In this document: positions 1 through 64,000 of the stretch, in pieces | How the letters are laid out: each line of letters begins with the position of its first letter | Position numbering within the stretch: the first letter of the stretch is position 1 | Sequence record: OR992645.1 | DNA length: 64,000 bases | Direction: 5' to 3' (one strand) | Source: Escherichia phage EI-SP-GF | Position numbers and translations under genes: made by a program | Notes under the pieces: model-generated | Told to the model about the DNA's origin: nothing | Database searches by the model: none | The model's input: only the letters and a program-made list of their open reading frames with translations

Positions 1-976
1 ACCAGACGCTTGCGGGTCTTATCTTTAACCTGAACTTCTTCACCTCCGTTCAGGGTGGTTTTCAATTGGGACAAAATGTCCTGAAGCTCTACCACAGAGA
101 ATCGCTGCAGATCTTCCGAGGTAATCTCACCCAGTGCAATCTTAACGGTCTCACCACTCTCCATCTGCAGATTCAGGAACACAGTGTGAACATCACCTTT
201 CATACCATTTGCTTTTGCAGACTCAACAGCGTGAACCAGCTCGTCCAGAGATGTGCATTGGTGAATCTCTGGCAGGCCTGCTTCGCCTAGCACACCTTCT
301 TCATCACTTTTTGCCAAAAGCTTTTTCGGTTTCTGCCCATTCTGAATGCGCTGAATGTTTTCATCGTCCAGAATGATAGCACCAGTTCGAGCTGCCAGCT
401 CTTCTCCATCCAACCACACTTCTCCACCAGCCGTGATGGATGCGATCTCATCTTCTGTCAGAACCCCACCGTAGTATTTTTCGATCAGGCGTTCAAAACG
501 TTTCTTCCAGTAGTTGACCTGAGTATTCATGTTCACACCGTTGCCATAGGTGCCACCTTGATAGTAGTGGAACATAAACTCTGTGTCCGGAGCCACAGTT
601 CGTTCTTTGCAACCCAGCCATAAGATTGTTCCTGCTGAGCAGCACATCCCTTCAGCGTGTACAACAACGCTTGCCTGAGACTCGCGGAATGCCTGCAAAT
701 ACGCCATGGCAATGTGGACGCAACCACCAGGGCTGTTAACAATTACACGGATACTTTCTTCCGGCTGTGCCATACGAATTGTTTGCAAACGGGACATATG
801 ATCCTGCAAATCATCAAGATCGTCAATATAAAGCACGTGGTCAACAACTGGCGTTGGGTAGCTGTATGTTTCCATAATACCACCAGGCATACCAAACATT
901 TTATTACTCATCGGTTCGAAGCCGTTCTGTTTTTCTTTCATGCCGTGTACCATGGTGCTGCGAGGTGTTAAATTCA
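1..976 (-). CDS. ClpP-family serine protease (partial; C-terminus beyond window edge)
   Basis: Minus-strand ORF from ATG at 976, absent from ORF track because truncated; translation shows ClpP-like core IRVIVNSPGGCVHIAMAYL...HAEGMCCSAGTIL. Confidence 0.6.
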
Positions 977-1038
977 TGTGAGGTCCTTAATGTTGGAAAG
1001 TTAAAAGCGATCTATTTAAACCTGATTCTCATTTGCCT

Positions 1039-1350
1039 TTATTTAGCAATTACCATGGAATACTTACAATTGTCAGAAGCATCACAGGTCAACGATTGCC
1101 AGTCTACCACATACCACGTGTCATTGTCAACAATTACTTTATCCCCTGTTCTGTAAAATGTGTTGCTTTCAATAACACGGGACTCAGTGAAGAATCGGTG
1201 TCTTCGCTCACGTAGTAGCGCCAAGTTGATTATGTTACCACCGCTGTCCTTAATCCACACATTCTTGTATCCTTTGTTTGCCAAAATTGTCTCACCGTTA
1301 TAGACAAATAGGCAGTATATCTTATTCAGTCTCTCTTGTATTGTAGCCAT
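1039..1350 (-). CDS. hypothetical protein (103 aa)
   Basis: ORF in tightly packed minus-strand array; no recognisable motif. Confidence 0.35.
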   Translation of the reverse strand: MATIQERLNKIYCLFVYNGETILANKGYKNVWIKDSGGNIINLALLRERRHRFFTESRVIESNTFYRTGDKVIVDNDTWYVVDWQSLTCDASDNCKYSMVIAK

Positions 1351-1448
1351 ACTGTCATTCTCCTTGTTTTGTTCGATAATACCTAAAACTTATCTGTTTG
1401 TCAATAATTGTTTTAGATATTTAAGGGTGGAATAACCACCCTTCTGTA

Positions 1449-2237
1449 TTACTCGGAAACAGGGGTCCAAATATGATTTGCACGATCCTCGATAAGATTG
1501 AGTGCAATCTGACGACCCAACCCGGAACGAACGACATCATCTGGGCTATCAAAGCTAATCATCCCAACCTCAGGATCTGGATGACGAGTAAAGAAATCCG
1601 TTACCCATGCAAGTCCAGACTTACCAGGGATGTCACGTTGGCTATTATCACCCATGATTACAAGTGTGGCCTGATCAGAGATCCTTGTGATAATTGACAA
1701 CATTTCTTCAGGGTTAGTTTGCTGTGCCTCGTCAATTAGGACAAAGCACCGCTCATCGAAACTACGACCACGAATGCTTTCAACTTCACAGATCTCGATA
1801 CGACTGTTCTGACCATCTCCCAGCATTGCGGCAAAAGCACCTTTGCCAACACGACGACAAATCGTGTCCATCATGCTTCGGAGATAGGGCCACAGTTTCT
1901 GCATTGCGTTTCCAGGTTTAAACCCTGAAGTCTTTCCTGTCTGAACGTAAGGGCGTGCAACAATGATCTTATCAATCTCGTTCTTACGCAAAAGATCACC
2001 TGCATATGCGGATGCCATGAATGTCTTACCGGATCCAAACACACCGTTTACAATAATAATCTTACGCGATCCTAGATAATCAAGATACTTTTGCTGCTTT
2101 TTGTTCATTGGTCGGAGAGCTGGAGCTGTGTGCTCTCGTTCGTCAGCAAATTTCTCAGCAGCCTTACGCAGGCGATCAGATTTGCGAGCCTCTCTGGCTT
2201 CATCACGCATGCGTTTTGTTTCTTTAGCTCGACCCAT
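1449..2237 (-). CDS. phoH: PhoH-like ATPase
   Basis: Walker A GVFGSGKTF and Walker B LIDEAQ in a 262-aa protein. Confidence 0.8.
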   Translation of the reverse strand: MGRAKETKRMRDEAREARKSDRLRKAAEKFADEREHTAPALRPMNKKQQKYLDYLGSRKIIIVNGVFGSGKTFMASAYAGDLLRKNEIDKIIVARPYVQTGKTSGFKPGNAMQKLWPYLRSMMDTICRRVGKGAFAAMLGDGQNSRIEICEVESIRGRSFDERCFVLIDEAQQTNPEEMLSIITRISDQATLVIMGDNSQRDIPGKSGLAWVTDFFTRHPDPEVGMISFDSPDDVVRSGLGRQIALNLIEDRANHIWTPVSE

Positions 2238-2275
2238 GTTGGGACTCCTTTCAGATTGAGATGTGTCAAGGACTT

Positions 2276-2626
2276 TTACTGCAACAGTTTTTCAATAGCC
2301 GCTTCCATGCTGCTTGCAACAGCCTGAACTCGGATATTCATCTCTTCTTGGCGGATCAGCTCCTTAAGCTCTTTAACGGTGAATTCTTTAGAGAAACCTT
2401 CCACCATAATCTTGTGCAAGGCTTCTTGCGTGTCTACTTGCAAGAACTTTTCCAGTTTGTTGGCAGAGGCCTCTAAATCGGCCCGAATACGTGGGTCATC
2501 TGTTCGGTTCAGCATTAGGCGTAAGCCATCAAGATTAGTAGAAATAGCGTCTGCATGTTGAGTAACCAACCGTGGCAAAATGAGATCTACAAACTTACTG
2601 GCTAAATCAATACGCTCTTGTGTCAC
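2276..2626 (-). CDS. hypothetical protein (116 aa, GTG start)
   Basis: ORF track; start codon is GTG on inspection; no motif recognised. Confidence 0.35.
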   Translation of the reverse strand: MTQERIDLASKFVDLILPRLVTQHADAISTNLDGLRLMLNRTDDPRIRADLEASANKLEKFLQVDTQEALHKIMVEGFSKEFTVKELKELIRQEEMNIRVQAVASSMEAAIEKLLQ

Positions 2627-2798
2627 TGTTGCACCCCCTCTTCATCTTCATGATATTTCTTTTCACGCTTGTGTTTTTTCTTAAGCTCAAGCGCAATCTC
2701 TTTCTTGTACGCCTTCTTCAAGGCTTTTTTAGCCATTTGGCACCTCCTCTGCTTTCATTACGATAATTATAACCAACTTACCAAAGCTTTGTCAACGA

Positions 2799-3272
2799 TT
2801 AGTCAACCTGAACCCAACTGCCTGCTACCTTTTTAAACATTCTCTGGTTATCACTGCCTCGGAATGGTTTCTTTGTTGGTAAATCTTTTACATACTTGCC
2901 ATCAATGATGATATCAGCCAGCTCAAGAACATCACTAGAGATATGCTCAAATGTGAACCCAGTATACACAAGAATAGTTTTCTTGTCACCAAACTTTTCC
3001 TTAATTCTCCTCATAAGTTTAATAATACCGGGCTCATTATACGTAGCCAAAGGCTCTCCACCAAGCAAAGAAATACCGCATATAGATTCATTGTCCAAAT
3101 CTGACAAAATTCTCTGCAAATCTTCTTCGGTGAATTCTCTTCCCTTATCTTTGGACCAAAATGCTTGATTAAAGCAACCATGACAAGCGTGTGGGCACCC
3201 AGATACCCACAAGGCCGTCCTGAGACCTGGCCCTTCGGTGTAGGATATTTCTGTGTATCCGACAATATTCAT
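2799..3272 (-). CDS. nrdG: anaerobic ribonucleotide reductase activating protein (radical SAM)
   Basis: N-terminal CPHACHGCFN cysteine motif; directly downstream of nrdD. Confidence 0.85.
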   Translation of the reverse strand: MNIVGYTEISYTEGPGLRTALWVSGCPHACHGCFNQAFWSKDKGREFTEEDLQRILSDLDNESICGISLLGGEPLATYNEPGIIKLMRRIKEKFGDKKTILVYTGFTFEHISSDVLELADIIIDGKYVKDLPTKKPFRGSDNQRMFKKVAGSWVQVD

Positions 3273-3385
3273 AAGTACTCCGCATCACATTTAGGACAAT
3301 GCCAAATAAAATCATCCAGTGCCTTGCACCAACGAAGATTGCAATGACAACCACACTTGCAAATTTTATAAATACCTGACGACAT
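3269..3385 (-). CDS. small Cys-rich zinc-ribbon-like protein (38 aa)
   Basis: Hand-translated MSSGIYKICKCGCHCNLRWCKALDDFIWHCPKCDAEYL; stop TGA overlaps nrdG ATG (ATGA); below ORF-track size cutoff. Confidence 0.35.
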   Translation of the reverse strand: MSSGIYKICKCGCHCNLRWCKALDDFIWHCPKCDAEYL

Positions 3386-3448
3386 ACTGCACCTCCTAGT
3401 TTACTGTGTAACAACAATATGCCACATCCTTGTGGCTTTTGTCAAGTA

Positions 3449-4657
3449 TCAGCAACCACAGCTTCCGTAGTGCTTAACCCGTTCTATAACTTCCGCTTGC
3501 TTACCTTTGTTGTAAGGTCGGGAGTTTGGACTGGACAGATACCCAGATACACGTCTAATCACACTGATCGTTCCCTCTTCATGGTTTCCGCACTCTGGGC
3601 ATACAAAGCCTTTAGCTGTTGCACTGAACTCACCAGAGAATCCGCACTTAAGACATTTATCCACAGGTTGGTTAATACCAAAATACATAATGTGTTTATA
3701 CCCGAAATCGACAAGGGATTCCAAAGCATCCAGGTTGTTTTTCAGGTTAGGTGTTTCTATGTATCCAATGTTACCGCCAGAAGAGATCATAGCAAAACCT
3801 TCCTCATACTTCCACTTGTCAAAAGGTGAGCTATTGATCCACACGGGCTGGTGGAAACTGTTGGTAAGGTATTCGTGCTCGTGCTTCAACACTTCAGGAT
3901 ATTCACGATCTAGACATGTTGCAGCCTTATAGCACAAGCTCTCTGAAGGAGTGCCGTACAAGCTGAATGCCAGACCACTTTCTTTTTTGTACCGATCACA
4001 AGCGTCTTTCATGTGCTGAAGGATCCCAAGAGCTAAGGACTTGTCTCCCTCTCTGCCTAAAATCTGGCAGGTTTCATACACACCAATATATCCAATACTT
4101 ATGGAAGCATACCCGTCATAGAAGAGTTTATCAATACTCTCTTCAGGATCCAGGCGAGCAAGAGCTCCTTCACACCACATGATGGGGTTCTGCCCTGCCT
4201 TTGTTCCTTTTAGACGGTTAACCCTTACAAGGTGAGCCTCGTATGCCAGATCCAAGTACTCGTCAAGAACTGCAAAGAAATCAACACCTTCCGTTTTAGC
4301 TTTTGCCGCAATCATTGGTAGGTTAAGGCTAACAACACCTAAGTTAAATCTGCCAAGGTATTTCTCCTCTCCTGTTTCCAAGTCATTGTATTTGCTAAGA
4401 AAACTCCGGCAACCCATGCTTGTGACATTACCTTCTGTTGAACCTGTCACTTTTCTATTCAGTGGTACAGATACGAAGTCAGGATAAATCCGCTCTGCAG
4501 AGCATTCCAGAGCTAATCGTTTCAAATCATAGTTAGGATCCTCGGGGTTCATGTTGATACCCTCCTCCAGGAAGAACAGCACCTTAGGGAACACAGGTGT
4601 GATACGTTCTTCACCAAGACCCATTTTGTGGACTTTCAGGTAGTTTTTGGTAATCAT
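3449..4657 (-). CDS. nrdD: anaerobic ribonucleoside-triphosphate reductase, exon 2 (C-terminal part with glycyl-radical site)
   Basis: C-terminal CPECGN zinc site and RRVSGYL glycyl-radical motif; frame is open up to 4750 so true exon start may lie between 4657 and 4750. Confidence 0.85.
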   Translation of the reverse strand: MITKNYLKVHKMGLGEERITPVFPKVLFFLEEGINMNPEDPNYDLKRLALECSAERIYPDFVSVPLNRKVTGSTEGNVTSMGCRSFLSKYNDLETGEEKYLGRFNLGVVSLNLPMIAAKAKTEGVDFFAVLDEYLDLAYEAHLVRVNRLKGTKAGQNPIMWCEGALARLDPEESIDKLFYDGYASISIGYIGVYETCQILGREGDKSLALGILQHMKDACDRYKKESGLAFSLYGTPSESLCYKAATCLDREYPEVLKHEHEYLTNSFHQPVWINSSPFDKWKYEEGFAMISSGGNIGYIETPNLKNNLDALESLVDFGYKHIMYFGINQPVDKCLKCGFSGEFSATAKGFVCPECGNHEEGTISVIRRVSGYLSSPNSRPYNKGKQAEVIERVKHYGSCGC

Positions 4658-5508
4658 TCTACCAAAGATTGAGGTATCCAGTCCTAAACTTAATGTGATG
4701 AATGGAGTCTGCTGTCTCCTCCCCGTGTTTCCACAGGGCCAGACTATCTCTTACTCTACTTCAATAAGATAATAACCCTTTATTGTGAGATGCTTACCTT
4801 CGGCATTTCCTTCGATAGCCCTATGAACGTTACCTACGTTCAAATTTAAGGCTTTTGCACAGGCATAGAGTGAAGGATATTCACCCACCAAGGTTTTCCC
4901 TTTGTATGCCTGCACTTTCCTATAGCACTTGCCTGGACAAAGTCCTGTTCGGAAAGCATGTCTCTTATTATCTTCCGGCAAAACCCACTCTAGGTTAGAC
5001 GGATGATCATTCAATGTATTGCCATCTTTATGATTCACTTCCCAGTTTTCAGGGTCTTCTGGGACATCTGGCAAACAATACAAGGCAACAATCCTTGAGG
5101 TTTGGATTCGAATCTTTTTACCTTTGTGGTTGAAAGAGTACATATAACGGCGTTTAACATGCTTGTTACCTTTTCCATAACCTCCCCACAATATTGGGTG
5201 TAGCATTCCACGTTTTCCGTATACGTTTCCAACCTCATCAATCACATAGTTTGATTCTTCACCATTAAGAATGATCTTTTTCATAGAGCCTCTCCATTTC
5301 GAAGTTAGTATTTCAACTAACCCCTACACTACTTGGTTCAGAAATGTTTGTCAAGCATCTCTGCCTTTCGTTAGTCGTTACAACCGTTCCAACTCCTGTA
5401 AGAACTAGTCACGGGATTGGCATAGCTTTCGCCTTAGCGTTCCCCGTTAGCCGGATTTACCGACCCCTCTTATGAGGTTAGGAGAGTTTTACAACGGCCA
5501 GTTTGTTA
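4658..5508 (-). mobile_element. group I self-splicing intron interrupting nrdD, carrying an HNH homing endonuclease ORF (boundaries approximate)
   Basis: Sequence between the two nrdD ORFs; minus strand has P7-type elements AACGACTAAC (5' part) and AAGAGATAGTCTGG (3' part) matching group I R/S consensus; free-standing endonuclease ORF between them. Confidence 0.7.
4751..5284 (-). CDS. HNH homing endonuclease (intron-encoded)
   Basis: HNH motif NHKDGNTLNDHPSNLEWV in a 177-aa protein located inside the nrdD intron. Confidence 0.75.
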   Translation of the reverse strand: MKKIILNGEESNYVIDEVGNVYGKRGMLHPILWGGYGKGNKHVKRRYMYSFNHKGKKIRIQTSRIVALYCLPDVPEDPENWEVNHKDGNTLNDHPSNLEWVLPEDNKRHAFRTGLCPGKCYRKVQAYKGKTLVGEYPSLYACAKALNLNVGNVHRAIEGNAEGKHLTIKGYYLIEVE

Positions 5509-6369
5509 ACCGTTGACAGAAGTTAACGTATTGATTTGGTATAGCAAAGTTTGCATACTATCAAACACGTCTTTATCCGTCATTTGCATTGCAACAGTCT
5601 CAGCATCCGGCAACCAATGTTCCTGACAAAATTTAAGATTCTTCTCATAGGTTGCTTCAGCATACTGCGCCAGATAATGATCAATATGGCTCATGGTCTG
5701 ACCACCATACTGAGCACTAGCTACTGCACTAGAGATTTGGCTGAGGATTGTTGTTGCAACCCCTATTGACTTCGGCTTACTGACATGGGCGTTGCCAATG
5801 TTGAATCCGTTTTCCAGCATATCCGGATAATTCACCAAACAGCAGTTTGTTAACGGACTGATCAGATAGTCAAGATCATGCACATGGATGAATCCCTTGT
5901 TGTGCTCTTCGGAGACACGATCTGGCAGTATCTGTGTTGATGCAAGGTGTTTGCTAAGGATACCTGCAAGCAGGTCACGATGAGTATGTACATGATTAGT
6001 GGGCTTATTTGCGTTTTCTTTTGTAAATTCATCACAAGTTCGATCCAAGAAGCCACTAATATCTGCAAGCAGTTTTCCACCTGCCTCTCTGTTATTATCT
6101 CTTGTCTGTCTATACTGGATATATTCTCTGGCTGCACATTTTAAACCCATATCCATAAGAGCATCTTCAACAAGGATATGGATATTTTTTACAGAGATCG
6201 TGCACTGGTCGGTTGGTAGATTGTTGGCAACAACTTCATTAACCGCACAAGCGATCCGGTAAGCTTCTTCTTCAGTATGCCCAGACTCAAGTAAGGCGGA
6301 CTCTGCCGCCTTGATTACCTTAACTCCGTTATAGACCTCTTCTCTACCGTCCCGTTTTACAACTTTCAC
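5506..6369 (-). CDS. nrdD: anaerobic ribonucleoside-triphosphate reductase, exon 1 (N-terminal ATP-cone part)
   Basis: Starts MKVVKRDGREEVY (ATP-cone-like); ORF ends at a stop that lies at the 5' edge of the intron, exon probably ends near 5509. Confidence 0.85.
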   Translation of the reverse strand: MKVVKRDGREEVYNGVKVIKAAESALLESGHTEEEAYRIACAVNEVVANNLPTDQCTISVKNIHILVEDALMDMGLKCAAREYIQYRQTRDNNREAGGKLLADISGFLDRTCDEFTKENANKPTNHVHTHRDLLAGILSKHLASTQILPDRVSEEHNKGFIHVHDLDYLISPLTNCCLVNYPDMLENGFNIGNAHVSKPKSIGVATTILSQISSAVASAQYGGQTMSHIDHYLAQYAEATYEKNLKFCQEHWLPDAETVAMQMTDKDVFDSMQTLLYQINTLTSVNG

Positions 6370-6644
6370 TTTTTCTCTCCAAAACCATTCTTAACAAAAG
6401 AGATGAAATCGTCAGCACCACCTATGTGGACACTATCAAGGTTGCTTTCCAAGAAGATCTGAGGCAACGTTCTGGGAACAAATGGACTACACTTCTCAAT
6501 AAGCTCTTCTTTTGTGTATCCTTCACCGAGCGTCTTGTATACGAAAGGTATACCTTTGCTTGCTGCAAATTCTTTTGCTCTTACACAATGTGGGCAGTTA
6601 TCCTTACCGTAGATGATAATGAAAAAAGATTTTTCACAGCTCAT
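6366..6644 (-). CDS. glutaredoxin/thioredoxin-like redoxin
   Basis: 92 aa with CPHC active-site motif near N-terminus, between nrdB and nrdD. Confidence 0.7.
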   Translation of the reverse strand: MSCEKSFFIIIYGKDNCPHCVRAKEFAASKGIPFVYKTLGEGYTKEELIEKCSPFVPRTLPQIFLESNLDSVHIGGADDFISFVKNGFGEKK

Positions 6645-6647
6645 ATA

Positions 6648-7736
6648 TTAAAACTCCCAAATTTCTTCTTCAGCGTCATTAACAGTTGTGTTGACGCGAT
6701 AGTCGGTGTTAGACATTTCCTGGTTAGCCGTCTGTTGCAGTGAAGGTTTCATCCACACCTGCATAAACGGTAACGGGTCTTTTGTTGGCGGCACAAAGTC
6801 TTTGTCGATGTTATAGTAATCATAAATCGGTGAACAGTTATAGTCAACCCATTCTTTAAGTAATGGTGAGTTAAGCCCTATAATCGCCCTTCCTTCGCTG
6901 AAAATATAGTCACTCCAACCGTACTCCTTGATCCGTACTTCGTCAAGAATCTCTTTTAACTCTCCCTTAATCTCAAGAAAGCTTTGCTCCCATGTAGGAT
7001 CATCAAGCAGGATATCGATGATAGCAAAATCACCTTTCGAATGCAGCATCTCATCAAGCATAATTTTTTGAACGAGTTGTGCAACTTGAACAAAAATACC
7101 TTGCTCAGCTACTGCGAACGTACATGCAAAACTTGCAATAAACTCAATACTCTCTAGAGCTAAAAGTGCAAAAAGTGCTCTAAGGATACATTTCCGTACA
7201 ACATCTTCTTCAACACTGGAAGGATCCAGTCGGTATTTTGCACCAATAACCTCAAGCTCTTGCATATATTTGACAATAACTCCAGACCTGCTTAGCACGT
7301 TCTGGTTTTCCTGAATCTCTTCTATAATCTCACGAGCATTAGGAAGGCATTGTCTAACAATCTCTGAGTAAGTTAGTGCATGAAGAACCTCGATCTCAGA
7401 CTGCTTCATCAACAAGGTGAAAAGTTCACTATTAGTGATAAATGGTGAAAACAGACAAATGATAGATCTTGCTGCAACACTGTCTGCCTCCCATTGCCAC
7501 ATCAGTGTCTGCACCATTACATCGTAAGTTGACTTTGAGCATGTTACGAAATCCGAAATAGACTGTGACAAATCTACTTCGTCCTCTGCCCAATCTTGTT
7601 CTTTTTGTTTTTTGTATAGTTCAAACAGCTGTGGGTACTTTTTGTTAATAGAGTCGTACATCCCCATCTGCTGTCCTAAAAACAGCGGATAATCACCAGT
7701 TTTATGAGCAGTGTTCTCAGTATTAAATACAGCCAT
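6648..7736 (-). CDS. nrdB: ribonucleotide reductase class Ia small subunit
   Basis: Position next to nrdA and size (362 aa from MAVFNTEN) fit the class Ia small subunit; no signature motif was checked. Start moved from ORF-track 7826 to ATG at 7736 (GAGG RBS 8 nt upstream), since 7826 would overlap nrdA. Confidence 0.85.
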   Translation of the reverse strand: MAVFNTENTAHKTGDYPLFLGQQMGMYDSINKKYPQLFELYKKQKEQDWAEDEVDLSQSISDFVTCSKSTYDVMVQTLMWQWEADSVAARSIICLFSPFITNSELFTLLMKQSEIEVLHALTYSEIVRQCLPNAREIIEEIQENQNVLSRSGVIVKYMQELEVIGAKYRLDPSSVEEDVVRKCILRALFALLALESIEFIASFACTFAVAEQGIFVQVAQLVQKIMLDEMLHSKGDFAIIDILLDDPTWEQSFLEIKGELKEILDEVRIKEYGWSDYIFSEGRAIIGLNSPLLKEWVDYNCSPIYDYYNIDKDFVPPTKDPLPFMQVWMKPSLQQTANQEMSNTDYRVNTTVNDAEEEIWEF

Positions 7737-7776
7737 TATTCTACCTCTAAAATGGGGCCGAAGCCCCTTTTTTAAA

Positions 7777-10092
7777 TTACAGTGCACAACTTTCGCAATA
7801 CGGATCTTCAACTGAACTATCTGCAATCAAAGGATAGTTCTTTCTGGTTTCATCTTCAGCCTGTTTCTTCGCGTGAAGCTCCTCTGTCAAAGAGTCACCA
7901 GCACCAACCCGAGAGTTTAAGTAATACCATGTCTTCATCCCGAATTTAGTAGCACGGATAAGATACCCAAGCTGCTCCTTCATTGAAATTTTACCATCTT
8001 TCAACTTGGTGTAATCAATATATAGGTCAGCACTGATTGCCTGTCCTGTGAATTTTTGAATCACAGCATACATATCAATCATGTCGTTAGTATCAACGTC
8101 CCAAGCTGAGGTATAATACTCTTTCAGTTCATCATATTCAGGAACGATAAACAGCACCTGCCCTTGTGGTGACTTTTTAAAGATAATGTGTTCACGGACA
8201 GGATAAACCCCGTTAGTGGTGTTTGTTGCCAGCGAAGAGCTTTCATTAGGCATATATGCTTCAAGAACGCTATTACGTAGCCCACCATTTTCAATGATTT
8301 CTTTACGTAACCCTTCCCAATCCTGCTTAAGAGAAGGATCTTTCACCACACTATCGACCTCTTTGTTATAAGTGTCGATTGGTAACCAACCCTCTGGGTA
8401 TTTTGTTTTATGCATCCACTCGCAGACACCGCGCTCTTTTGCCAATCGTAAACTTGCCTTATGCAAGCTGTAGCTGTGGAGCTCTGCAAGATCGTGAACA
8501 AGCTGTTTACTTTCAGGAGACCCGTAAGCAACCTTGTGGCTGGCAATAAAATGTGCAACATTGGTAAGGCCAACCCCGATGGATCTGCGTTTTTTAACAG
8601 TGCTCTCCATATTTTCATACGGATATGTCATGATTTCCATAACATTGTCAATCATAAGCACAGTGTAGTATGCAACATCCTCATACTCCTCCGGGGTAAC
8701 CCTTCCGGCTACAAGAGATGACAGGAAGCACAATGCAACTTCGCCATCATCAACATCGTACTTGAAGATATTACGCATATCTGAATAGCCTTTTGTCGGG
8801 AGGGCTATTTCTGCACACAGGTTACTTGAATAGATTACATCTTTAAAAGGTGTATGTCTATTCATCTCATCTGTCCAGTATACGTACAGCCTTCCAACCT
8901 CGGTACGCTGCGTGATCAGCTCAACAGCAAGATCTCTAGCTCGGATCCATGTTTTAGGAATACTGTCATCTTTAGCGATACGATCAACCTCTGCATCAAA
9001 CTCCTCCATAGACATGGTGAAGATACCCTCATGCAGTTGAGGCGCGTGCTTATAAGAAACAAGCATCCAATCTAAATTCTTAGCCACACGGTTGATAAAC
9101 GACCTATTAATACCTATAGAGTAGTCCATGGTGTTGATTCTTTTTGAAGCAACAGTCATAGGGTTTCTCAAACGGATTAGCTCATCAATCTGCGGGTCCA
9201 GTGCAAGGAATGATACTGTTGCAGAACCGCCACGTGATTGTTGTCTGTTCTCCTTAACCCCAGCATCAATACCTCGATAATATGGAATCTTGCCCATATG
9301 TTTAATAGTGTTACCACGAACACCATCACCTGCAGATCTTGATGATAAATAGTAGCCAATACCTGCTTGGTTAACCGTCATTGTGTATGCAACTTCACGT
9401 GCCACACCAATAGATTTTGCTGTATCGTCAGCTTTTATTACACAACAAGATGCATACCCTGTCTTGCCTGTGCGCAGCCCGTTTAAGTACGGTGTCGGGG
9501 CATTGATCTTTAAGTCGGACAGATAAGTGTATAATTTTACAACATCGTTGATACGACGTTCTTTCGACATATTCTTCATGACAGCCATTGCTATCCCCAT
9601 AAACATCATCTGGGGAGATTCAAACAAGGTGTCTTTAAGAGTATCCTTGATCCCGTATTTGTCGCGAAACTGTTTAAGGACTGCATAGCCATAACCGAGA
9701 TCTTTACTGTGGTCAATAACAGCGTCTAAAGTGTTTAGCTCGGTAAAGCTATAACCCATATCCTCCCAATACCCTTTCTCAACCATGGTATTGTAAAATG
9801 ATGGTAAGGAAGGGATCTTTGTAAACCCTCCAAAAGCCTCTTTATAAATCTGACCAATAAGAACACGACCAGCCATACGGGAATGTGCTTCGTCTTTACG
9901 GCTAACACAGGAGTCTATAATAGCTTGGTTAACTTCTTTGGTTGTGCATCCATCATACAGCCGTTTGTATGCATCAAGTGCAATATGTGACCAATTGCCG
10001 TTACCGTCGTCACCGAAAATAGCTGCCTTATTTAAACGTTCCGGATCGAATGCTACTTCACATCCGTTGCTTTTAATTACCTTGGTGATCAA
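7777..10092 (-). CDS. nrdA: ribonucleotide reductase class Ia large subunit
   Basis: 771 aa, N-terminal ATP-cone (MITKVIKSNGCEVAFD), active-site NLCAEIALP, C-terminal CESCAL. Confidence 0.9.
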   Translation of the reverse strand: MITKVIKSNGCEVAFDPERLNKAAIFGDDGNGNWSHIALDAYKRLYDGCTTKEVNQAIIDSCVSRKDEAHSRMAGRVLIGQIYKEAFGGFTKIPSLPSFYNTMVEKGYWEDMGYSFTELNTLDAVIDHSKDLGYGYAVLKQFRDKYGIKDTLKDTLFESPQMMFMGIAMAVMKNMSKERRINDVVKLYTYLSDLKINAPTPYLNGLRTGKTGYASCCVIKADDTAKSIGVAREVAYTMTVNQAGIGYYLSSRSAGDGVRGNTIKHMGKIPYYRGIDAGVKENRQQSRGGSATVSFLALDPQIDELIRLRNPMTVASKRINTMDYSIGINRSFINRVAKNLDWMLVSYKHAPQLHEGIFTMSMEEFDAEVDRIAKDDSIPKTWIRARDLAVELITQRTEVGRLYVYWTDEMNRHTPFKDVIYSSNLCAEIALPTKGYSDMRNIFKYDVDDGEVALCFLSSLVAGRVTPEEYEDVAYYTVLMIDNVMEIMTYPYENMESTVKKRRSIGVGLTNVAHFIASHKVAYGSPESKQLVHDLAELHSYSLHKASLRLAKERGVCEWMHKTKYPEGWLPIDTYNKEVDSVVKDPSLKQDWEGLRKEIIENGGLRNSVLEAYMPNESSSLATNTTNGVYPVREHIIFKKSPQGQVLFIVPEYDELKEYYTSAWDVDTNDMIDMYAVIQKFTGQAISADLYIDYTKLKDGKISMKEQLGYLIRATKFGMKTWYYLNSRVGAGDSLTEELHAKKQAEDETRKNYPLIADSSVEDPYCESCAL

Positions 10093-10397
10093 TTTGCTTC
10101 CTCCACTTCATCAACGTATTTATCAAGGCAGGTATCAGTATCTTGTTGGATAAAGGTATCCTCTTCTACAGAGATATTTATAATTTTACCTGTATACTCG
10201 TCATAATAAACATCATCATACATTTTAATATCGTTTGTCAGGCCGTTGAACCAAAGCCAACCAACATACTCTGACCGACTTGCAAAACCAAGATCCTTCC
10301 ACTTGGAGTTATGACTCATCTTCACCACCTTAGCTTTCAATACCGAATAATTTTTCCAGGCGATGCAGATCTTCAAAATTGAAAGGTTCATCAACAA
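10089..10397 (-). CDS. hypothetical protein (102 aa)
   Basis: ORF track; overlaps nrdA start by 4 nt. Confidence 0.35.
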   Translation of the reverse strand: MLMNLSILKICIAWKNYSVLKAKVVKMSHNSKWKDLGFASRSEYVGWLWFNGLTNDIKMYDDVYYDEYTGKIINISVEEDTFIQQDTDTCLDKYVDEVEEAN

Positions 10398-19978: not shown

Positions 19979-20449
19979 TCAATCAAGGACAACACCGCCT
20001 GCCTTTTTAAACACCTCGATCAACTTCTCAATCTTCTGTTCATGCTGACCATATCCAGCACCAGGTAACGAAGCCCAGCGGGAACGGCATTTATGGATAG
20101 CCTCGTGGATACGCCCTTCGTCAATGTCGGCGAGAGCCTTGCACTCACGGATCAGTTGCAACGCAATCTTGTCCTGACTGGCAGGGCCAAAATCTGGCAA
20201 TCCTAACTGTTCCATGTAGTGTTTAGCAAACTTCTCCAAAACCTGGTAACGCCCAGCAGCGGAGGAGGTAAGTTTAGCATTTAGCTTAACGTACACACCT
20301 GGATGCTTGCTGTAATCGCTAAACAGCTTGCCACCAACTATGACATCATAGCCCCGATCCTTGGTGGGTTGTCTACCATTATCTGTGCCTTCTGAATATG
20401 CGATCATATCCAAGAAAGCTTTTCGTTGAACATTTTTATCAAGTTTCAT
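19979..20449 (-). CDS. endolysin, lambda R-type lytic transglycosylase
   Basis: Near-collinear similarity to lambda R: QRKAFLDMIAYSEGTDNGRQ...GYDVIVGG...WASLPGAGYGQ. Confidence 0.85.
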   Translation of the reverse strand: MKLDKNVQRKAFLDMIAYSEGTDNGRQPTKDRGYDVIVGGKLFSDYSKHPGVYVKLNAKLTSSAAGRYQVLEKFAKHYMEQLGLPDFGPASQDKIALQLIRECKALADIDEGRIHEAIHKCRSRWASLPGAGYGQHEQKIEKLIEVFKKAGGVVLD

Positions 20450-20573
20450 TTTTCATACTCTCCAGTTTACTCATAACTAACCAGATCAACAACACTACAC
20501 AGTGTGGTTATGTAGGTGCCAATTGAAAAACCATCATTCGATTGGCTACCGTTACCTACTAAACCTTCCTACA

Positions 20574-21857
20574 TCATTCCAGAACCTCCCAAGTGTCTGG
20601 GTCAACATTTCGGACGCAGATACCGACAGGGAATTGGTAGTTGTTGTCTTCTGTCCTTGATTGATATTTGAAGGTGACAAACTTGCCGATCATTTCCTGC
20701 ATCCTGTCATAGCTACGCTCCTCGTGCGTGCCTTTCATCTTCATTTTAACAATAACACCTTCCTTGTCAACACAGATAAGAACACCTTCATCATTCTTAT
20801 CTTTCTCAACGTCAATAACTTTCACCTCTGCGTCGTTGAACTTTTTCCATTTCAATGCTTCAGATGTTCGCTGACCGTACTCGTATTTACCGCAGAAATT
20901 ACGCATGATAGTACCTTCATATCCTTCGGACATGAATATACCAACAGATTCTTCGCAATGATCAACTGTGTACGCAAGCTCTGCGTCAACAACCTTGATA
21001 TGGTCAAGCATCAGAGTGGTAACAGTATCCTCTGCATCCATAAGATCCTTGCAGCGTCCAGACTCTGTTTCTGGATCCCACCACACCTTGTCGCTAGGAA
21101 TATCAAAAATGTGATACTCCAGATCGTAGCTACAGTACCCACCGTAACGCAAATCATCACGAACAGGCTCAACATCGACAGGAATATCTACCTTGTTGAA
21201 GTTTTTGTATGTTGATAAGCCTGCCTTAATTGCTGCATGACGGCGTTTTTTATCTGCCTCATAGTCTTTATCGATCTCGGCCTGAATCTCTTCCTGTGTG
21301 CGCCACCGTTTAGCAAGAGACACTATTTTCTGCAAAGGAAGACCATGAATGTATAGTTCCCCATCAAGTTGTTTAATCCCAGTGGTAGAATGGAAAGAAC
21401 GAAGTTGCTCTAAAAGCTTTCCTTGAATAGGGTAGGACTTATTACCACGGGAAATAAATTTAGGCTCACCATTTTGGAAAACAACAAGCAGACGAAGGCC
21501 ATCTAACTTACGCAAGATCCAGCAAGGTAATTTAAGTGCCTTGCCACGCTTCAGGTAGTCATGCACCAGCATGGGTAAAAGATCAACACCCTGCTCGCAA
21601 TCTTCCATGTTTTCAACATACCCCAGACGGACTTGTTTTTCCCACTTGCTGATAGCCTCAAGCTCGGCCTGTTGCTCAGCTGTAGTCTCGTTGGCACGAC
21701 CTACGTTCTTAGGTGTGCATACCGTCTCTTTGTACTGCAGTTTACCATCAAGCTTGCCAAACTCTACGATAACCTTATCACCATCCGTGAATACTTTCCA
21801 CTGTTGGTAGCTGCCATCTTTATTCAGTGCGTACAGTGTTGTTTTGATCTGATGCAT
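20574..21857 (-). CDS. ATP-dependent DNA ligase
   Basis: Nucleotidyltransferase motif I KLDGLR and motif IV EGYEGTIMR. Confidence 0.6.
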   Translation of the reverse strand: MHQIKTTLYALNKDGSYQQWKVFTDGDKVIVEFGKLDGKLQYKETVCTPKNVGRANETTAEQQAELEAISKWEKQVRLGYVENMEDCEQGVDLLPMLVHDYLKRGKALKLPCWILRKLDGLRLLVVFQNGEPKFISRGNKSYPIQGKLLEQLRSFHSTTGIKQLDGELYIHGLPLQKIVSLAKRWRTQEEIQAEIDKDYEADKKRRHAAIKAGLSTYKNFNKVDIPVDVEPVRDDLRYGGYCSYDLEYHIFDIPSDKVWWDPETESGRCKDLMDAEDTVTTLMLDHIKVVDAELAYTVDHCEESVGIFMSEGYEGTIMRNFCGKYEYGQRTSEALKWKKFNDAEVKVIDVEKDKNDEGVLICVDKEGVIVKMKMKGTHEERSYDRMQEMIGKFVTFKYQSRTEDNNYQFPVGICVRNVDPDTWEVLE

Positions 21858-22126
21858 TACTCGGCCTCTTCCTTAAAAATTTTAAACATCTCTTCTTTAC
21901 TCATTACCAACCAGTCTCCCATAAAGTCAACTAGCCAATCTCCCTGGTACAAGACAAGGTTACCAAAAGGCTCGACAAGCTCACACATGCGACGAAGATC
22001 TCTGGTCCGAACAGGTGACGATGTAAACACACCTGTATCAATCCACCGTTGCAGATCAGATACTGATGAAGAGCTTCCGTCAAACTGATGTGCTTCTACA
22101 GGTTTAGCAAGATTAAATAACGGCAT
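21857..22126 (-). CDS. hypothetical protein (89 aa)
   Basis: ORF track. Confidence 0.3.
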   Translation of the reverse strand: MPLFNLAKPVEAHQFDGSSSSVSDLQRWIDTGVFTSSPVRTRDLRRMCELVEPFGNLVLYQGDWLVDFMGDWLVMSKEEMFKIFKEEAE

Positions 22127-22421
22127 TGCAGTCCTCCTTCTGTAGTAGGTCTTTTATAGGATAAACAAGTAAGTGTGGGTCGTAATAACGTATAGTCCTA
22201 TTCTGCCACACTATGAACTTTATTACAACCAAATTTACAATATCTTTATCACCATGTAGCCCAACACACACATTTGTCCATATTTTGTGGTTGAAGACCT
22301 TGCTATCGATGTAGATTTTAGTGTCAAACTTATCTTCCATTCTACCAATAAGTTTGATCAGCTCCTTCATCTGGTCGCCAAACACAGCATCTTTTTCAAG
22401 ATCTCTGGAATGCTTGTACAT
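22113..22421 (-). CDS. hypothetical protein (102 aa)
   Basis: ORF track. Confidence 0.3.
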   Translation of the reverse strand: MYKHSRDLEKDAVFGDQMKELIKLIGRMEDKFDTKIYIDSKVFNHKIWTNVCVGLHGDKDIVNLVVIKFIVWQNRTIRYYDPHLLVYPIKDLLQKEDCNAVI

Positions 22422-22449
22422 AACTGACTACCTCACTGCATACTTTCCA

Positions 22450-22477
22450 TAATAAGTAAAGCCGGGTAATCCCGGCT
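22450..22477 (-). terminator. hairpin terminator-like element downstream of 22484-23197 gene
   Basis: Perfect 7-bp stem AGCCGGG/CCCGGCT with TAAT loop, followed on minus strand by T-rich tract. Confidence 0.4.
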
Positions 22478-22483
22478 ATGTTG

Positions 22484-23197
22484 TTAAATATACTCTGTTA
22501 CATCCTTGAAGCTCGAAGGCTTCATAATCTTACCTTTACTGTCAAGGAATATAATAACTTTATTGCCGTTGTAGAACTCCTCTTTAGCAACGAAACCTTC
22601 GTAGCGACCACCAAAACGACGCTCAAGATCTTTAATCTCCAACTCGATGAGTTGTTCAGCAGGCATATCTGCACTGGCACCGTGTGAATGCCGTAGATGG
22701 TTGATCCGTGCAAACTTACTGTCATTAGATTTTAGAACCTTCCGCATCATCCCACACACATCCCCGCTAAGCTGGAACAGCAAAGCTGTTGATAACTCCG
22801 CTAGTCGGTAAGCTGACGCTCTTTGCTTGGATGTGTTTTTCGCAGCGATCAGTGTATCATAGAACTCACCGATCTTGAACTTAAGACCTCGCGGATTATC
22901 AAACAGGTTTGACCACTTTTCGTGGTTATCATTAACAAGATAAGCTGCATAACTTGTGACAACGTGAAGATCGCAGGCCTCTTTTAGCAGGTGATCTCCA
23001 CCAGCACCTTTCTCCAGCTCTTCCAAAACCTCATTGAACTCTTCCTCAATGAAGCTAAGCTGTAATTCGAATGGTGTGTATGATTTTTTCACTTTAGCTG
23101 CCACACGGTTCCAGTTTTCCACCCAGTTAGCAGACCAAAGGTAGTTTTCAGGCTGGGACAGTTTTTCCAGGTTGTCGATCAGTTTAGTATTCAGCAT
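22484..23197 (-). CDS. putative MazG-like nucleotide pyrophosphohydrolase
   Basis: EEEFNEVLEELEKG...DHLLKEACDLHVV resembles MazG EExxE/ExxD helices. Confidence 0.35.
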   Translation of the reverse strand: MLNTKLIDNLEKLSQPENYLWSANWVENWNRVAAKVKKSYTPFELQLSFIEEEFNEVLEELEKGAGGDHLLKEACDLHVVTSYAAYLVNDNHEKWSNLFDNPRGLKFKIGEFYDTLIAAKNTSKQRASAYRLAELSTALLFQLSGDVCGMMRKVLKSNDSKFARINHLRHSHGASADMPAEQLIELEIKDLERRFGGRYEGFVAKEEFYNGNKVIIFLDSKGKIMKPSSFKDVTEYI

Positions 23198-23210
23198 TAA
23201 AGGTCTCCTT

Positions 23211-23972
23211 TTAAAGTTCCATAAAGTTTTCTACAGTTTCAATAAATGCTTTATCAGAGAAAGCGTCAACAGCACCGTTAAACCATACAGGGATCCCGCG
23301 ATCCTCATATTGATAAAGGTCGCTACGTGAAATGCCACTTCCATCTGCACTCTGCGAATCATACTTGTTTACAATCAGCAGTTTTGTGCCTTTACAAGTA
23401 GCAGGAAACAATTCCCAGTTAAAATTAATAACTGTGTTAGAACAACCTACCAGGATCACCATATCATTGCTTGTGAGAGATGTCAACAGGTCATACATGT
23501 CTGTATACTTAGGAGCAACCTCACCGAAGAACACTACATTGGGCTTAACCCAGGTATACTTGCCTGTATCTACCTCCGTGTATCCGATATTTTTAATTAC
23601 ATCATTACCTTCAGCATCTTCGTAGGTGATTTCAGGCAAATACCCGTGGACATGTAAAATATCTTCATGTTTTACACCAGCACGCTCCAGCAAATCATCT
23701 ACATTGGTAGTAAGGTTGATCACACGACCAGACCAGCGGGAATACCACTCAGCGATCCGAAGATGTGCAAGGTTAGGATCAACACTGCCCAGAGCTACAC
23801 GACGTGCATTGTAAAAGTCATGCACCTTATAGTAGTTCTTGGCAAAGGTGTGGATGTTGCACACCTCATCGATGCTGAAATTCTCCCACATTGCAGTGCT
23901 ACCAGATCGGAAAGTGGGAATACCAGATTCAGCGCTCAAACCAGCACCGGAGATAATAATCAGTCGTCGCAT
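23211..23972 (-). CDS. Sir2-family (sirtuin-like) NAD-dependent protein
   Basis: GAGLSAESGIPTFR, TTNVDDL, HVHG, KPNVVFFGE and LVGCS sirtuin motifs; no CxxC zinc ribbon. Confidence 0.75.
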   Translation of the reverse strand: MRRLIIISGAGLSAESGIPTFRSGSTAMWENFSIDEVCNIHTFAKNYYKVHDFYNARRVALGSVDPNLAHLRIAEWYSRWSGRVINLTTNVDDLLERAGVKHEDILHVHGYLPEITYEDAEGNDVIKNIGYTEVDTGKYTWVKPNVVFFGEVAPKYTDMYDLLTSLTSNDMVILVGCSNTVINFNWELFPATCKGTKLLIVNKYDSQSADGSGISRSDLYQYEDRGIPVWFNGAVDAFSDKAFIETVENFMEL

Positions 23973-23980
23973 AAGTGTCC

Positions 23981-24361
23981 TCAGTAGATGTTTTGTTTAA
24001 TCTCTATTCCAAACTTCTTGAATGAGTCAGCAGCAAGCATAAATTTACGAGCTGCCGATGGATTAGAAGTATGCACGAAAATAATCACGTTGTCAATAAG
24101 TGGTGGCTTTCCGAATACAAGTTTCTCCTCTAGCGCAGAGAAGCAGTCGTACCCTTCAAGCACTTCACCTAGATCATTGTCAAAATGCCACTCAGAAACG
24201 CGCCTGTAGAGCTTTCTATTATCGTTAATAAAATCCATGAACTCAGAAGAGTTCTTCAGCCAAAGAGCATCTTGGATTCCGTAATTTGACGGATCTCTCA
24301 AGTCATCTAGCCACACAATCAACTTCTTCATTGCATATAGTCCTCGTTGTGAAAATAGCAA
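23981..24361 (-). CDS. hypothetical protein with receiver-like motif pattern (126 aa)
   Basis: KLIVWLDD...HFDNDLG...VHTSNP pattern reminiscent of a REC-like fold; inference only. Confidence 0.3.
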   Translation of the reverse strand: MLFSQRGLYAMKKLIVWLDDLRDPSNYGIQDALWLKNSSEFMDFINDNRKLYRRVSEWHFDNDLGEVLEGYDCFSALEEKLVFGKPPLIDNVIIFVHTSNPSAARKFMLAADSFKKFGIEIKQNIY

Positions 24362-25263
24362 TCAAGTATCTCACGGCGTTCCTGCTCCAGGAGGCAGTTC
24401 CACACATCTTCTGTGTAATTGCTACGAATGAAGTTTACCATGCCATAAAACTCTTCGTCAATACGTTTAAAGATATCATCATCCCAAATCTTCCAAGCTT
24501 TACCCCTCATTACGGCCTTCCGTGCCAAATAGTATGGAGACTTGATCTTCAGCTGCAGGTCATAAGGGTAGTAAGGCTTACGGATCATATACCCTTCGCC
24601 CCTTGTTTCTGCAGCCAATTCTTTTGCATAGCTGAACGGGATTTCACGCACAGTGTGAGGACGTTTTGCACCAAGGTATTTGGCAATCCCATCTAAAGCT
24701 GCTTCTGGTAGCATTATTCCAGAATCATTATATCTGCAACCTATCAAATATGCGCCATGGTCTTCTTGAACAATATGCGGATCTGAAGGGTGACAAATTT
24801 CAAACATGAATGTCATGTTTTCATTGCCCATAACCTTCTTGATAAGATCTAAATTACCACATTGCTCTTGGATGGTTTCCTTTGCAAGGTTACAATATGG
24901 AGAATCAAGAGACCCGGTTGTTGAGAACAATAGGTCACCTTTATGAGATGATACCACACCAAGGAATCCGTTCTTTTTCTCTACCGCAGTCACAAGCTTA
25001 TTGTCAGGCAGGTTGGTGGAGTTTTCTCCCAAGTTAAACACTTTTGTGAAGGGCCATGCCACAACATTTCCTTCATTACCTACAACAATGCCTCGGCACT
25101 CCAGTAAACGAGGGGACAAATGCCATAAATTGTTGTAAAATACTTTTCTAGCATATTTATAGATCTTTAACCCGAGATCTGGGTAATACCTACTGGTTAC
25201 AAGACCTTTGTCAACTAGGTCGTCTGCATTAAAATACTTCATCATACGTTCCTCATTTGTCAT
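24328..25263 (-). CDS. putative RNA ligase (nucleotidyltransferase)
   Basis: Motif I VEKKNGF (KxNG as in Rnl1/Trl1-type ligases) and motif IV GEGYMIRKP; true start probably ATG at 25242 (GAGGAA RBS). Confidence 0.45.
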   Translation of the reverse strand: MTNEERMMKYFNADDLVDKGLVTSRYYPDLGLKIYKYARKVFYNNLWHLSPRLLECRGIVVGNEGNVVAWPFTKVFNLGENSTNLPDNKLVTAVEKKNGFLGVVSSHKGDLLFSTTGSLDSPYCNLAKETIQEQCGNLDLIKKVMGNENMTFMFEICHPSDPHIVQEDHGAYLIGCRYNDSGIMLPEAALDGIAKYLGAKRPHTVREIPFSYAKELAAETRGEGYMIRKPYYPYDLQLKIKSPYYLARKAVMRGKAWKIWDDDIFKRIDEEFYGMVNFIRSNYTEDVWNCLLEQERREILDCYFHNEDYMQ

Positions 25264-25306
25264 TTTGTCAGTCTATCCTGTCACACAAATAACCTAGTGT
25301 CAACAC

Positions 25307-25335
25307 TTGAAATTAACAAAACAGTTAGATATACT
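25307..25335 (+). promoter_or_regulatory. sigma70-like promoter (TTGAAA-N17-TATACT) for kinase/phosphoesterase operon
   Basis: Hexamers at 25307-25312 and 25330-25335 with 17-nt spacer; back to back with a minus-strand TTGACA at 25298-25303. Confidence 0.45.
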
Positions 25336-25363
25336 ATCGTTGAAATTAAAACGGGGGGTCACT

Positions 25364-25774
25364 ATGTCTAAAATGCTATATATCGTGCGTGGTCTACCAG
25401 GGTCTGGCAAATCAACACTGGCAAATGCGCTATCTTTAGAGGGTCTGTATCCACATTTTGAGAACGACATGTTCTGGTATGACGATGACGGCAATTACAA
25501 CTGGGATGCAAGTAAAGTAACACTCGCAGCGAAATGGTGCAAAGATAACGTAGAAGATATGATGCGTATGGGATACGACCGTATCGTGGTAAGTAATACG
25601 TTTACAAAAGAAAAACATGTGCAGGAATATGTTGACATGGCAATCAGTCATGGGTATAGTTATACCGTGATCGTGGTTGAAAACCGCCACGGTAATAAAA
25701 GCATTCATGATGTTCCAGACAAGGTTGTGGATCGTATGGAACGCCAGCTTAAAAACTGCATTAAACTTAAATGA
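25364..25774 (+). CDS. P-loop polynucleotide-kinase-like protein
   Basis: Walker A VRGLPGSGKSTLA at N-terminus; start moved to ATG 25364 (GGGGGG RBS). Confidence 0.6.
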   Translation: MSKMLYIVRGLPGSGKSTLANALSLEGLYPHFENDMFWYDDDGNYNWDASKVTLAAKWCKDNVEDMMRMGYDRIVVSNTFTKEKHVQEYVDMAISHGYSYTVIVVENRHGNKSIHDVPDKVVDRMERQLKNCIKLK

Positions 25775-25781
25775 GGAATGT

Positions 25782-26336
25782 ATGAAATACTTTGTAACAA
25801 GCGACACACACTTTCTCCACCAGCGGGTCATGGAGTTTGATTCATGTCAAAAACACAGATCTCAGTATGATCACAATCTTGACAGTATGAATGCGGGAAT
25901 CATCGCCGAATGGAACTCTGTTGTGTCACCTGCAGACACTGTGTTCCACTTGGGAGATATTGCGTGCACTAATGATAAGAATATCAACAACTTACTTCCA
26001 GATATTCTAAATATGTTGAACGGACATATTATTCTTGTTCGTGGCAACCATGACACAAGGACGACTGTCAGAATTATGAAAGAGTTCGGTCATGAGGTTG
26101 TAGATTATTACGAGCTTCGCCACAACAAGAATTTGATCTGTATGAGCCATTACCAATTTGCAAAGTGGAACAGAAATCCTCACGGATCAGTCCAACTGTT
26201 CGGTCATGCTCACGGAACCACACAACAGTTGTTTGGCAGGCAGCTTGATGTCGGTTGGGATGTGTGGGGGAGACTCTTACCATTAGAAGAGGCATACCGT
26301 ATTGCAATGAGTTTTGCTATTGACAGCGGGGAGTAA
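25782..26336 (+). CDS. calcineurin-like metallophosphoesterase
   Basis: Motifs SDTHF, LGDIA, VRGNHD; start moved to ATG 25782 (GAGGAA RBS) directly after kinase stop. Confidence 0.65.
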   Translation: MKYFVTSDTHFLHQRVMEFDSCQKHRSQYDHNLDSMNAGIIAEWNSVVSPADTVFHLGDIACTNDKNINNLLPDILNMLNGHIILVRGNHDTRTTVRIMKEFGHEVVDYYELRHNKNLICMSHYQFAKWNRNPHGSVQLFGHAHGTTQQLFGRQLDVGWDVWGRLLPLEEAYRIAMSFAIDSGE

Positions 26337-26383
26337 TCCCTGCTATTTTAAAGAAAATTGCCACACAAGGAGAATCAGGAGAT

Positions 26384-26734
26384 ATGAAAGATGGGGATAA
26401 GCTGCTATATCTTAAAGTCCCCCTTGAAATACTGTCTATGTCAAAAGTTTTGAATGACACAACTGGAGAGGTTGTTGTTCTTGACTTGTATGACAAGATC
26501 GTATACTGCTACCTGCACAACTGGTATAAGCTTGGAGGAAATTCACGCTTCACACCCAGCACAAGGAAAATTGCAGCAGATGTTGGGATAAAGAAAACAA
26601 AAGCAGCAGCGTGCGTTAAAACTTTAGAGTGTGCAGGGGTGGTTGAAACATCCACACAAGGGAGAGGTAAAAGATGCACATTTTCCAAAGTTTTGCCACC
26701 AGAAGAAGTTATTCGGATGTCAACAACTGGTTAG
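26384..26734 (+). CDS. putative HTH DNA-binding protein (116 aa)
   Basis: STRKIAADVGIKKTKAAACVKTLECAGVVE resembles a winged-helix/HTH recognition segment. Confidence 0.4.
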   Translation: MKDGDKLLYLKVPLEILSMSKVLNDTTGEVVVLDLYDKIVYCYLHNWYKLGGNSRFTPSTRKIAADVGIKKTKAAACVKTLECAGVVETSTQGRGKRCTFSKVLPPEEVIRMSTTG

Positions 26735-26809
26735 ACCAGTAAAAACTTAAATATCTGTACTATAAGGATTCGTATGTTTTATGTTCGCTCTAGAATAGAG
26801 GTCAGTAAC

Positions 26810-26890
26810 TGTCCGTGATACGGACACTACTGTCCGTCACGCGGACACATCTGCCCGTAATACGGACACTAACTGTCCGTGATACGGACA
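26810..26890. repeat. four tandem 17-bp palindromic operator-like sites (TGTCCG-N5-CGGACA)
   Basis: Copies at 26810-26826, 26831-26847, 26853-26869, 26874-26890; copies 1 and 4 identical, 2 and 3 slightly degenerate; centre-to-centre spacing 21-22 bp. Confidence 0.65.
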
Positions 26891-27395
26891 CATAAAGAAT
26901 ATAACTAAAATAACTAAATAATAAAAAATAAAAGATCTAGTACTTATGGTACTAAAGTACATATACTTAACTTATGTAGAATATACTAGATCCTAAGTAC
27001 CATGTTTTAAATTTATTACTTACTATAGGTAGTGTCGGCCCTTCATTGGCACTCGCCTACGAGGGGCGAGATGCCGGGCCTCCATAGTGCACACAATAAC
27101 AGAAGTGCATACATGCAGGTCTGTTAACATGTGTGGGAGCGAAGCGATAGCGCAGGCCAAAGGCCGAGCACTAATGTGGACCACCGACGAAAGCTTGCCA
27201 GCGCCGTAAGGGGTCGGTTGAGAGCCTCCCGCGCGAGTTTGGATAAAGTTTATGTGTGGAAACTGACAAGAAGGCCCCTAAATCGCTCCACAGCTATATA
27301 AACTATACCAAGTAAGGCAATCGCACCAGTTTGATAGAAAAGCTCGTTACAAAGCGATACAGTTAGTTTTTCTATAACTTGAAGAGGAGTCTGCT

Positions 27396-27974
27396 ATGAG
27401 TTCACGCAAAGATGCCAGTGAAAAGATTGCAAAACGTTATCAGAATGAAGAACAGATGGAGAAAACTTTCAAGTGGAAGCCAGGTTTCCAGCGTAATCAT
27501 TCTAACGCTCGTGATCGTAAGCATCCTGATAAGTGGCTAACACCGCCAAATGATGGCATGCAGGTTGGTGATGAGAAGGAGCTATCACCTGGAAAAGATG
27601 GCAACTACATTCGCACTAAGGACGCTAGTCCAAAGGATGACAGCTATCTTGTAGATAAGGTTCTTAATGGTATTGATGTAGATGTTGACACTACACGGAA
27701 CTTTTTTCTTGGGTGGTATCGCACAGGTTTTTTCGACATCAAGGCCATTCGTCGTGTTTGTGATATTAAAAAGTCTGCATATGATGACGACTCGTTACAT
27801 CGCACACTGAGACAATATTCAGAAAGATATGGTCATCCGGTTATCACTCTTGACGATGTTAACGAAGTGATGTATCATGCAGAGGTTGTTGCAGGCAGAT
27901 TTGGTGATGCATATCTTGATATCCTTTCTGCAAACGATGAGGTAATGTTGAATAAGATTTACTACGAACGTTGA
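27396..27974 (+). CDS. hypothetical protein (192 aa)
   Basis: ORF track; GAGGAG RBS upstream. Confidence 0.45.
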   Translation: MSSRKDASEKIAKRYQNEEQMEKTFKWKPGFQRNHSNARDRKHPDKWLTPPNDGMQVGDEKELSPGKDGNYIRTKDASPKDDSYLVDKVLNGIDVDVDTTRNFFLGWYRTGFFDIKAIRRVCDIKKSAYDDDSLHRTLRQYSERYGHPVITLDDVNEVMYHAEVVAGRFGDAYLDILSANDEVMLNKIYYER

Positions 27975-27984
27975 GGAGAGCTTA

Positions 27985-28173
27985 ATGAACAATCCGGTAG
28001 CAAAGAATTGTAATAAGTTCAACAAGTCTGCAATTCACACTGACAGGAAAAAGAGCTGGTCACCGGACATTGACGAGGAGCTTGAGAATTACTTTGAAGA
28101 TCTGGTTACCAATGCAGGTGAGGTTGCGATTAAAGAATACGCAGACAGGAGGGATAAGGCCGGAATCTGTTGA
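27985..28173 (+). CDS. hypothetical protein (62 aa)
   Basis: ORF track; GAGGAG RBS. Confidence 0.3.
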   Translation: MNNPVAKNCNKFNKSAIHTDRKKSWSPDIDEELENYFEDLVTNAGEVAIKEYADRRDKAGIC

Positions 28174-28198
28174 CAAAAATAATGTTACCTGATAAGAT
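28170..28198 (+). promoter_or_regulatory. sigma70-like promoter (TTGACA-N17-TAAGAT)
   Basis: Hexamers at 28170-28175 and 28193-28198. Confidence 0.4.
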
Positions 28199-28249
28199 CT
28201 GCAATATGATGTGATACAATTTTAACTTACGAGGTCTACAGGTAATGCT

Positions 28250-28492
28250 ATGTTTAAGGTTAAGCTCGTTTTCCGTTCCATGAATGAGGATTATTTAGAA
28301 GATGAAGGTGAATTTCGTGCACTAGATGATGCAATAGATTTTGCCAACGACTTAGCTTGTATGAATACTGGTTATGGGTTATGCTGTTGGGATGGTGGTG
28401 TTCAGATCGGTGATAGCAAGATCTTCTACTTCTACCCTGAGCCTGATAACAAACAAATTAAGTATGTTTTATTTATTTGTGCTTTACAATGA
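28250..28492 (+). CDS. hypothetical protein (80 aa)
   Basis: ORF track. Confidence 0.4.
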   Translation: MFKVKLVFRSMNEDYLEDEGEFRALDDAIDFANDLACMNTGYGLCCWDGGVQIGDSKIFYFYPEPDNKQIKYVLFICALQ

Positions 28493-28780
28493 GGTTGTTT
28501 TCGTGTATCATGATGAATATCCAATTTAAAGATGAGTTTGATGGCTTTATCTCCGGATGCTTTGAAACAGGGTTTGGAGAAGGCTGAGTTCCCCTTAGAG
28601 GGCTTGATAGTGCACCACACTTAAAATGGTAGGGGCAGCCAGCACATGACGATGTGACCCCAGCCAACCTGTAATAAGGTCGAGCCAGAGCGCGGTAATG
28701 GGTATCTGGTAACCCACTTGTTGGGTCTTGCTGGTCCAGGACGCTGGGCAAGTCGCAGGGAATACCACCCTGCGGCGAAC

Positions 28781-28809
28781 TTGACAATCAGTATTTGCCG
28801 TGATAAAAT
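28781..28809 (+). promoter_or_regulatory. sigma70-like promoter (TTGACA-N17-TAAAAT) overlapped by inverted repeat CGTGATA/TATCACG
   Basis: Hexamers at 28781-28786 and 28804-28809; palindrome arms flank the -10. Confidence 0.45.
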
Positions 28810-28837
28810 CCACCTATCACGTGATAATGGAGGAAAC

Positions 28838-29176
28838 ATGGCGGATACAACTAAAAAGCGTCGCCGTAGAGGCAGACCTCTGAAAGAGGAGTCCAACGCC
28901 ATTCAGCTAGAGAAGAACATTCTTGATATGAAGGAATCTTTTATAGCGATGGTTCCAGAAGCTCACAAAGTTTTAAGAGAGCTGATGTTGGACCCGAAAA
29001 CCAAACAAAATATTCGTCAAAGCATTGCAGAGTATGTTCTTGATAAGGCAGACCGAATGCAGGAAGAATATGATGAGATGTTTGGTGAAGAGGAAGAGGT
29101 GGTAGTGGAAGAGGCTGAAAAACCAGCACCTTTTATGCCATTTACCACAGAAATACAGCCTGTTGGCAATAGTTAA
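28838..29176 (+). CDS. hypothetical protein with basic N-terminus and acidic C-terminus (112 aa)
   Basis: Start moved to ATG 28838 with GGAGGAAA RBS; KKRRRRGRPLK AT-hook-like segment. Confidence 0.45.
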   Translation: MADTTKKRRRRGRPLKEESNAIQLEKNILDMKESFIAMVPEAHKVLRELMLDPKTKQNIRQSIAEYVLDKADRMQEEYDEMFGEEEEVVVEEAEKPAPFMPFTTEIQPVGNS

Positions 29177-29272
29177 AATATTTTCTTGACAAACTTTGCC
29201 TAACAGTGTAATATTATAAACATGGTCTCCCACCTTTTCTGGCGGCTCAGGTGTAAAAGAAAGCCACCCAGT

Positions 29273-29344
29273 GCCCTGTTAGCTTAGTGGATAAAGCAGC
29301 GGCCTTCTAAGCCGTTGACACTGGTTCGAGTCCAGTACGGGGTG
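29273..29344 (+). tRNA. tRNA-Arg(TCT)
   Basis: Hand-folded cloverleaf: acceptor GCCCTGT/ACGGGGT, D-stem GCTT/AAGC, anticodon loop CTTCTAA, T-loop TTCGAGT, encoded CCA. Confidence 0.8.
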
Positions 29345-29477
29345 CCAAGTTCTTTTTAATGTAGCTTACTTTAGCAGAGTAAATCTTCGGCAAGTGGCGG
29401 TAACCACTTTACCGATACCTCATAGTTAGTGGTTAGAACACTAGCTATTTTAAAAAGAATTTAAATATTAGTATTTA

Positions 29478-29562
29478 GGTGAGTTAATTCCGTAGGGGTA
29501 GCGGGGCAGACTGTAAATCTGTTATCATTGCGATTCGGGTGGTTCGACTCCATCACTCACCA
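29478..29562 (+). tRNA. tRNA-Tyr(GTA), type II with long variable arm
   Basis: Acceptor GGTGAGT/ACTCACC, anticodon loop CTGTAAA, T-loop TTCGACT, CCA encoded. Confidence 0.75.
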
Positions 29563-29680
29563 CCAAATTTATATTTTTAAATGCATAAATCATACAGATA
29601 ATGGCATTGATATTTATCGTCGTTTATACTAGTCACTAACTGCTCGAAAATCAGTGTCATTATCAGTATTGTTTATAAAA

Positions 29681-29768
29681 GAGGGTAGGGAGCAATGGTG
29701 CTCAAGCGGTCTTGAAAACCGTCCCGTTGAGGATGACTCGATGATGGTTCGATTCCATTATCCTCTGC
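29681..29768 (+). tRNA. tRNA-Ser(TGA), type II
   Basis: Acceptor AGAGGGT/ATCCTCT, anticodon loop CTTGAAA, long variable arm, T-loop TTCGATT, CCA encoded. Confidence 0.7.
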
Positions 29769-29868
29769 CATATTGTTGACCTTGTAATTAAGCGAAAGCC
29801 GGAAGCAGAACCGGATTATCAAATGTTACAGTCGTCATCGCCGACTAGCAACATGGTCAACATACTGA

Positions 29869-29965
29869 GCTAGGTAAGCCCTTTGGCAAGGGCGAGGATT
29901 TTTAATCCTGAAAATAGACGAGGTAGTCGTTGAATACATAGATGGTTCGATTCCATCACCTAGCA
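29869..29965 (+). pseudogene. aberrant tRNA-like element (possible degenerate tRNA-Lys(TTT)-like)
   Basis: Canonical acceptor GCTAGGT/ACCTAGC, D-arm GCCC/GGGC and T-arm GATGG-TTCGATT-CCATC, but 97 nt long with about 30 nt between anticodon-like hairpin and T-arm. Confidence 0.35.
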
Positions 29966-29971
29966 CCTTTT

Positions 29972-30044
29972 GCTGATGTAGCACAATTGGCAGTGCAATT
30001 GATTTGTAATCAATAGGTTGCAGGTTCAAGTCCTGCCATCAGCA
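29972..30044 (+). tRNA. tRNA-Thr(TGT)
   Basis: Complete 73-nt cloverleaf: acceptor GCTGATG/CATCAGC, anticodon stem ATTGA/TCAAT with loop TTTGTAA, T-loop TTCAAGT, CCA encoded. Confidence 0.85.
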
Positions 30045-30048
30045 CCAT

Positions 30049-30120
30049 GGCCCTGTAGCTGGAAGGTTCAAGCAAGCGACTCATAATCGCCAGACGGTGG
30101 TTCAATTCCACCCAGGGCCA
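30049..30120 (+). tRNA. tRNA-Met(CAT) (elongator or Ile2-type)
   Basis: Acceptor GGCCCTG/CAGGGCC, anticodon loop CTCATAA, T-arm GGTGG-TTCAATT-CCACC; starts 1 nt after tRNA-Thr CCA. Confidence 0.8.
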
Positions 30121-30134
30121 CCAAATAATAAATA

Positions 30135-30208
30135 CTCCGCGTAGCTCAGCTTGGTAGAGCGCCTGATTTGGGATCAGGAGGTCGAGTGTTCGAATCACTC
30201 CGTGGAGA
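30135..30208 (+). tRNA. tRNA-Pro(TGG)
   Basis: Acceptor CTCCGCG/CGTGGAG (C1-G72 as in bacterial tRNA-Pro), D-arm AGCTCAGCTTGGTAGAGC, anticodon loop TTTGGGA, T-loop TTCGAAT. Confidence 0.85.
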
Positions 30209-30257
30209 CCACCTTTAGTTATACTTTAAATATATACACACAAAAGGAACCTTTAAA

Positions 30258-30527
30258 ATGTATACACTTAAAATTGTAGAACGTGTAAATCCAACCCATA
30301 CTTTAGATCTTCGTGAAGATTTCAACCCTCTTGCTGTAAATCTTCGAGAGTCGTATCATGAACTAAGCTGCGATGCAGTTGTGGTCTTCTTTGAAGACAA
30401 CTCTGAAGGGGCAGTAGCTTGTGTTGTTGATAGCGAGCAGAAGTTTTATATTTACAGAGATGTGGATGCTTACTTGATGAATGAGAATGCGGTTACTGTC
30501 AGAATCATCCACCGAGTGCCTCGATAA
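30258..30527 (+). CDS. hypothetical protein (89 aa)
   Basis: ORF track; AAAGGAA RBS. Confidence 0.4.
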   Translation: MYTLKIVERVNPTHTLDLREDFNPLAVNLRESYHELSCDAVVVFFEDNSEGAVACVVDSEQKFYIYRDVDAYLMNENAVTVRIIHRVPR

Positions 30528-30580
30528 GTATTAGTCTCCTTTTAGTTAGTTTCGATCTATTTAGGTTACTCAATTTTAAC

Positions 30581-30616
30581 CCGCCCCGTTAGCTGTATAG
30601 CTGCGGGGTTTTTTCG
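30581..30616 (+). terminator. intrinsic terminator
   Basis: GC-rich hairpin CCCCG...CGGGG followed by TTTTTTCGTTT. Confidence 0.45.
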
Positions 30617-30632
30617 TTTCTGGAGCCTTAAA

Positions 30633-31031
30633 ATGATTTCAGTTTTAACATTGATGAGTAAATACAGAGGGATCATAAAAGGTTTAGTTTTTGCAGCGGC
30701 TATAGGTATGGCTTATCTTGGTGCCGTGTATTGGTTTAACTCTAAGCTCAATGATGCTTATCAGGAAGGTGTGTCAGCAACAGAGTTAAAGTGGGAACGG
30801 ATCCTTGACCAACAACAAAAGCAGGCCGACAAAATTAAAATGGGCCACGCAGAGGAGGTTAAAAACCTTGAAAAATCTCTTTCTGATCTGCAGGATAAAT
30901 TAAATATGGCTGAAAAGGCAGGTAAAGAAAAGCAGATTATCTACCTCCAATCTCCTGAAGGTAAGAAGTCAACACTTCCTGATCAGCTAATAGATATTTA
31001 TAATGAGAGTATCAATCAGGAGGTTCGATGA
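30633..31031 (+). CDS. i-spanin (Rz-like)
   Basis: N-terminal TM segment then coiled-coil periplasmic domain; ATGA overlap with following lipoprotein gene. Confidence 0.6.
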   Translation: MISVLTLMSKYRGIIKGLVFAAAIGMAYLGAVYWFNSKLNDAYQEGVSATELKWERILDQQQKQADKIKMGHAEEVKNLEKSLSDLQDKLNMAEKAGKEKQIIYLQSPEGKKSTLPDQLIDIYNESINQEVR

Positions 31032-31315
31032 GAGTTACTGCACTGGTTGTTTTGTGCTTGTTATTGTGTGGGTGTGCAACCAGCGTTGAGAGAGAATACA
31101 AGATTGACCCTCCGGATGTAGGAAGGTTGATTGTTAAACCTCCCGAGGGTGCTATGAAACCACCTGCTAAAGCTATCCCTTTGAAGAAAGGTGCGCCAGA
31201 TGCGGTGAATTCTGGCATTATGAGGGATAATAACCTGTCTTGTAGTAATGATAGAGCTAAATTAATCATTTTGCAAGACTATATTAGAACACTGTTTCCA
31301 AAGGAGAGAGGTTAA
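31028..31315 (+). CDS. o-spanin (Rz1-like outer-membrane lipoprotein)
   Basis: Signal peptide with lipobox LLLCGC, Pro-rich mature part. Confidence 0.65.
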   Translation: MRVTALVVLCLLLCGCATSVEREYKIDPPDVGRLIVKPPEGAMKPPAKAIPLKKGAPDAVNSGIMRDNNLSCSNDRAKLIILQDYIRTLFPKERG

Positions 31316-31740
31316 TGTCTAAGATTTACGGACCGTGTTCTGAAAAGCAGAAGATGATCCTGGAAAATGATGCAGATATTTTGGTAATTGGCGGGGCTGC
31401 AGGATCTGGCAAGTCATTCCTCTTGCAGCTAATGCCGCTTAAAATTATTGATGACCCGCACAGCTCTGTGGTTATGTTCCGAAGAACAACCCCACAGTTG
31501 GAAGGTGAGGGGGGACTATGGCCTAAAGCAGTAGCTATTTATAGTGATCTGCCAGAAAACATTAAGCCAAAGTTTAGAGAGAAGGATCATAAGTTCATTT
31601 TTCCACGGTTTGATCCGAGCACTGGCAAGTGGGACAGGAGCAAAAAGGGAGCTGTTGTAAAATACTGCCACATGGAATATGTCCAAGATAAGCTTAACCA
31701 TCAGGGTTTGGAATACACCATGGTTTGCTTCGATGAGGGT
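31315..31740 (+). CDS. terminase large subunit, exon 1 (ATPase Walker A and B)
   Basis: Walker A GGAAGSGKS and Walker B MVCFDEG; ORF stops immediately after Walker B at the intron edge. Confidence 0.8.
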
Positions 31741-32092
31741 TAATTTGTAGCTCTCGTAAAACCTCCCTAATTGCGGGGAAATCTTTATTATTGACACCAC
31801 CAACCTGTCATGGTAACATAATAGAGGCTTCGAAGAGAGATCGAAGGTATGGTAACAGTGTGTTAATTTAGATAATCCGCAGCGAAGCATCCGAGAGGAT
31901 GAACGTTCAACGACTAGTCGAAAGACGTAGAATCAAGCGATTCGAAACGGGAGGGTAAGCGGTTGTTGTCGCTTATAAGATATAGTCTGGTCTGCATGGA
32001 GACATGCAGCTGCCTGAAAATGGCGGGGCAAGACTAGCGACCTTGCCCGAACATGAACGACACAATTCGAATGGGAGCAGATAGACTATCTG
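31741..32092 (+). ncRNA. group I intron (ORF-less) interrupting terminase large subunit; 3' boundary approximate (32057-32092)
   Basis: Canonical P/Q/R/S elements: AATTGCGGGGAAA (31769-31781), AATCCGCAGC (31874-31883), GTTCAACGACTAGTCG (31905-31920), AAGATATAGTCTGG (31977-31990); exon 1 ends with U. Confidence 0.7.
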
Positions 32093-33181
32093 ATGTCTCG
32101 TCTGCGATCTCAGTCAAAGTATCCATCAAGAATGGTTATCAGCTGTAACCCCGATTCAGAACACATGCTTGCCAAACTGGTTAGATGGTGGTTGGACGAT
32201 GAAGGGTATCCAGATCCGGAGAAATGCGGTAAGAAAAGATATTTTATCCGACGCGACGGTGAATTTATCTGGGGAGACTCTAAAGAAGAGTTGATAGAGA
32301 AATACACCACGGTTAACGGACTTGGCGTAGAGATCAAGCCAAGACCGTTGTCATTCTCGTTCATAGGCGCAACAATATTCGATAATCCTGTCTGTTTGAG
32401 AGACAACCCAGAATACCTTGCTTTCCTCGAAGGTCTACCAGAGCTGGAAAAAGCTCAGCTTCTCCATGGTAACTGGTTTGCAAAGCCTGAGGGTGCAAAC
32501 TATTTTCAAAGATCTTTCCTTCGTGATGCCGATAGAGTACCTCTTGGGTCAGTATCTTGCAGGGCATGGGATAAGGCAGGAACCGAGAGAACTTCCGGTA
32601 ATAAATTTCCTGACTTTACTGCCAGTATTAAGGTAAGTAAAGATAGCGACGGCTTTTATTACCTGTCCGGTGATTATTGTCCTGAGAACGTGGATGACGG
32701 GAGGTATTCCACAGGTCTGGAAGGCAAGTTCTGTAAAAAGGCTGGTGAACGAGATGTGATCATCAGGAAACAGGCGCAGTTCGATGGTGATGATTGCATA
32801 ATCGTCTTCTCTGTGGACCCAGGGCAGGCAGGTAAGAGTGAGTTCTTAACCTCCTCCAGATCCTTGCTTGCCGAAGGGTTCAGGGTTGAAGAAGACCCAA
32901 TGCCTTCCAACAAGTCTAAACTGACAAGGTTCTCACCTTTTGCCAATCTTGCCCAACAAGGAATGGTGAGGATTGTAAAATCCAGTTTCCATCCTGATAC
33001 TCTGGAAGCATTTCTGACTGAACTTGAAAAATTCAACGGGGAAAGATCAACATTTAACAGAAAAGACGACTGGGCCGACTGTGTAGCTTCTGCGATTAAT
33101 TTCCTAGAGAAAGAGGAGGTAGCACTTCCTTGTGTGATTCCATCAATCTCATCACCTTCTATGTTCAAGCGTTTTATCTAA
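32093..33181 (+). CDS. terminase large subunit, exon 2 (nuclease domain)
   Basis: Continues terminase after the intron in a different frame; frame open from 32057, so exon may start up to 36 nt upstream of ATG 32093. Confidence 0.75.
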   Translation: MSRLRSQSKYPSRMVISCNPDSEHMLAKLVRWWLDDEGYPDPEKCGKKRYFIRRDGEFIWGDSKEELIEKYTTVNGLGVEIKPRPLSFSFIGATIFDNPVCLRDNPEYLAFLEGLPELEKAQLLHGNWFAKPEGANYFQRSFLRDADRVPLGSVSCRAWDKAGTERTSGNKFPDFTASIKVSKDSDGFYYLSGDYCPENVDDGRYSTGLEGKFCKKAGERDVIIRKQAQFDGDDCIIVFSVDPGQAGKSEFLTSSRSLLAEGFRVEEDPMPSNKSKLTRFSPFANLAQQGMVRIVKSSFHPDTLEAFLTELEKFNGERSTFNRKDDWADCVASAINFLEKEEVALPCVIPSISSPSMFKRFI

Positions 33182-33184
33182 GTG

Positions 33185-33213
33185 TTGCCAATCTTAATTA
33201 GATGTGGTACAAT
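33185..33213 (+). promoter_or_regulatory. sigma70-like promoter (TTGCCA-N17-TACAAT) followed by 7-bp hairpin at 33232-33249
   Basis: Hexamers at 33185-33190 and 33208-33213. Confidence 0.35.
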
Positions 33214-33281
33214 AAAGTAATTGGAGATACTAGCCCTCTGACGAGGGCTATTTTGTTATACTGTTTTGAGGGGTAAAGCTT

Positions 33282-34838
33282 GTGTCCAAAAAGAACCGCA
33301 GGAAACACAACGCCACAGCCAAAACTGTGAATAAATCTGGGAACGCAGGCGCACCAACTCATAATGTTCGTATGAGTGAGATCGGTTCTGGCGCACTTTC
33401 CCAAATTATGGCAGAATCGCAATCTATGATGGTTGAGGAATTGCGTTGGCCTCAGCTGATTGCCACAGTGGAGACTATGAAATGTGATTCCACAGTTGCT
33501 ACTGCCTTAGATACAAAATATGTTTTCATCACGAAAGCATTCAATGATTTTAAGATCCTTTATAATGTTAAAAGTGAAGACTCTAAGAAAGCTGCCGAGC
33601 TTATAGAGTATTCTTTGCGTAATTTGGCAAACCAACAAACTCTTCGAGATATTGCAAGAAGCGCAGCTACCTTTAACGAGTATGGTTTTTCACTGTTTGA
33701 GAAAGTATACCGCAGAGAGAAAGAAGGTAAATATGCCGGGATGCTTCTTATCGATAAAATTGCATTCCGACCTCAGGCCAGCCTGTCCAGATCAGAGCCG
33801 TTTGTTTTTGATAAGAATAGCAGAACACTGACAGGTATTTATCAGTCACCTAATGCATTTCTAAACACTCAGAATGCACGCTGGGCTGGACCTCTTGCTG
33901 CAATGCCTTCAAAAGGCTTTAATGAGCCTGAAATTTTCATCCCTGCTAAAAAGCTTATGCTCATGACCCTGTCAGGAACAGAATCTAACCCTGCAGGTGT
34001 GTCACCTATGATAGGTTGCTACAGATCTTTCCGTGAGAAAGTTCTGATTGAAAACCTTGAGGTTGTTGGCTGTTCCAAAGACCTTGGTGGTGTGCTTGAG
34101 CTGAAAATTCCTTCCAATATTTTGAACAAGGCCAGCATTGACCCGAATTCAATGGAAGGGAGAATGGTTGCAGACCTTATGCTTGACGCAGCAAACGCCC
34201 ATAGTGGTGAGCAAAGTTTCTTTATACTTCCGTCTGATAGAGATAAGTCTGGTAAAGAGCTTTACTCCATGACCCTGAAGGGGGTTGACGGTATGGGTAA
34301 GCAGTATTCCACTAAAGATTTGATTGATGCCCGTAAAAAGGCGATTCTTGACCGTTTCGGTGCTGGCTTTATTAACCTAGGTAACGATAACGTTGGATCC
34401 TTCTCTCTGTCTGAGTCAAAACAGTCTATCCATGGTCATTTTGTTCAGCGTGATATAGATATTATCACTGAGGCCTTCAATAAGGATCTTATTCCACAGC
34501 TTCTGGCATTGAATGGTATCATCCTTGAAGATGATGATATGCCTAAACTGAAACCTGGTCTGATTGAAGAAGTGGATATGGAGAGCTTCTCCAAGTTTGT
34601 CCAGAGGATCGGTGCTGTAGGTTACTTGCCAAAAACTCCTGCAGTAATTAATAAGATTCTTGAAGTAGGCGGGTTTGATGAAAGATTTGACGAGGACATG
34701 GATCAGGAAGAGCTGATGAAGCTCTTGGGCCAGGACATCAGTAGAGCTGGTGATGGAATGGCTGCAGGATCCACTGGCAACGGTACTTCTAAGATATCAT
34801 CAACCAGAGATAATTCCATATCCAACATGGAAAATTAA
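33282..34838 (+). CDS. portal protein (GTG start)
   Basis: 518-aa protein immediately after terminase; size and position typical of portal; GAGGGG RBS. Confidence 0.65.
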   Translation: MSKKNRRKHNATAKTVNKSGNAGAPTHNVRMSEIGSGALSQIMAESQSMMVEELRWPQLIATVETMKCDSTVATALDTKYVFITKAFNDFKILYNVKSEDSKKAAELIEYSLRNLANQQTLRDIARSAATFNEYGFSLFEKVYRREKEGKYAGMLLIDKIAFRPQASLSRSEPFVFDKNSRTLTGIYQSPNAFLNTQNARWAGPLAAMPSKGFNEPEIFIPAKKLMLMTLSGTESNPAGVSPMIGCYRSFREKVLIENLEVVGCSKDLGGVLELKIPSNILNKASIDPNSMEGRMVADLMLDAANAHSGEQSFFILPSDRDKSGKELYSMTLKGVDGMGKQYSTKDLIDARKKAILDRFGAGFINLGNDNVGSFSLSESKQSIHGHFVQRDIDIITEAFNKDLIPQLLALNGIILEDDDMPKLKPGLIEEVDMESFSKFVQRIGAVGYLPKTPAVINKILEVGGFDERFDEDMDQEELMKLLGQDISRAGDGMAAGSTGNGTSKISSTRDNSISNMEN

Positions 34839-34905
34839 AAATTATCAACACAGGGGGTTGCAAAACCTCCTTTGGCGTGATAAAATAATCCACATGGGGA
34901 ATAAG

Positions 34906-35325
34906 ATGCCACAGGAAGAAATGATTTCCTACGAAATCATCTACGAGCCTGACACTAAAGATGCTCACGGTGAGTGGATGAGTAAAGACACCATCAAAAA
35001 GGCTAAAGATAACTGGGACGCAGCATACGCTGCAGGCCTAGTTTCTGAAAACCTTTTCCACTTGACCTCTACAGATGCTTTCACTATTGAAAAGACGTGG
35101 ATTCAAGAAGAGTTTGATGTTGTAGTAATTGGCACTGAGCAGGTCATCAAGGCTGGCTCTTGGGTTGCTAAAGTTAAATACAATAATCCTGAATTATGGG
35201 AAGCTAAGAAGGCTGGCATTGTTGGTGGCCTAAGCATTCAGGCAACAGGTAATGTTGATGAAGAAACTGGTGAAATTACCAACGTAAACTTCGGGATCAG
35301 TGTTGTAGAAGAGGGCAATGAATAA
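34906..35325 (+). CDS. hypothetical head-module protein (139 aa)
   Basis: Start moved to ATG 34906 after portal stop (GGGGA RBS); between portal and scaffold. Confidence 0.35.
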   Translation: MPQEEMISYEIIYEPDTKDAHGEWMSKDTIKKAKDNWDAAYAAGLVSENLFHLTSTDAFTIEKTWIQEEFDVVVIGTEQVIKAGSWVAKVKYNNPELWEAKKAGIVGGLSIQATGNVDEETGEITNVNFGISVVEEGNE

Positions 35326-36302
35326 TGTCTGAAAAAACGATTACTATTAAAGAGAAGGGGATTGCCCTGTGCCATAAGGCGCAAGGCTATAGCGCTAACA
35401 ACAGACCTGTATCTCTTTTGATGAAGAGTGATCTTAAGCCTGAGCAGTTAACAGACGATATTGTTAAGGCACTTCGCCAAGTTACTGTGGAGCTTAGTTT
35501 TGAAGAATACCTGCGTCGTTTCTTCGATATGTGGTATGATGATGCTAAAGCACTTGCACACATGCTTGGTTTTGAGATTGAAGAGGAGGCTTGGGCTAAA
35601 GAGCATCCCGATTGGGAATGGGCGCAAGCTGACGCAGAGTCTTGTATTGCATGGCTGGAAGAGCGTTGTGATAACGTGACCATTCATAAGGCTGCAAAAG
35701 AAGGCAAGCAGCTTAGTGTGGTAGATCAGTACAGCCTGTTAAAAACACAACAGATTTTTGAACAAGTAACCGCTGATCTCTTCGATAAAGAAGGGAACCT
35801 GATCAAGGCGGTACAGGAACCTACTGAGGTAGATAAAACTACCGAGGTGGATGATGTTGCAAAATCCGCAAATACCGAGGAGAATCCGGTGGACGTAACC
35901 AAAACTAAAGAGTATCTGGATCTGCTGAAGCAAGTAGAAGAGCTGAAAGCAACCCAGAGTAAAGCTGAAGAGATCATCAAGGCCCAGGTTGAAGTTGAAA
36001 AAGCTAAAATGCTGACTAAGGCTCAAGCTTTAAGCTTTGTTGGTGAAGAAGATCACGCAACCCTGGTTGACTTCATGCTGGAAAAAGCTAACGAACCTAT
36101 CGTAGCTATGCTGGAGAAAGCTCAAGCAAAAATTGAAGAGCTGGAAGCAGAGGTGCATAAAACTAAAGAAGAGTTTGCCACCACTGAACATGGTAATGAT
36201 GGCGAACCTGTTGTGGATGATATTGCAAAATCCGCAGAAGAAATTCTTGCTGAAAACGTTGCAAAAGCACTTGCTCGTGCACGTGCAGAATCTAACAAAT
36301 AA
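35325..36302 (+). CDS. putative scaffolding protein
   Basis: Acidic, Ala/Glu/Lys-rich coiled-coil sequence located just upstream of capsid genes. Confidence 0.5.
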   Translation: MSEKTITIKEKGIALCHKAQGYSANNRPVSLLMKSDLKPEQLTDDIVKALRQVTVELSFEEYLRRFFDMWYDDAKALAHMLGFEIEEEAWAKEHPDWEWAQADAESCIAWLEERCDNVTIHKAAKEGKQLSVVDQYSLLKTQQIFEQVTADLFDKEGNLIKAVQEPTEVDKTTEVDDVAKSANTEENPVDVTKTKEYLDLLKQVEELKATQSKAEEIIKAQVEVEKAKMLTKAQALSFVGEEDHATLVDFMLEKANEPIVAMLEKAQAKIEELEAEVHKTKEEFATTEHGNDGEPVVDDIAKSAEEILAENVAKALARARAESNK

Positions 36303-36322
36303 GACATTAACGGGGGAAATAA

Positions 36323-36712
36323 ATGATTACCGCTCAATATTCTGATATCGTGCTCGGCAAAGTTGATTCTAGCGATGCTGGCTACAATTTTAAAGAGATG
36401 GAAATTACACTGACAGAGCACCATCATGCTGGTACTGTTGTAACAAAAACTGGCACTATCGCTAACGATGATGGCTCAGATGTTTATGGTGTTCTTGTAG
36501 ACCGAGCTCTGGTAAAAGATGCAGGAAAAGTTCATCTTGCTGAGCCTCTGCAAACAGGTCAGAAATATAAACTGGTTGTTGCAGTTCACGGTGTTACCTT
36601 TGCAAAAGATAAGCTGCTGGGGTCTAACGGTGAAGCAGCTAAGCAGGCTGTCCTTGAAAAGCTGGAAGCTCTGGGTAACAAAGTCCACGTCCAGACTCTT
36701 GGTGAAGAGTAA
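36323..36712 (+). CDS. putative head decoration/accessory protein (129 aa)
   Basis: Immediately upstream of major capsid gene; host-optimised codons; GGGGGAAA RBS. Confidence 0.3.
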   Translation: MITAQYSDIVLGKVDSSDAGYNFKEMEITLTEHHHAGTVVTKTGTIANDDGSDVYGVLVDRALVKDAGKVHLAEPLQTGQKYKLVVAVHGVTFAKDKLLGSNGEAAKQAVLEKLEALGNKVHVQTLGEE

Positions 36713-36759
36713 GCCCTAAATTGTTCGGGAAATATTTAAGTTTTACTTTGGAGAAATAA

Positions 36760-37767
36760 ATGATTACTCGTAAAGATGAATTTGGCATTGTTGATTTAGG
36801 TGCTACTCTGGAACTTGTTCCGCGCCAATTCCGACTGATTACTGGTATGGATCTGTTCGAAACCCGTCTCGGCACCTCAACGATTGCTCAGATCGAGCGT
36901 GTTGATGAAGTTGTAACCGACATTCCGGCACGCCGTCGTGGTGGTGAGCGTAACTACGTTGGTAGTGAACGTGCCCAGGTTAAAAACCTGAACATCCCGT
37001 TCTTCCCTCTGGACAAAGGCATCACTGCCGCAGATGTTCAGAACTTCCGTCGTTACTTCACCCCTGATGCTCCGAAAACTGTTCAGGACGTAGTAACCCG
37101 CGTTGTTCGCCGTATCCGTGTTTCTCATGAAGCACTGCGTGAGAAAGCACTGTTCCAGGCTATTCTGGGTAAATCCTATGCACCTGGTGACACCACCTGT
37201 CAGTATGACTACTACACTCTGTGGGGTGTGTCTCAGAAGTCTGTTGAGATCGACCCTGCAAAAGCAGATCAGGATCCTATGGAGGTTCTGGAAGAAGCTC
37301 GTCTGCACATCGCACTGCAAGCTGGTGATAACGCAGCTGGCTATCGTATTGTAGCTCTGTGCTCACCAGAGTTCTTCAGTGCTATTACCCATCACCCGCT
37401 GGTAGAACTGGCATACACCTATTACGGCTCTGCTCAGGAACCTCTGCGTCGCCGTCTGGGTGCTGGCGGTCAAGACAGCGTATACCGTGTGTTTGAACAT
37501 AAAGGTATCACCTTTATCGAAGATATTTCTGGCAATATTCCTAAGAAAGAGGCTCGCATCCTGCCGATGGGTATTGATCAGATGTTCCAGCTGCACTTTG
37601 CTCCGGCAGACGATGTTAACGAAGCAAACACTCCAGCACAGGAACTGTACATGTGGTACAAACACTCTGCATACCTGCGTGAAGAGAAGATTGAATCTGA
37701 AACTTCCATGCTGGCAGTTAACACCCGTCCAGAGCTGGTTGTTAAAGCAACTCTGAAAGGTGAATAA
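36760..37767 (+). CDS. major capsid protein
   Basis: 335 aa; strong RBS GGAGAAATAA; codon usage conspicuously biased to CTG/CGT/GGT; followed by strong terminator. Confidence 0.6.
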   Translation: MITRKDEFGIVDLGATLELVPRQFRLITGMDLFETRLGTSTIAQIERVDEVVTDIPARRRGGERNYVGSERAQVKNLNIPFFPLDKGITAADVQNFRRYFTPDAPKTVQDVVTRVVRRIRVSHEALREKALFQAILGKSYAPGDTTCQYDYYTLWGVSQKSVEIDPAKADQDPMEVLEEARLHIALQAGDNAAGYRIVALCSPEFFSAITHHPLVELAYTYYGSAQEPLRRRLGAGGQDSVYRVFEHKGITFIEDISGNIPKKEARILPMGIDQMFQLHFAPADDVNEANTPAQELYMWYKHSAYLREEKIESETSMLAVNTRPELVVKATLKGE

Positions 37768-37791
37768 TCACTAAGGTGATTCATCCCATAT

Positions 37792-37820
37792 GGGGAGGGG
37801 GTTCTCCCCCTCCCCTTTTT
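37792..37820 (+). terminator. intrinsic terminator after major capsid gene
   Basis: Perfect 10-bp stem GGGGAGGGGG/CCCCCTCCCC, loop TTCT, then TTTTT. Confidence 0.75.
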
Positions 37821-37848
37821 ATTTATTAGGGTTTAACAGGAGTGTCCC

Positions 37849-38676
37849 GTGAATAGAGCCGTGTATCCAGTCGAGTATGATCCTCTATTAAGAGTTTTCA
37901 ACAATCAGTTAAGTTTTTATCAATTTTTAGCACAATACAATCCAGAAATCAATGTTGGTTTATCAGCCCTACTGCCACCAACAGAATTCGTTATTGGCAG
38001 TGTCCACTATCCGTGCAGAACGATTGTAGACTTCTTCGAGAAGATTGCAAAACACACAGGCCTGCCAATTGATACTGGTATTTCAACTATCCGTATGGGT
38101 GTTATTCTTCTGTTCTTCACAGAGAACCTTGATGAAAGCACTTTAACACTGCAAAGCGGTGATGTCAATATCACACTCACCCCGTCAGTGTTTAAAGAGG
38201 TAGATGCGGCTTTCCAAGTTTCCGTGGCAGAGGGCCATCTATGGGACCCTGTAGGGATGCCTAAAAAAGTGACCATAAACGATGAGCAATGCAACATTGT
38301 TTATGAAGAAGATACCCAAACTTTCACCATTGAGTGGCCTAAGAAACGTTCTCAGGTTGTAAATCTTGGACTGGTGTCTACGATAGCTCCACCGCCTGAA
38401 CCAGAGCCGGAGCCGCCTGTAGGTCCTACTGAACCTGGTGGTGACGGTGAAGTTACTGTAGCAGATCCGCAAGATGTGACTGTATCCTCTTCCTCATTTG
38501 TAGCCGTTGAGAATAAGGATGAAATCCTTAAACAGGCCGCAGCTCTTAACAACGAAGATGACAAAAGTGGTTCAAAAGATGCACTCCAAACCTTCGCTAA
38601 AGAGTACGGTGTTACCTTAAGTAAGGCAAAAACTTTCCAAAATATGATGAAAGATTTTGAGGCTGCACTGGCATAA
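37849..38676 (+). CDS. hypothetical structural protein with Pro-rich linker (GTG start)
   Basis: PPPEPEPEPPVGPTEPGG linker in 275-aa protein. Confidence 0.4.
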   Translation: MNRAVYPVEYDPLLRVFNNQLSFYQFLAQYNPEINVGLSALLPPTEFVIGSVHYPCRTIVDFFEKIAKHTGLPIDTGISTIRMGVILLFFTENLDESTLTLQSGDVNITLTPSVFKEVDAAFQVSVAEGHLWDPVGMPKKVTINDEQCNIVYEEDTQTFTIEWPKKRSQVVNLGLVSTIAPPPEPEPEPPVGPTEPGGDGEVTVADPQDVTVSSSSFVAVENKDEILKQAAALNNEDDKSGSKDALQTFAKEYGVTLSKAKTFQNMMKDFEAALA

Positions 38677-38685
38677 TTTTGTTAA

Positions 38686-38720
38686 GGCCCCTTCCAAATC
38701 AGGAATGGGGCTTTATTTTT
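38686..38720 (+). terminator. terminator-like hairpin
   Basis: GGCCCCTTCC...GGAATGGGGC stem with T-tract CTTTATTTTT. Confidence 0.4.
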
Positions 38721-38735
38721 ACGAGGTATTTTCAA

Positions 38736-39356
38736 ATGGCATGGTATGAAGATGAAGAGATTATCCCGTCACCGCCTAACCATGATGGTGTAGTCGATAC
38801 CCCAGAAGAACCACCAAAAGAAGATCCTGTGCCTCCGGAACCTGATCCAGACCAACCTCTTATTGATATTATGAGGTTATTGCTTGGCAATGTTGATGAG
38901 GAAACTCTCCCTGATGAGGTAATTAAAACATTCCTTGACATGGAGAAGTTGAAACTAAATTATCCGGCAGATCCTGATAAGCTACCTCTGCTTAAGTACA
39001 ATGTGCTTGTGCAACTTGTGCGGTGGCTGATGATGCAGGAAGTGTCCAGTGGTAATGCAAGTATAACTTCCCGTCTGGAAAAAATAGGTGATGAGACCAT
39101 AGAGATTCGTGGTGGATCTTCCTACGCCCAATGGAAGGATTTTCTTGATTGGCTGCTGGCACACCCAGACTATGTAGATTCTGAGTTAGATGCTTACAGC
39201 AGAATGATTATCATTGGTGGTGTTCGTGTAGACGAAGGAATTCGGGTTAAATTTAATGAAAACAGCAACGGACCGTTCGATGTCCAGGGGATTACACCTA
39301 TTAGTGGTCTAAATAATCAACCTCCTCGCCACCCAAGACGCAAACGCAGTTTTTAA
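38736..39356 (+). CDS. hypothetical protein (206 aa)
   Basis: Start moved to ATG 38736 (GAGG RBS); acidic Pro-rich N-terminus. Confidence 0.4.
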   Translation: MAWYEDEEIIPSPPNHDGVVDTPEEPPKEDPVPPEPDPDQPLIDIMRLLLGNVDEETLPDEVIKTFLDMEKLKLNYPADPDKLPLLKYNVLVQLVRWLMMQEVSSGNASITSRLEKIGDETIEIRGGSSYAQWKDFLDWLLAHPDYVDSELDAYSRMIIIGGVRVDEGIRVKFNENSNGPFDVQGITPISGLNNQPPRHPRRKRSF

Positions 39357-39362
39357 AAATTG

Positions 39363-39391
39363 TTGCTTTTGATGTATCTTTGTGGTAAAAT
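39363..39391 (+). promoter_or_regulatory. sigma70-like promoter (TTGCTT-N17-TAAAAT, TGGTAAAAT extended -10)
   Basis: Hexamers at 39363-39368 and 39386-39391. Confidence 0.45.
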
Positions 39392-39409
39392 ACATTAGTG
39401 AGGAATATA

Positions 39410-39868
39410 ATGCTAAAGGTTAAATGTCAAACAAGGTTCAACCTAAAGCGTTTAGATCGCTTTTATAAAGACCTTGTGAAACTTGAAAGCAAAACAATAA
39501 CCTACGGCTTTTATGATGAACCTCACCCGTCAGGCTTAAATATGGCAACATTGGCAGCTATTCACAACTTCGGTTGGAACGGGCTGCCTGTTCGCAATTT
39601 CATGGAGACGGCCTTTGCATTTCACAGCACGCAACTACAGACCTTGACAGAAAAATTGTTGAGAGCTATGGCTAGAGGATCAAGTGCAGAGGCTGTTCTT
39701 AGACAGATGGGGGACACAGGGGCCAAAGCTATCCAGTTTGTTATTGAGGCTGGTCAGTTTAGTAACCCTACTGTTAGTGAGCAGTGGGCACAAGAGAAGG
39801 GCTTCAACGAGGCTATGCGGCATTACGATGTGCTGCTTGAATCTGCAACCTTTAAAATTGGACAGTAA
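39410..39868 (+). CDS. hypothetical protein (152 aa)
   Basis: Start moved to ATG 39410 (GTGAGGAA RBS). Confidence 0.4.
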   Translation: MLKVKCQTRFNLKRLDRFYKDLVKLESKTITYGFYDEPHPSGLNMATLAAIHNFGWNGLPVRNFMETAFAFHSTQLQTLTEKLLRAMARGSSAEAVLRQMGDTGAKAIQFVIEAGQFSNPTVSEQWAQEKGFNEAMRHYDVLLESATFKIGQ

Positions 39869-39882
39869 AATAAGGGGGTTGA

Positions 39883-40308
39883 GTGGCAGCAGGTTATAAG
39901 CTGATAGGAAAGAACAGGCTAATACCTCGTAAAACATTCAAAGGTCGCCACAGAGTGTATAACAAAACAGTTGGTGGTCCTTTTGCTAACGAGGGGTTAG
40001 AACTTGAGTATGAAGAGTTTGATGTCTTAGAGTGTGTTGTGCAGCCGTTGACAGGAAGGGCAGCTAAAGATTACTCCTCTCAAATAAATCCTGAGGGTGA
40101 CAGACAGTACGAGGCTTTTACAGTTTACTCCTCAACCAAGTTGTATAGTCCAGACGAAGGAACATATGCAATGGCTGATCAAATTCAACTGCCTGACATC
40201 CGTGGTGACCTGAAGTGGTTTACCGTTTTAAAATGTGATGCTTATGTCACGTCTGGTGGTGGAAGATATAGATTTTTTGTGGTAGAAGAGCCTGAAGGAG
40301 AAAACTGA
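39883..40308 (+). CDS. hypothetical protein (141 aa, GTG start)
   Basis: ORF track; AGGGGG RBS. Confidence 0.4.
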   Translation: MAAGYKLIGKNRLIPRKTFKGRHRVYNKTVGGPFANEGLELEYEEFDVLECVVQPLTGRAAKDYSSQINPEGDRQYEAFTVYSSTKLYSPDEGTYAMADQIQLPDIRGDLKWFTVLKCDAYVTSGGGRYRFFVVEEPEGEN

Positions 40309-40859
40309 TGGAAGCTTTCGAAAAAGTTTTTTCTGATCTTGAAACAACCATCGCTAAGCTTGTCAAGGTTGCCACAGGAAGAACTGTAGTTCTGGCAGAA
40401 AGCTCTACCATACCGAAGCCGGAAGGTGAGTTTGTACTTTTGCAAACCCTGGCGATCAATCCCACCACTTGGGAAGATAATGAGTTTCAAGATGCGGAGG
40501 GTAATGCTTACGTCACCCACAGTTATACTGTTACTTATCTGTTAACAGCTTATCGCGGCAGGGCATATGCTGCACTTAGCAGAGTATTGCAAGCAATAAA
40601 CCTTCCAATGTTTTATGACAAGTATTTCCCTCTGGGATCGTGCTTTGCCTACTCTAACAATTCAACAATTTCACCTCAAAGGGTGCCGTTGAATAAGCAG
40701 ACGTATGAAAATAGAGCCACCGTAATGCTGACATTTAACGTAAGGTTTGTTGAGACAGACATTGGGGCTTTTGAGGATCTTCAGGGAATTAAGGCTGAAA
40801 TAACCACACACTTCCCTTCACCCAATTCTGGTAAAGCGGTTACAGACAGTGGTCAGTAA
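40308..40859 (+). CDS. hypothetical protein (183 aa)
   Basis: ATG overlaps upstream stop (TGATG). Confidence 0.4.
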   Translation: MEAFEKVFSDLETTIAKLVKVATGRTVVLAESSTIPKPEGEFVLLQTLAINPTTWEDNEFQDAEGNAYVTHSYTVTYLLTAYRGRAYAALSRVLQAINLPMFYDKYFPLGSCFAYSNNSTISPQRVPLNKQTYENRATVMLTFNVRFVETDIGAFEDLQGIKAEITTHFPSPNSGKAVTDSGQ

Positions 40860-40931
40860 TCGTTATAATTGTGTAGTGTAATGATTACACTGCGTGTTTG
40901 ATATCCGTGCACAGATATTAAGAGGAAACAA

Positions 40932-42308
40932 ATGCCATATTTAGATAAAGTGGTAGATGTTACAGTTAACCTCGGAACCCAACCTATTGACACTGTAGGT
41001 TTCGAAACTCCCCTGTTCATCGCTATCCACAACAACTTTACTGAGCGAGCTCGCGTATATGCGGAGCTGGATCAGATGGTGGAAGATGGTTTCGCACAAG
41101 GCTCTGCAGCGTATGAGTTTGCAGCAAAAGCTTTTGGTGGTGTATTCCCTCCACAATATGTTATGATCGGCAGACAGGCCAAAGAAAAAACCACTGTAGA
41201 TTTTAAAGGTATTGCTGCCGCAGCTGATACTGATGTCGTAATGACTATTGCAAAAGGTGGCTACAATACCTCTCTGATAGTGCCTATCTCTGGTGGAACA
41301 GGTGCAACTCAGATTGCAGAGTCAATGAAGACTAAAATCGAAGCAGATGATAATTTGGACGGTATCACTGTAGAGGCTGAAGAAGGTGTTATCACCATCA
41401 CTGGTGACTGCACTGTTGGTTATCATACTGGTAACTATACAATCAAAAATATCGCCAATTCTGAAAAACCTTCTACAATAGTTGATAAGATCAATGCTGA
41501 GCGGGACAATTGGTACTTCCTGTGCCATGAAGACCACACCGACATTGAAGCATGTGCTAAGTGGGCTCAGGCCAACTACAAGCTGCACGTCTACTCTACT
41601 GCAGAAGATGTGACTGGCAAAGACAGTAACATCGCTACCAAACTGAAAGCTGCACAATATGACAGTGTTGGCATGTACGATCCTCGTGCAGATAAGGACT
41701 TCCCGGAGGGTGGTATCATAGGTGCTATGGCATCCAACGATCCGTCCTACGGTGACAGCTTGCACTTAAAACAGATGCCAGGTGTGATTGCACCATCTCT
41801 GACTTTAACTCAGCGTATGGCGATTTGGGAAAACCACGTTAACTTCTACAGAATGATTAACGGTGTTGGCGCTTTCTGGGAAGGTAAGTGTGCTTCAGGT
41901 CAGTATGCAGACGCTATTCGTTTTGCACACTGGATCAAGTTCAGATCTGAAGAATCCATGTTTGGGTACATGCATCGCCGCTCCAACATGGGTTTAAGCA
42001 TGAAGATGTCTGATGATGATCTTCCGGTTATCAAGTCTGTTCTGATGAACAACCCGATCAATACTGGCATTAAGAATGGCGCGATCCTGACAGGTTTTGA
42101 CGAAGACAACAATGTGTTCTACGACCCGATCATCACAGTTCCTAAACGTGCAGAGATCCCAACCAATCAGTTGGCTGCTCGTGTTCTGGAAGGTGTGAAA
42201 GTAGAACTGGTGTATAACAACGCCCTGCACTTCGTTCGTATCCGGATCAACGTCCTTCTGGACAAGGTTGGTTCTAAATCCACCAATGCTGTTGCAATGA
42301 CTGAATAA
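40932..42308 (+). CDS. putative major tail protein (tail sheath-like by size and gene order)
   Basis: 458 aa, followed by a 157-aa tube-like gene, chaperone pair and tape measure; order typical of contractile tails. Confidence 0.45.
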   Translation: MPYLDKVVDVTVNLGTQPIDTVGFETPLFIAIHNNFTERARVYAELDQMVEDGFAQGSAAYEFAAKAFGGVFPPQYVMIGRQAKEKTTVDFKGIAAAADTDVVMTIAKGGYNTSLIVPISGGTGATQIAESMKTKIEADDNLDGITVEAEEGVITITGDCTVGYHTGNYTIKNIANSEKPSTIVDKINAERDNWYFLCHEDHTDIEACAKWAQANYKLHVYSTAEDVTGKDSNIATKLKAAQYDSVGMYDPRADKDFPEGGIIGAMASNDPSYGDSLHLKQMPGVIAPSLTLTQRMAIWENHVNFYRMINGVGAFWEGKCASGQYADAIRFAHWIKFRSEESMFGYMHRRSNMGLSMKMSDDDLPVIKSVLMNNPINTGIKNGAILTGFDEDNNVFYDPIITVPKRAEIPTNQLAARVLEGVKVELVYNNALHFVRIRINVLLDKVGSKSTNAVAMTE

Positions 42309-42318
42309 GGAAGACTAG

Positions 42319-42792
42319 ATGGAAACTCAAATTTTAACTCCTTATGCTTATGACCCTAAAAAGGTCAAACTGTATCTGATGCAGCAGCGTGTCACTGGCT
42401 TCGCTGCTGACACCAAGATCGTTGTTTCAAGAAATGAAGACAACATCTACCCTCACGTTGGTGTGGATGGCGAAATGTCTGCGGCTCTGTCTCGTAACCA
42501 ATCTGGTGTTATGACTGTATCTTTGCAGAACACTTCTGTATGGAACGCCTACCTTTCCGACTGGCAGAAACAGGCATCAATTACTGGTCTGGTATTCTTC
42601 CCTGTTCTGCTGGAAGGTAGCCAGGGCCCTGGTATTGCCACAATCGGTTGGATCCAGAAACAGCCTGACCTGACTTATGGAACCGAAGTAGGTCAGCTGG
42701 ATTGGGATATCGGTATCCTGGATGCATGGCTCAACCGTGACAACATCACTGGTGCTCTCACTGGCCTCGCAGGTCTTGCAGGTATTATCTAA
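42319..42792 (+). CDS. putative tail tube protein
   Basis: 157 aa between sheath-like gene and chaperones; followed by strong terminator. Confidence 0.4.
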   Translation: METQILTPYAYDPKKVKLYLMQQRVTGFAADTKIVVSRNEDNIYPHVGVDGEMSAALSRNQSGVMTVSLQNTSVWNAYLSDWQKQASITGLVFFPVLLEGSQGPGIATIGWIQKQPDLTYGTEVGQLDWDIGILDAWLNRDNITGALTGLAGLAGII

Positions 42793-42810
42793 GAGCACAC
42801 TTCAGCATAA

Positions 42811-42841
42811 GCCTCACCTTCTGGTGGGGCTTTTTGCTTTT
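42811..42841 (+). terminator. intrinsic terminator
   Basis: 8-bp stem GCCTCACC/GGTGGGGC, loop TTCT, then TTTTTGCTTTT. Confidence 0.7.
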
Positions 42842-42882
42842 ATGGTTCTGACACACGTTCTTGAATTGCTTGAAAGGTTAAA

Positions 42883-42911
42883 TTGACAATGCACCATAAT
42901 CATGGTAAAAT
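42883..42911 (+). promoter_or_regulatory. sigma70-like promoter (TTGACA-N17-TAAAAT)
   Basis: Consensus -35 at 42883-42888, -10 at 42906-42911, TGGTAAAAT extended -10. Confidence 0.55.
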
Positions 42912-42954
42912 ACACAAATATGGTGCACAACATGACTAATAAGGATGCTATAAA

Positions 42955-43428
42955 ATGGCTATAAACTTTAGACCTACAACAGAGATTGACTTAGCAGGGC
43001 ACAACTTCGTGATCACCCACTGGGGGCCGATGAAGGCAATGAAAAATATGCCTAAGATTGGCAAGATTGTGGCTGTCCCGTTAGGTGCTATCGGTGGATC
43101 TATTATCTCAGGTGGTCAGAATATGGCTGAGGTTCTTCCTACTGCTCTGGCCTACCTGTTCCAGGAGCTTGATGACAACTCTATTGAAGAGTTGTTTAAA
43201 ATCTTGTTCGAAGATATTACTGTAGACGGTGTGGATAGGCTTAATCCAGATGTTGTGTTTGCAGGGCATCTGCTGGAGATGATTAAACTGGCAGGTAAGG
43301 TTCTGGAGGTTAACTACGGCTGTTTTTTCACACAAGACGGTTTAGGAAGCCTTCTGGAGATGTTACAGCAGATGGGTATGATTCAGCAGGTGAACAATCT
43401 GGATCAGACTCCGGAAGAGCAGGAATAA
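42955..43428 (+). CDS. tail assembly chaperone
   Basis: 157-aa acidic protein immediately upstream of tape measure gene. Confidence 0.5.
   Translation: MAINFRPTTEIDLAGHNFVITHWGPMKAMKNMPKIGKIVAVPLGAIGGSIISGGQNMAEVLPTALAYLFQELDDNSIEELFKILFEDITVDGVDRLNPDVVFAGHLLEMIKLAGKVLEVNYGCFFTQDGLGSLLEMLQQMGMIQQVNNLDQTPEEQE
43323..43329 (+). other. candidate -1 ribosomal frameshift slippery heptamer T_TTT_TTC
   Basis: X_XXY_YYZ heptamer in frame of chaperone ORF; -1 frame is open from here to stop at 43688. Confidence 0.4.
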
Positions 43429-43439
43429 GCAAAGTTGTT

Positions 43440-43688
43440 GTGAGAGCCAGTGAGTGGGCAGCTAAGAACAGCTCACTTAACTGGTTCGACTTTCTTTGGT
43501 GTAGGGTGCTCAAGAACTTTAAAGGGGAAAATTTTGAATCGCTTAATCTTGCAGATATGGCGTATTTCCTCAAGCTGTGTGAGTATCTTGATATCGAAGA
43601 ATTCCTAGATACCGTCCAAAACAGGGAAATGGAGCGGGAGCAGAAGGCTGCCGCAGCTGCTGCGAAAGCTAAGCGCAGGAGAGGATAA
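43440..43688 (+). CDS. tail assembly chaperone frameshift extension
   Basis: ORF in -1 frame relative to 42955-43428, contiguous open frame back to slippery site. Confidence 0.4.
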   Translation: MRASEWAAKNSSLNWFDFLWCRVLKNFKGENFESLNLADMAYFLKLCEYLDIEEFLDTVQNREMEREQKAAAAAAKAKRRRG

Positions 43689-43742
43689 TCTAAGGGCCGG
43701 ATTCCTTTTCTGGGATCTGGCCCTTTTTATTATGAGGAAAAC

Positions 43743-46082
43743 ATGGCTACAAATAAGATAGTTGCCACAACAGTCAACAAGATTGGCTTTGAGATAGAGA
43801 ACTCCTCCTACAAAAAAGCTGTAGAGAAAATTCGCAGTATCGGGAAGGAGTTCAGGAAACTGGGCGAGGATTTTAACTCAGCCAACCCTATGAGCAGATG
43901 GCAGGCAGTGGCTGTTAAAACTCAGCAGACAATGCAACGTGTTGCCAGACAGCAATCCCAAGCAAATGCTAAACTGCACAGGGAGAGCGTTGCTCAGGCC
44001 AAGAAAGAGGCTGCAGTAAAGGCTGCAATAGAGCGCAGGGAGAATGCAAGACGTAAGCAAGCTGTAGGCAATATTACCGCCAAAAACCCAGAGATGGCTA
44101 GGATGCGTAAGTTCTACCAGCAGCAAGCTAAAGAGGCCAAAAAAGCTGCCAAATCTGCACCAGTATCCTATGGTGGTTATAAGGCACCTAAGGCAAGAGT
44201 TCTTGCTAACGCCAAGTCTTTCAGATATATCCCAGGCAACCCTAACATGGGTGGGGTGGCTTCAGATCCTAATCTTGTGAAAGCCCAGACTGCTGCCATG
44301 AACCGTTATCACAGACAGTTAAGAAGGGACAGCAAAGCTGGGATGGATAATAGGCTTATGGCAGATCGTGAGGCAAGGAGAACCCACCTCTACAACTCTG
44401 CGATAAGACTTTCTGCCAAATATGGTGCCGGATTCCGTGGTAGTCTGTCTGGATATTCGGAGTTGGAGTCCAGATTTGCTCGCGGGGAAATGAGTAAGTC
44501 AACCTTTAACGCCCACCTGTCTGCGTTGCAGTCTGGGTTTAAAAGTGCCACCAGCCAAACTCTGACCCTCGGTGATGCTATGAGGGATTTGCGTAGATCT
44601 GTAATCAACGCTACAGCTGCGTATACCGCTTTTTCTGGATTTGCTGCAGTTAACAGATCCGGTCATATGATGGAGGGGGCAAGTGCTGCTCTTACTGCTG
44701 TTACTGGAGATCCAAACAAAGCCAACAGTGAAGTTGCGTTTGTCCAGCAGGAGGCTATGCGTCTTGGTTTTGACCTCAAGTCTGGTCTTCAGGGTTATTC
44801 TCAGATGGCGGTGAACGCCAAAAATCAGATGACAAACCAAGAGGTGCATGAGCTATTCTCTGCATACTCGCAGTATGCTGCTGCTTACGGTGCCGATGAG
44901 GTAAAATACCAGCGCGGTATTATGGCAATCCAGCAAATGCTCGGTAAAGGGCAAGTAATGTCCGAAGAACTGAAGCAACAACTTGCTGAAGCATTACCTG
45001 GTGCATACGAACCTTTTATCAAAGCTACCCAAGAGGCTTTTGGTCTTGCTGAGCTCTCCATGGATCAGTTCATGGATATGATGAAAAAAGGTGAAGTTAA
45101 AACAGCCAAGATCATGAAGTATGTGGCTAAGTACATGAATGAGGCATCTGCAGCTGGTTATGAAAGAATGCAGAAGTCTAACGTACTGGCAGAAAACAGA
45201 CTGAAAACCTTTATTGAACTGTCCCGTCAGAAACTGTTCACACGTTGGGCAGATGAGCTGACAGAGTTCTACTACACCTTAATCCGCACAGGTGAGACCC
45301 TGCAATTTGTGTGGGATGCCGCTGGTGATTTTGTTAGCGGGTTTGTGAGAGGTTTGAACTGGGTTGTTGGTGAACTAAACAACACTATAGTTAAGATCCG
45401 TTTGTTTTTCCTTGAATGGGGAATTAAATGGGGTATCATAACTGCTAAGACGAAGGAATATTCCGAAGAGATACATGACACCTTTAGCATGGCTAAATGG
45501 GCAGGGTATGCTGCTGCAATCATGCTGGTAGTGAACGCCCTTACCAAAGGGTTTGTTATGGCATCCATGCTTGTAAAAACATTTAAGTTCCTCAGCAACC
45601 TGAGAGGTGCAGCTGGAGCTGCAGGTGCTGGTGCAGTAACCGCAGACGGCTCTGGAGGAGGAGCAGCCGGAAAAGGTGGTGGAGGCATTAAGACGCCTGG
45701 CGGTAAAGTTGGCATTCTTGGCAAACTAGGTATCATTGGCACAATACTGAGTGCCGGAGAACTATTTAATGACCGTTTCAACCCGCTGAGTGAAAGAAAT
45801 CAACAGCTGGATACCATCAGCGATATGATTCGTAAAGACATCATATCTGGAGGTAACGGGTTTGTTGATCCTCTAAGCACCTTGCCGGGAGGTACTCTTC
45901 CGTTACCAGGTGGTCCTGGTTTTGCTTCTCAATTAAGAACCATGGAAATGCTACCTTTAGAGATCAGTGATGGTAAAATCACGATTTCAATAGATGAGGG
46001 TGAGTTTAGCAAAATATTTGATGCAAAACTTGAGTGGGAGAACAGTAAAGATATCAACTTTATGTCCACAGACCTTTGGTAA
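43743..46082 (+). CDS. tail tape measure protein
   Basis: 779 aa, Ala/Gln/Lys-rich helical sequence with Gly-rich segment, downstream of chaperones. Confidence 0.8.
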   Translation: MATNKIVATTVNKIGFEIENSSYKKAVEKIRSIGKEFRKLGEDFNSANPMSRWQAVAVKTQQTMQRVARQQSQANAKLHRESVAQAKKEAAVKAAIERRENARRKQAVGNITAKNPEMARMRKFYQQQAKEAKKAAKSAPVSYGGYKAPKARVLANAKSFRYIPGNPNMGGVASDPNLVKAQTAAMNRYHRQLRRDSKAGMDNRLMADREARRTHLYNSAIRLSAKYGAGFRGSLSGYSELESRFARGEMSKSTFNAHLSALQSGFKSATSQTLTLGDAMRDLRRSVINATAAYTAFSGFAAVNRSGHMMEGASAALTAVTGDPNKANSEVAFVQQEAMRLGFDLKSGLQGYSQMAVNAKNQMTNQEVHELFSAYSQYAAAYGADEVKYQRGIMAIQQMLGKGQVMSEELKQQLAEALPGAYEPFIKATQEAFGLAELSMDQFMDMMKKGEVKTAKIMKYVAKYMNEASAAGYERMQKSNVLAENRLKTFIELSRQKLFTRWADELTEFYYTLIRTGETLQFVWDAAGDFVSGFVRGLNWVVGELNNTIVKIRLFFLEWGIKWGIITAKTKEYSEEIHDTFSMAKWAGYAAAIMLVVNALTKGFVMASMLVKTFKFLSNLRGAAGAAGAGAVTADGSGGGAAGKGGGGIKTPGGKVGILGKLGIIGTILSAGELFNDRFNPLSERNQQLDTISDMIRKDIISGGNGFVDPLSTLPGGTLPLPGGPGFASQLRTMEMLPLEISDGKITISIDEGEFSKIFDAKLEWENSKDINFMSTDLW

Positions 46083-46093
46083 TTAAACTATGT

Positions 46094-46119
46094 GGGGGCT
46101 TCTGGCCCCCTTTATTTTA
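46094..46119 (+). terminator. intrinsic terminator
   Basis: GGGGGC/GCCCCC stem, loop TTCTG, then TTTATTTTAT. Confidence 0.6.
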
Positions 46120-46125
46120 TCAGTG

Positions 46126-46154
46126 TTGTAAAAACGGCTATTTTATGATACAAT
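46126..46154 (+). promoter_or_regulatory. sigma70-like promoter (TTGTAA-N17-TACAAT)
   Basis: Hexamers at 46126-46131 and 46149-46154; implies start near 46161 so gene start taken as ATG 46188. Confidence 0.4.
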
Positions 46155-46187
46155 ATCTAAATGGTATCGGAGTGTCCTGGAGAGGTT

Positions 46188-47072
46188 ATGCCAAGTAATA
46201 TAGTTGATGAAAAAGACCTGTACAAGCCTCAAGAGGTTAAATCTCCAAAGGCTGAAAAGGCAGAGCAGCAAACTGAAAGTGATGTAAAGTATACTATGTT
46301 TGTCAGCGGTCTTAACTACGGCGGTCGCAATATAGAGATGAAGGGTAAAAACTTCACTAACGACCTTGCCATTATCTTCGATCAGGTTGAGAATTATTCT
46401 TTTAAACAAACGGTCGATAAGTCAGATTTTGCAGTAGAAGATAAGTCTACCCTGTCAGACCATGCGGTGGTTAAGGATGGGGTATTTTCTTTCACTGGTC
46501 GGGTAAATACATCTCCTCATATAATTTATGAGCAAAACTACATTGATAGAAATACTGACTCCAAAAACCCTGCAGCGTCTATGCGACCTGGTGCGGCATT
46601 AGAAGCTTTGACAGAGATCATTAATAAGCGACAGTTGGTTTCTTTAGTTACCGAGGAGAGACTCCTTGAAAACTACATTATAACCAGTCTTTCTGCCAAC
46701 AAGTCTGTTGGTGAAGGTGCTGCAATGGTGTTTGATGTGGAACTTACAGAATTCCGCACATTCTACTTGAACAAGGTTGTTAATGCAACTGTATACAGCA
46801 ATCCTAAGAAGGTCGGTAAGACTCAACAAAAAGGTGCTGTCAACGATTGCAAGAATGGTAGTAACGTAGGTAACAAGAGAGACACAGGGGCATTTGCAGA
46901 CACCGCGTCCACAAATGCTGCAGAAGAGTGGCAGCCATACAAATCCATGATGTGGACAGATGAAAACGGTGTTACCCAATCAGCTGCAGATTGGTACTAT
47001 CAGGAATATGGAAGACCTTCCACCATAGTCCCATCTGAGCAGGGGAACTACAACAAAGTTAACGGAAAATAA
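46188..47072 (+). CDS. hypothetical tail/baseplate protein
   Basis: ATG 46188 with GGAGAGG RBS; first gene after tape measure. Confidence 0.45.
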   Translation: MPSNIVDEKDLYKPQEVKSPKAEKAEQQTESDVKYTMFVSGLNYGGRNIEMKGKNFTNDLAIIFDQVENYSFKQTVDKSDFAVEDKSTLSDHAVVKDGVFSFTGRVNTSPHIIYEQNYIDRNTDSKNPAASMRPGAALEALTEIINKRQLVSLVTEERLLENYIITSLSANKSVGEGAAMVFDVELTEFRTFYLNKVVNATVYSNPKKVGKTQQKGAVNDCKNGSNVGNKRDTGAFADTASTNAAEEWQPYKSMMWTDENGVTQSAADWYYQEYGRPSTIVPSEQGNYNKVNGK

Positions 47073-47084
47073 GGGGAGCGTGTA

Positions 47085-47465
47085 ATGGAGCTTAAAGATT
47101 GGTGCATAATCACCTTTGTGTGGGACATTGACGGCTTTCCTGATCAGACCATGCGTGTGGTTTTAGATAATGAAACCTATGAAATGCGTATGCAATGGAA
47201 CGAGAGGGATGAGTCCTGGTGGTTATCTCTTGGTCCAGTAGGCGACAGTCCTTTAGTAACCAGAAAAGTAACAGCTTGTCAAGACATTTTAGACGGACTG
47301 CATTACAGAGACGATTTACCGAAGGGTAGGCTGATGGCCCTGTCGTTTAAAGACGATCAATATTGGGGCAGGGTTGGAAGATACAACCTTGGGGCCAGAT
47401 CTGAGCTACAACTTGTATACGGCACCCCAGTTGATCTTTACAAGGAACAGCAAGGGTTAGCATAA
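47085..47465 (+). CDS. hypothetical tail/baseplate protein (126 aa)
   Basis: ORF track; AAGGGGAG RBS. Confidence 0.4.
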   Translation: MELKDWCIITFVWDIDGFPDQTMRVVLDNETYEMRMQWNERDESWWLSLGPVGDSPLVTRKVTACQDILDGLHYRDDLPKGRLMALSFKDDQYWGRVGRYNLGARSELQLVYGTPVDLYKEQQGLA

Positions 47466-48469
47466 TGGCAGAGTATAGACGTAGAACATGGCGATTATTG
47501 TTTGGTCGCCCTGTAGAACATGGCGGAAAATCAAAAACCAATATCCCAAAATCTGTTGAAAAGAAAGGAGAAAGTGATTCTGGCGTTTATGAGATTAGCT
47601 CAGACACAGGTGCTGCCAATATAGAGTTCGACATACAAAAGGATAACACCAAAGAGCCAAACAAAGGCTATGTGATAGTTTACAACCTGTCTGACGATAC
47701 GGTTAACTATCTGGACATGCACCAGGCTGATGCTCTTGCGGTGATGTTTGAGGCTGGCTATGATAATGAGAACCAGTTGATATTCTCCGGAACTGTAGAG
47801 TTTGTTGAAGACAGGTGGGAAGGTCCGACTAGGAAAACTAAGTTCATCTTTGGAGATGGCACTGAGAACATCATTAAGTGCCAAAGCACCAGATCTTATC
47901 AGAAAGGTACACCTCTGGACTCTGTGCTTAATGACCTCCTGAAGGATATGAACTTACCAAAAGGTAGGGTTGTTGGTTTTGGAAACCAAACTTTGCAATA
48001 CTCCATGGCTTTCTCGGGGAATACTGCAGAGAACCTCCGCAGATTTGCAAGACTGACCAACTCAACATTTAGCGTTCAGGATGGGGCTTTATATTGGACC
48101 AAGGTTGGAAAAAGGTTCAAGGACTCTGTGTTTGAAATTAGTGCAGAGTCTGGGATGCACGGATCGCCCACCCCTAAAAACCCAGAGCCTGCGAGAAAAC
48201 GGAAAGCTAAAGCTGCTGCAAAAGGCGGTTCAACATCTAAAAAGAAAAAGAAAAACCCGAAAGAGGACGTTGGTCTTACCGTGACCACATGCCTTAACGG
48301 GGCTATCCTCCCAGAGTCAACCATCTATCTTAAGAGCAGACAATATACAGGCTTCTACAAGGTGATCACAGTGCACCACAAAGGCACCATCGAAGGAGGT
48401 GATTACATTACAGAGCTTGGACTTGGGGAAGCTGTTGGTGGGATTGTTGACAAAACTGAGGAGGTATAA
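47465..48469 (+). CDS. hypothetical baseplate-module protein with Lys-rich insert
   Basis: 334 aa; TAATG overlap with upstream gene; KRKAKAAAKGGSTSKKKKK segment. Confidence 0.4.
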   Translation: MAEYRRRTWRLLFGRPVEHGGKSKTNIPKSVEKKGESDSGVYEISSDTGAANIEFDIQKDNTKEPNKGYVIVYNLSDDTVNYLDMHQADALAVMFEAGYDNENQLIFSGTVEFVEDRWEGPTRKTKFIFGDGTENIIKCQSTRSYQKGTPLDSVLNDLLKDMNLPKGRVVGFGNQTLQYSMAFSGNTAENLRRFARLTNSTFSVQDGALYWTKVGKRFKDSVFEISAESGMHGSPTPKNPEPARKRKAKAAAKGGSTSKKKKKNPKEDVGLTVTTCLNGAILPESTIYLKSRQYTGFYKVITVHHKGTIEGGDYITELGLGEAVGGIVDKTEEV

Positions 48470-49146
48470 TGGCAATAAACAGGAAAGATGCTGCTGTAAG
48501 ATCCTTTATAGAAAAAATAATGAGGGACTACCACACCAGTATTAGAGCCAGAGTTGTCAGTGTAGATTACAGTATCCCCTCTGCAGCCGTGCAGCCAATA
48601 GCCGAAACCATGTTTGACGATGGGGATGTAGAAAGGTACCCTCTTATCTATGATGTTCCAATCCAGGTGATGTCTGCAAACGGTGGGAAGGCAAGGTTAA
48701 CGCTTCCTATTAAAGCTGGTGATGTTGTAGGGCTGCAATTTTCAGAGAGAAATGAAAACAATAACGATGACCAGCAAACCCACGGCCTGTTTCCAGGATG
48801 GGCTATCACCTCTGTTCATTCAGACTCGAATGCTTTGCAGATCGATCCTGATAATGTAGAGTTATGGAATGATAGGGTTTATTTTAAGCTAACACCTTCT
48901 GGTGATTTTGAGCTTCAAACACCTGGTGGGACATTACGGTGCGACAGTAGCGGGGAGTTTTCTTTCACCAACGGGGCTGCCAATTTACGAGCTGCTGTGG
49001 ATGGAAATATCAGAATGAATGGTGCCACAATAGACCCATCAGGTAGAATTATAACGGCTGCTGGTGTGGATTTGGACTCATTCTATGCAGAATATAAAGG
49101 TCATACCCACTCTTGCCCTGATGGCGAGACAAGTGGACCGCACTAA
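48469..49146 (+). CDS. putative baseplate spike/central protein
   Basis: 225 aa; position in baseplate cluster; weak resemblance to gpV-type N-terminal domain. Confidence 0.3.
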   Translation: MAINRKDAAVRSFIEKIMRDYHTSIRARVVSVDYSIPSAAVQPIAETMFDDGDVERYPLIYDVPIQVMSANGGKARLTLPIKAGDVVGLQFSERNENNNDDQQTHGLFPGWAITSVHSDSNALQIDPDNVELWNDRVYFKLTPSGDFELQTPGGTLRCDSSGEFSFTNGAANLRAAVDGNIRMNGATIDPSGRIITAAGVDLDSFYAEYKGHTHSCPDGETSGPH

Positions 49147-49158
49147 TAGAGGGCTTGA

Positions 49159-49875
49159 ATGGCTACGCTTTATAGTGATATATTGATGGACCCACAGACA
49201 GGTGATTTGGCGATAGACAAAGGTCTTGAGTTGATAGATTCAAACCAAGTAAGTCTGCGCCAGCGCCTGTGGATGAGGTTTAATACATGGAAGGGGAGCT
49301 GGTACTTTGATGAGTTGTTTGGCTTCCCTTATATGGACTTTCTCAGTAAGAAGGTCATGAAGACTGTTCTTGATAACAAGATTATGGAAGTGGCAAGACA
49401 AGAGCCAGATGTGCTAAACATCATAAACTTCCAGTCTACTATGGATCGAAGATCGAGAACATACCAAGCGTTCTTTGAGGTTGTTACCAAGGAGAACGAG
49501 ATTGTAAGGCTGGCTTTCGTAGGTCTTGATCAGTTTACCTACCCACAGCCTGATGACGGGGCAACCTCTCTTTGTGATGATGAAGGTTGGATTAAGTGGG
49601 CTAATAAACTGTACTACCTGATCAACTTCAGATTGCCTAGAACTGGAGATGCTACGTGGTGGAACCAGTATGCTGGTCCTGAGATGGAAAACCCGATTCC
49701 TGTAGGTTCTCTGTTGACTCAGAATAAAGATCTGTTGATGACTGATGCAGAACAAACCATTAACCGCAATACCTGGACGCTTGCTCCAGATGAGCGCGAA
49801 TATTCTGGTGTTATTGCTACCTCTAATGATGAGGCTATTGCCAACCAGTCTGGTCGTGCTATCGATGTTAACTAA
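49159..49875 (+). CDS. putative baseplate wedge protein (gp25/GpW-like N-terminal domain)
   Basis: LELIDSNQVSLRQRLWMRFNTWKGSWYFDELFGFPY resembles the gp25/GpW family signature. Confidence 0.4.
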   Translation: MATLYSDILMDPQTGDLAIDKGLELIDSNQVSLRQRLWMRFNTWKGSWYFDELFGFPYMDFLSKKVMKTVLDNKIMEVARQEPDVLNIINFQSTMDRRSRTYQAFFEVVTKENEIVRLAFVGLDQFTYPQPDDGATSLCDDEGWIKWANKLYYLINFRLPRTGDATWWNQYAGPEMENPIPVGSLLTQNKDLLMTDAEQTINRNTWTLAPDEREYSGVIATSNDEAIANQSGRAIDVN

Positions 49876-49884
49876 GGAGAAATC

Positions 49885-50553
49885 ATGGCTGTAGCTTATC
49901 CTACAATACCAATCCCAGATCTTGAAGATGCAGAAACAGTCTTGAGTGATGACTTCTTGGTTGTCAACCAGACTGACGGGACAAGAAAGGCTAAGATTGA
50001 TGATGTTGTCAATGATCTTAGCATTACTAAAATAGTTTATTTCACAGAGGGCGGTTATCTTAAGAGCAAGAAGGATTTTGCTTATGATCCGGAAACTAAG
50101 CGCTACTACACATGGAATGGAGATTATCCTAAAATAATCCTCCCAGATTCTACTGTAGAGGGTGCCGGAGGTGTGTCTGCAAAAGCATGGTCTGTTTTTG
50201 GAGAGCTTGCTGCAACTTCTTCAGGTAGGATAGTTGATTACGGCTCTATTGGTGGTCAACTTGACATGGATCTTGACGTTGCAGACACGTTTAAAGTTCG
50301 GCTCACTTCAAACACTACAATCTCTTTTGAAAATCAAACAGAAGGGCTCGACGGAGTGGCAAGAACTATAACTGTATGCATAACGCAGACCTCGGGTGGT
50401 AACAAAGTTTATTGGCCTGACAATGTTAAATGGGCCTACGGGAGAGATCCTATCCTAACATTTACAGCTGGTGCAACAGACATTTTCAAGTTGGAAACAT
50501 ATGATAATGGACTAACTTGGTACGGGGCACTGATCATCGCAGGAGCTATCTAA
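49885..50553 (+). CDS. tail fibre-related protein sharing N-terminal domain with 53188 fibre
   Basis: N-terminus ETVLSDDFLVVNQTDGTRKAKIDDVV parallels DDYLVVQQPDLTRRVKIGDVV of the 1268-aa fibre. Confidence 0.4.
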   Translation: MAVAYPTIPIPDLEDAETVLSDDFLVVNQTDGTRKAKIDDVVNDLSITKIVYFTEGGYLKSKKDFAYDPETKRYYTWNGDYPKIILPDSTVEGAGGVSAKAWSVFGELAATSSGRIVDYGSIGGQLDMDLDVADTFKVRLTSNTTISFENQTEGLDGVARTITVCITQTSGGNKVYWPDNVKWAYGRDPILTFTAGATDIFKLETYDNGLTWYGALIIAGAI

Positions 50554-50554
50554 G

Positions 50555-53152
50555 ATGCGTATTCAACACAACATTGATAACGTATTTCAGATGATCGAGG
50601 GGCACAGGAAGTGCCTCGATAACAACACAGGTATTACCAATCTCCCTACACAGAACAAACTGGTAAACCAGGATGGACTTATAGCGTCAGGTTGGTCAGG
50701 AAGTAAGATAAATAATGATTGGGCAATGCATGAGTCCCAAGCCGTGTTGATTCTGGGATACATTGAGGCATACAGGGCATCAAAAAGCGATTTTTATCTA
50801 GACAGGGCCAAAGAGGCTTGGGAAGCCTACAACAGTCATCTTCTGGGAGTATATGCAGTAGAAAGTAAAATGCAAAGATTGTCCCACTACCCGTTATCCA
50901 CAGATGGAGTTCCATCACATGGTGGGTTTAAAGATGTGGTTGTGTCTTTTAACAAAGGTAGAGGAAAAATCCCAGCAGGATCCCCGACATGGGGAGAATA
51001 CTTGGACAAGGCTTTTCAGGCGTATAACGGTGTTTTAGGAAGAAACACTGTAGACTCTGATGTTTACGGCGGCACAGATGCTAATCCTAATTGGACAACT
51101 TCCGGATTAAGTTGGTGGGTTGAGTGGTATATAGCATGGGATGGTAACCGCTATTGGGCCAACGGTAGCATAGCCGACAGTGGTCATACGTCTGCAGAGT
51201 TCGGCACAATCCAACTGCAAGATAAGGGTGTTACAGGCAACCACAAGGTTACCTATTGTGTGAGATTGCCTAAAGAGCAGGGAGGATCGGTGATACCTGC
51301 TGGATCCCCTGTAATTGTAAATCCTATAAACGTGGTTGCAGACAATCAAGCCCCAGAGTTAGACGGGGAAGAGATGTGGTGTGACGCTTGTTATCAACTC
51401 TACACCTTGACAGGTGAGGAAAAGTATTACACCGCGTTTAAGCAGTCTTACAATAAGTTGCTTAATTTTAGTGATATAAATGCCTACGACAAGCTGTTCA
51501 GAAAGACCACGTTGATTAAGGCCCCGTTCACAGATGGCACTTGTCTAGTTGCAGGAACAGTACCTGTCATGAGTAGGGATAGTGACGGATATATCAATTT
51601 TAGAATGAACGCACGCCAGCCTTGCGAAATAATCCAAAAAGGGACTACATACAAAATAGGCAGAGATGCTGAAATTGTTATGAATTTCGGAGGAGAAGGG
51701 GTTCTGTTCCAGCCACATTTCATCCTTAATGATGGCAACAATAACAAAAAACAGTACAGAATAGGTGTACCTTTTGGAGGGGCAGAGGTAACAGAAACAG
51801 TTGCCAAGGTTACTGATTTTGTAGAGGTGGTTGGTAAAGACGGTAACCCGTATCTCTTGCCAAAAGAGGAAAACATTGCCGTAAGCGGTGGCGCTAGTGT
51901 TAGTATGCAGTATGATACCGACATTTACAACCACTCTGACAACTTCACCCGTTGCAACATAGTAAGAGGCAAGGTAACTTTCAATTTTGGAAGAGAGATT
52001 TCTTTAAACTCAGTGACTTATCGGTCAGATGATGAGATGGTAAGGGTCAAATTTCTTGACAAAGACCGTTGGTTATGGTATGCTGATCTATATGCTACTA
52101 ACGGGCAATGGATAACAGAAACTCTTACCCTGGGCGATTTTAAACTAGACCCAACACAACCTCATCACACAGAAGATGAGATTAAACCTTTCTTTGCTAA
52201 CCCTAAAGGAATTACCTCTGTAGATTTCAGTCTGAGCGACAGGCAGATAGGCAATGGCTTGTTCGATCTGTATTGCGTCAACACGCTGCCGCAATTTTAT
52301 GTTGCAGATAGGGATGCTTATCTGATCTGGTTTAGTGTATGGATGGCAAGCAAGACAGAATCAACCGCCAAGGTTGGTGATTGCTATGTCAGAAACTACA
52401 AGCAAGGAGCATACAGACACACTCCTGGTGTGTTCCCTGCTGGGAAGGTGATAGATAAGGAAAACTATCTCTTAGAGGAAAAGCCAAATTGGCCCTATCC
52501 TGGCATGCAATACCCAGCAGTCTACTGCATGGGTGCAGAAAACATAGATCGCCATAGATTGTCAAATACAATAGGCTTTCTGTACGACTCTCAAGTCTGG
52601 TATAATAATACATTTAAGACAGAGGGTCCAGTTGCCTCACGTTATGTATGGCAAAGAGGTAATGAAGGGTTGACTGGTTGGTGGGAGATGGTAGATAACT
52701 CTAAGCTCCAGTCAAGATCTTTTGTTGCTGCGTGCCGCACAATATATGAGCTCAAGAAACATAAAGAACCTGTTGATGAAAGACTGTTCCTGTTCTGCCA
52801 GAAATGGGCATGGTTCCTCAACAGATTCCAGTCATCTCATTCAGGAAATCTACCTACAGACTTTAACACCTCTGGAGGATACTCTTATCAGGACAGAGGA
52901 GACAGGATGTGGGTGGTAGGTGAATGGCTTGCAGGTTGCTGCTGGCTAGGTCTTTGCGGGTATTCAGAGACAATACCTCAAATAGATATTGTTGTAGAGG
53001 CCTGTATGAAGTTACTGCAAAAGCACCACTTCATTAACGGGGATAATGTTTTAAACGGCTGCTGGGCAGTTTCTGATCCGGTAGGCTATCACTCTGGCGA
53101 AATCCTTCGCGGTCTGGGACTTTATGCTCAATACCGTGGATTGTACCTTTAA
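50555..53152 (+). CDS. large tail fibre/tailspike-like protein (865 aa)
   Basis: Large ORF within tail fibre cluster; no catalytic motif recognised. Confidence 0.4.
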   Translation: MRIQHNIDNVFQMIEGHRKCLDNNTGITNLPTQNKLVNQDGLIASGWSGSKINNDWAMHESQAVLILGYIEAYRASKSDFYLDRAKEAWEAYNSHLLGVYAVESKMQRLSHYPLSTDGVPSHGGFKDVVVSFNKGRGKIPAGSPTWGEYLDKAFQAYNGVLGRNTVDSDVYGGTDANPNWTTSGLSWWVEWYIAWDGNRYWANGSIADSGHTSAEFGTIQLQDKGVTGNHKVTYCVRLPKEQGGSVIPAGSPVIVNPINVVADNQAPELDGEEMWCDACYQLYTLTGEEKYYTAFKQSYNKLLNFSDINAYDKLFRKTTLIKAPFTDGTCLVAGTVPVMSRDSDGYINFRMNARQPCEIIQKGTTYKIGRDAEIVMNFGGEGVLFQPHFILNDGNNNKKQYRIGVPFGGAEVTETVAKVTDFVEVVGKDGNPYLLPKEENIAVSGGASVSMQYDTDIYNHSDNFTRCNIVRGKVTFNFGREISLNSVTYRSDDEMVRVKFLDKDRWLWYADLYATNGQWITETLTLGDFKLDPTQPHHTEDEIKPFFANPKGITSVDFSLSDRQIGNGLFDLYCVNTLPQFYVADRDAYLIWFSVWMASKTESTAKVGDCYVRNYKQGAYRHTPGVFPAGKVIDKENYLLEEKPNWPYPGMQYPAVYCMGAENIDRHRLSNTIGFLYDSQVWYNNTFKTEGPVASRYVWQRGNEGLTGWWEMVDNSKLQSRSFVAACRTIYELKKHKEPVDERLFLFCQKWAWFLNRFQSSHSGNLPTDFNTSGGYSYQDRGDRMWVVGEWLAGCCWLGLCGYSETIPQIDIVVEACMKLLQKHHFINGDNVLNGCWAVSDPVGYHSGEILRGLGLYAQYRGLYL

Positions 53153-53187
53153 CATAGGGGGCTGTTTGCCCCCTTTCAGGAGAAAGA

Positions 53188-56100
53188 ATGGCTGATATTA
53201 AAGTTGTCAGAATTGAATCTCTTCCTGCCACTACCGCAGTGACAGAGGATGATTACCTGGTTGTTCAACAACCAGACCTGACCCGTCGTGTAAAAATTGG
53301 CGATGTTGTCCATGTGGATGGGACTGTTTCTCATGTAATCTCCTTTAAGGAAGGTGGTAAGTTAAACGGCCCAATGGATTTTGCCTACTTCGAAGAGGAA
53401 GATCTATACCTGCGTTGGAAAGGCGAATTTCCACACACTGTCCCTGCACTGTCTTCACCATATTCTGACGGTGGTATTACTGACGCTGCGTGGATGGTAT
53501 ATACAGATCCGTCCTTAAGGGAGGAGCTGGAGTCTACCATTGGCGCATCTATGATCATGACAGCCGAAGGGCAGTCTGTCCAAGATGTAATGGATGTTAC
53601 TGTTCAGACAGCCAACGATGCTAAAGCACTTGCACAGCGGGTAGATTTTGGCACAGTGCATACTGTAGGCGATGTTATTCACCTTGTCAACTTTGTTGGT
53701 CCTGCAGTTATTGAAGAGGGAAGAACTACTAACTACCCTTCTGAAGCGGCGGGTGAAAAATTTCTGAACGGTGTGGTATCTCGTCGTGATACTACAACTG
53801 TTGATGGCATTTTCCGTGGCGCTACCTCCGGAGCCATGTATACCATTGCAGTAACCAACGGTGTAGCAACAACAAAAAGAATAGCACTTCGTGACGAATT
53901 TAAACGCCTGGAGGCAAACAACCCAACAAGAACAGTTATCCGTGCCGGAGATGATTTAAACACAGCAGGGTACTTGCAGCTTGATGCAACAGGCCGTTGG
54001 GGTATGTGGAACCAACAAACAGCTTCGTGGCAACCTCTTGCTATAGAGCAAGGCGGCACAGGGGCCAGAGATGCCGCAGGTGCACGCATTAATTTAGGGG
54101 CTTTCTATAAGCAACGTGCAGCCCTTGAGTCAAATTTTAATATCAATAACTTGACTGGTAATCAGGATGGTATATACTACCAGCCGATGACTGCTTATGC
54201 AACTGAGGCAAATGGTTACCCTGCAGGTTCTGGTGCTGGTCACTTGATTGTCTGGCAGAACAATGCTAACGGCGGTACAGGTTGTCGTCAGGAATACTAT
54301 CCATTCTCTAACGTAGATGTTTGGTATTTGAGAACCTATCAGGCCAACACAAATCAGTGGACTGCATGGCAGCCAATGGTCAGACCCCGTAACGATGAGA
54401 CCTTTAGATCGCACATCGGTCTTGGGTCTAGGAATTCTCCTACCTTCGGGCACCTTTACCTGTCTCAAAGCTCGGCTGATGTTAAGTCGGCATCAGGTAT
54501 TGTTAACGGGGACAAATACAGCGCTGACGGTGTCCTTGAGCATGGGTATAGGATCTACTCTGAGGTAAGAAACGACAATAAGGCTTGGTTGACAATCCAC
54601 CTGCACAAAGGCGCAAAAGGATCTGAAACTCATAGATATTTAGGCTTCCGCGAGGATGGGGTCTTAGATTGTCCTAAATATATGCAGGTTGGTGATCTGA
54701 ACGGTCAGCTGGCAAACTGGGGACTTGGAGAATGGATCCGCAGTTCAGGAGCAGAAAGAGGTTTCTGGGGATCTAAGAAAGCCGCCAAGATGGTTATCTG
54801 GGATGGCGGTATGGACGAGCAAGGTGAAGGAACGCTTGAGTGGGGTGTTTATAACAACCGGAAAGCCAAATGGGAACCACTACCGATAGCTTGTGGTGGT
54901 ACCAGTGCCAGGACTGTAGGGGATGCTCAAGCACAATTCAGAATCCCTCTGGCATCAGGCGCTAGACCATATGTAAACCTGCCTAGAACTGCAGCTATGC
55001 AGGACGGTAAGTATTATCCTATTATCGTCAGAACTGACCCCAACTTTGCAGCAACTATCGGGACAGATTTAACCATTGTCACCAGATCTTCTTCTGGCGG
55101 CGACCCAATGAACTGTGCTACACTACAGTGTCACTACAGAACTGGTGGCTGGACAGACAGAGGTGATTCTTTCCAAGGGGTTATTAATTTCTACCAAAAC
55201 GAGAGAGCAATCCTCGGATGTGTATCTCCAACCAGAGGTAAGCAGGAGTATGTTGCATTCTATGTAGAGGCACGTGCATTCCCTGTTACAGTATATGCTG
55301 GCGCTACTGTAATAGAAGTGTCAACCAGGGAGGCTGATTGGCAAGTAGGCAACGTGACAGGTAACCAAGATGGTGTCAAGTTCTGTGCTCCTCTGGAATC
55401 TGCAGATTTGAGTCTTGCAATCAAAGGTGATGATGTAACAAACACCAGACCTCTGGTTGAGTTCAAAGGAACATCAGGTTTCTACACTGGTGGTGGAACT
55501 ATGTGGCACTACCTGGGGACTCCTGAACGCTATGCAGTGATGAGCAAAACGAACATGCCTAAAGTCGAGCTGTGGGCAGACGGTCTTGACTATTTGTGCT
55601 ACGGCGGTCCTAGAAAGGCATTATTCTCTAACGCGGGATTCCAGTGTGCATCTGACGGAACAGAGGATCTAACTAACGGCACGTTTACCTCTAAATGTGG
55701 TAATGGTGCTGGCCTTAAAGGCCAAGCAGAGTTCAGGTCTACTCCAGAAGCTGGTCAAGTTATTGTTCGAGATGTTGTGGGAACAGCTCATAGATTCTAC
55801 AACTTCAACAAAGATGGTACTTTCTCAGCCCCAGGTGGTTTTGTATGTCATACTGGTGGAGACTGGAACAACCAGTTCGGGCCTAATAACCCGTCAAAAA
55901 TAATGGCTGGCAACGTCAACGGACCAGAAGGTTCGATGGTTGTTGGTGGGTTGTCTGTGGCGTTTTCTGGAAACTATGCCTTCCAAATGGCTGGTCGCCT
56001 TGATCAGTTATACACCAGATCTATTGAGGGTGGTAACCACAGGGCGTGGAACAAAGTTATTCAGCACCGTGGTCAAGGTCTGGGGACAGAAGACCTTAAT

Positions 56101-56994
56101 GCCTACGATGGTAGCCGTGAAGGTTTCTATCACCAAGGTTCAAACGCTGACGCACTTGTAATAGATCGCCACTACCCTGCTCCGTACGCTGGTACACTGC
56201 TTGTTTACAAAAACACAGCTAACAGACCTCAAGGTTGTGTGCAGGAATATATCACCTATTTTGGTGACAGATATACTCGTGCTGGTAACTACGTTGGCGA
56301 TGTCTTTACTTGGGAAGAATGGAGACACGATGCTGGTAAAGGCATTCAGTTAAGACCTAATTACACTTTTGGTGAAACCAGTAATCAACTGGAAATTCAT
56401 GTCGGTGCTAATAGTCTTTCTAGCAACGCCGATAACTTACCTACCAATACAGGTAGAATGTTCTATTGGGGTAACGCAGACAGGAAGAACGTGCTTGAGT
56501 TTCAGGTAAACGACAACGCTGCATCTGCTAGCTGGGTATTCCACTGTGGCACTAGGTCAGACGAGGCTAAGTCAAGATATTTTGCTGTCAACGGTGTAGT
56601 AGAGTGCACCACTGTGAGCCAGAGCTCTGATAGAGACCTGAAGGACAATATAGAGGTTATTCCTAACGCGCTGGAAGCTATCCGTAAGATGAAGGGCTAT
56701 ACCTACACTTTAAAAGAGAATGGTATGCCTCACGCGGGGGTAATTGCTCAAGAGGTCATGGAAGCATTGCCAGAGGCAGTAGGGTCTTTCGTGAAAAGGA
56801 AGGAAATCCCAAACCCTGATCAAGATGGAACTCCTTTGATAACAGAAGAAAGGTTCTATAACGTTGACTACGCAGCTGTAACAGGCTTGCTTGTCCAGGT
56901 TTGCAGGGAACAGGACGATAAAATAACCGCCCTTGAGGAGCAGGTTAAAAAATTGACAGAGGTTGTTACTGGGTTGCAAGAGAAACTGAAGTAA
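53188..56994 (+). CDS. tail fibre with C-terminal intramolecular chaperone (S74-like) domain
   Basis: C-terminal SDRDLKDNIEVIPNALEAIRKMKGYTYTLKE...GVIAQEV matches the autoproteolytic fibre chaperone signature; Gly-rich repetitive shaft. Confidence 0.75.
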   Translation: MADIKVVRIESLPATTAVTEDDYLVVQQPDLTRRVKIGDVVHVDGTVSHVISFKEGGKLNGPMDFAYFEEEDLYLRWKGEFPHTVPALSSPYSDGGITDAAWMVYTDPSLREELESTIGASMIMTAEGQSVQDVMDVTVQTANDAKALAQRVDFGTVHTVGDVIHLVNFVGPAVIEEGRTTNYPSEAAGEKFLNGVVSRRDTTTVDGIFRGATSGAMYTIAVTNGVATTKRIALRDEFKRLEANNPTRTVIRAGDDLNTAGYLQLDATGRWGMWNQQTASWQPLAIEQGGTGARDAAGARINLGAFYKQRAALESNFNINNLTGNQDGIYYQPMTAYATEANGYPAGSGAGHLIVWQNNANGGTGCRQEYYPFSNVDVWYLRTYQANTNQWTAWQPMVRPRNDETFRSHIGLGSRNSPTFGHLYLSQSSADVKSASGIVNGDKYSADGVLEHGYRIYSEVRNDNKAWLTIHLHKGAKGSETHRYLGFREDGVLDCPKYMQVGDLNGQLANWGLGEWIRSSGAERGFWGSKKAAKMVIWDGGMDEQGEGTLEWGVYNNRKAKWEPLPIACGGTSARTVGDAQAQFRIPLASGARPYVNLPRTAAMQDGKYYPIIVRTDPNFAATIGTDLTIVTRSSSGGDPMNCATLQCHYRTGGWTDRGDSFQGVINFYQNERAILGCVSPTRGKQEYVAFYVEARAFPVTVYAGATVIEVSTREADWQVGNVTGNQDGVKFCAPLESADLSLAIKGDDVTNTRPLVEFKGTSGFYTGGGTMWHYLGTPERYAVMSKTNMPKVELWADGLDYLCYGGPRKALFSNAGFQCASDGTEDLTNGTFTSKCGNGAGLKGQAEFRSTPEAGQVIVRDVVGTAHRFYNFNKDGTFSAPGGFVCHTGGDWNNQFGPNNPSKIMAGNVNGPEGSMVVGGLSVAFSGNYAFQMAGRLDQLYTRSIEGGNHRAWNKVIQHRGQGLGTEDLNAYDGSREGFYHQGSNADALVIDRHYPAPYAGTLLVYKNTANRPQGCVQEYITYFGDRYTRAGNYVGDVFTWEEWRHDAGKGIQLRPNYTFGETSNQLEIHVGANSLSSNADNLPTNTGRMFYWGNADRKNVLEFQVNDNAASASWVFHCGTRSDEAKSRYFAVNGVVECTTVSQSSDRDLKDNIEVIPNALEAIRKMKGYTYTLKENGMPHAGVIAQEVMEALPEAVGSFVKRKEIPNPDQDGTPLITEERFYNVDYAAVTGLLVQVCREQDDKITALEEQVKKLTEVVTGLQEKLK

Positions 56995-57002
56995 CTGTTT
57001 TG

Positions 57003-57030
57003 CCCTCGCTTCGGCGGGGGCTTTTTGTTT
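57003..57030 (+). terminator. intrinsic terminator
   Basis: Stem CCCTCGC/GCGGGGG with UUCG tetraloop, then CTTTTTGTTT. Confidence 0.7.
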
Positions 57031-57033
57031 GTA

Positions 57034-57062
57034 TTGCGTATTAACTCAAAATCTGGTAAAAT
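57034..57062 (+). promoter_or_regulatory. sigma70-like promoter (TTGCGT-N17-TAAAAT)
   Basis: Hexamers at 57034-57039 and 57057-57062; TGGTAAAAT extended -10. Confidence 0.5.
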
Positions 57063-57093
57063 AACTATCATGATTGTTTAACCTGGAGGCACA

Positions 57094-57684
57094 ATGTTTT
57101 TATGGGAAAGGCCTAGATACCTTCCAGATATTAGATTGGAGCTGCTGGCAGATATTGTTACGTTTAAAAGTCCGTTTACAGGTAAAACGCAAAAAGTGAC
57201 CTATGCCACACCTAACTGGAAAGGCACTTTGACGGTTTCCAATATCAGCGAGTCACAGTTGCTAGAGCTTAAGAGCTTTGTTGATCAGGTGTATAAAGAC
57301 GGGAACATTTTTCTTATTAAAACGTACGGTCACTCAGTAACAGCTAATGAGCCAATCGCCCTTGGGCCTACCGGTAACGACGATTTTTTGAAGACGGTCG
57401 GATGGGAGCCAAACAGAGACATAGCCAGAGCTGGGGATAAAATATCTGTTAACGATGAATTGAAAGTGGTAACAGCTCCAGTGCGCAGCGATGGTGTTGG
57501 GTCTGCTGTTATAAGCATATCTCCAAGACTTAGAAAACCTATTGCCGCAGGGGACACTATGAAGATAATAACTCAATCCCCAAAGGGTAGGTTTCATATC
57601 AGAGATATTTATAAAATTAAGCAAAAAGTCGATGCTATGCAAAAAGGTGATAATATAGTTATCAACTTCTTTGAGGATTTCTAA
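57094..57684 (+). CDS. hypothetical tail tip protein (196 aa)
   Basis: First gene of cluster ending with J-like protein; GGAGG RBS. Confidence 0.35.
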   Translation: MFLWERPRYLPDIRLELLADIVTFKSPFTGKTQKVTYATPNWKGTLTVSNISESQLLELKSFVDQVYKDGNIFLIKTYGHSVTANEPIALGPTGNDDFLKTVGWEPNRDIARAGDKISVNDELKVVTAPVRSDGVGSAVISISPRLRKPIAAGDTMKIITQSPKGRFHIRDIYKIKQKVDAMQKGDNIVINFFEDF

Positions 57685-57685
57685 G

Positions 57686-58237
57686 ATGATTAGAGCGCCA
57701 TTAGATAATTTATTTCTTGAAAAGCTGGAGCTTGATAGTGTTGAGATCTTAATTGCTGCAAAGCTAGAGCTACCAACAGGGACTGTCAGGGTGTGCTCAG
57801 GAACTGGTGTTGTGGTGATTGAGGGGCAACATTTTATAGGGATAGGTGGATCAGCAACATTGACTGCTGTGTCTGAGAAAGATGCTACCAACTTCGGATC
57901 TGTGGTAGCAACATTGAACGGATTTGATCCCAAGTATGTAGGTGATCTGCTGAAGACAGAGTATTCGGGTTGTCGTGCCACGTTGTATATCACAGCTATG
58001 GAGAATGGTTTACCTGTTACAACCAATGGCTTGTTTGACGGCCTTATAACAGACATGGCTATTCAGACAGGGGAGAATAGTGCTTTGTCCATATCCATAT
58101 CTTCCATCTTCAACAGCTGGTTAAGAGGTTTTCCTTATCGATACACAGAGGAGAGCCATAGCTCAAGAAACGATAATGACAGATTTTTTAAATATGTGGA
58201 TCAGGTGGCAAGCCGCCCGATCATTTGGGAGGTTTAA
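57686..58237 (+). CDS. hypothetical tail tip protein (183 aa)
   Basis: Start moved to ATG 57686 just after upstream stop. Confidence 0.35.
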   Translation: MIRAPLDNLFLEKLELDSVEILIAAKLELPTGTVRVCSGTGVVVIEGQHFIGIGGSATLTAVSEKDATNFGSVVATLNGFDPKYVGDLLKTEYSGCRATLYITAMENGLPVTTNGLFDGLITDMAIQTGENSALSISISSIFNSWLRGFPYRYTEESHSSRNDNDRFFKYVDQVASRPIIWEV

Positions 58238-58662
58238 TGAGCACACACCCTCGTTTAGTAGACTGGCAAGAAAGATTGTGGAAAGTGTTTGACGAAGAAG
58301 CTACCGTCCAGTTTGAATGGGGATTCCACGATTGTTGCACTTTTGCGGCTAAATGTGTTGATGCCCAATATGGAACAGATTTTCTTTCTAACTTTGAAGG
58401 AACGTATAAAACAGAGTTGGAAAGCAAGAGATGGTGCATGCTCCGTTTCAAAACCACCCACCTGCCTACTATTTTTGATCTCTTTTTGACTCGACTGGAT
58501 ACTCCTAAACAGGTTCAGCGTGGCGATATTGTTATTTTCGAAGGTCTGAACGGGCTCACCGCTGGTGTGTTCTGGAACAACCAGATTTGGGCGAAAGGTG
58601 ATAAGGGGATCTTTATGTTCGACATGAAAGATTCTATCGTTGTTGATGTCTGGAGGTATTAA
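58237..58662 (+). CDS. hypothetical tail tip protein with Cys/His motif (141 aa)
   Basis: Start moved to ATG 58237 (GGGAGG RBS, TAATG overlap); WGFHDCCTFAAKC could be a peptidase-like site. Confidence 0.35.
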   Translation: MSTHPRLVDWQERLWKVFDEEATVQFEWGFHDCCTFAAKCVDAQYGTDFLSNFEGTYKTELESKRWCMLRFKTTHLPTIFDLFLTRLDTPKQVQRGDIVIFEGLNGLTAGVFWNNQIWAKGDKGIFMFDMKDSIVVDVWRY

Positions 58663-61600
58663 TGCCAATTGCAATGATTGATAACATCGTTGCTTCTGCA
58701 AGATCTTCGAGCTATGACTGGAACGCATCCAAGGCAGCTCTGGCTGACAGCCTGAACACTGTTACCACCAGAACCCTGGATAAGATTTTCGAAGGTAACA
58801 AATCTTACAGAAGTCAGCAAGATAGACAAAAGCTTCTCAGATCTTCTGCTGCACCTTGCTCTGTAGTGTATGGGAAGACACGCACATCTGGATTGCTTGC
58901 GTTTTTGGAGCAGGACAGGGACAGAACCCTTCATTGTGCTATTGTTCTTGCCAATCATCCCTTGGAAGGTATAGAAGATATACTTATCGACGGTAATCCT
59001 ATTTCCTCGTATGGGGATTTGGTATCGTGGGAGTTACATAACGACAGGAAAACCTCTGATCCTTTCATGGGTACACACTGCCCTTCGTGGTCACCAGACA
59101 TGATAGGTAGAGGGATCAGTTGGCTACGTGCCAGCTTTAAGTTTGACCCTAACAAGTTTCCTTTTGGGTTGCCAAACGTTACACTCGTCAAGGTTGGTAA
59201 AAAATGTTATGATCCTCGTATCAGTAAAGAGGTGTATACCAATAACGCTGCCTTGGTGATTCTGGACTACCTAAGAACGTACCTTAAATGTCCTGACGAA
59301 ACCATCAACTGGGAGTCCTTCAAGGAAGCTGCCAACATATGCGATGAGGCTGTAAAAAACGCGGACGGAACCAGTGAGCGCCGTTACACCATTAATGGCG
59401 AGTTCGACATGGATGAAGCACCAGCAAGCATTATGGCAGAGATGCTGAAAGCTTGTGGTGCAGACCTTAGCTATGTAGCTGGCAAATATGGTCTGCTGGT
59501 AGGTGCATACTATGGCCCGGCAACAATGACACTTAGCGAGAACTGTGTTTGCGGTGAGGTTAAGATCTATCCTGAAGCCTCCTTCGACAAAAGATCCAAC
59601 ACAATAACTGGCAGATTCACTAGTCCGGCCAAAGGGTATTCTGAAACAGATTTTCCATCAGTGTTTGTCCCAGAGTGGGTAGAGAAGGATGGAGAAAGAA
59701 AGATAATCGATATAGATTATCGCTTTGTTACCAGTCCTTATCAAGCTCAGCGTGTTTCTGCAATCTTCTTAAGACGTGCCAGAGCTGGTAGGATTATTGA
59801 AGTAACCTGCAATATGCGGGGTTTTAAATTTAAGCCTGGGCGTTACGTTACGATGGACCTCCCAAGTATTGGTATAGTGGGCCAAGAAATGAGGGTTCTT
59901 GAATGGGAGTTCACCAAAAAGGGCGGTGTCAAGGTAAAACTCCGTCAAGATGCTAAAGAGTGGAATGATGCCACAGGGCAACTTCCGGATTCTGGAGATG
60001 TGGATATTCCGATATCCCCGTCCGGCGTAGCTCAACCGCAAAACTTCAGATACTCTGTTCTTCAAGCTGGGGAAGTAACTCATGGTGTTTTGGCTTGGGA
60101 CAACGTTGGAACTTATGCTCAAAATATTGTGCAGGTAAGAAAGAACGGAGAGATTATTTGGACAGCACAGACAGTTGAGCAGTTTGTCCGCGTAGAAGGA
60201 TTGACCAAAGGGTCATACACAGCAACCGTGGTTGCAACATCTTATAAAGGTGGTGTATCTCCAGAAGCTTACTGCGAGTTTAACATTCAAGCACCTGAAG
60301 CTCCTGTTTCTGTAGAAGTTAAGCAGGGATACTTTGCTATCACCTTGATTCCGCACAGCAGGGACTTAGCAAGTGTAAGCACCCAGTATGATTTTTGGAC
60401 ATCTGGTATGACAAGGTTGCCGGACACAAGTGATGCAACCGTTACTTCAAAAGCCACCCGTATGGGTGTTGGTTCAACTTGGACATCTGAAGGTCTGCAG
60501 AACGATAAGATTTATTATTGGTATATTCGAACCACAAACGCTTTTGGTAGTTCTCAGTTTGTAGAATGCGCTGCACGCTGCTACACCTCTATTGAAGATT
60601 TGATGCCTCAGATAGATGCTGAATTTAAAAAGACAGAAACTTATAAAGAGTTGATGAGCACTTTAGATTCCTCTATCGAGGAGGTTGAAAATCGTGTCAC
60701 AGAGCTTAACAAGTACATGGACGGAAGGGTAGATGAGGCATTCCAACAACTTGGAGATAGGATAGGTGCGGTAGTTGCAGAGACAACTCAGAAGTTTGAG
60801 GATGTCAATGGTAATATCACAGCTCTGGATAGGAAACTTGTTGCTGCACAGAACAAGTTCACCAACGATCTGAACACTGAAAGTGGAAGACTGGCATCCC
60901 TGATCGAGACAACCAATAAAGCAACCACTGATCTTCTGAACAAAAAGACAGAGGCTTTAGACGAGAAATTGGTTGCAGCCAAAGGGGAGTTGGTAGAACA
61001 AATAAGTGGTGTGGAGAGCGGATACCTTGCCGGAGATAAAACTCTAGATGGCAAGATCAATACCCAGAGAACGGAACTTGATGCAAGCATCTTAAGCACC
61101 AACCAGGCGACAGTGGATCTTCTCAACAGGACATCTGAAACTTTGGATCAAAAGATCAGTCAGACAAACGCGACGGTATCTAAGAACTATACCACCCTTG
61201 ATGGTAAGATAACTACCGCAAAAACTGATCTCAATACCTTGATTGCCAATACCAACAAGGCCACCACAGATTTGTTGAATCAGAAAACCTCTGCACTGTC
61301 GGAGCAGATAACTTCTGCACGTGGAGAAATTTCTACCAACAAACAGGCGATTAAGGATTTGGATGGTAAGCTGACCTCCACAAAAACAGCACTGGACGCT
61401 ACAATCTCCGATACCAACAAAGCAACCGTGGATCTTATTAACGGCACAGCGTCAGCTATTCGTCAAGAACTTGCTGTTGCTAAGCAGGAGATCATTGATG
61501 ATGTCGGTGATGTGTCAGAGCTTAGAGCTGCAGTAGCTACAACATCTAAGGCTGTGACAGACTTAGAGGGCAAAGTAACTGCTCAATGGGGCACAAAAAT

Positions 61601-62501
61601 ACAGGTAGACTCCGCAGGGAATAAGTATGTGGCAGGTATCCAATTGGGCATGGAAGGCTCTGGAGGCCAAGTTCAATCATACTTCATGGTTAGTGCAAAC
61701 AACTTTGCGGTATACAACCCCGGAAATGGAACAGCAACCCTTGCTTTCGCAATCAAGAACAACCAAGCATTCTTGAAAGATGCTTTTATAGAGAACGGGA
61801 CGATCTCTTCTGCCAAGATTGCACAAGAAATTTCGTCTAACAACTACGATGGCAACGGGTACCATAAATACGGTTGGTATATTAACAAGAACGGACACGC
61901 CCAGTTTATGGATGTGTGGGTGAAAGGTAACATCAACGCTAGTGCAGGTAACTTCACAGGGGCAGTTAACGCTACCAGTGGCACTTTCCGTGGGGATGTT
62001 TATGCCAATAATGGTAGCTTTAGAGGCACCATAGATGCAACAGGAGGTACATTCCGTGGACGTGTAGAAGCTTCCGTTATCCGTGCTAACCAGTTCGAAG
62101 GTGCAATCGTTGCACATAGGACCTATGGTGACTGTCCTCCGGTATATAACTCGCAGCAGAGGGTTTGCCGTTGGAGGTGGAGATATGTGGACAACGTTTC
62201 AGGGCAAGGTAAGAACGTAACATTCTTCTTTAAACTAAACGGAACCTTGTCTGGCTCCCAGCTCAACGTTTGGATAGCCGGACATCAAATCCTTGCAGGT
62301 AAGAAGTACGGAAACGACAACAACGGCATGTGTGCGGTAGGGATAACTGGTCTCGGTGAACAAACCATAGACATTATCGTCGAGATATACACACCATGGT
62401 CAACGTCAAGCGTGACAGGAGTTACAATATCTTGTCCAACCGTAATAGTTAGTCGTTCAAACTCTAGCTTCCAGGGACCTTGGAACGAGTCTCATGACTA
62501 A
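58662..62501 (+). CDS. lambda gpJ-like tail tip / host specificity protein
   Basis: Segments APEAPVSVEVKQGYFAITLIPH, YYWYIRTTNAFGSSQFVE and KYVAGIQLGMEG...FMVSANNFAV parallel lambda J; internal 30-aa coiled-coil repeats. Confidence 0.7.
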   Translation: MPIAMIDNIVASARSSSYDWNASKAALADSLNTVTTRTLDKIFEGNKSYRSQQDRQKLLRSSAAPCSVVYGKTRTSGLLAFLEQDRDRTLHCAIVLANHPLEGIEDILIDGNPISSYGDLVSWELHNDRKTSDPFMGTHCPSWSPDMIGRGISWLRASFKFDPNKFPFGLPNVTLVKVGKKCYDPRISKEVYTNNAALVILDYLRTYLKCPDETINWESFKEAANICDEAVKNADGTSERRYTINGEFDMDEAPASIMAEMLKACGADLSYVAGKYGLLVGAYYGPATMTLSENCVCGEVKIYPEASFDKRSNTITGRFTSPAKGYSETDFPSVFVPEWVEKDGERKIIDIDYRFVTSPYQAQRVSAIFLRRARAGRIIEVTCNMRGFKFKPGRYVTMDLPSIGIVGQEMRVLEWEFTKKGGVKVKLRQDAKEWNDATGQLPDSGDVDIPISPSGVAQPQNFRYSVLQAGEVTHGVLAWDNVGTYAQNIVQVRKNGEIIWTAQTVEQFVRVEGLTKGSYTATVVATSYKGGVSPEAYCEFNIQAPEAPVSVEVKQGYFAITLIPHSRDLASVSTQYDFWTSGMTRLPDTSDATVTSKATRMGVGSTWTSEGLQNDKIYYWYIRTTNAFGSSQFVECAARCYTSIEDLMPQIDAEFKKTETYKELMSTLDSSIEEVENRVTELNKYMDGRVDEAFQQLGDRIGAVVAETTQKFEDVNGNITALDRKLVAAQNKFTNDLNTESGRLASLIETTNKATTDLLNKKTEALDEKLVAAKGELVEQISGVESGYLAGDKTLDGKINTQRTELDASILSTNQATVDLLNRTSETLDQKISQTNATVSKNYTTLDGKITTAKTDLNTLIANTNKATTDLLNQKTSALSEQITSARGEISTNKQAIKDLDGKLTSTKTALDATISDTNKATVDLINGTASAIRQELAVAKQEIIDDVGDVSELRAAVATTSKAVTDLEGKVTAQWGTKIQVDSAGNKYVAGIQLGMEGSGGQVQSYFMVSANNFAVYNPGNGTATLAFAIKNNQAFLKDAFIENGTISSAKIAQEISSNNYDGNGYHKYGWYINKNGHAQFMDVWVKGNINASAGNFTGAVNATSGTFRGDVYANNGSFRGTIDATGGTFRGRVEASVIRANQFEGAIVAHRTYGDCPPVYNSQQRVCRWRWRYVDNVSGQGKNVTFFFKLNGTLSGSQLNVWIAGHQILAGKKYGNDNNGMCAVGITGLGEQTIDIIVEIYTPWSTSSVTGVTISCPTVIVSRSNSSFQGPWNESHD

Positions 62502-62509
62502 CAGTAAAG

Positions 62510-62534
62510 CCCCGCTTCGGCGGGGTTTATTTTT
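62510..62534 (+). terminator. intrinsic terminator
   Basis: Stem CCCCGC/GCGGGG with UUCG tetraloop, then TTTATTTTT. Confidence 0.7.
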
Positions 62535-62543
62535 ATGCTCAGA

Positions 62544-62572
62544 TTGACTATTGTTACAAAATTTGGTAAAAT
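62544..62572 (+). promoter_or_regulatory. sigma70-like promoter (TTGACT-N17-TAAAAT)
   Basis: Hexamers at 62544-62549 and 62567-62572; TGGTAAAAT extended -10. Confidence 0.5.
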
Positions 62573-62605
62573 ACCTTGTAGAGATTTTCATACCGGAGGA
62601 GTGAC

Positions 62606-64000
62606 GTGGCTAAGTATGGATTGACAGAGGCTGGTTTCGTTATACCAACCCTAAATGACCTAATCGTTGAAACTAAGCAAAGCCTGATCCGTGCTTTTGG
62701 CGAAAACTTCAACGTACAGAGTAACTCCGTTGCAGATAAGCTGACCACTATCTTCAACGAGCGAGAGTATCAACTTATTCTTATGGCAGCATCTGTATAC
62801 GCATCGCAGACGCTGTATGGGGCAGAAGGTATTTACCTGGATGAGCTTCTTGGAAGACAGGGTATTTACCGAAGAGGCCGTTCTAAATCATCAGGTACCT
62901 GCCAGTTGACAATCAACACAACTGTGCCGTACAATATGATTTATGATTCCAAAACTTATACGCTGGACAGTGGCAACTTTGTTCTTAGCAACGATGTGCA
63001 GGTGGCGGGAAATCTTATTGCTCACAGAATAAACGCTCCAGACCTAAGAATTGGGAAATACAACTTTCAAATTACCAACCAGACAGACGGAAGTATCAAA
63101 ACAAAAAGTCTGGTTTTAACAGATAAGGCTCTGGACTCTTCTGATTTGCCAAGCTTTTACGGCGAGATTAAGCAATTCATTGTCGATAATACAACCCTGC
63201 TGAATGATGATTTAATTCAGATAGATATGTTGACAGGGACGTTGTGGATAGGGTACAATTCGAATCTTGATCAAGTTGGACTTAATAGCAGGGTAGATTT
63301 CAGAGTATCCCCGATTGTAGGGGAAAGAACTATCACCCTAGATGTTATCGCTAACGAGGCTGGTGAGCTGTCAAGAGAGGCAGAAACCGTGACAACAATG
63401 TCACCTACTCCCAGTGGATTTATCAAGCTTACCAACCGAGAAAGATTCAATGAGGGTAGGGATGTTGAGAAAGACTCTGAGTATCGCTTAAGAGCTTCCA
63501 GCACTAAACAGCTGACATCTAAAGCTACCCGTCCTGCAATCCTTAGCGCTGTAAGCGAGGTGAAAGGTGTTGAGAAAGTAAGAGTGTTCTCCAACAACAC
63601 CGATAAAACGGATGCGAAAGGTATACCACCTTATAAGTTTCAAGTGGTGGTGTTTGGTGGTGCAACAGAGGATATCTGTCAGGCGCTGTATCAAACCATA
63701 GCTTGCACAAACAGAACTTATGGGAATATCTTCTACGATATTACCACATCAGACGGTCAGACTGAAAGGATTTATTACTCCAAGGCAAATACCTACCGCC
63801 TAGATGTAAGAATTACCTACTCAGGTGCTGCGCTTTCCACAACCGAAAAAGATGCCATTGTAGAGGCTCTTTTACAGGTTGTTAACGGACTGGATGTTGC
63901 AGATACGTTGTACAATATCCAATTGGTTGGTGCTGCATCAGCTGCTGTGTCAATAGGCAGATTTAACAGACTTGTGATTCAAGTAAAACCTGTGGGAGCC
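62606..64000 (+). CDS. putative baseplate/tail protein (partial; continues beyond window end)
   Basis: GTG start with GGAGGAG RBS; open frame to window end (465 codons); not in ORF track because incomplete. Confidence 0.45.
   Translation, partial: MAKYGLTEAGFVIPTLNDLIVETKQSLIRAFGENFNVQSNSVADKLTTIFNEREYQLILMAASVYASQTLYGAEGIYLDELLGRQGIYRRGRSKSSGTCQLTINTTVPYNMIYDSKTYTLDSGNFVLSNDVQVAGNLIAHRINAPDLRIGKYNFQITNQTDGSIKTKSLVLTDKALDSSDLPSFYGEIKQFIVDNTTLLNDDLIQIDMLTGTLWIGYNSNLDQVGLNSRVDFRVSPIVGERTITLDVIANEAGELSREAETVTTMSPTPSGFIKLTNRERFNEGRDVEKDSEYRLRASSTKQLTSKATRPAILSAVSEVKGVEKVRVFSNNTDKTDAKGIPPYKFQVVVFGGATEDICQALYQTIACTNRTYGNIFYDITTSDGQTERIYYSKANTYRLDVRITYSGAALSTTEKDAIVEALLQVVNGLDVADTLYNIQLVGAASAAVSIGRFNRLVIQVKPVGA

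Follow-up and report, generated by a model that had tools for sequence, protein, structure and literature searches.

Upstream of its tape measure gene, Escherichia phage EI-SP-GF (OR992645.1) carries 2 overlapping open reading frames (ORFs), and the question raised by this locus (positions 42955-43742 of the 64,000-nt stretch of DNA analyzed here, hereafter the window) is whether they encode 2 separate proteins or are joined by recoding into a longer form of the first. An earlier note on this DNA had proposed a −1 programmed frameshift of the kind conserved in tail assembly chaperone genes. Our analysis argues for that reading: given the gene position, a conserved heptamer, an open −1 frame, a downstream domain without a conserved start, and the lack of any fused homologue among those retrieved, T_TTT_TTC is very probably the site of a programmed −1 ribosomal frameshift of the lambda G/GT type. 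Production of a fusion protein is inferred, and so are the slip, how often it happens, and the partners that the products bind.

Bases 42319-46082 are 92-98% identical to those of at least 116 Vequintavirus genomes, which by sequence identifies the phage as an rV5-like E. coli myophage (genus Vequintavirus). The order of genes along the window is sheath, tube, chaperone, −1 ORF, and tape measure, and it is the same in all relatives (Table 1). Because a promoter, the function of which we infer from its consensus match only, and terminator-like hairpins bracket both ORFs, these consensus-matched signals suggest that the chaperone ORF and the −1 ORF are transcribed together as a single unit, with the tape measure gene expressed by read-through; the second hairpin ends 17 nt before the tape measure ATG (43743). 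Such read-through would fit a high ratio of the chaperone to the tape measure protein, its expected client.

Table 1. Features of the tail gene locus in the window of phage EI-SP-GF.
Feature	Coordinates	Strand	Remarks
Tail sheath gene	40932-42308		
Tail tube gene	42319-42792		Pfam KPP10_Orf10
Terminator-like hairpin and T-run, intrinsic type, 3' of tube gene	42809-42832	+	Also annotated in phage EdH4
Sigma-70-like promoter (putative), TTGACA-17-TAAAAT with TG extension, 5' of chaperone gene	42883-42911	+	11/12 consensus
Zero-frame chaperone gene, short form (TAC-N), 157 aa	42955-43428	+	Pfam and phrog matches
Shine-Dalgarno-like GGAGG, candidate 5' stimulator	43305-43309	+	13 nt 5' of heptamer
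Last −1-frame stop (TAA) before slip site	43311-43313	+	5' limit for the shift
Slippery heptamer T_TTT_TTC	43323-43329	+	P-site TTT F124, A-site TTC F125
−1-frame linker of predicted long form, HTRRFRKPSGDVTADGYDSAGEQSGSDSGRAG	43329-43424	+	Overlaps zero-frame tail
C-terminal domain of predicted long form, −1 frame	43425-43688	+	phrog_10409, E 9.5e-51, function unknown
Terminator-like hairpin, intrinsic type, 3' of −1 ORF	43692-43725	+	Also annotated in phage EdH4
Tape measure gene, 779 aa	43743-46082	+	Pfam PF20155 (TMP_3), E 2.6e-18; phrog_5255, E 0

The upstream ORF had been taken for a tail assembly chaperone gene, and profile searches bear this out: its 157-aa product matches Pfam family PF21822 (Phage_TAC_15; E 3.1e-23, 83.1 bits against a cut-off of 22, residues 15-129) and phrog_3840, tail assembly chaperone (E 1.3e-68). 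In an AlphaFold model of the short form, for which 38 sequences were aligned, confidence is good over residues 1-123 and drops to pLDDT values under 50 for residues 124-157, so that the heptamer lies at the end of the folded domain, close to where the Pfam domain ends (residue 129). Searches of PDB sequences with the chaperone and with the −1 product returned nothing useful, and the lone meaningful PDB match of the chaperone model in Foldseek was 5ir0 (probability 0.98, target TM 0.61, E 0.15; phmmer E 0.86). The latter is ORF19 of a Vibrio cholerae PICI-like element (PLE), a protein of unknown function, and a phage satellite may encode a protein resembling tail assembly chaperones.

Within the window, the zero-frame codons TGT (43321-43323), TTT (43324-43326), and TTC (43327-43329) encode C123, F124, and F125, which gives TTTTTTC the X_XXY_YYZ phasing that had been read into it. 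The −1 frame (positions equal to 0 modulo 3), also described previously as open through the downstream ORF, indeed runs uninterrupted from 43314, just after its last stop, to the next stop at 43686-43688 and includes ORF 43440-43688; the +1 frame is closed, being open only at 43394-43453. Translation in the zero frame continues for 32 sense codons after F125 to the TAA at 43426-43428, and its overlap with the open −1 frame amounts to 38 codons. At the rate of in-frame X_XXY_YYZ motifs in the long ORFs of the window (0.0028 per codon), the chance of finding at least one in such an overlap is about 10%, or about 4% for A/T-type motifs, and when the zero-frame tail of the window is shuffled synonymously, 13% of the shuffles leave the −1 frame open. 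On its own, the heptamer of the window is thus weak evidence; what places the site beyond chance is its conservation across relatives.

To cover this conservation, loci were gathered by whole-protein tblastn against GenBank phages, by a pattern scan of IMG/VR, and by exact look-ups of homologues retrieved in a whole-protein search, yielding 39 distinct motif-carrying contexts from GenBank, IMG/VR, and metagenome contigs. They represent Vequintavirus, Seunavirus, Henunavirus, Avunavirus, Certrevirus, Stephanstirmvirinae (phAPEC8-like and phi92-like phages), Plateaulakevirus (Aeromonas phages), one Ounavirinae phage, and uncultured clades. The exact in-frame T_TTT_TTC is present in all 39 of these, down to about 25% chaperone identity, and these counts are to be read with the sampling in mind: the IMG/VR loci were fetched with an FF-containing peptide pattern, by which amino-acid conservation is partly ascertained and codon choice is not, and four of the loci came from the whole-protein search that preceded the exact look-ups, without selection on the FF motif. 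The codon preceding the Phe pair ends in T in 39/39 contexts (TGT in 24, CCT in 11, AGT in 3, and TCT in 1), the wobble T being kept despite replacement among Cys, Pro, and Ser, where the background frequency of T at wobble positions is 33%. The pair itself is always TTT followed by TTC, with a TTT:TTC ratio of 154:109 elsewhere in these genes, and the adjacent Tyr and Gly codons show synonymous variation.

In 2 relatives the motif has been replaced, not lost, as judged from their sequences: in Rheinheimera phage Barba19A, T_TTT_TTC gives way to the lambda-type G_GGA_AAG, located three codons further downstream, and Vibrio phage qdvp001 has A_AAT_TTT at the position of the slip site. Pseudomonas phage Kremar and Acinetobacter phage Ab15, which are more distant, keep GTTTTT at the equivalent N-Y-x-x-V-F position. 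In all loci, the −1 frame contains no stop between the motif and the end of the downstream domain, and, barring those with an inserted gene or a long spacer, 6-91 nt separate the end of the −1 ORF from the tape measure gene. For a given zero-frame protein, the chance of an open −1 frame is 0.007-0.72 per lineage, with a product of about 6e-10 over 12 lineages, a rough figure, as the lineages are not fully independent. Early closure of the +1 frame in every lineage (in the relatives within about 20 to 50 codons), always short of the downstream domain, rules out shifting by +1 or −2.

The position of the shift can be bounded from both sides. Upstream of the T-run, −1-frame stops occur at a distance of 3 codons in the window and 1 codon in Aeromonas phages, and directly adjacent to the run in Ab15. 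Downstream, a −1-frame motif, [R/K]-x-F-[R/Q]-[R/K]-P, lies 3-5 codons from the site and is at least 90% conserved; it is found even in Kremar and Ab15, whose zero-frame tails are short and different. The upstream stops and the downstream motif together confine the shift to the few codons that contain the heptamer.

Beyond the overlap, codon-position entropies in the −1 frame near a KNSSL-W-D motif are 0.54/0.48/1.26, a pattern indicating that the downstream domain is coding and that its −1 frame is under purifying selection. The alternative that survives best, although we consider it improbable, is that no recoding takes place and that ORF 43440-43688 (82 aa), the part of the −1 domain listed in databases as a "hypothetical protein," is a separate gene with a GTG start of its own, used perhaps through termination-reinitiation; the heptamer and the openness of the −1 frame would then be incidental. 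A GTG is indeed present at 43440, 12 nt past the zero-frame stop, most GenBank records give a separate hypothetical protein, and the 10% chance expectation noted above would accommodate one in-frame heptamer in 38 codons. However, this GTG lacks a proper Shine-Dalgarno sequence (AGGA lies 15 nt upstream), annotated starts vary between records, and across the relatives we found neither a conserved start codon nor a conserved Shine-Dalgarno sequence for the downstream domain. In Erwinia, Klebsiella, Cronobacter, and Rheinheimera phages (loci L005, L006, L009, and L012), the first ATG, GTG, or TTG falls inside the conserved domain, so that starting there would delete its most conserved part; by this evidence, the domain cannot be initiated independently in several lineages. 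Separate expression also leaves unexplained the invariant heptamer codons, the always-open −1 overlap, and the −1-frame motif upstream of any start. Some independent or re-initiated translation of the downstream ORF from GTG 43440 is possible in the window phage.

The reconstructed fusion has 73 homologues in the database, all of them 149-159 aa long, so that in none are the 2 parts fused into one ORF. A database search with the −1 product alone retrieved 3 proteins only, probably because gene callers miss or truncate it, and the AlphaFold model of this product alone, based on 3 homologues, is poor, with a pLDDT of 51.

Under a programmed −1 frameshift, most ribosomes would read 42955-43428 and produce the 157-aa TAC-N, and a minority, with tRNA-Phe on TTT in the P site and on TTC in the A site, would slip back by one base, both tRNAs re-pairing with TTT TTT, and would continue in the −1 frame from CAC 43329 to 43688. 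The predicted junction is ...NYGCFFHTR..., where −1 read-through gives ...VLEVNYGCFFHTR and the zero frame gives ...GCFFTQDGLGSLLEMLQQMGMIQQVNNLDQTPEEQE. The resulting long form, TAC-NC, would have 244 aa and consist of the folded chaperone (residues 1-125), a flexible Gly/Ser-rich linker, and a helical C-terminal domain of about 85 aa. By analogy with gpG and gpGT of lambda, many copies of the short form would coat the tape measure protein and the rare long form would recruit tail tube subunits through its extra domain; neither form would be expected to remain in the virion.

A downstream stimulatory structure, which the earlier note had suggested looking for, did not emerge: fold z-scores were −0.14 and +0.31, and no conserved stem-loop or pseudoknot of the kind that accompanies IS3-, IS911-, and dnaX-type sites (5-9 nt downstream of the heptamer) was found by single-sequence folding, RNAalifold (0 pairs across 12 relatives), or comparison with Rfam (no match). 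An 11-bp long-range pairing of 43347-43357 with 43409-43420 in the minimum-energy fold was rejected, being no better than in shuffled sequences and not conserved. Given that no stimulatory structure was found, frameshift efficiency may be low, but the G/GT shift of lambda is low-level as well. A candidate 5' stimulator is the Shine-Dalgarno-like GGAGG; GGAG or GAGG is kept in many lineages and absent in Certrevirus and Aeromonas phages, and its retention is confounded with conserved Leu-Glu-Val codons. In E. coli, Shine-Dalgarno-like elements located 6-17 nt upstream stimulate −1 shifting, and UUN A-site codons and all-pyrimidine heptamers are frameshift-prone (PMC4066793).

That no stimulatory RNA structure was found is one of the points that would fit transcriptional slippage, whereby RNA polymerase would add one U at the T6 run and the same C-F-F-H-T-R fusion would arise by standard translation; other such points are that the T6 run is homopolymeric and that slippage and a ribosomal shift would yield products that cannot be told apart. 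Nevertheless, we judge this explanation quite unlikely, slightly more so than separate expression, since the run comprises 6 T compared with about 9 A or T in documented bacterial cases (PMC5009743), a polymerase needs neither the strict X_XXY_YYZ phasing nor the invariant TTC, and only a ribosomal mechanism explains the non-homopolymeric G_GGA_AAG and A_AAT_TTT of the 2 relatives. Finally, that a sequencing error or a real indel in the T-run split one true ORF, as homopolymer runs are prone to error, is effectively refuted by the recurrence of the same split in hundreds of genomes and metagenome contigs that were sequenced independently, by the short length of all 73 homologues, and by the zero-frame substitution pattern that persists past the site (0.87/0.56/1.04).

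Programmed ribosomal frameshifting at this site would make the overlap a segment read in 2 frames. Within it, the zero frame keeps its entropy pattern, with the values just given compared with 0.62/0.24/1.20 upstream, and in the alignment the long form has R129 and F130 conserved to at least 90%, followed by a stretch of variable length, rich in Gly, Ser, Asp, and Pro and with many indels; the RFR motif of the linker is at 43338-43346, and RFRKP, the form that the conserved motif takes in the window, begins at 43338. The same bases thus specify a conserved, flexible tail in the zero frame and a variable Gly/Ser-rich linker in the −1 frame, which tolerates the overlap because only a linker is needed. 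The site had further been described as lying unusually far, about 33 codons, from the zero-frame stop. This holds for the window (32 sense codons), but the distance is a conserved family trait: the interval from heptamer to stop is shortest in Kremar (8 codons), followed by Ounavirinae and Ab15 (14-16), Stephanstirmvirinae (20-22), Aeromonas phages (about 29), and Vequintavirinae (30-36), and is longest in qdvp001 (37).

It is conceivable, if on balance doubtful, that the frameshift swaps one C-terminal module for another at the domain boundary and that the overlap is a long conserved dual-coding segment. On that reading, the short form would have a conserved tail of 22-36 residues that is absent from the long form, and the same approximately 100 bases would encode, in the −1 frame, a linker opening with the deeply conserved R-F-R-K-P. 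If so, the tail could, for example, serve self-assembly on the tape measure protein, and R-F-R-K-P could recruit the tube or act as a stimulator, in the form of nascent peptide or mRNA, replacing the missing RNA structure; were tail and motif both functional, the segment would be an ancient dual-coding element common to Vequintavirinae, Stephanstirmvirinae, Ounavirinae, and their relatives. As a separate observation, CCTTCTGGAGA (window 43350-43360) is identical in Barba19A (L012, about 1533-1543), although the chaperones are only about 30% identical, and conservation there extends to both frames (frame 0, SLLE; frame −1, PSGD); CCTTCTGGAGA could reflect dual-coding constraint or an unrecognized RNA or Shine-Dalgarno-like element downstream of the slip site.

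The G/GT frameshift of lambda and its conservation in long-tailed phages are textbook knowledge (PMC5009743). The lambda system, described by Levin (1993) and by Xu, Hendrix, and Duda (2004) and summarized in the same source, would share with our locus an overlapping ORF pair between the tube and tape measure genes, low-level −1 shifting at a heptamer (with a product ratio of 30:1 in lambda), a long form consisting of the short form plus a C-terminal domain, and the finding of no essential RNA structure. Unlike lambda, in which the heptamer is G_GGA_AAG and lies a few codons before the stop, the window has T_TTT_TTC 33 codons before the stop, so that its short form has a C-terminal tail of its own; furthermore, the window phage is a contractile-tailed myophage, and its chaperone (PF21822) has no detectable similarity to lambda G or T. 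The gpE/gpE+E' pair of phage P2 resembles the window locus in that a contractile-tailed phage uses a −1 shift on a T-rich heptamer, T_TTT_TTG, between the tube and tape measure genes, whereas the P2 protein belongs to a different Pfam family from the window chaperone. Frameshift efficiency is higher in P2 than in lambda, according to work cited in PMC5009743. In E. coli dnaX (tau/gamma), the likeness lies in a possible upstream Shine-Dalgarno-like stimulator, corresponding to GGAGG in the window, and in products that differ in their C-terminal modules; in contrast, dnaX has a strong downstream hairpin where none was found in the window, its shift truncates the protein where that of the window extends it, and the Shine-Dalgarno-like element of the window is not present in all lineages.

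The closest precedents are homologous loci. A translational frameshift was noted in 2015 in FelixO1-like phage Moogle (PMC4319497), and, in December 2025, a paper mentioning Vequintavirinae as structural relatives put forward a conserved −1 site, marked by an invariant GTTTTT, for Vandenendeviridae and for 231 genomes of Andersonviridae (PMC12846349). The FelixO1-like and Pakpunavirus loci share with the window a tube protein of the KPP10_Orf10 family and a −1 ORF that runs to the tape measure gene, the published GTTTTT is included in the window sequence TGTTTTTTC, and the Ounavirinae phage SarahDanielle has an identical T_TTT_TTC at the equivalent N-[FY]-x-x-F-F position. They differ in their zero-frame tails, which comprise 8-16 codons compared with 32-36 here, and Kremar and Ab15 have only G_GTT_TTT or GTTTTT, without a full X_XXY_YYZ heptamer.

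The arrangement is thus an ordinary one for long-tailed phages, and what is new is its extension to Vequintavirinae and Stephanstirmvirinae: we found no paper or sampled GenBank record applying a frameshift to these subfamilies, the Adele paper naming Vequintavirinae only as a relative, and the paper on the rV5 genome and proteome makes no mention of the locus or its proteins. Among the matches listed (60 of 228 records), the downstream region is called hypothetical, "Phage protein," or nothing, and none of the GenBank records examined joins the 2 ORFs; start points differ widely, or the gene is omitted. Such inconsistent gene calls are a symptom of an unannotated frameshift. In RefSeq, ORF49 of phage JES2013 (L001, 2502-2870) starts inside the overlap, at the equivalent of window position 43320 (CTG here), just before the heptamer, and in other records the downstream ORF starts at GTG or is absent.

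The result concerns more than 200 public genomes (rV5-like, PVP-SE1-like, and phi92/phAPEC8-like phages and related therapeutic candidates) in which the downstream ORF is hypothetical or omitted; it should be annotated as a frameshift-extended tail assembly chaperone, joined at T_TTT_TTC. It also ties these subfamilies to the frameshift already proposed for the FelixO1-like and Pakpunavirus groups, showing that a single slip site, located where the chaperone domain ends, has been kept over very divergent myophages, and it would provide a natural example of U_UUU_UUC apparently working without a downstream RNA structure.

Some further observations concern the surroundings of the locus and the labeling of related records. 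Mobile-looking insertions occur around the locus in relatives: Barba19A carries an HNH endonuclease gene between the −1 ORF and the tape measure gene (L012, 1820-2458, minus strand), and a human-gut clade with 72-74% identity to the window has a DUF723 protein of 512-621 aa encoded directly 5' of the chaperone gene (L053 and L054, 1-1144). About 18-23 unannotated GenBank records labeled "Campylobacter phage" (MG0656xx; e.g., C12, C14, and A116) contain DNA about 92% identical to the rV5-like tail module of the window, with chaperone proteins up to 100% identical to that of the window; these records probably represent mislabeled hosts or contaminating coliphages.

Follow-up and report, generated by a model that had tools for sequence, protein, structure and literature searches.

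A shared N-terminal handle on two tail proteins of an rV5-like phage and a proposed adaptor for a putative glycosidase

The receptor-binding protein locus

The window analysed here, a 64,000-nucleotide stretch of the genome of Escherichia phage EI-SP-GF (OR992645.1), belongs to an rV5-like Vequintavirus, a myophage with an E. coli host, and forms its tail and baseplate region. All features described below lie on the plus strand. The slot that houses the receptor-binding proteins (RBPs) is bordered upstream by the gene for a sheath-initiator-like baseplate protein (49159..49875; phrog_4233 and phrog_120), a homologue of phi92 gp139, which is the sheath initiator in the cryo-EM structure of that phage; a homologue also adjoins the slot in the IMG/VR relatives L014-L017. 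Three open reading frames follow, encoding a 222-aa virion protein (49885..50553; phrog_7760 over its full length), an 865-aa gp42-like large tail protein and putative glycosidase (50555..53152; phrog_2871) and a 1268-aa lateral tail fibre (53188..56994; phrog_6578 over its full length). These are the orthologues of rV5 gp43, gp42 and gp41, respectively, with gp42 lying between the other two, and all three rV5 proteins have been detected in virions. Database entries for relatives of the 222-aa protein are labelled either 'sialidase domain protein' or 'tail fiber protein'. A search of the 865-aa protein against PDB sequences returned no match.

A GC hairpin (GGGGGC-TGTTT-GCCCCC followed by TTT; 53157..53173) was found by direct reading of the sequence between the first two of these genes and the fibre gene; the terminator scan missed it because its T-run is short. 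Behind the fibre gene the scan placed an intrinsic-terminator-like hairpin and T-run (57002..57021), whose 8 pairs include 7 G-C pairs and precede TTTTTGTTTG. The fibre carries a Peptidase_S74 intramolecular chaperone at its C-terminal end (aa 1147-1198, 56626..56781; Pfam E 1.8e-16), scoring 60.6 bits against a threshold of 22.

Paralogous N-termini and the handle

The initial annotation had proposed that the 222-aa and 1268-aa proteins begin with parallel sequences, and the alignments bear this out. The peptides it quoted lie at residues 10-42 and 9-41, and the later motifs FAYDPE and FAYFEE both occupy residues 65-70. By BLASTP, residues 8-105 of the small protein align with residues 7-105 of the fibre with one gap (38/99 identical, 38%; 54/99 positive; E = 2e-18). 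Smith-Waterman alignment of the N-terminal 110-mers scored 176 against 27.4 +/- 4.8 for shuffled controls (maximum 57; n = 2,000), giving z = 31, far above the shuffles, and the full-length proteins gave z = 25. Judged from their sequences, the two N-termini are true paralogues. The same paralogue pair is present in Seunavirus, in Certrevirus-like phages and in phi92. An HMM built from both copies detected no third handle, either elsewhere in the window or in the homologous locus of RudolfGeigy (31.7 kb covered), and no DNA repeat connects the two genes at the 3.3-kb spacing to be expected, the likeness being at the protein level only. As the copies lack a DNA-level repeat and share only 38% protein identity, the duplication of the handle is old. 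Pairwise identities do not separate the paralogous handles into clean orthologous groups, which bears on whether there is one docking site or two: PVP-SE1 gp51 and gp49 are 49% identical, whereas the rV5-like fibre handle is only 38% identical to gp49.

The handle of about 105 residues is a composite of an N-terminal peptide of about 45 residues (part A) and a domain of the Pfam family PF18668, Tail_spike_N (part B). In the 222-aa protein part A, a putative docking element, spans about aa 1-47 (49885..50025) and part B, a TD-like neck domain, about aa 48-106 (50026..50202); in the fibre, A and B together span about aa 1-105 (53188..53502), as delimited by BLASTP against the 222-aa protein and by the Pfam match. 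That match scored 40.4 bits in the small protein (residues 51-104) and 40.7 bits in the fibre (residues 46-103), against a gathering cut-off of 25 bits. Part B has the fold of the solved TD domains of CBA120 TSP1, TSP3 and TSP4 and of G7C gp63.1. A first AlphaFold2 model of the 222-aa protein, built on 9 aligned sequences, was too poor for use (pLDDT 41.5); a monomer model from a 30-sequence alignment reached pLDDT 68.7 overall, with the C-terminal domain good, B moderate and A below 50. Within this low-confidence region A is modelled as a β-hairpin (24-37) and a helix (38-44). A profile of part A gave nothing significant against PDB sequences, the best hits being crAss001 gp22 (E 0.12) and an unrelated reductase.

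Part A can be aligned to the start of the 1268-aa fibre, of PVP-SE1 gp51 and gp49, of phi92 gp140 and gp143, and of many metagenomic RBPs. In Vequintavirinae, Stephanstirmvirinae and related contigs it stands at the extreme N-terminus of every RBP whose gene lies between those for the sheath initiator and the wedge, and in this data set it is confined to RBPs of that one genomic slot, in phages with homologous sheath-initiator and wedge genes. Both window proteins belong to the set of RBPs defined operationally by part A in the two subfamilies. Part A, possibly with B, would plug each trimer into the baseplate periphery, and such a role would allow very different distal parts to be swapped behind the handle.

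Two other explanations of the shared N-termini were weighed. That the resemblance reflects chance or composition, or else a recent intragenomic duplication or gene conversion, has next to no probability in our view: its sole favouring point is the shortness of the region, and it is refuted by the alignment statistics, by the spread of the same paralogues over several phage groups and by the outcome of the repeat search. The module might instead serve tailspikes in general for trimerisation or as a neck, with attachment residing elsewhere. This reading draws on the position of PF18668 in solved tailspikes, where it is internal and follows other anchors (CBA120 TSP1 103-159, TSP4, Klebsiella spikes 150-260), and on Sf11, whose tail contact is made through helices 4-59, upstream of the domain. 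Indeed, because PF18668 sits behind unrelated anchors in other phages, such as the helical N-terminus of Sf11 gp13, part B alone is not lineage-specific. However, the invariable terminal position of part A and its confinement to a single slot do not fit a mere neck, nor does the fact that phi92 gp140 and gp143 have only A in common, B being absent. Moreover, TD1 of TSP1 and TSP3 in Ackermannviridae has itself been reported as the contact to XD3. We consequently regard the neck element as improbable and the handle as the better description.

The Ackermannviridae offer a structural parallel. The TD domains of CBA120 TSP1, TSP3 and TSP4 belong to the same Pfam family as part B, and in their branched complex, as in the proteins described here, the N-terminal structural domains are conserved and the receptor-binding parts at the C-terminus vary. 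In that complex TD1/TD2 of TSP1-4 dock on gp10-like XD domains, and whole RBPs have been exchanged between phages. G7C, a Gamaleyavirus with the tailspike pair gp63.1/gp66, is a podovirus, unlike this myophage. Its attachment is reported (Prokhorov et al. 2017) to run through a gp10-like domain of gp66; a domain of this type was not found at the present locus.

Distal parts behind the handle

Phages commonly use shared N-terminal attachment handles to mount host-recognition proteins that can be interchanged. This general principle, the PF18668 domain and the N-terminal similarity were all already known, the GenBank record of PVP-SE1 describing gp49 as 'similar to rv5_gp043 at N-terminus'; as the principle is so well established, the present gain is incremental. 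This particular handle is not mentioned in the BASEL papers, a receptor-prediction preprint or the S144 paper.

Searches for the handle on different distal domains in related phages were successful. Word-indexed homologue searches with the N-terminal module or the 222-aa protein returned only 4-5 close matches, and an exhaustive search of representatives and a broader alignment were used in their place; a degenerate DNA pattern for DYLVV[DEQ]QxD gave 7 loci. The handle (residues 1-110) was recovered on representative proteins of 617, 827, 988, 1481 and 1599 aa, with S74, Collar or β-helix domains. Behind it, the distal parts in relatives include a colanidase (PVP-SE1 gp49), an endosialidase (phi92 gp143, with A only), pectate-lyase-like domains, a GDSL esterase, BNR parts and S74 fibres. 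IMG/VR relatives encode 2-3 handle-bearing RBPs side by side; where they share the sheath initiator and the wedge, as in L014-L016, each of the 2-3 RBPs in the slot begins with part A and continues into a pectate-lyase-like, GDSL, BNR or S74 distal part. Fusion of the handle to such different distal parts supports the modular exchange of receptor-binding domains that the initial annotation had read from the two N-termini. This holds among relatives; inside the genus Vequintavirus it is the last quarter of the fibre that varies, and not the part directly behind the handle. The 1268-aa protein carries its handle in cis, followed by a long shaft, a variable tip and a predicted self-cleaving S74 chaperone.

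The arrangement in the window recurs in PVP-SE1 (gp51/gp49) and phi92 (gp140/gp143), where the order is again sheath initiator, small handle protein, gp42-like enzyme and handle-bearing RBP, and where the N-terminal peptide is again common to both proteins of each pair. The phages differ in the distal RBP, which is the colanidase in PVP-SE1, the endosialidase in phi92 and the S74 fibre here, and the phi92 pair lacks part B, unlike the window proteins. Conserved handles open phage host range to engineering, since a distal domain newly fused to the fitting handle should be built into the virion. In rV5-like phages, candidates for biocontrol and therapy of E. coli O157, the handle can now be defined as residues ~1-105 with a core of 1-47.

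The 222-aa protein as a proposed adaptor

The remainder of the 222-aa protein (about aa 112-222; 50218..50550) is predicted to form a β-sandwich with pLDDT 80-88. In 10 of the 11 phage lineages sampled, this C-domain lies on a small ORF directly upstream of the gp42-like gene (HMM E 1e-18 to 1e-59), the stop and start codons of the paired genes abutting or overlapping. The matches at E 1e-18 to 1e-31 comprise the upstream ORFs of BP63, ISAO8, Kolesnikvirus, Asesino, PMBT28, Vibrio D506 and UB. The N-termini ahead of the C-domain are unrelated between lineages; in the podovirus ISAO8 the small protein begins with PF03906, the T7 tail-fibre N-terminal domain, and is the only protein at this T7-like locus to carry a T7 tail-attachment domain. 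The gp42-like enzyme has homologues in 524 phage records, spread over myo-, podo- and jumbo phages. In every lineage its conservation begins at about residue 10, and accordingly it has no lineage-specific anchor of its own. Defined as a small C-domain ORF immediately upstream of a gp42-like gene, the two-gene cassette is present in the window, where the stop of the 222-aa ORF and the start of the 865-aa ORF are 1 nt apart and an AGGAG lies inside the upstream ORF; the enzyme would be translationally coupled to the small protein. L014-L016 have, in place of the pair, a single-chain A-tailspike as the first member of the slot.

The initial annotation had treated the 222-aa protein as a fibre. 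A fibre equipped with a distal receptor-binding region is made unlikely by a C-domain that marks the small gene upstream of the enzyme; the protein is probably not a fibre. Because the C-domain is paired with the enzyme behind unrelated N-termini, and the enzyme lacks an anchor, the most likely role of the 222-aa protein is to mount the 865-aa enzyme in trans; the fibre carries its handle in cis. The handle of the small protein would dock on the baseplate and its C-domain would hold the enzyme, a pairing that we infer from gene order; by this model one kind of handle would mount two host-recognition units, the enzyme in trans and the fibre in cis. As a whole, this scheme of handle docking, adaptor-held enzyme and cis-mounted fibre appears reasonably probable to us, and it would give rV5-like phages a second mounting route through a small putative adaptor.

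Alternatively, the 222-aa protein could be an independent short fibre or stub, in which the handle docks and the β-sandwich serves as a glycan- or receptor-binding knob, the 865-aa protein being attached in some other way and the gene order reflecting co-regulation or joint function. The fold invites this reading: it resembles the Pa223 capsid spike (9ny6_C) and the glycan-binding sandwiches of CpaA and StcE, and in BFVD it yields 181 matches at E <= 1e-3 in targets of 117 to 1496 aa, among them the C-termini of many long fibres. With such relatives the C-domain could be a small binding knob and not a docking platform. The label of tail fibre in databases and the listing of phi92 gp140 as a fibre candidate by the authors of that structure point the same way. 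Yet the gp42-like enzyme is a virion protein and, whether in myo-, podo- or jumbo phages, does without an N-terminus specific to the lineage, the ISAO8 tail-attachment domain sits only on the small protein, and the tight pairing recurs in all but one of the lineages sampled. An independent stub is therefore unlikely in our estimation, and the adaptor remains the preferred reading. By sequence, the C-domain profile found no match in the PDB. Two further candidates were set aside: motifs in Kolesnikvirus gp041 and Asesino gp140 that resemble part A to the eye were dropped at hhalign E 0.079 and 0.33, and a possible fusion of C-domain and enzyme in Serratia phage PCH45 was too weak to be used as evidence (HMM E 0.037; hhalign E 0.002, probability 14%).

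There are precedents for the parts of the adaptor model. Limestonevirus TSP4 has structural N-terminal domains only and so exemplifies a scaffold without an RBP. In K1E, K1-5 and SP6 an arm-like adaptor holds the endosialidase, and in Sf11 a helix of the distal-tail-protein adaptor holds gp13, which also bears PF18668, like the handle here. As in our proposal, the virion-specific anchor comes from a small or separate component of the particle, which holds the enzyme in trans; the adaptor domains of these phages are not homologous to the C-domain of the 222-aa protein, for which the pairing rests on synteny.

A broader reading is that the 222-aa/865-aa pair is a mobile two-gene RBP cassette, which would spread among myoviruses, T7-like podoviruses and jumbo phages through a swap of the adaptor's N-terminal anchor only, and that phi92 gp140-gp141 forms fibre II (or an arm of fibre I), docked beside gp143 through part A. 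We advance this tentatively, at a little under even chances. In the cryo-EM paper on phi92, fibre I joins the wedge protein gp145 and fibre II, to which no protein was assigned, joins the base of fibre I; gp141 was never considered. The gp140-gp141 pair is accordingly a checkable candidate for the fibre that this 2026 study could not assign. The phi92 slot also contains an extra gene, gp142.

A common N-terminal handle on two tail proteins

The tail and baseplate module lies on the + strand in the order tape measure (43743-46082), tube initiator, plug, hub, spike, sheath-initiator-like protein (49159-49875), a 222-aa protein (49885-50553), an 865-aa protein (50555-53152), a 1268-aa fibre (53188-56994) and a lambda-J-like cassette (57094-62501). 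Judged by size and gene order, the 222-, 865- and 1268-aa proteins correspond to gp43, gp42 and gp41 of phage rV5, all three of which were detected in virions by mass spectrometry (PMC3606486). The region matches Escherichia phage S127 BCL3 at 99.6% identity over 3.7 kb, and 118 further phage records match at 90-98% identity, mostly named Escherichia phages (FV3, V18 and RudolfGeigy among them, the last classified as Vequintavirus). Eighteen MG0656xx GenBank records titled 'Campylobacter phage' (host C. jejuni) match this E. coli Vequintavirus region at 90-95%, with C11 and C2 at about 94%; these are probably mislabelled or contaminant genomes.

The final cassette is of the siphovirus tail-tip type, within a myovirus baseplate cluster. 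It encodes a 196-aa 'distal tail protein' (phrog_1302), a 188-aa tail protein (phrog_2048), a 145-aa DUF6950 protein and a 1279-aa lambda-J-like protein with Ig_J, Ig_J_second and Phage_Tail_Tip domains. It is found in rV5-like phages and is missing from PVP-SE1 and phi92, where the slot for receptor-binding proteins (RBPs) abuts the wedge gene.

The initial annotation had noted parallel N-termini in the 222-aa protein and the fibre, and the likeness is confirmed. Residues 8-105 of the former align with residues 7-105 of the latter at 38% identity and 55% positives with one gap (BLASTP E 2e-18), and the local alignment score of 176 is far beyond that of shuffled controls (27.4 +/- 4.8 in 2,000 shuffles; z = 31). 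No third copy of this handle was present in the window or the homologous RudolfGeigy locus, and no DNA-level repeat joins the two genes. It follows that the duplication is old and that recombination between the copies has no substrate in this genome.

Part A of the handle is a short peptide (about residues 1-47; consensus TVKIsDLPxAxxVxxxDyLVVdQxDxTrKxS) with no significant match to solved structures; part B is the neck-like domain PF18668. The two occur apart in nature, in proteins of phi92. There, gp140 consists of A and the C-terminal domain of the 222-aa protein (C-domain), and the endosialidase gp143 of A and an enzyme, whereas gp151 (19320-21281 of the phi92 locus) has a PF18668-like B near its N-terminus, at about residues 21-82, without A, so gp151 must be attached in another way than gp140 and gp143. 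In some metagenomic proteins an insert of 60-80 residues separates A from B, and B also stands behind unrelated anchors in other phages. In Sf11, tail contact is made by helices 4-59.

Distal domains carried by the handle

An exhaustive profile search with the handle returned 589 proteins at E <= 0.001. Representatives of 617, 827, 988, 1481 and 1599 aa have the complete handle at residues 1-110, and others of 518-871 aa have it N-terminally as well; the distal parts that follow include S74 chaperones, one Collar domain and right-handed beta-helices. PVP-SE1 has the same gene order as the window, with a 712-aa colanic-acid-degrading protein as the third product. GenBank annotates that protein as 'similar to rv5_gp043 at N-terminus', so the similarity had already been spotted by annotators. 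The principle is ordinary biology. Three Vequintavirinae-like IMG/VR contigs (86-147 kb) with homologous sheath-initiator genes carry two to three RBPs in the adjoining slot, the wedge gene being visible as its end in two of them. Every one of these RBPs starts with A, followed distally by pectate-lyase-like, GDSL esterase, BNR or, in a 276-aa protein, S74 domains.

Within the genus Vequintavirus, the fibre gene is conserved over its first ~2,900 nt and divergent in the last quarter, and 109 records share the 222-aa handle at 99% identity or more. Swaps right after the handle are therefore seen between genera, and those within the genus concern the tip. The proposed modular exchange is supported across genera, where the same handle bears many unrelated distal domains.

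The 222-aa protein as a probable adaptor

The interpretation in the initial annotation is partly borne out: it also took the 222-aa protein for a fibre, which it probably is not, a correction that reaches outside the coordinates given there. Beyond the handle the 222-aa protein has only a beta-sandwich of ~110 residues, the C-domain, and this is tied to the gp42-like gene, which encodes a putative glycosidase. A C-domain HMM matches the ORF immediately upstream of that gene (E 1e-18 to 1e-59) in ten lineages: rV5-like phages, PVP-SE1, phi92, Rosemountvirus BP63, the T7-like podovirus ISAO8, a Kolesnikvirus, Erskinevirus Asesino, PMBT28, Vibrio phage D506 and the 353-kb phage UB. In their N-terminal halves, the small proteins are mutually unrelated; ISAO8 has there the T7 tail-fibre N-terminal domain PF03906, known for fastening fibres of the T7 type to the tail. 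All lineages have gp42-like proteins that can be aligned from about residue 10 onwards and that therefore lack any virion-specific anchor themselves, despite which rV5 gp42 is a virion protein (PMC3606486).

Synteny and domain architecture are most simply read as follows: the small protein would provide a virion-specific anchor and grip the enzyme through the C-domain, and is probably an adaptor rather than a fibre. Alternatively, the C-domain could be a small binding knob: long phage fibres commonly have this fold at their C-terminus, and it also looks like the Pa223 capsid spike and like glycan-binding sandwiches. An adaptor may also have a natural fused counterpart: in an eleventh lineage, Serratia phage PCH45, there is a single gp42-like protein of 1332 aa (1658-5656 of its locus) with about 280 extra N-terminal residues, of which residues 217-258 weakly resemble the C-domain motif (WPxNxxW...; hhalign E 0.002, probability 14%).

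The adaptor reading also draws on the gene layout in the window, where 1 nt separates the stop codon of the 222-aa gene from the start codon of the 865-aa gene and an AGGAG lies within the upstream ORF. A 6-bp GC-only hairpin with a short T-run (53157-53173, +) lies between the 865-aa and fibre genes, and a strong terminator-like hairpin (57002-57021, +) follows the latter, which suggests that the fibre is expressed separately from the adaptor/enzyme pair. The adaptor/gp42 pair is absent from the slots of the three IMG/VR contigs; in these relatives the first position is taken by a single-chain tailspike beginning with A, a further point in favour of the adaptor reading.

Proposed mounting on the baseplate and related systems

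Homologous handles occur on two virion proteins and the handle on many unrelated distal domains, and the pairing of small protein and enzyme is conserved. We propose that A, perhaps with B, would insert each trimer into a site at the baseplate periphery, with cis mounting for the 1268-aa fibre and trans mounting, by the 222-aa adaptor, for the 865-aa enzyme. The paralogous handles do not sort into clean orthologous groups, so the two may use one docking site or two.

The system is best filed with a known kind, a shared N-terminal handle by which exchangeable RBPs are attached. RBPs with a conserved N-terminus and variable C-terminus are likewise found in Ackermannviridae and G7C, both also with PF18668, and in K1-5/SP6 phages. 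For membership in the gp10-like XD branched complexes the structural hints were weak, and domain search detected no XD domain. The widely distributed adaptor-plus-enzyme cassette is one less-described feature.

In a 2026 cryo-EM study of phi92, fibre I meets the C-terminal domain of the wedge protein gp145, and fibre II, left unassigned, meets the base of fibre I; gp15, gp140, gp150 and gp151 were tried as candidates and gp141 is nowhere mentioned (PMC13450770). This picture would agree with a predicted docking of two A-bearing units next to each other, one being gp143 and the other gp140 with gp141, a modest testable lead on fibre assignment in phi92 and rV5.

Follow-up and report, generated by a model that had tools for sequence, protein, structure and literature searches.

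Intramolecular chaperone domains of the peptidase S74 family are found on phage fibres and also on tailspikes (endosialidases and the K5 lyase), on neck appendages and on the eukaryotic protein MyRF. The founding member of the MEROPS S74 family is the chaperone domain of endoNF of phage K1F (PDB 3GW6), a tailspike with a sialidase domain. The dyads of these proteins, defined by experiment, have an i+5 spacing, being formed by S911/K916 in endoNF and S587/K592 in MyRF (PMC8326128), and by S1264/K1269 in pb1, the L-shaped tail fibre of T5 (PDB 4UW8; PMC4690869). The chain is cut on the N-terminal side of the serine, that is, at P586|S587 in MyRF (PMC8326128) and at T1263|S1264 in T5 pb1 (PMC4690869), and experiments have proven cleavage in both proteins. 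In endoNF and T5 pb1, an arginine from a neighbouring chain located 14 residues before the serine (R897 and R1250, respectively) works as folding sensor and stabilises the oxyanion. This arginine is dispensable in MyRF and hence is not universal (PMC8326128). MyRF, whose ICA domain is known in structure (PDB 7DC3), is a transcription factor of the eukaryotic ER membrane with no role in the virion, and it does not depend on the upstream stalk for its cleavage.

Among rV5-like phages, Kropinski et al. (2013) reported that the C-terminal domain of rV5 gp41 (1272 aa) matches 3GW6 in an HHpred search and that a coiled coil is predicted (PMC3606486). In the same work, gp41 was found in rV5 virions by mass spectrometry (PMC3606486). 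In the BASEL paper, three lateral tail fibre genes stand out as strongly allelic, and one of them lies at the position of the present gene, 10-14 kb from where the tape-measure gene begins (PMC8594841). The RBPseg paper assigned to Vequintavirinae class TC12 both RBP_11 of MaxBurger, with a C-terminal peptidase S74 domain, and RBP_10 of EmilHeitz, with a lectin-like head, and cryo-EM placed the MaxBurger protein as a fibre at the baseplate wedge (PMC12143355). Similarity to S74 or to 3GW6 was thus reported on orthologues in 2013 and 2025, so that the domain is already known on this fibre type and our finding of it, although correct, is ordinary.

The fibre gene and its rV5-like locus

In this work, we analysed a window of 64,000 nt from Escherichia phage EI-SP-GF (OR992645.1), which belongs to a Vequintavirus, that is, an rV5-like myovirus. 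The features discussed below are collected in the table. The fibre ORF, whose stop codon occupies positions 56992-56994, encodes a protein that matches PHROG phrog_6578 ("tail fiber protein") from aa 1 to aa 1268, and its last ~190 residues also match a dozen further tail-fibre PHROGs. The nearest published allele is the "tail fiber protein" of Escherichia phage vB_EcoM-ECP32 (ECP32), with 97.5% identity in DNA and 98.3% in protein. About 120 Vequintavirus records show 83-94% protein identity to the fibre, with rV5-type orthologues at 83-90% amino acid identity over the full length and MaxBurger bas54_0027 at 84.5%, the latter with its S74 domain at aa 1151-1202. Around 20 GenBank records of the MG0656xx series, named "Campylobacter phage" (host C. 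jejuni, genomes of ~135-140 kb), also contain the fibre at 85-90% identity and full length; their host label looks doubtful and they may represent co-isolated or mislabelled Vequintaviruses.

Features of the fibre gene and its surroundings in the 64,000-nt window
Feature	Position	Strand	Details
Lateral tail fibre gene	53188..56994	+	1268 aa plus stop, from the ORF list
Tail_spike_N (TSP1/gp66-type) attachment domain, aa 46-103	53323..53496	+	Pfam PF18668, E 2.5e-10
Variable distal tip of mature fibre, predicted receptor-binding end, aa 1048-1146	56329..56625	+	
Predicted scissile bond Ser1146|Ser1147	56623..56628	+	Ser1147 is the predicted nucleophile, at S74 profile position 1
Intramolecular chaperone / peptidase S74 domain, aa 1147-1268	56626..56991	+	122 aa, 13.7 kDa
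Lys1152, predicted general base of the Ser-Lys dyad	56641..56643	+	Invariant in the 36-sequence alignment
Predicted beta-hairpin ("tentacle"), aa 1198-1226	56779..56865	+	Model strands at query positions 98-106 and 118-126
C-terminal helix with heptad repeat, predicted trimeric coiled coil, aa 1228-1268	56869..56991	+	Single helix, model positions 128-167, pLDDT 85-95
Terminator-like GC-rich hairpin and T-run	57002..57031	+	8-bp stem with 7 GC pairs, GCCCTCGC-TTCG-GCGGGGGC then TTTTTGTTTG; 8 nt past the fibre stop; match to the consensus only

The order of the locus is syntenic with rV5: the tape measure is followed by hub and wedge genes, a 222-aa Tail_spike_N protein, an 865-aa fibre component, the fibre itself and four tail-tip genes similar to those of lambda and PY54. 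Judged by this synteny, the 1268-aa fibre is the orthologue of rV5 gp41 (ORF 41). It shares with rV5 gp41 and with the TC12 fibres such as MaxBurger bas54_0027 the locus between the 865-aa component and the gpM/L/K/J-like genes, the combination of Tail_spike_N and S74 domains, and an identical SSDRDLKDNI motif. Domain order and locus position also make it a well-founded inference that RBP_11 of the RBPseg paper is an orthologue of this fibre.

A search against PDB sequences matched the Tail_spike_N region with the N-termini of tailspikes and tail fibres, and at E <= 1 Pfam recognised in the whole protein Tail_spike_N and Peptidase_S74, with no other domain. Some long tail fibres of T5-like phages align with aa 168-1263 at 33% identity. 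The initial annotation had taken the S74 domain as the mark of a true fibre. The fibre identity stands, being supported by this T5-like homology, by phrog_6578 and by the cryo-EM fit of the orthologue; the domain as sole marker does not, given that it is also carried by tailspikes, neck appendages and MyRF. The names of some records would even point to an endosialidase or another capsule depolymerase tailspike, since V18 labels the orthologous region endo-N-acetylneuraminidase and Kenya-K20 labels it "chaperone of endosialidase". The "endosialidase" labels on orthologues derive from the name of the S74 family, and we regard a depolymerase as extremely improbable: no sialidase, beta-propeller or lyase domain appears in Pfam at E <= 1, no solved depolymerase or endosialidase chain matches the fibre body when the full protein is compared with PDB, and that body is homologous to the long fibres of T5-like phages. 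In this the protein differs from endoNF, to which its identity is ~12-15%, as it is a fibre with no detected enzyme domain. From T5 pb1, in turn, it differs in its N-terminal anchor and in its virion, which is that of a myovirus equipped with several sets of fibres.

Several genes around the fibre have features of their own. The 222-aa protein (49885-50553, + strand), orthologue of rV5 gp43 and annotated in BASEL phages as a "sialidase domain protein", carries a Tail_spike_N domain (E 3.1e-10) like that of the fibre N-terminus, and it may be a second user of the docking site or an adaptor. The 865-aa protein (50555-53152, + strand), orthologue of rV5 gp42, had no Pfam match at E <= 0.01; the BASEL annotation calls it a lateral tail fibre protein and assigns glycosidase domains to it. 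By position it corresponds to the "sugar deacetylase", a conserved component of the fibres that has been linked in the BASEL paper to recognition of the enterobacterial common antigen.

Directly downstream of the fibre, this myovirus has a siphovirus-like set of tail-tip genes (57094-62501, + strand), which the rV5 annotation likens to those of Yersinia phage PY54. The set comprises an ORF similar to a "distal tail protein" (phrog_1302), a "tail protein" (phrog_2048), a DUF6950 protein (a cell-wall hydrolase in the annotation of BASEL phages) and a 1279-aa protein similar to lambda gpJ, with Ig_J, Ig_J_second and Phage_Tail_Tip domains. Two of the ORFs, at 57671-58237 and 58225-58662 (+ strand), have TTG as their mechanical starts. 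With annotated orthologues of 183 and 141 aa in ECP32 and rV5, ATG codons at 57686 and 58237 are the implied starts, and the one at 58237 overlaps the stop codon of the preceding gene. The strong terminator-like hairpin immediately after the fibre may mark a point where transcription stops or is attenuated before it reaches the tail-tip-like genes; in the 400-nt region examined, terminator-like sites numbered three, against 0.2 expected.

The C-terminal chaperone domain

The initial annotation had recognised an autoproteolytic chaperone domain in the C-terminus of the fibre from three motifs, and had named a search against S74 profiles as the way to check it. All three motifs are in place: SDRDLKDNIEV at aa 1147-1157 (nt 56626-56658), GYTYTLKE at aa 1170-1177 (nt 56695-56718) and GVIAQEV at aa 1184-1190 (nt 56737-56757). 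The search against Pfam-A matched Peptidase_S74 (PF13884, "chaperone of endosialidase") at aa 1147-1198 with an E-value of 1.8e-16 and 60.6 bits, compared with a gathering cutoff of 22, and covered positions 1-57 of the 58 in the profile, a match far beyond chance. The location of the domain at the extreme C-terminus is therefore correct, but not the limits first given to it, a start at 56540 and a length of ~150 residues. The domain occupies the last 122 of the 1268 aa, beginning at Ser1147 (nt 56626) and ending at Lys1268 (nt 56991). Position 56540 is one base out of frame (codons begin at 56539 or 56542), so that a translation started there runs into stops, and it falls within residue 1118, which corresponds to no domain boundary; residues 1118-1146 are part of the mature fibre tip, outside the S74 domain. 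No second S74 domain was found in the 64,000-nt window.

Sequence comparisons with solved structures point in the same direction. The last 151 aa matched S16 gp37 (6F45) with an E-value of 3.5e-5 and the ICA domain of MyRF (7DC3) with 0.12. With a profile built from 36 homologues, these values became 5e-18 and 8e-9, respectively, and the chaperone of the GA-1 neck appendage (3GUD) appeared weakly (E 0.23). A phmmer search of the full fibre against PDB returned matches to its N-terminal anchor domain and 6F45 only, with T5 pb1 and endoNF not found; their structures, 4UW8 and 3GW6, were missed by the profile search too and were recovered solely by fold comparison. T5 pb1 is therefore undetectable by sequence from this fibre. 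S16 gp37 is the closest solved sequence relative of the tip and chaperone together, with which it shares the SSDRxxK motif and a C-terminal coiled coil.

We obtained an AlphaFold2 monomer model of aa 1101-1268 (a query of 168 aa) from a 36-sequence alignment, with a mean pLDDT of 80.2. The model shows, in this order, three beta-strands of the fibre tip (aa 1102-1134), an extended segment bearing the serine, short helices and strands, a beta-hairpin and one long helix. In the chaperones of T5 and endoNF, too, the corresponding part of the domain is a long hairpin, and the modelled order of short helices and strands, hairpin and long terminal helix is the one expected of an S74 chaperone. In the helix, I1246, L1249, V1253, L1256, V1260, L1263 and L1267 follow a 3-4-3-4-3-4 spacing, which would fit a trimeric coiled coil. 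When the model was compared with known folds, the four solved chaperone families were returned, with generic coiled coils next. The TM-scores were modest, as one would anticipate when a domain whose chains intertwine in the trimer is modelled as a monomer. Because the profile match, the conserved dyad, the PDB sequence matches and the fold matches all agree, the reading of the fibre C-terminus as a peptidase-S74 intramolecular chaperone is supported.

The predicted cleavage site

The alignment used here comprised the fibre region and 35 homologues with identities from 85% down to 31%, mostly "tail fiber domain-containing proteins" from E. coli prophages or metagenomic proteins, nearly all of them with PF13884. 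Besides the invariant Lys1152, the alignment showed Ser1147, Asp1148, Leu1151 and Asp1153 conserved in at least 90% of the sequences, Gly1170 and Gly1184 invariant, and the VIAQE stretch after Gly1184 again conserved in at least 90%; the P1 position differs among the homologues. The putative dyad, in S1147-D-R-D-L-K1152, has the i/i+5 spacing and is located at the N-terminal edge of the S74 domain. Since the bonds cut in MyRF and T5 lie N-terminal of the equivalent serine, the cut in this fibre is predicted between Ser1146 and Ser1147, so that the mature fibre would end at Ser1146, directly upstream of the S74 domain. The precursor has a computed mass of 138.9 kDa, which the cut would divide into 125.3 kDa (aa 1-1146) and 13.7 kDa (aa 1147-1268). 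With such a cut, the large chain would end in ...CTTVSQS and the small fragment begin with SDRDLKDN.... The tryptic peptide that crosses the site is YFAVNGVVECTTVSQSSDR, and the predicted semi-tryptic peptide at the C-terminus of the mature fibre is YFAVNGVVECTTVSQS.

We looked in the 36-sequence alignment for an arginine conserved upstream of Ser1147 that could be the sensor, but none turned up. Position -14 is occupied by Ala1133, Arg1130 (-17) varies among close homologues and Arg1123 (-24) is likewise not conserved; no equivalent of Arg1250 of T5 pb1 was thus identified. This result could be taken in favour of an S74-like fold that does not cleave and is retained by the mature fibre as a trimerisation or capping module, all the more so as cleavage of rV5-type fibres is argued from analogy and as C-terminal modules that resemble auto-chaperones and are not cleaved do exist, such as the fin of the P22 tailspike (PMC4690869). 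Nevertheless, MyRF does without the arginine (PMC8326128), and both catalytic residues are kept and conserved in the fibre. Retention would probably be harmful as well, because the uncleaved form of T5 pb1 cannot compete for the receptor (PMC4690869). Moreover, in virions with the MaxBurger orthologue the S74 domain has no cryo-EM density (PMC12143355), a gap that argues for the loss of the domain but that, in a map at 7-9.5 A, could also reflect flexibility. The whole-virion paper on phi92 nowhere mentions chaperones or cleavage. Based on these data, we consider a retained, non-cleaving module very unlikely, and release of the domain by self-cleavage remains the reading that we adopt.

The variable tip and the alleles of the fibre

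Compared with rV5 and MaxBurger in sliding windows, the fibre is ~100% identical over the first ~400 aa (the anchor), 60-98% along the shaft and 90-100% in the chaperone, with a minimum of 32% at aa 1050-1100, on either side of which identity stays at 90-100%. The tip in this phage therefore differs from those of rV5 and MaxBurger and represents a different receptor-binding allele.

What the tip does after cleavage may be asked in view of S16, in which gp37 carries the adhesin gp38, encoded directly downstream. The mature C-terminus of the present fibre, once freed of its S74 domain, could dock a separate gp38-like adhesin, as in gp37-gp38 of S16 and of the T2 type, instead of binding the receptor. 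Such docking was proposed for MaxBurger by the RBPseg authors (PMC12143355), and the best PDB sequence match of tip and chaperone is precisely S16 gp37 (6F45), including the strand before the cut (GGAIYCRDLNVSSDRRIK versus NGVVECTTVSQSSDRDLK). However, a tblastn search with the T6/S16-type gp38 of JS98 found no homologue in the window (best E 0.44) nor in the tail-fibre locus of rV5, nt 12000-50000 (best E 0.95). The next gene downstream (57094..57684, a PHROG "distal tail protein") is present beside both fibre alleles described below and is therefore not allele-specific, and the cryo-EM map contains no adhesin density (PMC12143355). In addition, the part of the fibre that varies is its own tip, which recalls T5 pb1, whose tip makes direct contact with the receptor (PMC4690869). 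Taken together, these observations make adhesin docking unlikely and favour a tip that would itself bind the receptor.

A second allele occupies the same locus in JeffSchatz, CarlMeissner, APECc02 and others, and also in EmilHeitz. Its homology to our fibre ends at aa 1047 and is followed by ~430 aa that have no S74 domain and show a weak concanavalin-like/laminin-G match. In JeffSchatz (MZ501082.1, 3001-7772), the protein has 1479 aa with a lectin-like head, and it is followed by an extra gene of 110 aa (phrog_1361, no Pfam hit), which in the S74-less allele lies between the fibre and the conserved gene that follows. A phrog_1361 gene is absent from our window, where only 99 nt (56995-57093) separate the fibre from the next gene. 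Because the alternative allele is homologous only up to aa 1047 and has no S74 domain, aa ~1048-1268 behave, as far as the sequences indicate, as an exchangeable cassette of tip and chaperone. A similar cassette is found in side tail fibres of lambdoid and T1-like phages (46-67% identity in the T1-like ones) and in T5-like phages.

In the phage collection, ~84 records contain the chaperone at an identity of at least 80%, ~35 contain the small gene at the same level and ~121 contain the fibre, counts from which we estimate that the S74 allele and the small-gene allele are mutually exclusive, as they fit such a division. One apparent exception are OR844877.1 and OR844870.1, fragments of Escherichia phage ECO121 2-1-1, with 100% matches to the chaperone of our phage and to the small gene of the alternative allele, which suggests that the deposit is mixed or fragmentary. 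In lambdoid, T1-like and T5-like phages, more distant homologues of the small gene adjoin side-tail-fibre genes at their 3' ends, and its product may be a trans-acting fibre chaperone. That it stands only beside the S74-less allele is circumstantial support for the chaperone role of S74. We raise, as a tentative idea with somewhat less than even chances, that the Vequintavirus fibre locus alternates between a chaperone in cis (EI-SP-GF, rV5 and MaxBurger) and a lectin-like head accompanied by the 110-aa gene for a trans-acting chaperone (JeffSchatz, EmilHeitz and APECc02), with the conserved chaperone serving as a recombination handle for tip swaps between phage families.

The observed domain identity, dyad conservation, fold, orthology and synteny lead us to conclude that the gene very probably encodes an allelically variable lateral tail fibre of the rV5 type, orthologous to rV5 gp41, with an S74 chaperone, Ser1147-Lys1268, that is released by self-cleavage. 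For the cleavage, the chaperone function and the unmasking of the receptor site, we rely on analogy with T5 pb1, endoNF and MyRF. In the mechanism that we propose, the three C-terminal helices (aa ~1228-1268) would form a coiled coil and nucleate the trimer, and the alpha/beta part, together with the beta-hairpin "tentacle", would hold the three chains aligned with one another during folding of the distal tip. In the native trimer, Lys1152 would then activate Ser1147 to attack the Ser1146-Ser1147 peptide bond. The 13.7 kDa chaperone would then depart, leaving a fibre of 1146 aa (125.3 kDa) whose variable tip (aa ~1048-1146) would now be exposed and could bind the receptor.

The value of these results lies mainly in annotation. 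The misleading "endosialidase" labels on some orthologues call for caution, and whoever engineers or expresses the fibre should retain the chaperone in the construct and expect a product of 125 kDa plus a 13.7 kDa fragment. For the phage itself, the mature fibre is predicted to end at Ser1146, and aa ~1048-1146 are the predicted tip with which it would bind its receptor.

Follow-up and report, generated by a model that had tools for sequence, protein, structure and literature searches.

A complete siphophage tail-tip cassette, a gene set usually confined to phages with non-contractile tails, was found at positions 57094–62501 of the window, the 64,000-nucleotide stretch of Escherichia phage EI-SP-GF DNA (OR992645.1) that was analysed, in the genome of a myophage. 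The genome in the window is that of a Vequintavirus (rV5/FV3-like), an E. coli phage with a contractile tail, and more than 100 Vequintavirus records match the 57094–62501 region at 94–96% identity. The cassette is functional, since its genes show low dN/dS and are retained, it has its own promoter-like motif and terminator hairpins, and its J orthologue, gp37, is present in virions of rV5. With slightly better than even confidence, we read it as a tip complex of siphophage type that has been put to new use as an accessory adsorption organelle, probably a peripheral one. The features are collected in Table 1.

Table 1. Features of the cassette and its surroundings (positions in the window)
Feature	Position	Strand	Basis or remark
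Contractile-tail core, complete	40932..49875	+	Profile matches; JohannBauhin and FV3 annotation. Gene starts: sheath 40932; tube 42319; chaperone 42955; tape measure 43743; tube initiator 46161; plug 47085; hub 47465; spike 48469; sheath initiator 49159
Terminator-like hairpin, GC-rich, upstream cassette boundary	57002..57021	+	8 pairs, 7 GC, then T-run
Promoter-like motif AAAATCTGGTAAAATA, extended -10 type, ahead of cassette	57048..57063	+	Motif recurrence
Gene 1, putative Dit, T5 pb9-like, 196 aa	57094..57684	+	PHROG 1302, PDB profile, hhalign
Gene 2, predicted lambda gpL-equivalent hub piece (HDI), 183 aa	57686..58237	+	AF2/Foldseek, profile, hhalign
Gene 3, DUF6950 protein, predicted NlpC/P60 fold, 141 aa	58237..58662	+	Pfam, AF2/Foldseek, BFVD
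J aa 1-47, hydrophilic N-terminal segment	58662..58802	+	Specific to Vequintavirus lineages
J aa 48-490, baseplate-hub domains, lambda J / T5 pb3 class	58803..60131	+	PDB profile, tblastn
J aa 491-684, two Ig/FNIII-like domains, cf. lambda J 666-850	60132..60713	+	Pfam, phmmer
J aa 685-955, repeat-containing coiled-coil shaft, allelically variable	60714..61526	+	Parts the lambda-J-like stretches
J aa 956-1125, beta-helical central-fibre segment (Phage_Tail_Tip)	61527..62036	+	Pfam E=3e-38; lambda J 845-990
J aa 1126-1279 and stop codon, Cys-containing C-terminal tip domain	62037..62501	+	Putative receptor-binding end
Terminator-like hairpin after J, downstream cassette boundary	62507..62528	+	Hairpin search, sequence reading
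Baseplate wedge subunit gene, GTG start	62606..64000, runs off window	+	PHROG 6 'baseplate wedge subunit'

The contractile-tail core was identified by profile matches, which upheld the sheath-sized, tube-like and gp25-like proteins of an earlier, sequence-only reading. The 40932 product is the sheath, matching the phiTE sheath (E=2e-144) and Phi92_gp130 (E=9e-48) and being 98% identical to FV3 gp053, a protein that forms polysheaths by self-assembly (PMC6357053). The 42319 product is the tube (Pfam KPP10_Orf10, PHROG 280), and the 49159 product is a sheath initiator of the gp25 class (phiTE, E=5e-61; Phi92_gp139, E=3e-16). The phage's own centre (tube initiator, plug, hub and spike) adjoins the tape-measure gene, and its parts have homologues that occupy the axis of the phi92 and phiTE baseplates, whose structures are solved.

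Four co-oriented genes fill 57094–62501. They are preceded by a side-fibre gene (1268 aa), after which the upstream hairpin lies, and are followed by the baseplate wedge gene; the tape-measure gene is 11 kb away. The ORF coordinates given earlier were exact (57094-57684, 196 aa; 57671/57686-58237; 58225/58237-58662; 58662-62501, 1279 aa), and genes 2 and 3 probably begin at the ATG codons 57686 and 58237, as judged from ribosome-binding sites and the TAATG stop/start overlaps that join genes 2–4. The 16-mer class of AAAATCTGGTAAAATA is found at just one further site, 62558, in front of the wedge gene. For TGGTAAAATA there are exactly four occurrences, all on the + strand, two in the intergenic gaps 57022-57093 and 62502-62605 and two at other sites also between ORFs. 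The AAAATCTGGTAAAATA motif may work as a promoter.

Parallels of the 1279-aa protein to lambda J at several segments, as proposed by the sequence-only reading, were borne out. A phmmer search of the PDB matched lambda J (8iyk_J, E=2e-27) in two segments (aa 497-684 aligned with J 666-850, and aa 958-1115 with J 845-990), and matches were obtained to Pfam Ig_J, Ig_J_second and Phage_Tail_Tip and to PHROG 31 'central tail fiber J' (E=9e-163). A profile of the N-terminal 500 aa matched T5 pb3 (E=1.6e-19), the T1 fibre (E=5e-18) and lambda J 265-484 (E=1e-11), and the hub was 57–58% identical by tblastn to the Nonagvirus 'J-like tail tip protein'. Residues 1-47 stand where siphophage homologues have a Gly/Ala-rich hydrophobic segment: the maximum 19-aa Kyte-Doolittle value of the N-terminus was 0.31–0.37, against 1.7–2.3 in 8/8 siphophage homologues. 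These 47 residues are 100% conserved relative to JohannBauhin and FV3. The coiled-coil shaft, absent from lambda J, holds four TN(K/Q)AT(T/V)DL(L/I)N repeats and falls into three allele classes across the genus (at least 95% identity, 55 records; 60–80%, 15; about 40%, 44). The C-terminal tip domain is 91–100% identical across 116 Vequintavirus records and had only 8 matches among 1.84 billion representatives, one of which, at 57% identity, is the C-terminus of a J protein of lambda type.

That this protein determines host range, as had been suggested, stands as a candidate role only, as its tip is conserved and the variable part is the coiled-coil shaft. Screens of hosts of rV5-like phages name LPS core and NGR/ECA glycans as requirements and report no outer-membrane protein receptor (PMC7229145; bioRxiv 10.64898/2026.04.02.716166), so that no receptor can be assigned to J; this outcome counts against the adsorption-organelle reading.

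Gene 1 matched PHROG 1302 'distal tail protein' (E=2e-50), its family profile matched DT57C/T5 Dit in the PDB over nearly full length (E=0.003-0.06), and hhalign with T5-like pb9 gave E=2e-4; the product is 29–31% identical to that of the first post-tape-measure gene in Nonagvirus and Klebsiella siphophages. With E values of about 1e-3 to 1e-4, the profile evidence is moderately strong and suggests that gene 1 encodes a Dit in gpM's role. The AF2 model of gene 2 (pLDDT 84.7) matched T5 pb3 (E=2e-6), T1 tip chain J (8e-5), GTA 6tba_7A (4e-4) and lambda gpL 8iyk_L (7e-4) by Foldseek against the PDB, and its profile matched pb3 47-175 (E=0.03; hhalign E=1e-4), which points to a predicted equivalent of lambda gpL (HDI), T5 pb3 residues 47-175 and RcGTA g13. 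One family member carries the UniRef name 'DUF2163 domain-containing', and the product lacks a C-terminal tail found in siphophage homologues. Gene 3 matched Pfam DUF6950 (E=3e-33), and its model (pLDDT 94.2) matched MepS/Spr in the PDB (Foldseek E=4e-5, TM about 0.6) and DUF6950 and NlpC/P60 phage proteins in BFVD, so the fold is predicted to be NlpC/P60, resembling the C-terminal half of lambda gpK. Asp32-Cys33 is invariant among 119 homologues, and no His was found among the conserved columns of that alignment. The M/L/K-like position proposed for these genes therefore held as fold and profile equivalents (Dit, gpL/HDI, NlpC/P60) and failed as sequence similarity, none being detectable to lambda M, L and K themselves. 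The layout further departs from lambda in that the cassette has no gpI gene, the gene 2 product no 4Fe-4S domain (it has only two Cys residues) and the gene 3 product no JAB domain.

The orthologues rV5 gp40-gp37, FV3 gp40-gp37 and those of other Vequintavirus genomes, such as JohannBauhin bas53_0027-0030, lie in the same position (DNA 94–96% identical); in sequence terms nothing sets these orthologues apart from the window genes. In many siphophages the same four genes, in the same order, stand directly 3' of the tape-measure gene and form the tip of a non-contractile tail, unlike the detached cassette of the window. Nonagvirus ChristophMerian bas19_0016-0019 has the same four families at similar sizes (196/194/138 aa plus J) with identities to genes 1–4 of 31/37/46/55%, and collinear cassettes occur in Klebsiella (K21lambda1), three Vibrio phages, the Pseudomonas phage phiPSA1, Roseobacter CRP-822 and Paracoccus Pthi1. 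The nearest were those of E. coli Nonagvirus phages (57% identity in the J hub), and by sequence Queuovirinae such as Nonagvirus appear to be the closest living cassette relatives. The ChristophMerian J (879 aa) has neither the long coiled coil nor the C-terminal tip domain. For Dit, identity was 29% between window and ChristophMerian and 49% between ChristophMerian and K21lambda1, whereas for the J hub the values were 57% and 55%; Dit thus appears disproportionately diverged.

Among related myophages the cassette is restricted to one genus. In phiTE the wedge gene directly follows the sheath initiator, and in Seunavirus-like, Klebsiella and phi92-like phages that slot is taken up by fibre or spike genes alone; searches of the slot region turned up no cassette homologue in any of these four lineages. 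By gene numbering, the sheath-initiator-class protein of Septuagintavirus W70 likewise adjoins the wedge (PMC11370258). The flanking baseplate genes are 53–71% identical to those of relatives without the cassette (wedge gene, 53–60% to phiTE, Seunavirus-like and Klebsiella counterparts). Most likely, a Vequintavirus ancestor acquired the cassette from an enterobacterial siphophage, the insertion point being the variable fibre slot that separates the sheath initiator from the wedge gene.

Sequence comparison shows strong purifying selection on every gene of the cassette, with dN/dS of 0.00–0.09, equal to or below that of neighbouring baseplate genes (Dit 0–0.02; gene 2 about 0.01; gene 3 0.06–0.09); Dit and the L-like protein have the lowest values of the region (0–0.02). 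The cassette was present in 116 records, against 118 with the sheath initiator at at least 95% identity, all four frames were intact in at least 115 genomes, and the cassette was kept in a lineage with synonymous sites saturated relative to the window. A relic of siphophage recombination, or a non-virion decoy or anti-defence module unrelated to adsorption, is very improbable and already largely refuted by this retention and these dN/dS values, by the TAATG overlaps, by a promoter-like motif shared with the wedge gene and by J peptides in rV5 virions, even though published screens link no receptor or phenotype to the cassette genes and the accessible part of PMC12143355 assigns them no cryo-EM density.

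Peptides of rV5 gp37 were detected in purified virions (4 peptides, 4.2% coverage); the 19 proteins detected in all did not include the Dit-like, L-like or DUF6950 protein (PMC3606486). This absence says little, because the hub and tube initiator were missed too. It would nevertheless suit an arrangement, unlikely in our judgement, in which only J is structural, anchored to a baseplate or fibre protein by its new 47-residue N-terminus, and the other three are scaffolds or chaperones that are not kept. Lambda gpK is needed for tail assembly and is absent from the mature tail. The lambda tip structure lists just gpM, gpL, gpJ and gpI (PMC11101478), consistent with the absence of gpK, and the lineage-specific, fully conserved J N-terminus also fits such an anchor. 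Against it, all siphophage tips of solved structure contain Dit and the HDI piece as stoichiometric components, and HDI is needed to complete the ring of J hubs. Within the region, dN/dS is lowest for Dit and the L-like protein, and the rV5 data are too shallow for absences to be read.

The mosaic tail tip of the sequence-only reading, spelled out here as a Dit, L and J complex lying axially, beneath the myophage hub and spike or surrounding them, as a lambda-like central fibre, with receptor-triggered fibre opening gating or triggering contraction, is decidedly unlikely, since a complete contractile-tail set is present. The axis is already filled by conserved tube initiator, plug, hub and spike, the flanking baseplate genes remain similar to those of relatives lacking the cassette, and the accessible part of a cryo-EM report on the Vequintavirus phages Bas49 and Bas54 describes three fibres in the proximal baseplate region and mentions no central fibre (PMC12143355). 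Points in favour of an axial position are that J retains every central-fibre domain, including hub domains that normally continue the tube, that the cassette is complete with Dit and HDI piece, and that J is of low abundance in rV5 virions, as expected for three copies. An accessory organelle fits better than a replaced tip because the cassette is detached from the tape-measure gene, in the fibre slot, and J has lost its hydrophobic segment.

The lambda tip contains six gpM, three gpL (HDI plus 4Fe-4S), three gpJ and three gpI (PMC11101478), from which the architecture expected of an accessory complex follows. The gpL-like protein and the J hub domains would form a trimeric pseudo-hexameric hub docked onto a Dit-like ring, and the NlpC/P60-fold protein would aid assembly or remain as a minor component. 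The shaft of J, a long succession of Ig domains, variable coiled coil, beta-helix and tip domain, would project as a fibre. The complex would no longer nucleate a tube or form the DNA exit, because the phage has its own tube initiator, hub and spike and J is without the hydrophobic segment; in lambda, the membrane channel is proposed to consist of comparable hydrophobic helices from gpI (PMC11101478). The complex would serve as an additional organelle for adsorption or sensing, probably carried at the periphery of the baseplate. The remodelling (J hydrophobic segment lost, L-like tail missing, Dit diverged) is consistent with this new context. Counting against an accessory complex, there is no siphophage tube as docking site for a Dit ring, only J was found by mass spectrometry of rV5, and the J-like class is without density in the accessible part of the Vequintavirus cryo-EM report.

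In 2013, gp37 was noted with COG4733 and found in virions (PMC3606486), and it was later counted among many 'lateral tail fibres', which genes build which fibre being left open (PMC8594841). In RefSeq the genes already carry the labels 'distal tail protein / tail protein / hypothetical / central tail fiber J'. The J-like annotation was thus known; no paper found in a literature search describes the four genes together as a tip cassette of siphophage type, and neither the reading at cassette level nor the remodelling of the parts seems to have been described.

Like lambda M-L-K-I-J, the cassette comprises a ring protein, an HDI piece (gpL fold), an NlpC/P60 protein (gpK) and a J with hub, Ig/FNIII domains and fibre, J being the only direct sequence match. 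It differs in its ring protein, a two-domain pb9-type Dit against the 109-aa gpM, and in a J with an inserted coiled coil of about 270 aa and a C-terminal domain unrelated to the LamB-binding domain. Relative to T5, Dit resembles pb9 over its length, the L-like protein pb3 47-175 and the J hub pb3 265-765; the T5 hub (pb3) is one polypeptide with a separate straight fibre (pb4), whereas in the window the hub is split between the L-like protein and J, and the fibre is fused. The Rhodobacter GTA genes, g12 Dit, g13 hub, g14 peptidase and g15 megatron, presumably share the four-gene order and sizes of the cassette. The relationship compared was that of g13, the L-like model matching GTA virion chain 6tba_7A, and the GTA complex, unlike that of the phage in the window, is the axial tip of a non-contractile tail.

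Over its full length, the region 57000-62600 matches upwards of 100 Vequintavirus records in GenBank (rV5, FV3, the BASEL phages and others) at 94-96% identity, and the gene map of the tail region was taken from annotated relatives. The product of the sheath gene matched the solved phiTE sheath (E=2e-144) and also Phi92_gp130, and is 98% identical to FV3 gp053, which is reported to assemble polysheaths alone (PMC6357053). Among solved structures, the sheath initiator product matched its counterparts in phiTE (E=5e-61) and phi92 (E=3e-16). Sheath, tube, sheath initiator, tube initiator, hub, spike and wedge genes are all present and make up the full contractile-tail (myophage) set. The contractile-tail markers picked out in the sequence-only reading are solid, and a plain lambda-like tail, which would have refuted the finding, is therefore not what this genome encodes. 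The sign of the GC skew changes at about 25000-26000, which fits a switch in transcription direction from a minus-strand block to the plus-strand structural block. Eighteen of the records about 94% identical to 57000-62600 are named as Campylobacter phages (MG065655, MG065647 and 16 others), with C. jejuni in the host field of sixteen and Campylobacter in that of two; this host label looks doubtful.

Features of the tail region and of the four-gene cassette (57094-62501)
Feature	Position	Strand	Remark
TGGTAAAATA	39383	+	in a gap between listed ORFs
Sheath	40932	+	458 aa
Tube	42319	+	
TGGTAAAATA	42903	+	in a gap between listed ORFs
Chaperone	42955	+	
Tape measure	43743-46082	+	
Terminator-like hairpin	46094-46110		strong
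Tube initiator	46161	+	
Plug	47085	+	
Hub	47465	+	
Spike	48469	+	
Sheath initiator	49159	+	
Sheath initiator-wedge slot	49875-62606		
Fibre gene	49885-50553	+	222 aa
Fibre gene	50555	+	
Fibre gene	53188-56994	+	1268 aa
Terminator-like hairpin	57002-57021		strong
TGGTAAAATA	57054	+	in intergenic gap 57022-57093
Gene 1, Dit-like	57094	+	196 aa
Gene 2, L-like	57686	+	183 aa; likely real start
Gene 3, DUF6950	58237	+	141 aa; likely real start
Gene 4, J	58662	+	1279 aa
J shaft	60714-61526	+	J aa 685-955; repeats at aa 751, 813, 864, 918
Terminator-like hairpin	62507-62528		strong
TGGTAAAATA	62564	+	in intergenic gap 62502-62605
Baseplate wedge gene	62606	+	GTG start; directly after the cassette genes

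The limits of the cassette ORFs had been called exactly in the sequence-only reading; the likely real starts of genes 2 and 3 follow from ribosome-binding sites and from TAATG overlaps of stop and start codons. The fourth gene encodes, as proposed, a true homologue of lambda J (hereafter J; the orthologue of rV5 gp37). A phmmer search of PDB aligned it to lambda J (8iyk_J; E=2e-27) over two blocks, with 497-684 opposite lambda J 666-850 and 958-1115 opposite 845-990, and it falls in PHROG 31, 'central tail fiber J', at E=9e-163. Pfam domains Ig_J, Ig_J_second and Phage_Tail_Tip were detected, and a profile of residues 1-500 matched T5 pb3 (E=1.6e-19), lambda J 265-484 (E=1.3e-11) and the T1 and F-pyocin fibres. 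The protein has the gpJ-family order of hub domains, then Ig/FNIII, then a beta-helical tail-tip fibre, and its gene is preceded by Dit, HDI and NlpC/P60-type genes, again as in that family. It does not occupy the gpJ-family position directly downstream of the tape measure in a non-contractile module: nine genes, the myophage baseplate core and then three fibre genes, lie between the tape measure and the cassette.

Gene 1 belongs to PHROG 1302, 'distal tail protein' (E=2e-50). The top PDB matches of its family profile, built from nine sequences, were the DT57C/T5 Dit proteins (E=0.003-0.06, residues 31-195 against 35-203), and hhalign against T5-like pb9 gave E=2e-4. The similarity to solved Dit proteins is near full length and of moderate strength, and points with moderate confidence to a distal tail protein of the T5 pb9 type. 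Gene 2 has no Pfam family, either for the protein itself or in a scan of 100 family members; it is outside Pfam Phage_tail_L, and its hhalign comparison with lambda L was not significant. Its profile aligned to T5 pb3 residues 47-175 (hhalign E=1e-4), and its confident AlphaFold2 model (pLDDT 84.7) had as best Foldseek match the T5 pb3 N-terminus (E=2e-6), with further matches to lambda gpL (8iyk_L; E=7e-4, TMq 0.55), the gpL-type chains of the T1, JBD30 and Chi tips, and the GTA virion chain 6tba_7A. Gene 2 is the HDI hub piece, the tube-like fold interleaved with J around the gpL hub ring. The protein ends at residue 183 without the 4Fe-4S domain or the gpL cysteine cluster, its sole cysteines being Cys37 and Cys96 (numbered from the ATG at 57686); its siphophage homologues likewise have no cysteine cluster.

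Gene 3 is a Pfam DUF6950 protein, and that domain spans all 141 residues, so that the N-terminal MPN/JAB domain of gpK is absent. A PDB profile search with DUF6950 returned no match. The AlphaFold model (pLDDT 94.2) has an NlpC/P60 fold (Foldseek to MepS, E=4e-5, TM about 0.6), with the same picture in BFVD. Across 119 homologues an Asp-Cys pair is invariant and His is absent from the invariant and nearly invariant columns. The modelled protein shares with gpK an NlpC/P60 (papain-like) domain with a predicted catalytic Cys.

The comparison of the three small genes to lambda M, L and K holds by fold but needs qualifying on four points: the ring protein is a pb9-type one, both the Fe-S and the JAB domain are absent, there is no gpI gene, and direct sequence similarity is lacking. 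Neither BLASTP nor hhalign, run with the three proteins or their nine-sequence profiles, found a significant match to single sequences of lambda M, L and K, and it is therefore fold, together with T5/GTA intermediates, that carries the link to lambda. Single-sequence PDB searches with the three proteins returned only noise. Homologue searching with one sequence gave only 3 matches, and a seed alignment of siphophage homologues was needed; a related-locus search with the J hub found close relatives only.

The two lambda-like blocks of J are separated by a coiled coil some 270 residues long, which holds four copies of a TN(K/Q)AT(T/V)DL(L/I)N repeat with a repeat length of 51-62 aa. Three allele classes of this shaft occur in the genus, at 95% identity or more (55 records), 60-80% (15) and about 40% (44), and the hub is at least 95% conserved. 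Strong allelic variation in the J gene was likewise noted in the BASEL report (PMC8594841); these alignments place it in the shaft and not in the tip. A hypervariable receptor-binding tip was considered and rejected, the C-terminal 160 residues being 91-100% conserved across the genus and the variation lying in the coiled coil. Matches to the 154-residue tip domain are rare, 8 among 1.84 billion representatives. One match (57% identity) is the C-terminal end of a 1484-aa classical lambda-type J protein (P0227; domains FNIII-A_GpJ, Phage-tail_3 and Ig_J), and the tip is therefore a central-fibre module common to different hub types. Apart from this protein the domain is almost unique to Vequintavirus. 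A receptor for J cannot be assigned; host screens published for rV5-like phages name the LPS outer core and NGR/ECA glycans.

In tblastn searches the J hub had no match between 60% and 95% identity. The best matches below 60% were E. coli Queuovirinae siphophages (57-58%), followed by siphophages of Serratia, Klebsiella, Vibrio, Pseudomonas and Roseobacter, with T5-like pb3 at about 20%. The three small-gene families of the cassette, nearly unchanged in size, precede J in eight of these siphophages, and in all eight the block begins immediately after the tape-measure gene. Identities to the homologous cassette of the Nonagvirus siphophage ChristophMerian are 31% for Dit, 37% for the L-like protein, 46% for DUF6950 and 55% for J.

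The cassette of the window lies 11 kb from the tape measure, between a Peptidase_S74 fibre gene and the wedge gene. The interval between sheath initiator and wedge is empty in phiTE; a Seunavirus-like Salmonella phage has three fibre/spike genes there, a Klebsiella phage has genes of the depolymerase type, and the phi92-like phage PaulScherrer has five fibre/spike genes. Homologues of the cassette proteins were found in none of these four intervals. By the gene numbering of Septuagintavirus W70, the sheath-initiator-class gene (phrog_4233, W70_115) adjoins the wedge gene W70_114 (PMC11370258). The interval is variable across Vequintavirinae and phi92-like phages (related myophage loci L021-L024, at about 16000-25000), and its contents in these relatives thus show the slot to be one in which adsorption genes are carried as cargo. 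Two fibre proteins in the slot, of 222 and 1268 aa, have a common N-terminal Tail_spike_N (TSP1/Gp66) domain, 36-39% identical between the two, and the latter protein ends in a Peptidase_S74 intramolecular chaperone, which suggests a branched fibre system adjoining the cassette.

Among the myophages compared, the cassette is confined to Vequintavirus. It is found too in a deeply divergent Vequintavirus-like lineage, at 83, 87, 61 and 74% identity for the four proteins in gene order. This lineage, known only from assemblies (GCA_002973135.1 JZQG01000004.1; Logan DRR842911, DRR842919 and SRR22580009) and seen nowhere in the phage collection, has an unchanged gene order, 61-92% protein identity and synonymous sites saturated relative to the window; the coiled coil of its J is shorter by 80 aa. 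Since the cassette is widespread among siphophages and occurs in one myophage genus, the economical direction of transfer would be siphophage to myophage. A recent import or compositional anomaly was rejected, since the GC content of the cassette (0.44-0.45) equals that of its surroundings. The sheath and baseplate genes of PQ002170.1, a 142-kb Salmonella phage, are 60-71% identical to those of the window; the record is classed in the siphophage family Demerecviridae, probably a mis-assignment.

Several parts of the cassette are remodelled relative to siphophages. All eight siphophage J homologues open with a hydrophobic stretch rich in Gly and Ala (maximum hydropathy over 19 residues 1.7-2.3), whereas in both Vequintavirus lineages the 47-residue J N-terminus is hydrophilic, charged and highly conserved (0.31-0.37; 0.31 in the window). 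Inside the lambda tip lie the hydrophobic helices of gpI, for which insertion into the outer membrane upon hub opening has been proposed (PMC11101478), and because this cassette type has no gpI gene the hydrophobic J N-terminus is a plausible gpI equivalent. The window cassette has neither form of this membrane-active hub element, and its loss would fit a complex that no longer conducts DNA. The L-like protein is also without the C-terminal 'WGSKKDAPGFTY' tail of its siphophage homologues. Relative divergence also speaks for a re-purposed complex. The J hub and DUF6950 of the window are no further from ChristophMerian (57% and 47%) than those of ChristophMerian are from the siphophage K21lambda1 (55% and 39%); L-like (37% against 47%) and especially Dit (29% against 49%) are much more distant. 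Dit is, in siphophages, the part facing the tube and tape measure.

The cassette is best explained as a siphophage tail-tip complex captured by a Vequintavirus ancestor and kept, in the fibre slot of a contractile-tail baseplate, as an accessory adsorption organelle. The mosaic tail tip suggested by the sequence-only reading, with the complex on the tail axis, is disfavoured: the phage has a full, conserved myophage centre, solved structures exist of homologous baseplates that have no cassette, the channel-associated segment of J is lost, and the accessible text of the Bas49/Bas54 cryo-EM study mentions no central fibre. As that study found no density anywhere for the J-like class (PMC12143355), an axial position keeps a part of its probability. 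As to how a captured organelle would work, siphophage hub opening is receptor-driven and releases DNA. It is a long shot that particles carry complete tube-less siphophage tips (Dit ring, gpL-like/J hub and fibre) on the periphery of the contractile baseplate, with the hub-opening switch re-used for sensing, passing a signal to the baseplate and contributing to the trigger for sheath contraction.

In purified rV5 virions gp37 was identified by four peptides, one of them high-scoring, fully tryptic and from the hub (PMC3606486). The rV5 orthologues of genes 3-1, gp38-40, are not among the 19 virion proteins detected by MS, nor were they found in the rV5 supplementary files; their absence is uninformative because only 19 proteins were detected and the hub and tube initiator were missed as well (PMC3606486).

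That gp37 is J-like was recorded as early as 2013, RefSeq already labels the genes 'distal tail protein / tail protein / central tail fiber J', and RBPseg describes an N-terminal region 'common in central tail fibers'; as an observation this is therefore not new. Searches of the accessible literature turned up no account of the four genes as a single and complete siphophage tip cassette, and none of its restriction to one genus, its nearest relatives or its specific remodelling. Phages of the rV5 type are among the E. coli phages most often isolated and used in therapy, and their adsorption apparatus is many-fibred, with genes not matched to fibres one by one (PMC8594841; PMC12143355). Reading four 'fibre' genes as one tip complex gives a concrete model for fitting unassigned baseplate density and predicts partners and stoichiometry (6 Dit : 3 L-like : 3 J per complex). 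It would also be an example from nature of an entire tail-tip machine that has passed from one tail type to another with its DNA-channel features stripped, of relevance to the modularity of phage host-recognition devices and their engineering.

All four genes are under constraint comparable in range to their surroundings: dN/dS against JohannBauhin and FV3 was 0-0.02 for Dit, 0.01 for L-like, 0.06-0.09 for DUF6950 and 0.03-0.04 for J, and 0.01-0.13 for neighbouring baseplate and fibre genes. These closer genomes served as reference; the divergent-lineage locus L018 gave saturated synonymous sites. The J hub is present at 95% identity or more in 116 records, against 118 for the sheath initiator. 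Terminator-like hairpins partition the tail region into units, and the two that bracket the cassette are GC-rich with a common core, CGCTTCGGCGGGG. The cassette is preceded by AAAATCTGGTAAAATA, and the 16-mer pattern AAAATyTGGTAAAATA (any base at position 6) has its only other exact match ahead of the wedge gene. The 10-mer TGGTAAAATA occurs at exactly four sites, and is a candidate late-promoter element.

Follow-up and report, generated by a model that had tools for sequence, protein, structure and literature searches.

Tandem repeat units in the probable helical shaft of a J-like fibre protein from an rV5-like Escherichia phage

The 64,000-nucleotide stretch of Escherichia phage EI-SP-GF analysed here (OR992645.1; hereafter the window) encodes a lambda-J-like fibre protein with four tandem repeat units. 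We consider it likely that these units make up most of an extended, probably trimeric helical shaft of ~320 residues that sets the length of the fibre in this rV5-like myovirus. The repeats far exceed chance expectation, the region is helical in AF2 models and has a regular hydrophobic period, the number of units varies among relatives, and the DNA is mosaic between phages. Placed between Ig-like domains and a beta-prism tail-tip domain, the shaft would act as a rigid spacer that fixes the distance of the tail tip and the C-terminal, presumed receptor-binding part from the attachment point.

The J-like protein and its gene module

The J-like ORF (58662..62501, plus strand; 1279 aa) belongs to the tip attachment protein J/central tail fibre family and corresponds to gp37 of phage rV5 and to bas54_0031 (locus tag). 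Its product is 98–99% identical to the proteins of rV5, FV3, MaxBurger and other Vequintavirus phages, and the source phage is an rV5-like (Vequintavirus) myovirus. The sequence-only reading had called the protein J-like, and profile searches bore this out: it matched phrog_31 ('central tail fiber J') with an E-value of 8.9e-163, and the Pfam families Ig_J_second and Phage_Tail_Tip with 105.8 and 131.2 bits (cut-offs 27 and 22, respectively). GenBank carries the labels 'omp-alpha' and 'lateral tail fiber with fibronectin type III domain' for such proteins; these stem from resemblance to coiled coils and Ig-like domains and do not rest on functional tests.

Two Ig-like J domains were found at 60138..60617 (this and all further features of the protein and its upstream module lie on the plus strand). 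Ig_J (PF24421; aa 493–545) scored 24 bits, under its cut-off of 29, and was followed by Ig_J_second (PF24489; aa 547–652). The two domains delimit the shaft on its N-terminal side. The Phage_Tail_Tip domain (PF09327; aa 957–1097; 61530..61952) corresponds by homology to the central straight fibre of lambda J, a beta-prism, and its sequence matches in the PDB were lambda J (8iyk, 8xcj), the F2 pyocin fibre (25vf) and the J-like gp24 (23gd). A Foldseek search with the AF2 monomer model retrieved the central fibre of lambda and A8 gpJ for the tail-tip part only, and nothing useful for the helices of the shaft. The remaining distal part (aa 1098–1279; 61953..62498) is the presumed receptor-binding end.

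Directly upstream of the J-like gene lies a module (57094..58662) that encodes a distal tail protein (57094–57684), a tail protein (57671–58237) and a DUF6950 protein (58225–58662), matched by phrog_1302, phrog_2048, phrog_2134 and PF22262. These three genes are syntenic with the tail-tip genes of the siphovirus Seurat (32–44% identity), and a distal tail protein, a hub-associated tail protein and a small protein in the K position directly upstream of J are what the J family shows. Members of that family also follow the tape measure gene and sit at the tip of a non-contractile tail, which was not found here: the window has its own sheath (40932–42308), tape measure (43743–46082) and baseplate hub (47465–48469) genes, and the J module lies among fibre genes and begins ~11 kb past that for the tape measure. 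In a close relative the product of the gene is part of the particle, as gp37 is present in the rV5 virion proteome (PMC3606486). Thin fibres of 70 nm have been reported for rV5 and are a candidate for the fibre that this protein forms. In phage Bas54, disruption of and insertions into bas54_0031, a gene of identical length, are tolerated on E. coli K-12. Lateral fibre genes become conditionally essential on strains that bear an O-antigen or a capsule. Of the nine fibres annotated, cryo-EM of Bas49 and Bas54 located only three in the proximal region of the baseplate.

Tandem units and helical structure

At least four imperfect repeats of about 30 aa had been proposed for positions 60840–61500. 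We found four tandem units (aa 722–956; 60825–61529), and the four peptides quoted for the proposal are all present, at aa 751–770, 812–832, 863–883 and 917–937, as the conserved unit cores. A profile made from the units recovered exactly four domains of 80–90 bits each: unit 1 (aa 722–794, 73 aa; 60825..61043; 79.7 bits), unit 2 (aa 795–845, 51 aa; 61044..61196; 81.8 bits), unit 3 (aa 846–899, 54 aa; 61197..61358; 84.9 bits) and unit 4 (aa 900–956, 57 aa; 61359..61529; 90.3 bits). In unit 1, 11 aa are inserted after LDRK and the tail is Gly-rich. The units have an aa identity of 33–39% and share 11 invariant columns, and their cores are spaced by 62, 51 and 54 aa (186, 153 and 162 nt). A remnant fifth core, ELRAAVATTSKAVTDLEGKV (aa 953–968, 16 aa; 61518..61565), gave a weak profile match of 3.7 bits. 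The units together with the remnant thus reach slightly beyond the proposed location on either side. The remnant sits at the junction with the tail-tip domain. Its equivalent, VQETSKAVVDLEGNV, occurs in the repeat-less proteins of Seurat, P0006 and P0010, and this core, kept in short-neck relatives, is probably the ancestral element from which the repeats grew.

Self-comparison of the protein confirmed the repeats and corrected their period. The best ungapped BLOSUM62 diagonals scored 122 (offset 54), 116 (offset 51) and 84–88 (offset 62), compared with a maximum over all offsets of 37.6 on average in composition-matched shuffles (sd 6.4, max 75), so that the scores at offsets 51 and 54 lie 12–13 sd above compositional expectation. 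A period of ~30 aa did not hold: offsets 25–32 scored 9–29, under the 99th percentile of the shuffles (36), and the units measure 51–73 aa. We also discarded a sub-repeat of ~13.5 aa, which had been suspected from the 42-nt spacing of DNA family D3 and from minor offsets of 40, 68 and 80; offsets 13 and 27 scored 9–11. In the full offset scan, the minor peaks were multiples of 3.63 residues, the helical period. A search of 1.84 billion representative proteins with the unit profile found its own cluster, an FFH2-type relative and one weak outlier, and no further family members.

Each unit contains the invariant node I-x-x-T-N-K-A-T-x-D-L-L-N. The node residues T, N, T and L point to the core of the predicted helix bundle, and K, D and N are on the outer face, at 111–177 degrees to the core direction.

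The whole alpha-helical shaft covers aa 644–964 (60591..61553). Since only monomer AF2 models with a pTM of 0.27–0.28 were used, we took secondary structure alone from them. They place helices at aa 644–656, 659–787, 794–948 and 952–964; the two long ones, of 129 and 155 residues, have block pLDDT values of mostly 66–90. The shaft of the FFH2-type relative was modelled as a single uninterrupted helix of 210 residues (pLDDT 82–94), and long uninterrupted helices are thus predicted for both. Only one proline falls within the shaft (aa 649; one in 335 residues). In a stable coiled coil, one would not usually expect the composition found here (T 14.9%, N 7.2%, S 7.2%, G 4.7%). The last helix ends at aa 964 and overlaps the start of PF09327 at aa 957, which puts the shaft directly N-terminal to the beta-prism seed. 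Membership of the apolipoprotein A1/A4/E repeats (PF01442) was not indicated, at 17.5 bits and thus far under the cut-off of 90.

The units lie in one amphipathic stripe of ~307 residues with a period of 3.63. Within ±60 degrees of a single face we counted 60 of the 78 strongly hydrophobic residues, where 26 were expected. The hydrophobic moment was 0.153 at a period of 3.63, 0.039–0.047 at 3.67 and 0.01 at the canonical heptad value of 3.5, with a shuffle maximum of 0.076. The repeats had been described as coiled coil; their helical and amphipathic character stands, whereas a canonical heptad pattern does not. The same period (3.63–3.64) recurs in the 227-aa shaft of FFH2 and the 409-aa shaft of phage ECP32, despite insertions or deletions of whole units. 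This core periodicity corresponds to a mixture of heptads and hendecads, so that the helices would be nearly straight. The shaft is most likely an extended, parallel alpha-helical bundle; solved trimers of the J family and published AF2-multimer models suggest that it is probably trimeric like other J-family fibres.

The long helices are separated by a predicted break or kink, SGVESGYLAGDKT (aa 783–793; 61008..61040), with the AF2 break itself at aa 788–793. According to the alignment, SGVESGYLAGDKT is present in the rV5 and ECP32 alleles and missing from the FFH2 allele. In the rV5 allele, the GYLAGDK break of the model could be a hinge. The hydrophobic phase runs continuously across it.

Copy number and exchange among relatives

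A comparison of repeat number among related phages, drawn from a phage collection, revealed three units in FFH2-type, four in rV5-type and six in ECP32-type alleles of the genus. Fibre length should differ accordingly among these phages, in line with the earlier suggestion that the repeats set it; the shaft would measure roughly 34 nm with three units, 46 nm with four and 61 nm with six, in steps of about 12–15 nm. The distance between the anchor motifs LMPQID and AQWG is 247 aa in FFH2, 327 aa in the window and 429 aa in ECP32. In proteins with no unit it is 72–76 aa (three metagenomic relatives) or 111–112 aa (Seurat and P0007). The domains that flank the shaft are 94–99% identical in amino acid sequence between FFH2 and the window.

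The closest homologues outside the genus are the J proteins of Queuovirinae siphoviruses such as Escherichia phage Seurat (~53% aa identity). Seurat-like siphoviruses share the four-gene module of distal tail protein, tail protein, DUF6950 protein and J, and both their J and lambda gpJ share the Ig_J and Phage_Tail_Tip domains with the protein studied here. None of these nearest siphovirus relatives has a copy of the unit: their neck is 72–112 aa long with a heptad-like periodicity of 3.52–3.55, and the Vequintavirus shaft is an insertion of 170–350 aa at this position. The shaft probably arose by in-register tandem duplication of such a short neck.

The repeats are also recognizable as diverged DNA repeats, as the sequence-only reading had stated, with a 30-nt core that is 70–80% identical and whole units that are 47–53% identical. 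The longest exact runs shared between copies do not exceed 10 nt, and Tandem Repeats Finder reported nothing in the window or in ECP32. With such divergence, homologous recombination between the present copies is not possible now, which speaks against the proposal that the repeats mediate recombination. Alleles with three, four and six units exist, at least three in number, and are old, and the way in which units were gained or lost in register resembles the outcome of ancient unequal crossover or slippage.

Recombination evidently works around the shaft instead, via the conserved flanks, exchanging the whole shaft as a cassette. Compared with ECP32, nucleotide identity falls to 57–81% between aa 691 and 930 (60732..61451), with 96–100% in the upstream and 91–98% in the downstream flank. 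The difference at four-fold sites is 0.45–0.63 in this segment and 0.03–0.07 in the flanks. As a mosaic cassette the shaft has sharp borders, and alleles with three, four and six units move between phages that are nearly identical elsewhere, through recombination in the conserved flanks.

Related fibres and alternative readings

That the shaft of a phage fibre can vary in length is known from other systems, among them P22 needles and the central fibres of F-type pyocins. The latter likewise belong to the J family (F2: PDB 25vf; F7: He et al. 2026, preprint; Gu et al. 2026). Their three-stranded alpha-helical shaft (PMC13455828, PMC12874032) occupies the same place, between FNIII/Ig domains and a PF09327-type beta-prism, and has a Gly-induced kink like the rV5-type shaft. 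The F2 fibre sequence aligns with the J-like protein through the junction of shaft and tail tip. However, the rV5-type shaft is about twice as long (~307 versus 163 residues) and, unlike that of the pyocins, contains four recognizable tandem units and no enrichment of the motif SxSxxMxxLxS. Moreover, its gene is dispensable and belongs to a contractile-tailed phage, whereas the pyocin fibre forms the tip of a non-contractile tube.

The pyocin shaft also bears on an alternative function, in which the shaft serves as a scaffold and offers docking sites at regular intervals (the node, the Gly-rich acidic kink or both) to other Vequintavirus fibre proteins, so that unit number would determine how many accessory fibres attach and where. 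Such a function is compatible with the spacer role and would add a specific task to it; we regard it as unlikely. In F-type pyocins, three side-fibre trimers sit on the Gly-induced, negatively charged kink of the shaft (PMC13455828, PMC12874032), and of the nine annotated fibres that Vequintaviruses encode, only the three mentioned above were located near the baseplate by cryo-EM. The motif TNKATxDLLN is invariant in all units of the three alleles, with the rest of the unit and synonymous sites near saturation, and the outward direction of its K, D and N would suit a docking site. On the other hand, three residues of the node (T, N and T) point inwards, so that much of the conservation is explicable structurally, as polar core layers. 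The partner is hypothetical, and the FFH2 allele lacks the kink. A wider version of the idea, to which we give little credence, takes nodes and acidic Gly-rich kink as a docking ladder with one node roughly every 6.5–9 nm along the rod. Alleles with three, four and six units would then differ in how their fibre assemblies branch and not in length alone, and a myovirus would have taken over the entire siphovirus-type tail-tip module as an adsorption organelle that is both dispensable and exchangeable.

The Gly-rich break leaves two arms of similar length (129 and 155 residues) in the AF2 model, as would be needed if the helices folded back at GYLAGDK into an antiparallel hairpin and formed a trimeric six-helix bundle of ~20 nm rather than a rod of ~46 nm. 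We consider this improbable. The FFH2 allele, with nearly identical flanks, is without the break, and its predicted single helix is unable to fold back; if one allele formed a hairpin and the other a rod, their distal domains would end up in opposite places. The continuous hydrophobic phase across the break also argues for the rod.

Still less credible is a metastable coiled coil that turns into a beta-prism when the receptor is bound, as the central fibre of the F7 pyocin does, with additional units meaning more stored energy or a longer prism. Its basis is that the region, like its pyocin counterpart, immediately precedes the PF09327 beta-prism seed, that the F2 pyocin fibre aligns over units 3–4 and the junction, that the composition is rich in Thr, Ser and Ala, and that three exact SxSxxMxxLxS matches (aa 921–959) adjoin the junction; for many J-like proteins of siphophages, switches of this kind are predicted by He et al. 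The motif is, however, not enriched in the repeats (1.6–1.7 per 100 aa, equal to shuffles; p ~0.5). Searched in either direction, it occurred five times exactly in 310 aa of the window's shaft, compared with 4.9±2.3 in shuffles (p 0.55), and the positive controls reached 6.1 (F2 pyocin fragment), 6.5 (Leclercia P0015) and 8.2 (9l9p_S) per 100 aa (p ≤0.009). AF2 predicts helix at high confidence, the gene is dispensable in Bas54, and a phage whose contractile tail comes complete with sheath, tape measure and hub does not need a fold switch as energy source.

The trimeric tail needle gp26 of P22-like phages (PDB 4lin, 4zxq) varies in coiled-coil length from 11 to 16 heptads (220–320 Å; PMC3741392) and has short motifs in common with the shaft (LDG[KR]xTTA and A[ER]GEI; phmmer E 7e-4, 22.8 bits). 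These motifs hint at homology to the gp26 core, though not robustly: the unit profile gave a marginal 6.8–8.8 bits, and a Smith–Waterman score of 68 (shuffles 35±5.5, max 60) compares with 58 for the reversed sequence. The alignment was confined to core residues 100–221 of gp26, and its N-terminal virion-binding domain was touched by a non-significant 1.6-bit stretch only. The flanking domains of the two proteins differ.

That reversed score, and weak Pfam matches (apolipoprotein, SF-assemblin and similar) far under their cut-offs, could suggest compositional or periodic coiled-coil similarity with no true duplication, but this is refuted by the self-comparison, by the specificity of the unit profile in the database, by invariant columns that include polar residues and by DNA cores that are similar in register.

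The spacer reading agrees with RBPseg class TC5 (Vequintavirinae, Tempevirinae), described from AF2-multimer models as elongated and central-fibre-like, with N-terminal beta-sandwiches, large coiled coils and a C-terminal beta-helix (PMC12143355), which appears to be the same type of protein. The parts of that account considered here mention no tandem units, alleles of three, four and six units, mosaic cassette or period of 3.63. Our analysis adds a clean natural series within one genus, with three, four and six units in otherwise near-identical phages and zero in siphovirus relatives, a 3.63 period whose phase is preserved across alleles, and a sharply bounded cassette that is exchangeable between phages. 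With these properties, the rV5-like J-like fibre lends itself to testing shaft length against adsorption and host range, and also to engineering fibre length in a phage group that is used for biocontrol of E. coli O157. The same protein has a second mosaic segment in its last ~110 aa, where aa 1171–1279 are ~81% identical to ECP32 at the nucleotide level, compared with 94–97% just upstream.

Tandem units in the J-like protein

The ORF list places the J-like gene at 58662..62501 on the + strand. Its product of 1279 aa is 98-99% identical to many Vequintavirus proteins, including those of rV5/V5, FV3, EmilHeitz and MaxBurger (bas54_0031). The counterpart in rV5, gp37, likewise has 1279 aa and was found in the virion proteome (PMC3606486). 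Pfam domains Ig_J (aa 493-545), Ig_J_second (aa 547-652; 105.8 bits) and Phage_Tail_Tip (aa 957-1097; 131.2 bits) were detected, and the PHROGs match was 'central tail fiber J' (E 9e-163). We conclude that the label 'J-like', given in a sequence-only reading of this DNA, is correct.

That reading also described at least four imperfect repeats of about 30 aa. The repeats are real: the four quoted peptides, at aa 751, 812, 863 and 917, mark the cores of four units arranged in tandem (73, 51, 54 and 57 aa), which together cover aa 722-956 (nt 60825-61529, + strand). Ungapped self-comparison of the protein scored 122 at offset 54, 116 at offset 51 and 84-88 at offset 62, compared with a highest score over offsets of 37.6±6.4 in shuffled controls. 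Self-comparison at offsets 25-32 gave no signal, and the period is therefore corrected from ~30 aa to 51-73 aa. The unit profile also found a weak remnant of a fifth unit, ELRAAVATTSKAVTDLEGKV, where the tail-tip domain begins.

Eleven columns are invariant across the units (D2, K4, L12, I16, T19, N20, A22, T23, D25, L26 and N28), outside which the units share 33-39% identity with the first aligned unit. The underlying DNA repeats had rightly been called diverged: identity is 70-80% over a 30-nt core and 47-53% over whole units, whose longest exact runs are ≤10 nt, and synonymous positions have strongly diverged. Tandem Repeats Finder reported no repeat in the window, and a search with the unit found no further copy in the rest of it. 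In a set of 1.84 billion representative proteins, just three matched the unit at E ≤ 0.001, namely the J-like cluster (4 stretches), an FFH2-type relative (3 stretches) and one weak outlier.

A metagenomic protein (P0020; 755 aa, cluster of 8 members, some named 'chromosome segregation ATPase') looks otherwise unrelated and carries tandem 44-aa repeats, LDGKLNTANTLLNEKTNEF...GE.SSSKQQVKVLEDSKKE, that strongly resemble the unit (Smith-Waterman 175; profile E 1e-4, 5 stretches). This likeness may reflect convergence or shared origin. The ORF list also contains an antisense ORF of 112 aa (60788-61126, - strand) overlapping units 1-2; no sign of a genuine gene was found, and the ORF most probably results from the repeat composition.

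The predicted helical shaft

AF2 was run on the monomer, and secondary structure alone was taken from the models. For aa 547-1100, helices were predicted at aa 644-656, 659-787, 794-948 and 952-964, with GYLAGDK (aa 788-793) as the sole real break; the FFH2-type allele was predicted as one 210-residue helix (pLDDT 82-94). The hydrophobic period over aa 641-975 was 3.62-3.64 (power 5.16, shuffle maximum 1.74). With one period of 3.63 and one phase, 60 of the 78 strong hydrophobic residues fell within ±60 degrees of one face (~26 expected), and the lesser self-similarity peaks coincide with multiples of 3.63. In the conserved node of each unit (I-x-x-T-N-K-A-T-x-D-L-L-N), residues I, T, N, T and L are oriented toward the core and K, D and N outside.

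The hydrophobic moment was 0.153 at 3.63, 0.04-0.05 at 3.67 and only 0.01 at 3.5, and we therefore rejected a canonical heptad coiled coil. The shaft is instead a predicted long amphipathic helix whose stripe is near-straight, as in a bundle of mixed heptad and hendecad spacing. Solved J-family trimers, the three-stranded shaft in the same position of F-type pyocin central fibres (PMC13455828, PMC12874032) and AF2-multimer models published for the Vequintavirinae protein, described as having 'large coiled-coil domains' (PMC12143355), suggest that the shaft is trimeric.

Folding back of the shaft as a hairpin at GYLAGDK is disfavoured: the FFH2 allele has near-identical flanking domains but no kink. 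In F-type pyocin, a 163-residue coiled coil with the strand motif SxSxxMxxLxS converts to a beta-prism, powering membrane puncture (PMC12874032). Strong enrichment of the motif (6.1-8.2 per 100 aa, p ≤ 0.009) was seen in three controls: a pyocin F2 fragment, a Leclercia prophage J protein and PDB chain 9l9p_S. In the window repeats it stays at shuffle level (1.6 per 100 aa, p ~0.5), with only three matches, each adjoining the junction. As the phage also has a contractile tail and the J gene is dispensable, such a switch is unlikely for the repeat part. That the shaft carries docking sites for other fibres, as side fibres dock on the Gly-induced acidic kink of the equivalent pyocin shaft (PMC13455828), is a possible but improbable reading.

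In the solved J-like chain 9l9p_S (1172 aa, 'putative tail fiber protein'), near-perfect tandem repeats (EVIATETEALSREIDQLKAQIGDDIQASLTDIR twice) occupy the same place ahead of the tail-tip domain and are rich in the motif (8.2 per 100 aa). Other J lineages have therefore undergone tandem expansion of this neck independently.

The amphipathic shaft resembles the needle core of P22 gp26 only marginally (phmmer E 7e-4; unit profile just 6.8-8.8 bits; alignment score 68 forward and 58 for the reversed-sequence control). Needle shafts of P22-like phages have 11 to 16 heptads (PMC3741392); this variable length, shared with the Vequintavirus J-like fibre, is of value as an analogy. The J-like shaft is a new, well-behaved case of an already known design.

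Shaft alleles and their exchange

Vequintavirus has at least three shaft alleles. Counted from aa 659 to 8 aa before the downstream anchor motif AQWG, the shaft has 227 aa and 3 units in the FFH2-type (protein 1199 aa), 307 aa and 4 units in the rV5-type of the window (1279 aa) and 409 aa and 6 units in the ECP32-type (1381 aa), or ~34, ~46 and ~61 nm if one helix. The two additional units of ECP32 have 44 aa each, and the stripe of 3.63-3.64 is kept in all three shafts despite whole-unit indels. The region is present in 114 phage-collection records (54 at ≥95%, 1 at 88%, 15 at 78-80% and 44 at ~38% identity).

The nearest relatives beyond the genus are Queuovirinae siphovirus J proteins (~53% identity) and some metagenomic fragments. 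They have a neck only (72-112 aa, period 3.52-3.55, no unit), and they retain the terminal element VQETSKAVVDLEGNV. From this comparison, the repeats look like an expansion of a short neck inside the Vequintavirus lineage. That they form a length-setting helical fibre segment, as had been proposed, is well supported by comparison rather than, as yet, by structure or phenotype.

Compared with ECP32, nucleotide identity is 96-100% to ~aa 690 (except two 30-aa windows at 92-93%), 57-81% across aa 691-930 and 91-98% from ~aa 931 to ~aa 1140, falling to 89% at aa 1141-1170. At four-fold degenerate sites, the difference is 0.45-0.63 in the shaft versus 0.03-0.07 in the N-terminal flanks. Compared with FFH2, the shaft is 47-62% and the flanks are 88-98% identical. 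Because faster protein evolution cannot give a local jump in synonymous divergence, the jump marks the shaft as an old allele, transferred by recombination in the conserved flanks. The proposal that the repeats themselves can mediate recombination is unsupported for the present sequence, whose units are too diverged to pair (47-53% nt identity, runs ≤10 nt); even the younger units of ECP32 are only 64-73% identical. Recombination thus matters at the shaft by way of its flanks, and the gain and loss of units in register is best explained by ancient unequal crossover or slippage.

A second mosaic segment spans the final ~110 aa of J (aa 1171-1279; 62172-62498), with ~81% nucleotide identity to ECP32 and, over aa 1171-1260, 83-84% to FFH2, versus 94-97% immediately before it; an exchangeable receptor-binding end would fit this pattern.

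The annotation of Escherichia phage vB_Eco_Alma (OV101294.1, 1350-4950) divides the FFH2-type J gene within the shaft into two overlapping CDS, an apparent frameshift or sequencing error. Eighteen records MG0656xx ('Campylobacter phage C2, C9, A112b, D#' and others) carry a J gene ~98% identical to that of E. coli rV5-like phages and are probably mislabelled or contaminant genomes.

A tail-tip module in a contractile-tailed phage

The J gene ends a complete siphovirus-type tail-tip module (57094-62501) of distal tail protein, tail protein, DUF6950 and J. The order is that of Queuovirinae phage Seurat (32-53% identity), in which the module lies directly downstream of the tape measure gene. The window also codes for tail sheath, tube, tape measure protein and baseplate hub (40932-48469), and the MaxBurger annotation includes tube initiator, hub and a central spike with lysozyme. 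By HIDEN-SEQ, insertions that disrupt bas54_0026, 0027, 0028, 0031 or 0041 are tolerated on E. coli K-12, which makes both the J-like fibre and the homologue of the distal tail protein accessory on this host. Cryo-EM of Bas49 and Bas54 (MaxBurger) placed three of nine annotated fibres, and no more, in the proximal baseplate region.

Escherichia phage V18 (NC_041937.1) has a clean 1039-nt deletion of J nt 1922-2960 (~aa 641-987; equivalent to window 60583-61621). With the whole helical shaft lost and the reading frame shifted, what is left is a truncated J of 691 aa and a separate ORF downstream. Either a natural knockout or an assembly artefact could account for the deletion.

The neighbouring fibre of 1268 aa (53188-56994, + strand) carries Tail_spike_N at its N-terminus and the intramolecular chaperone domain Peptidase_S74 at its C-terminus. 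The FFH2 ortholog, a longer allele, measures 4440 nt (1479 aa), and an extra small ORF comes after it.
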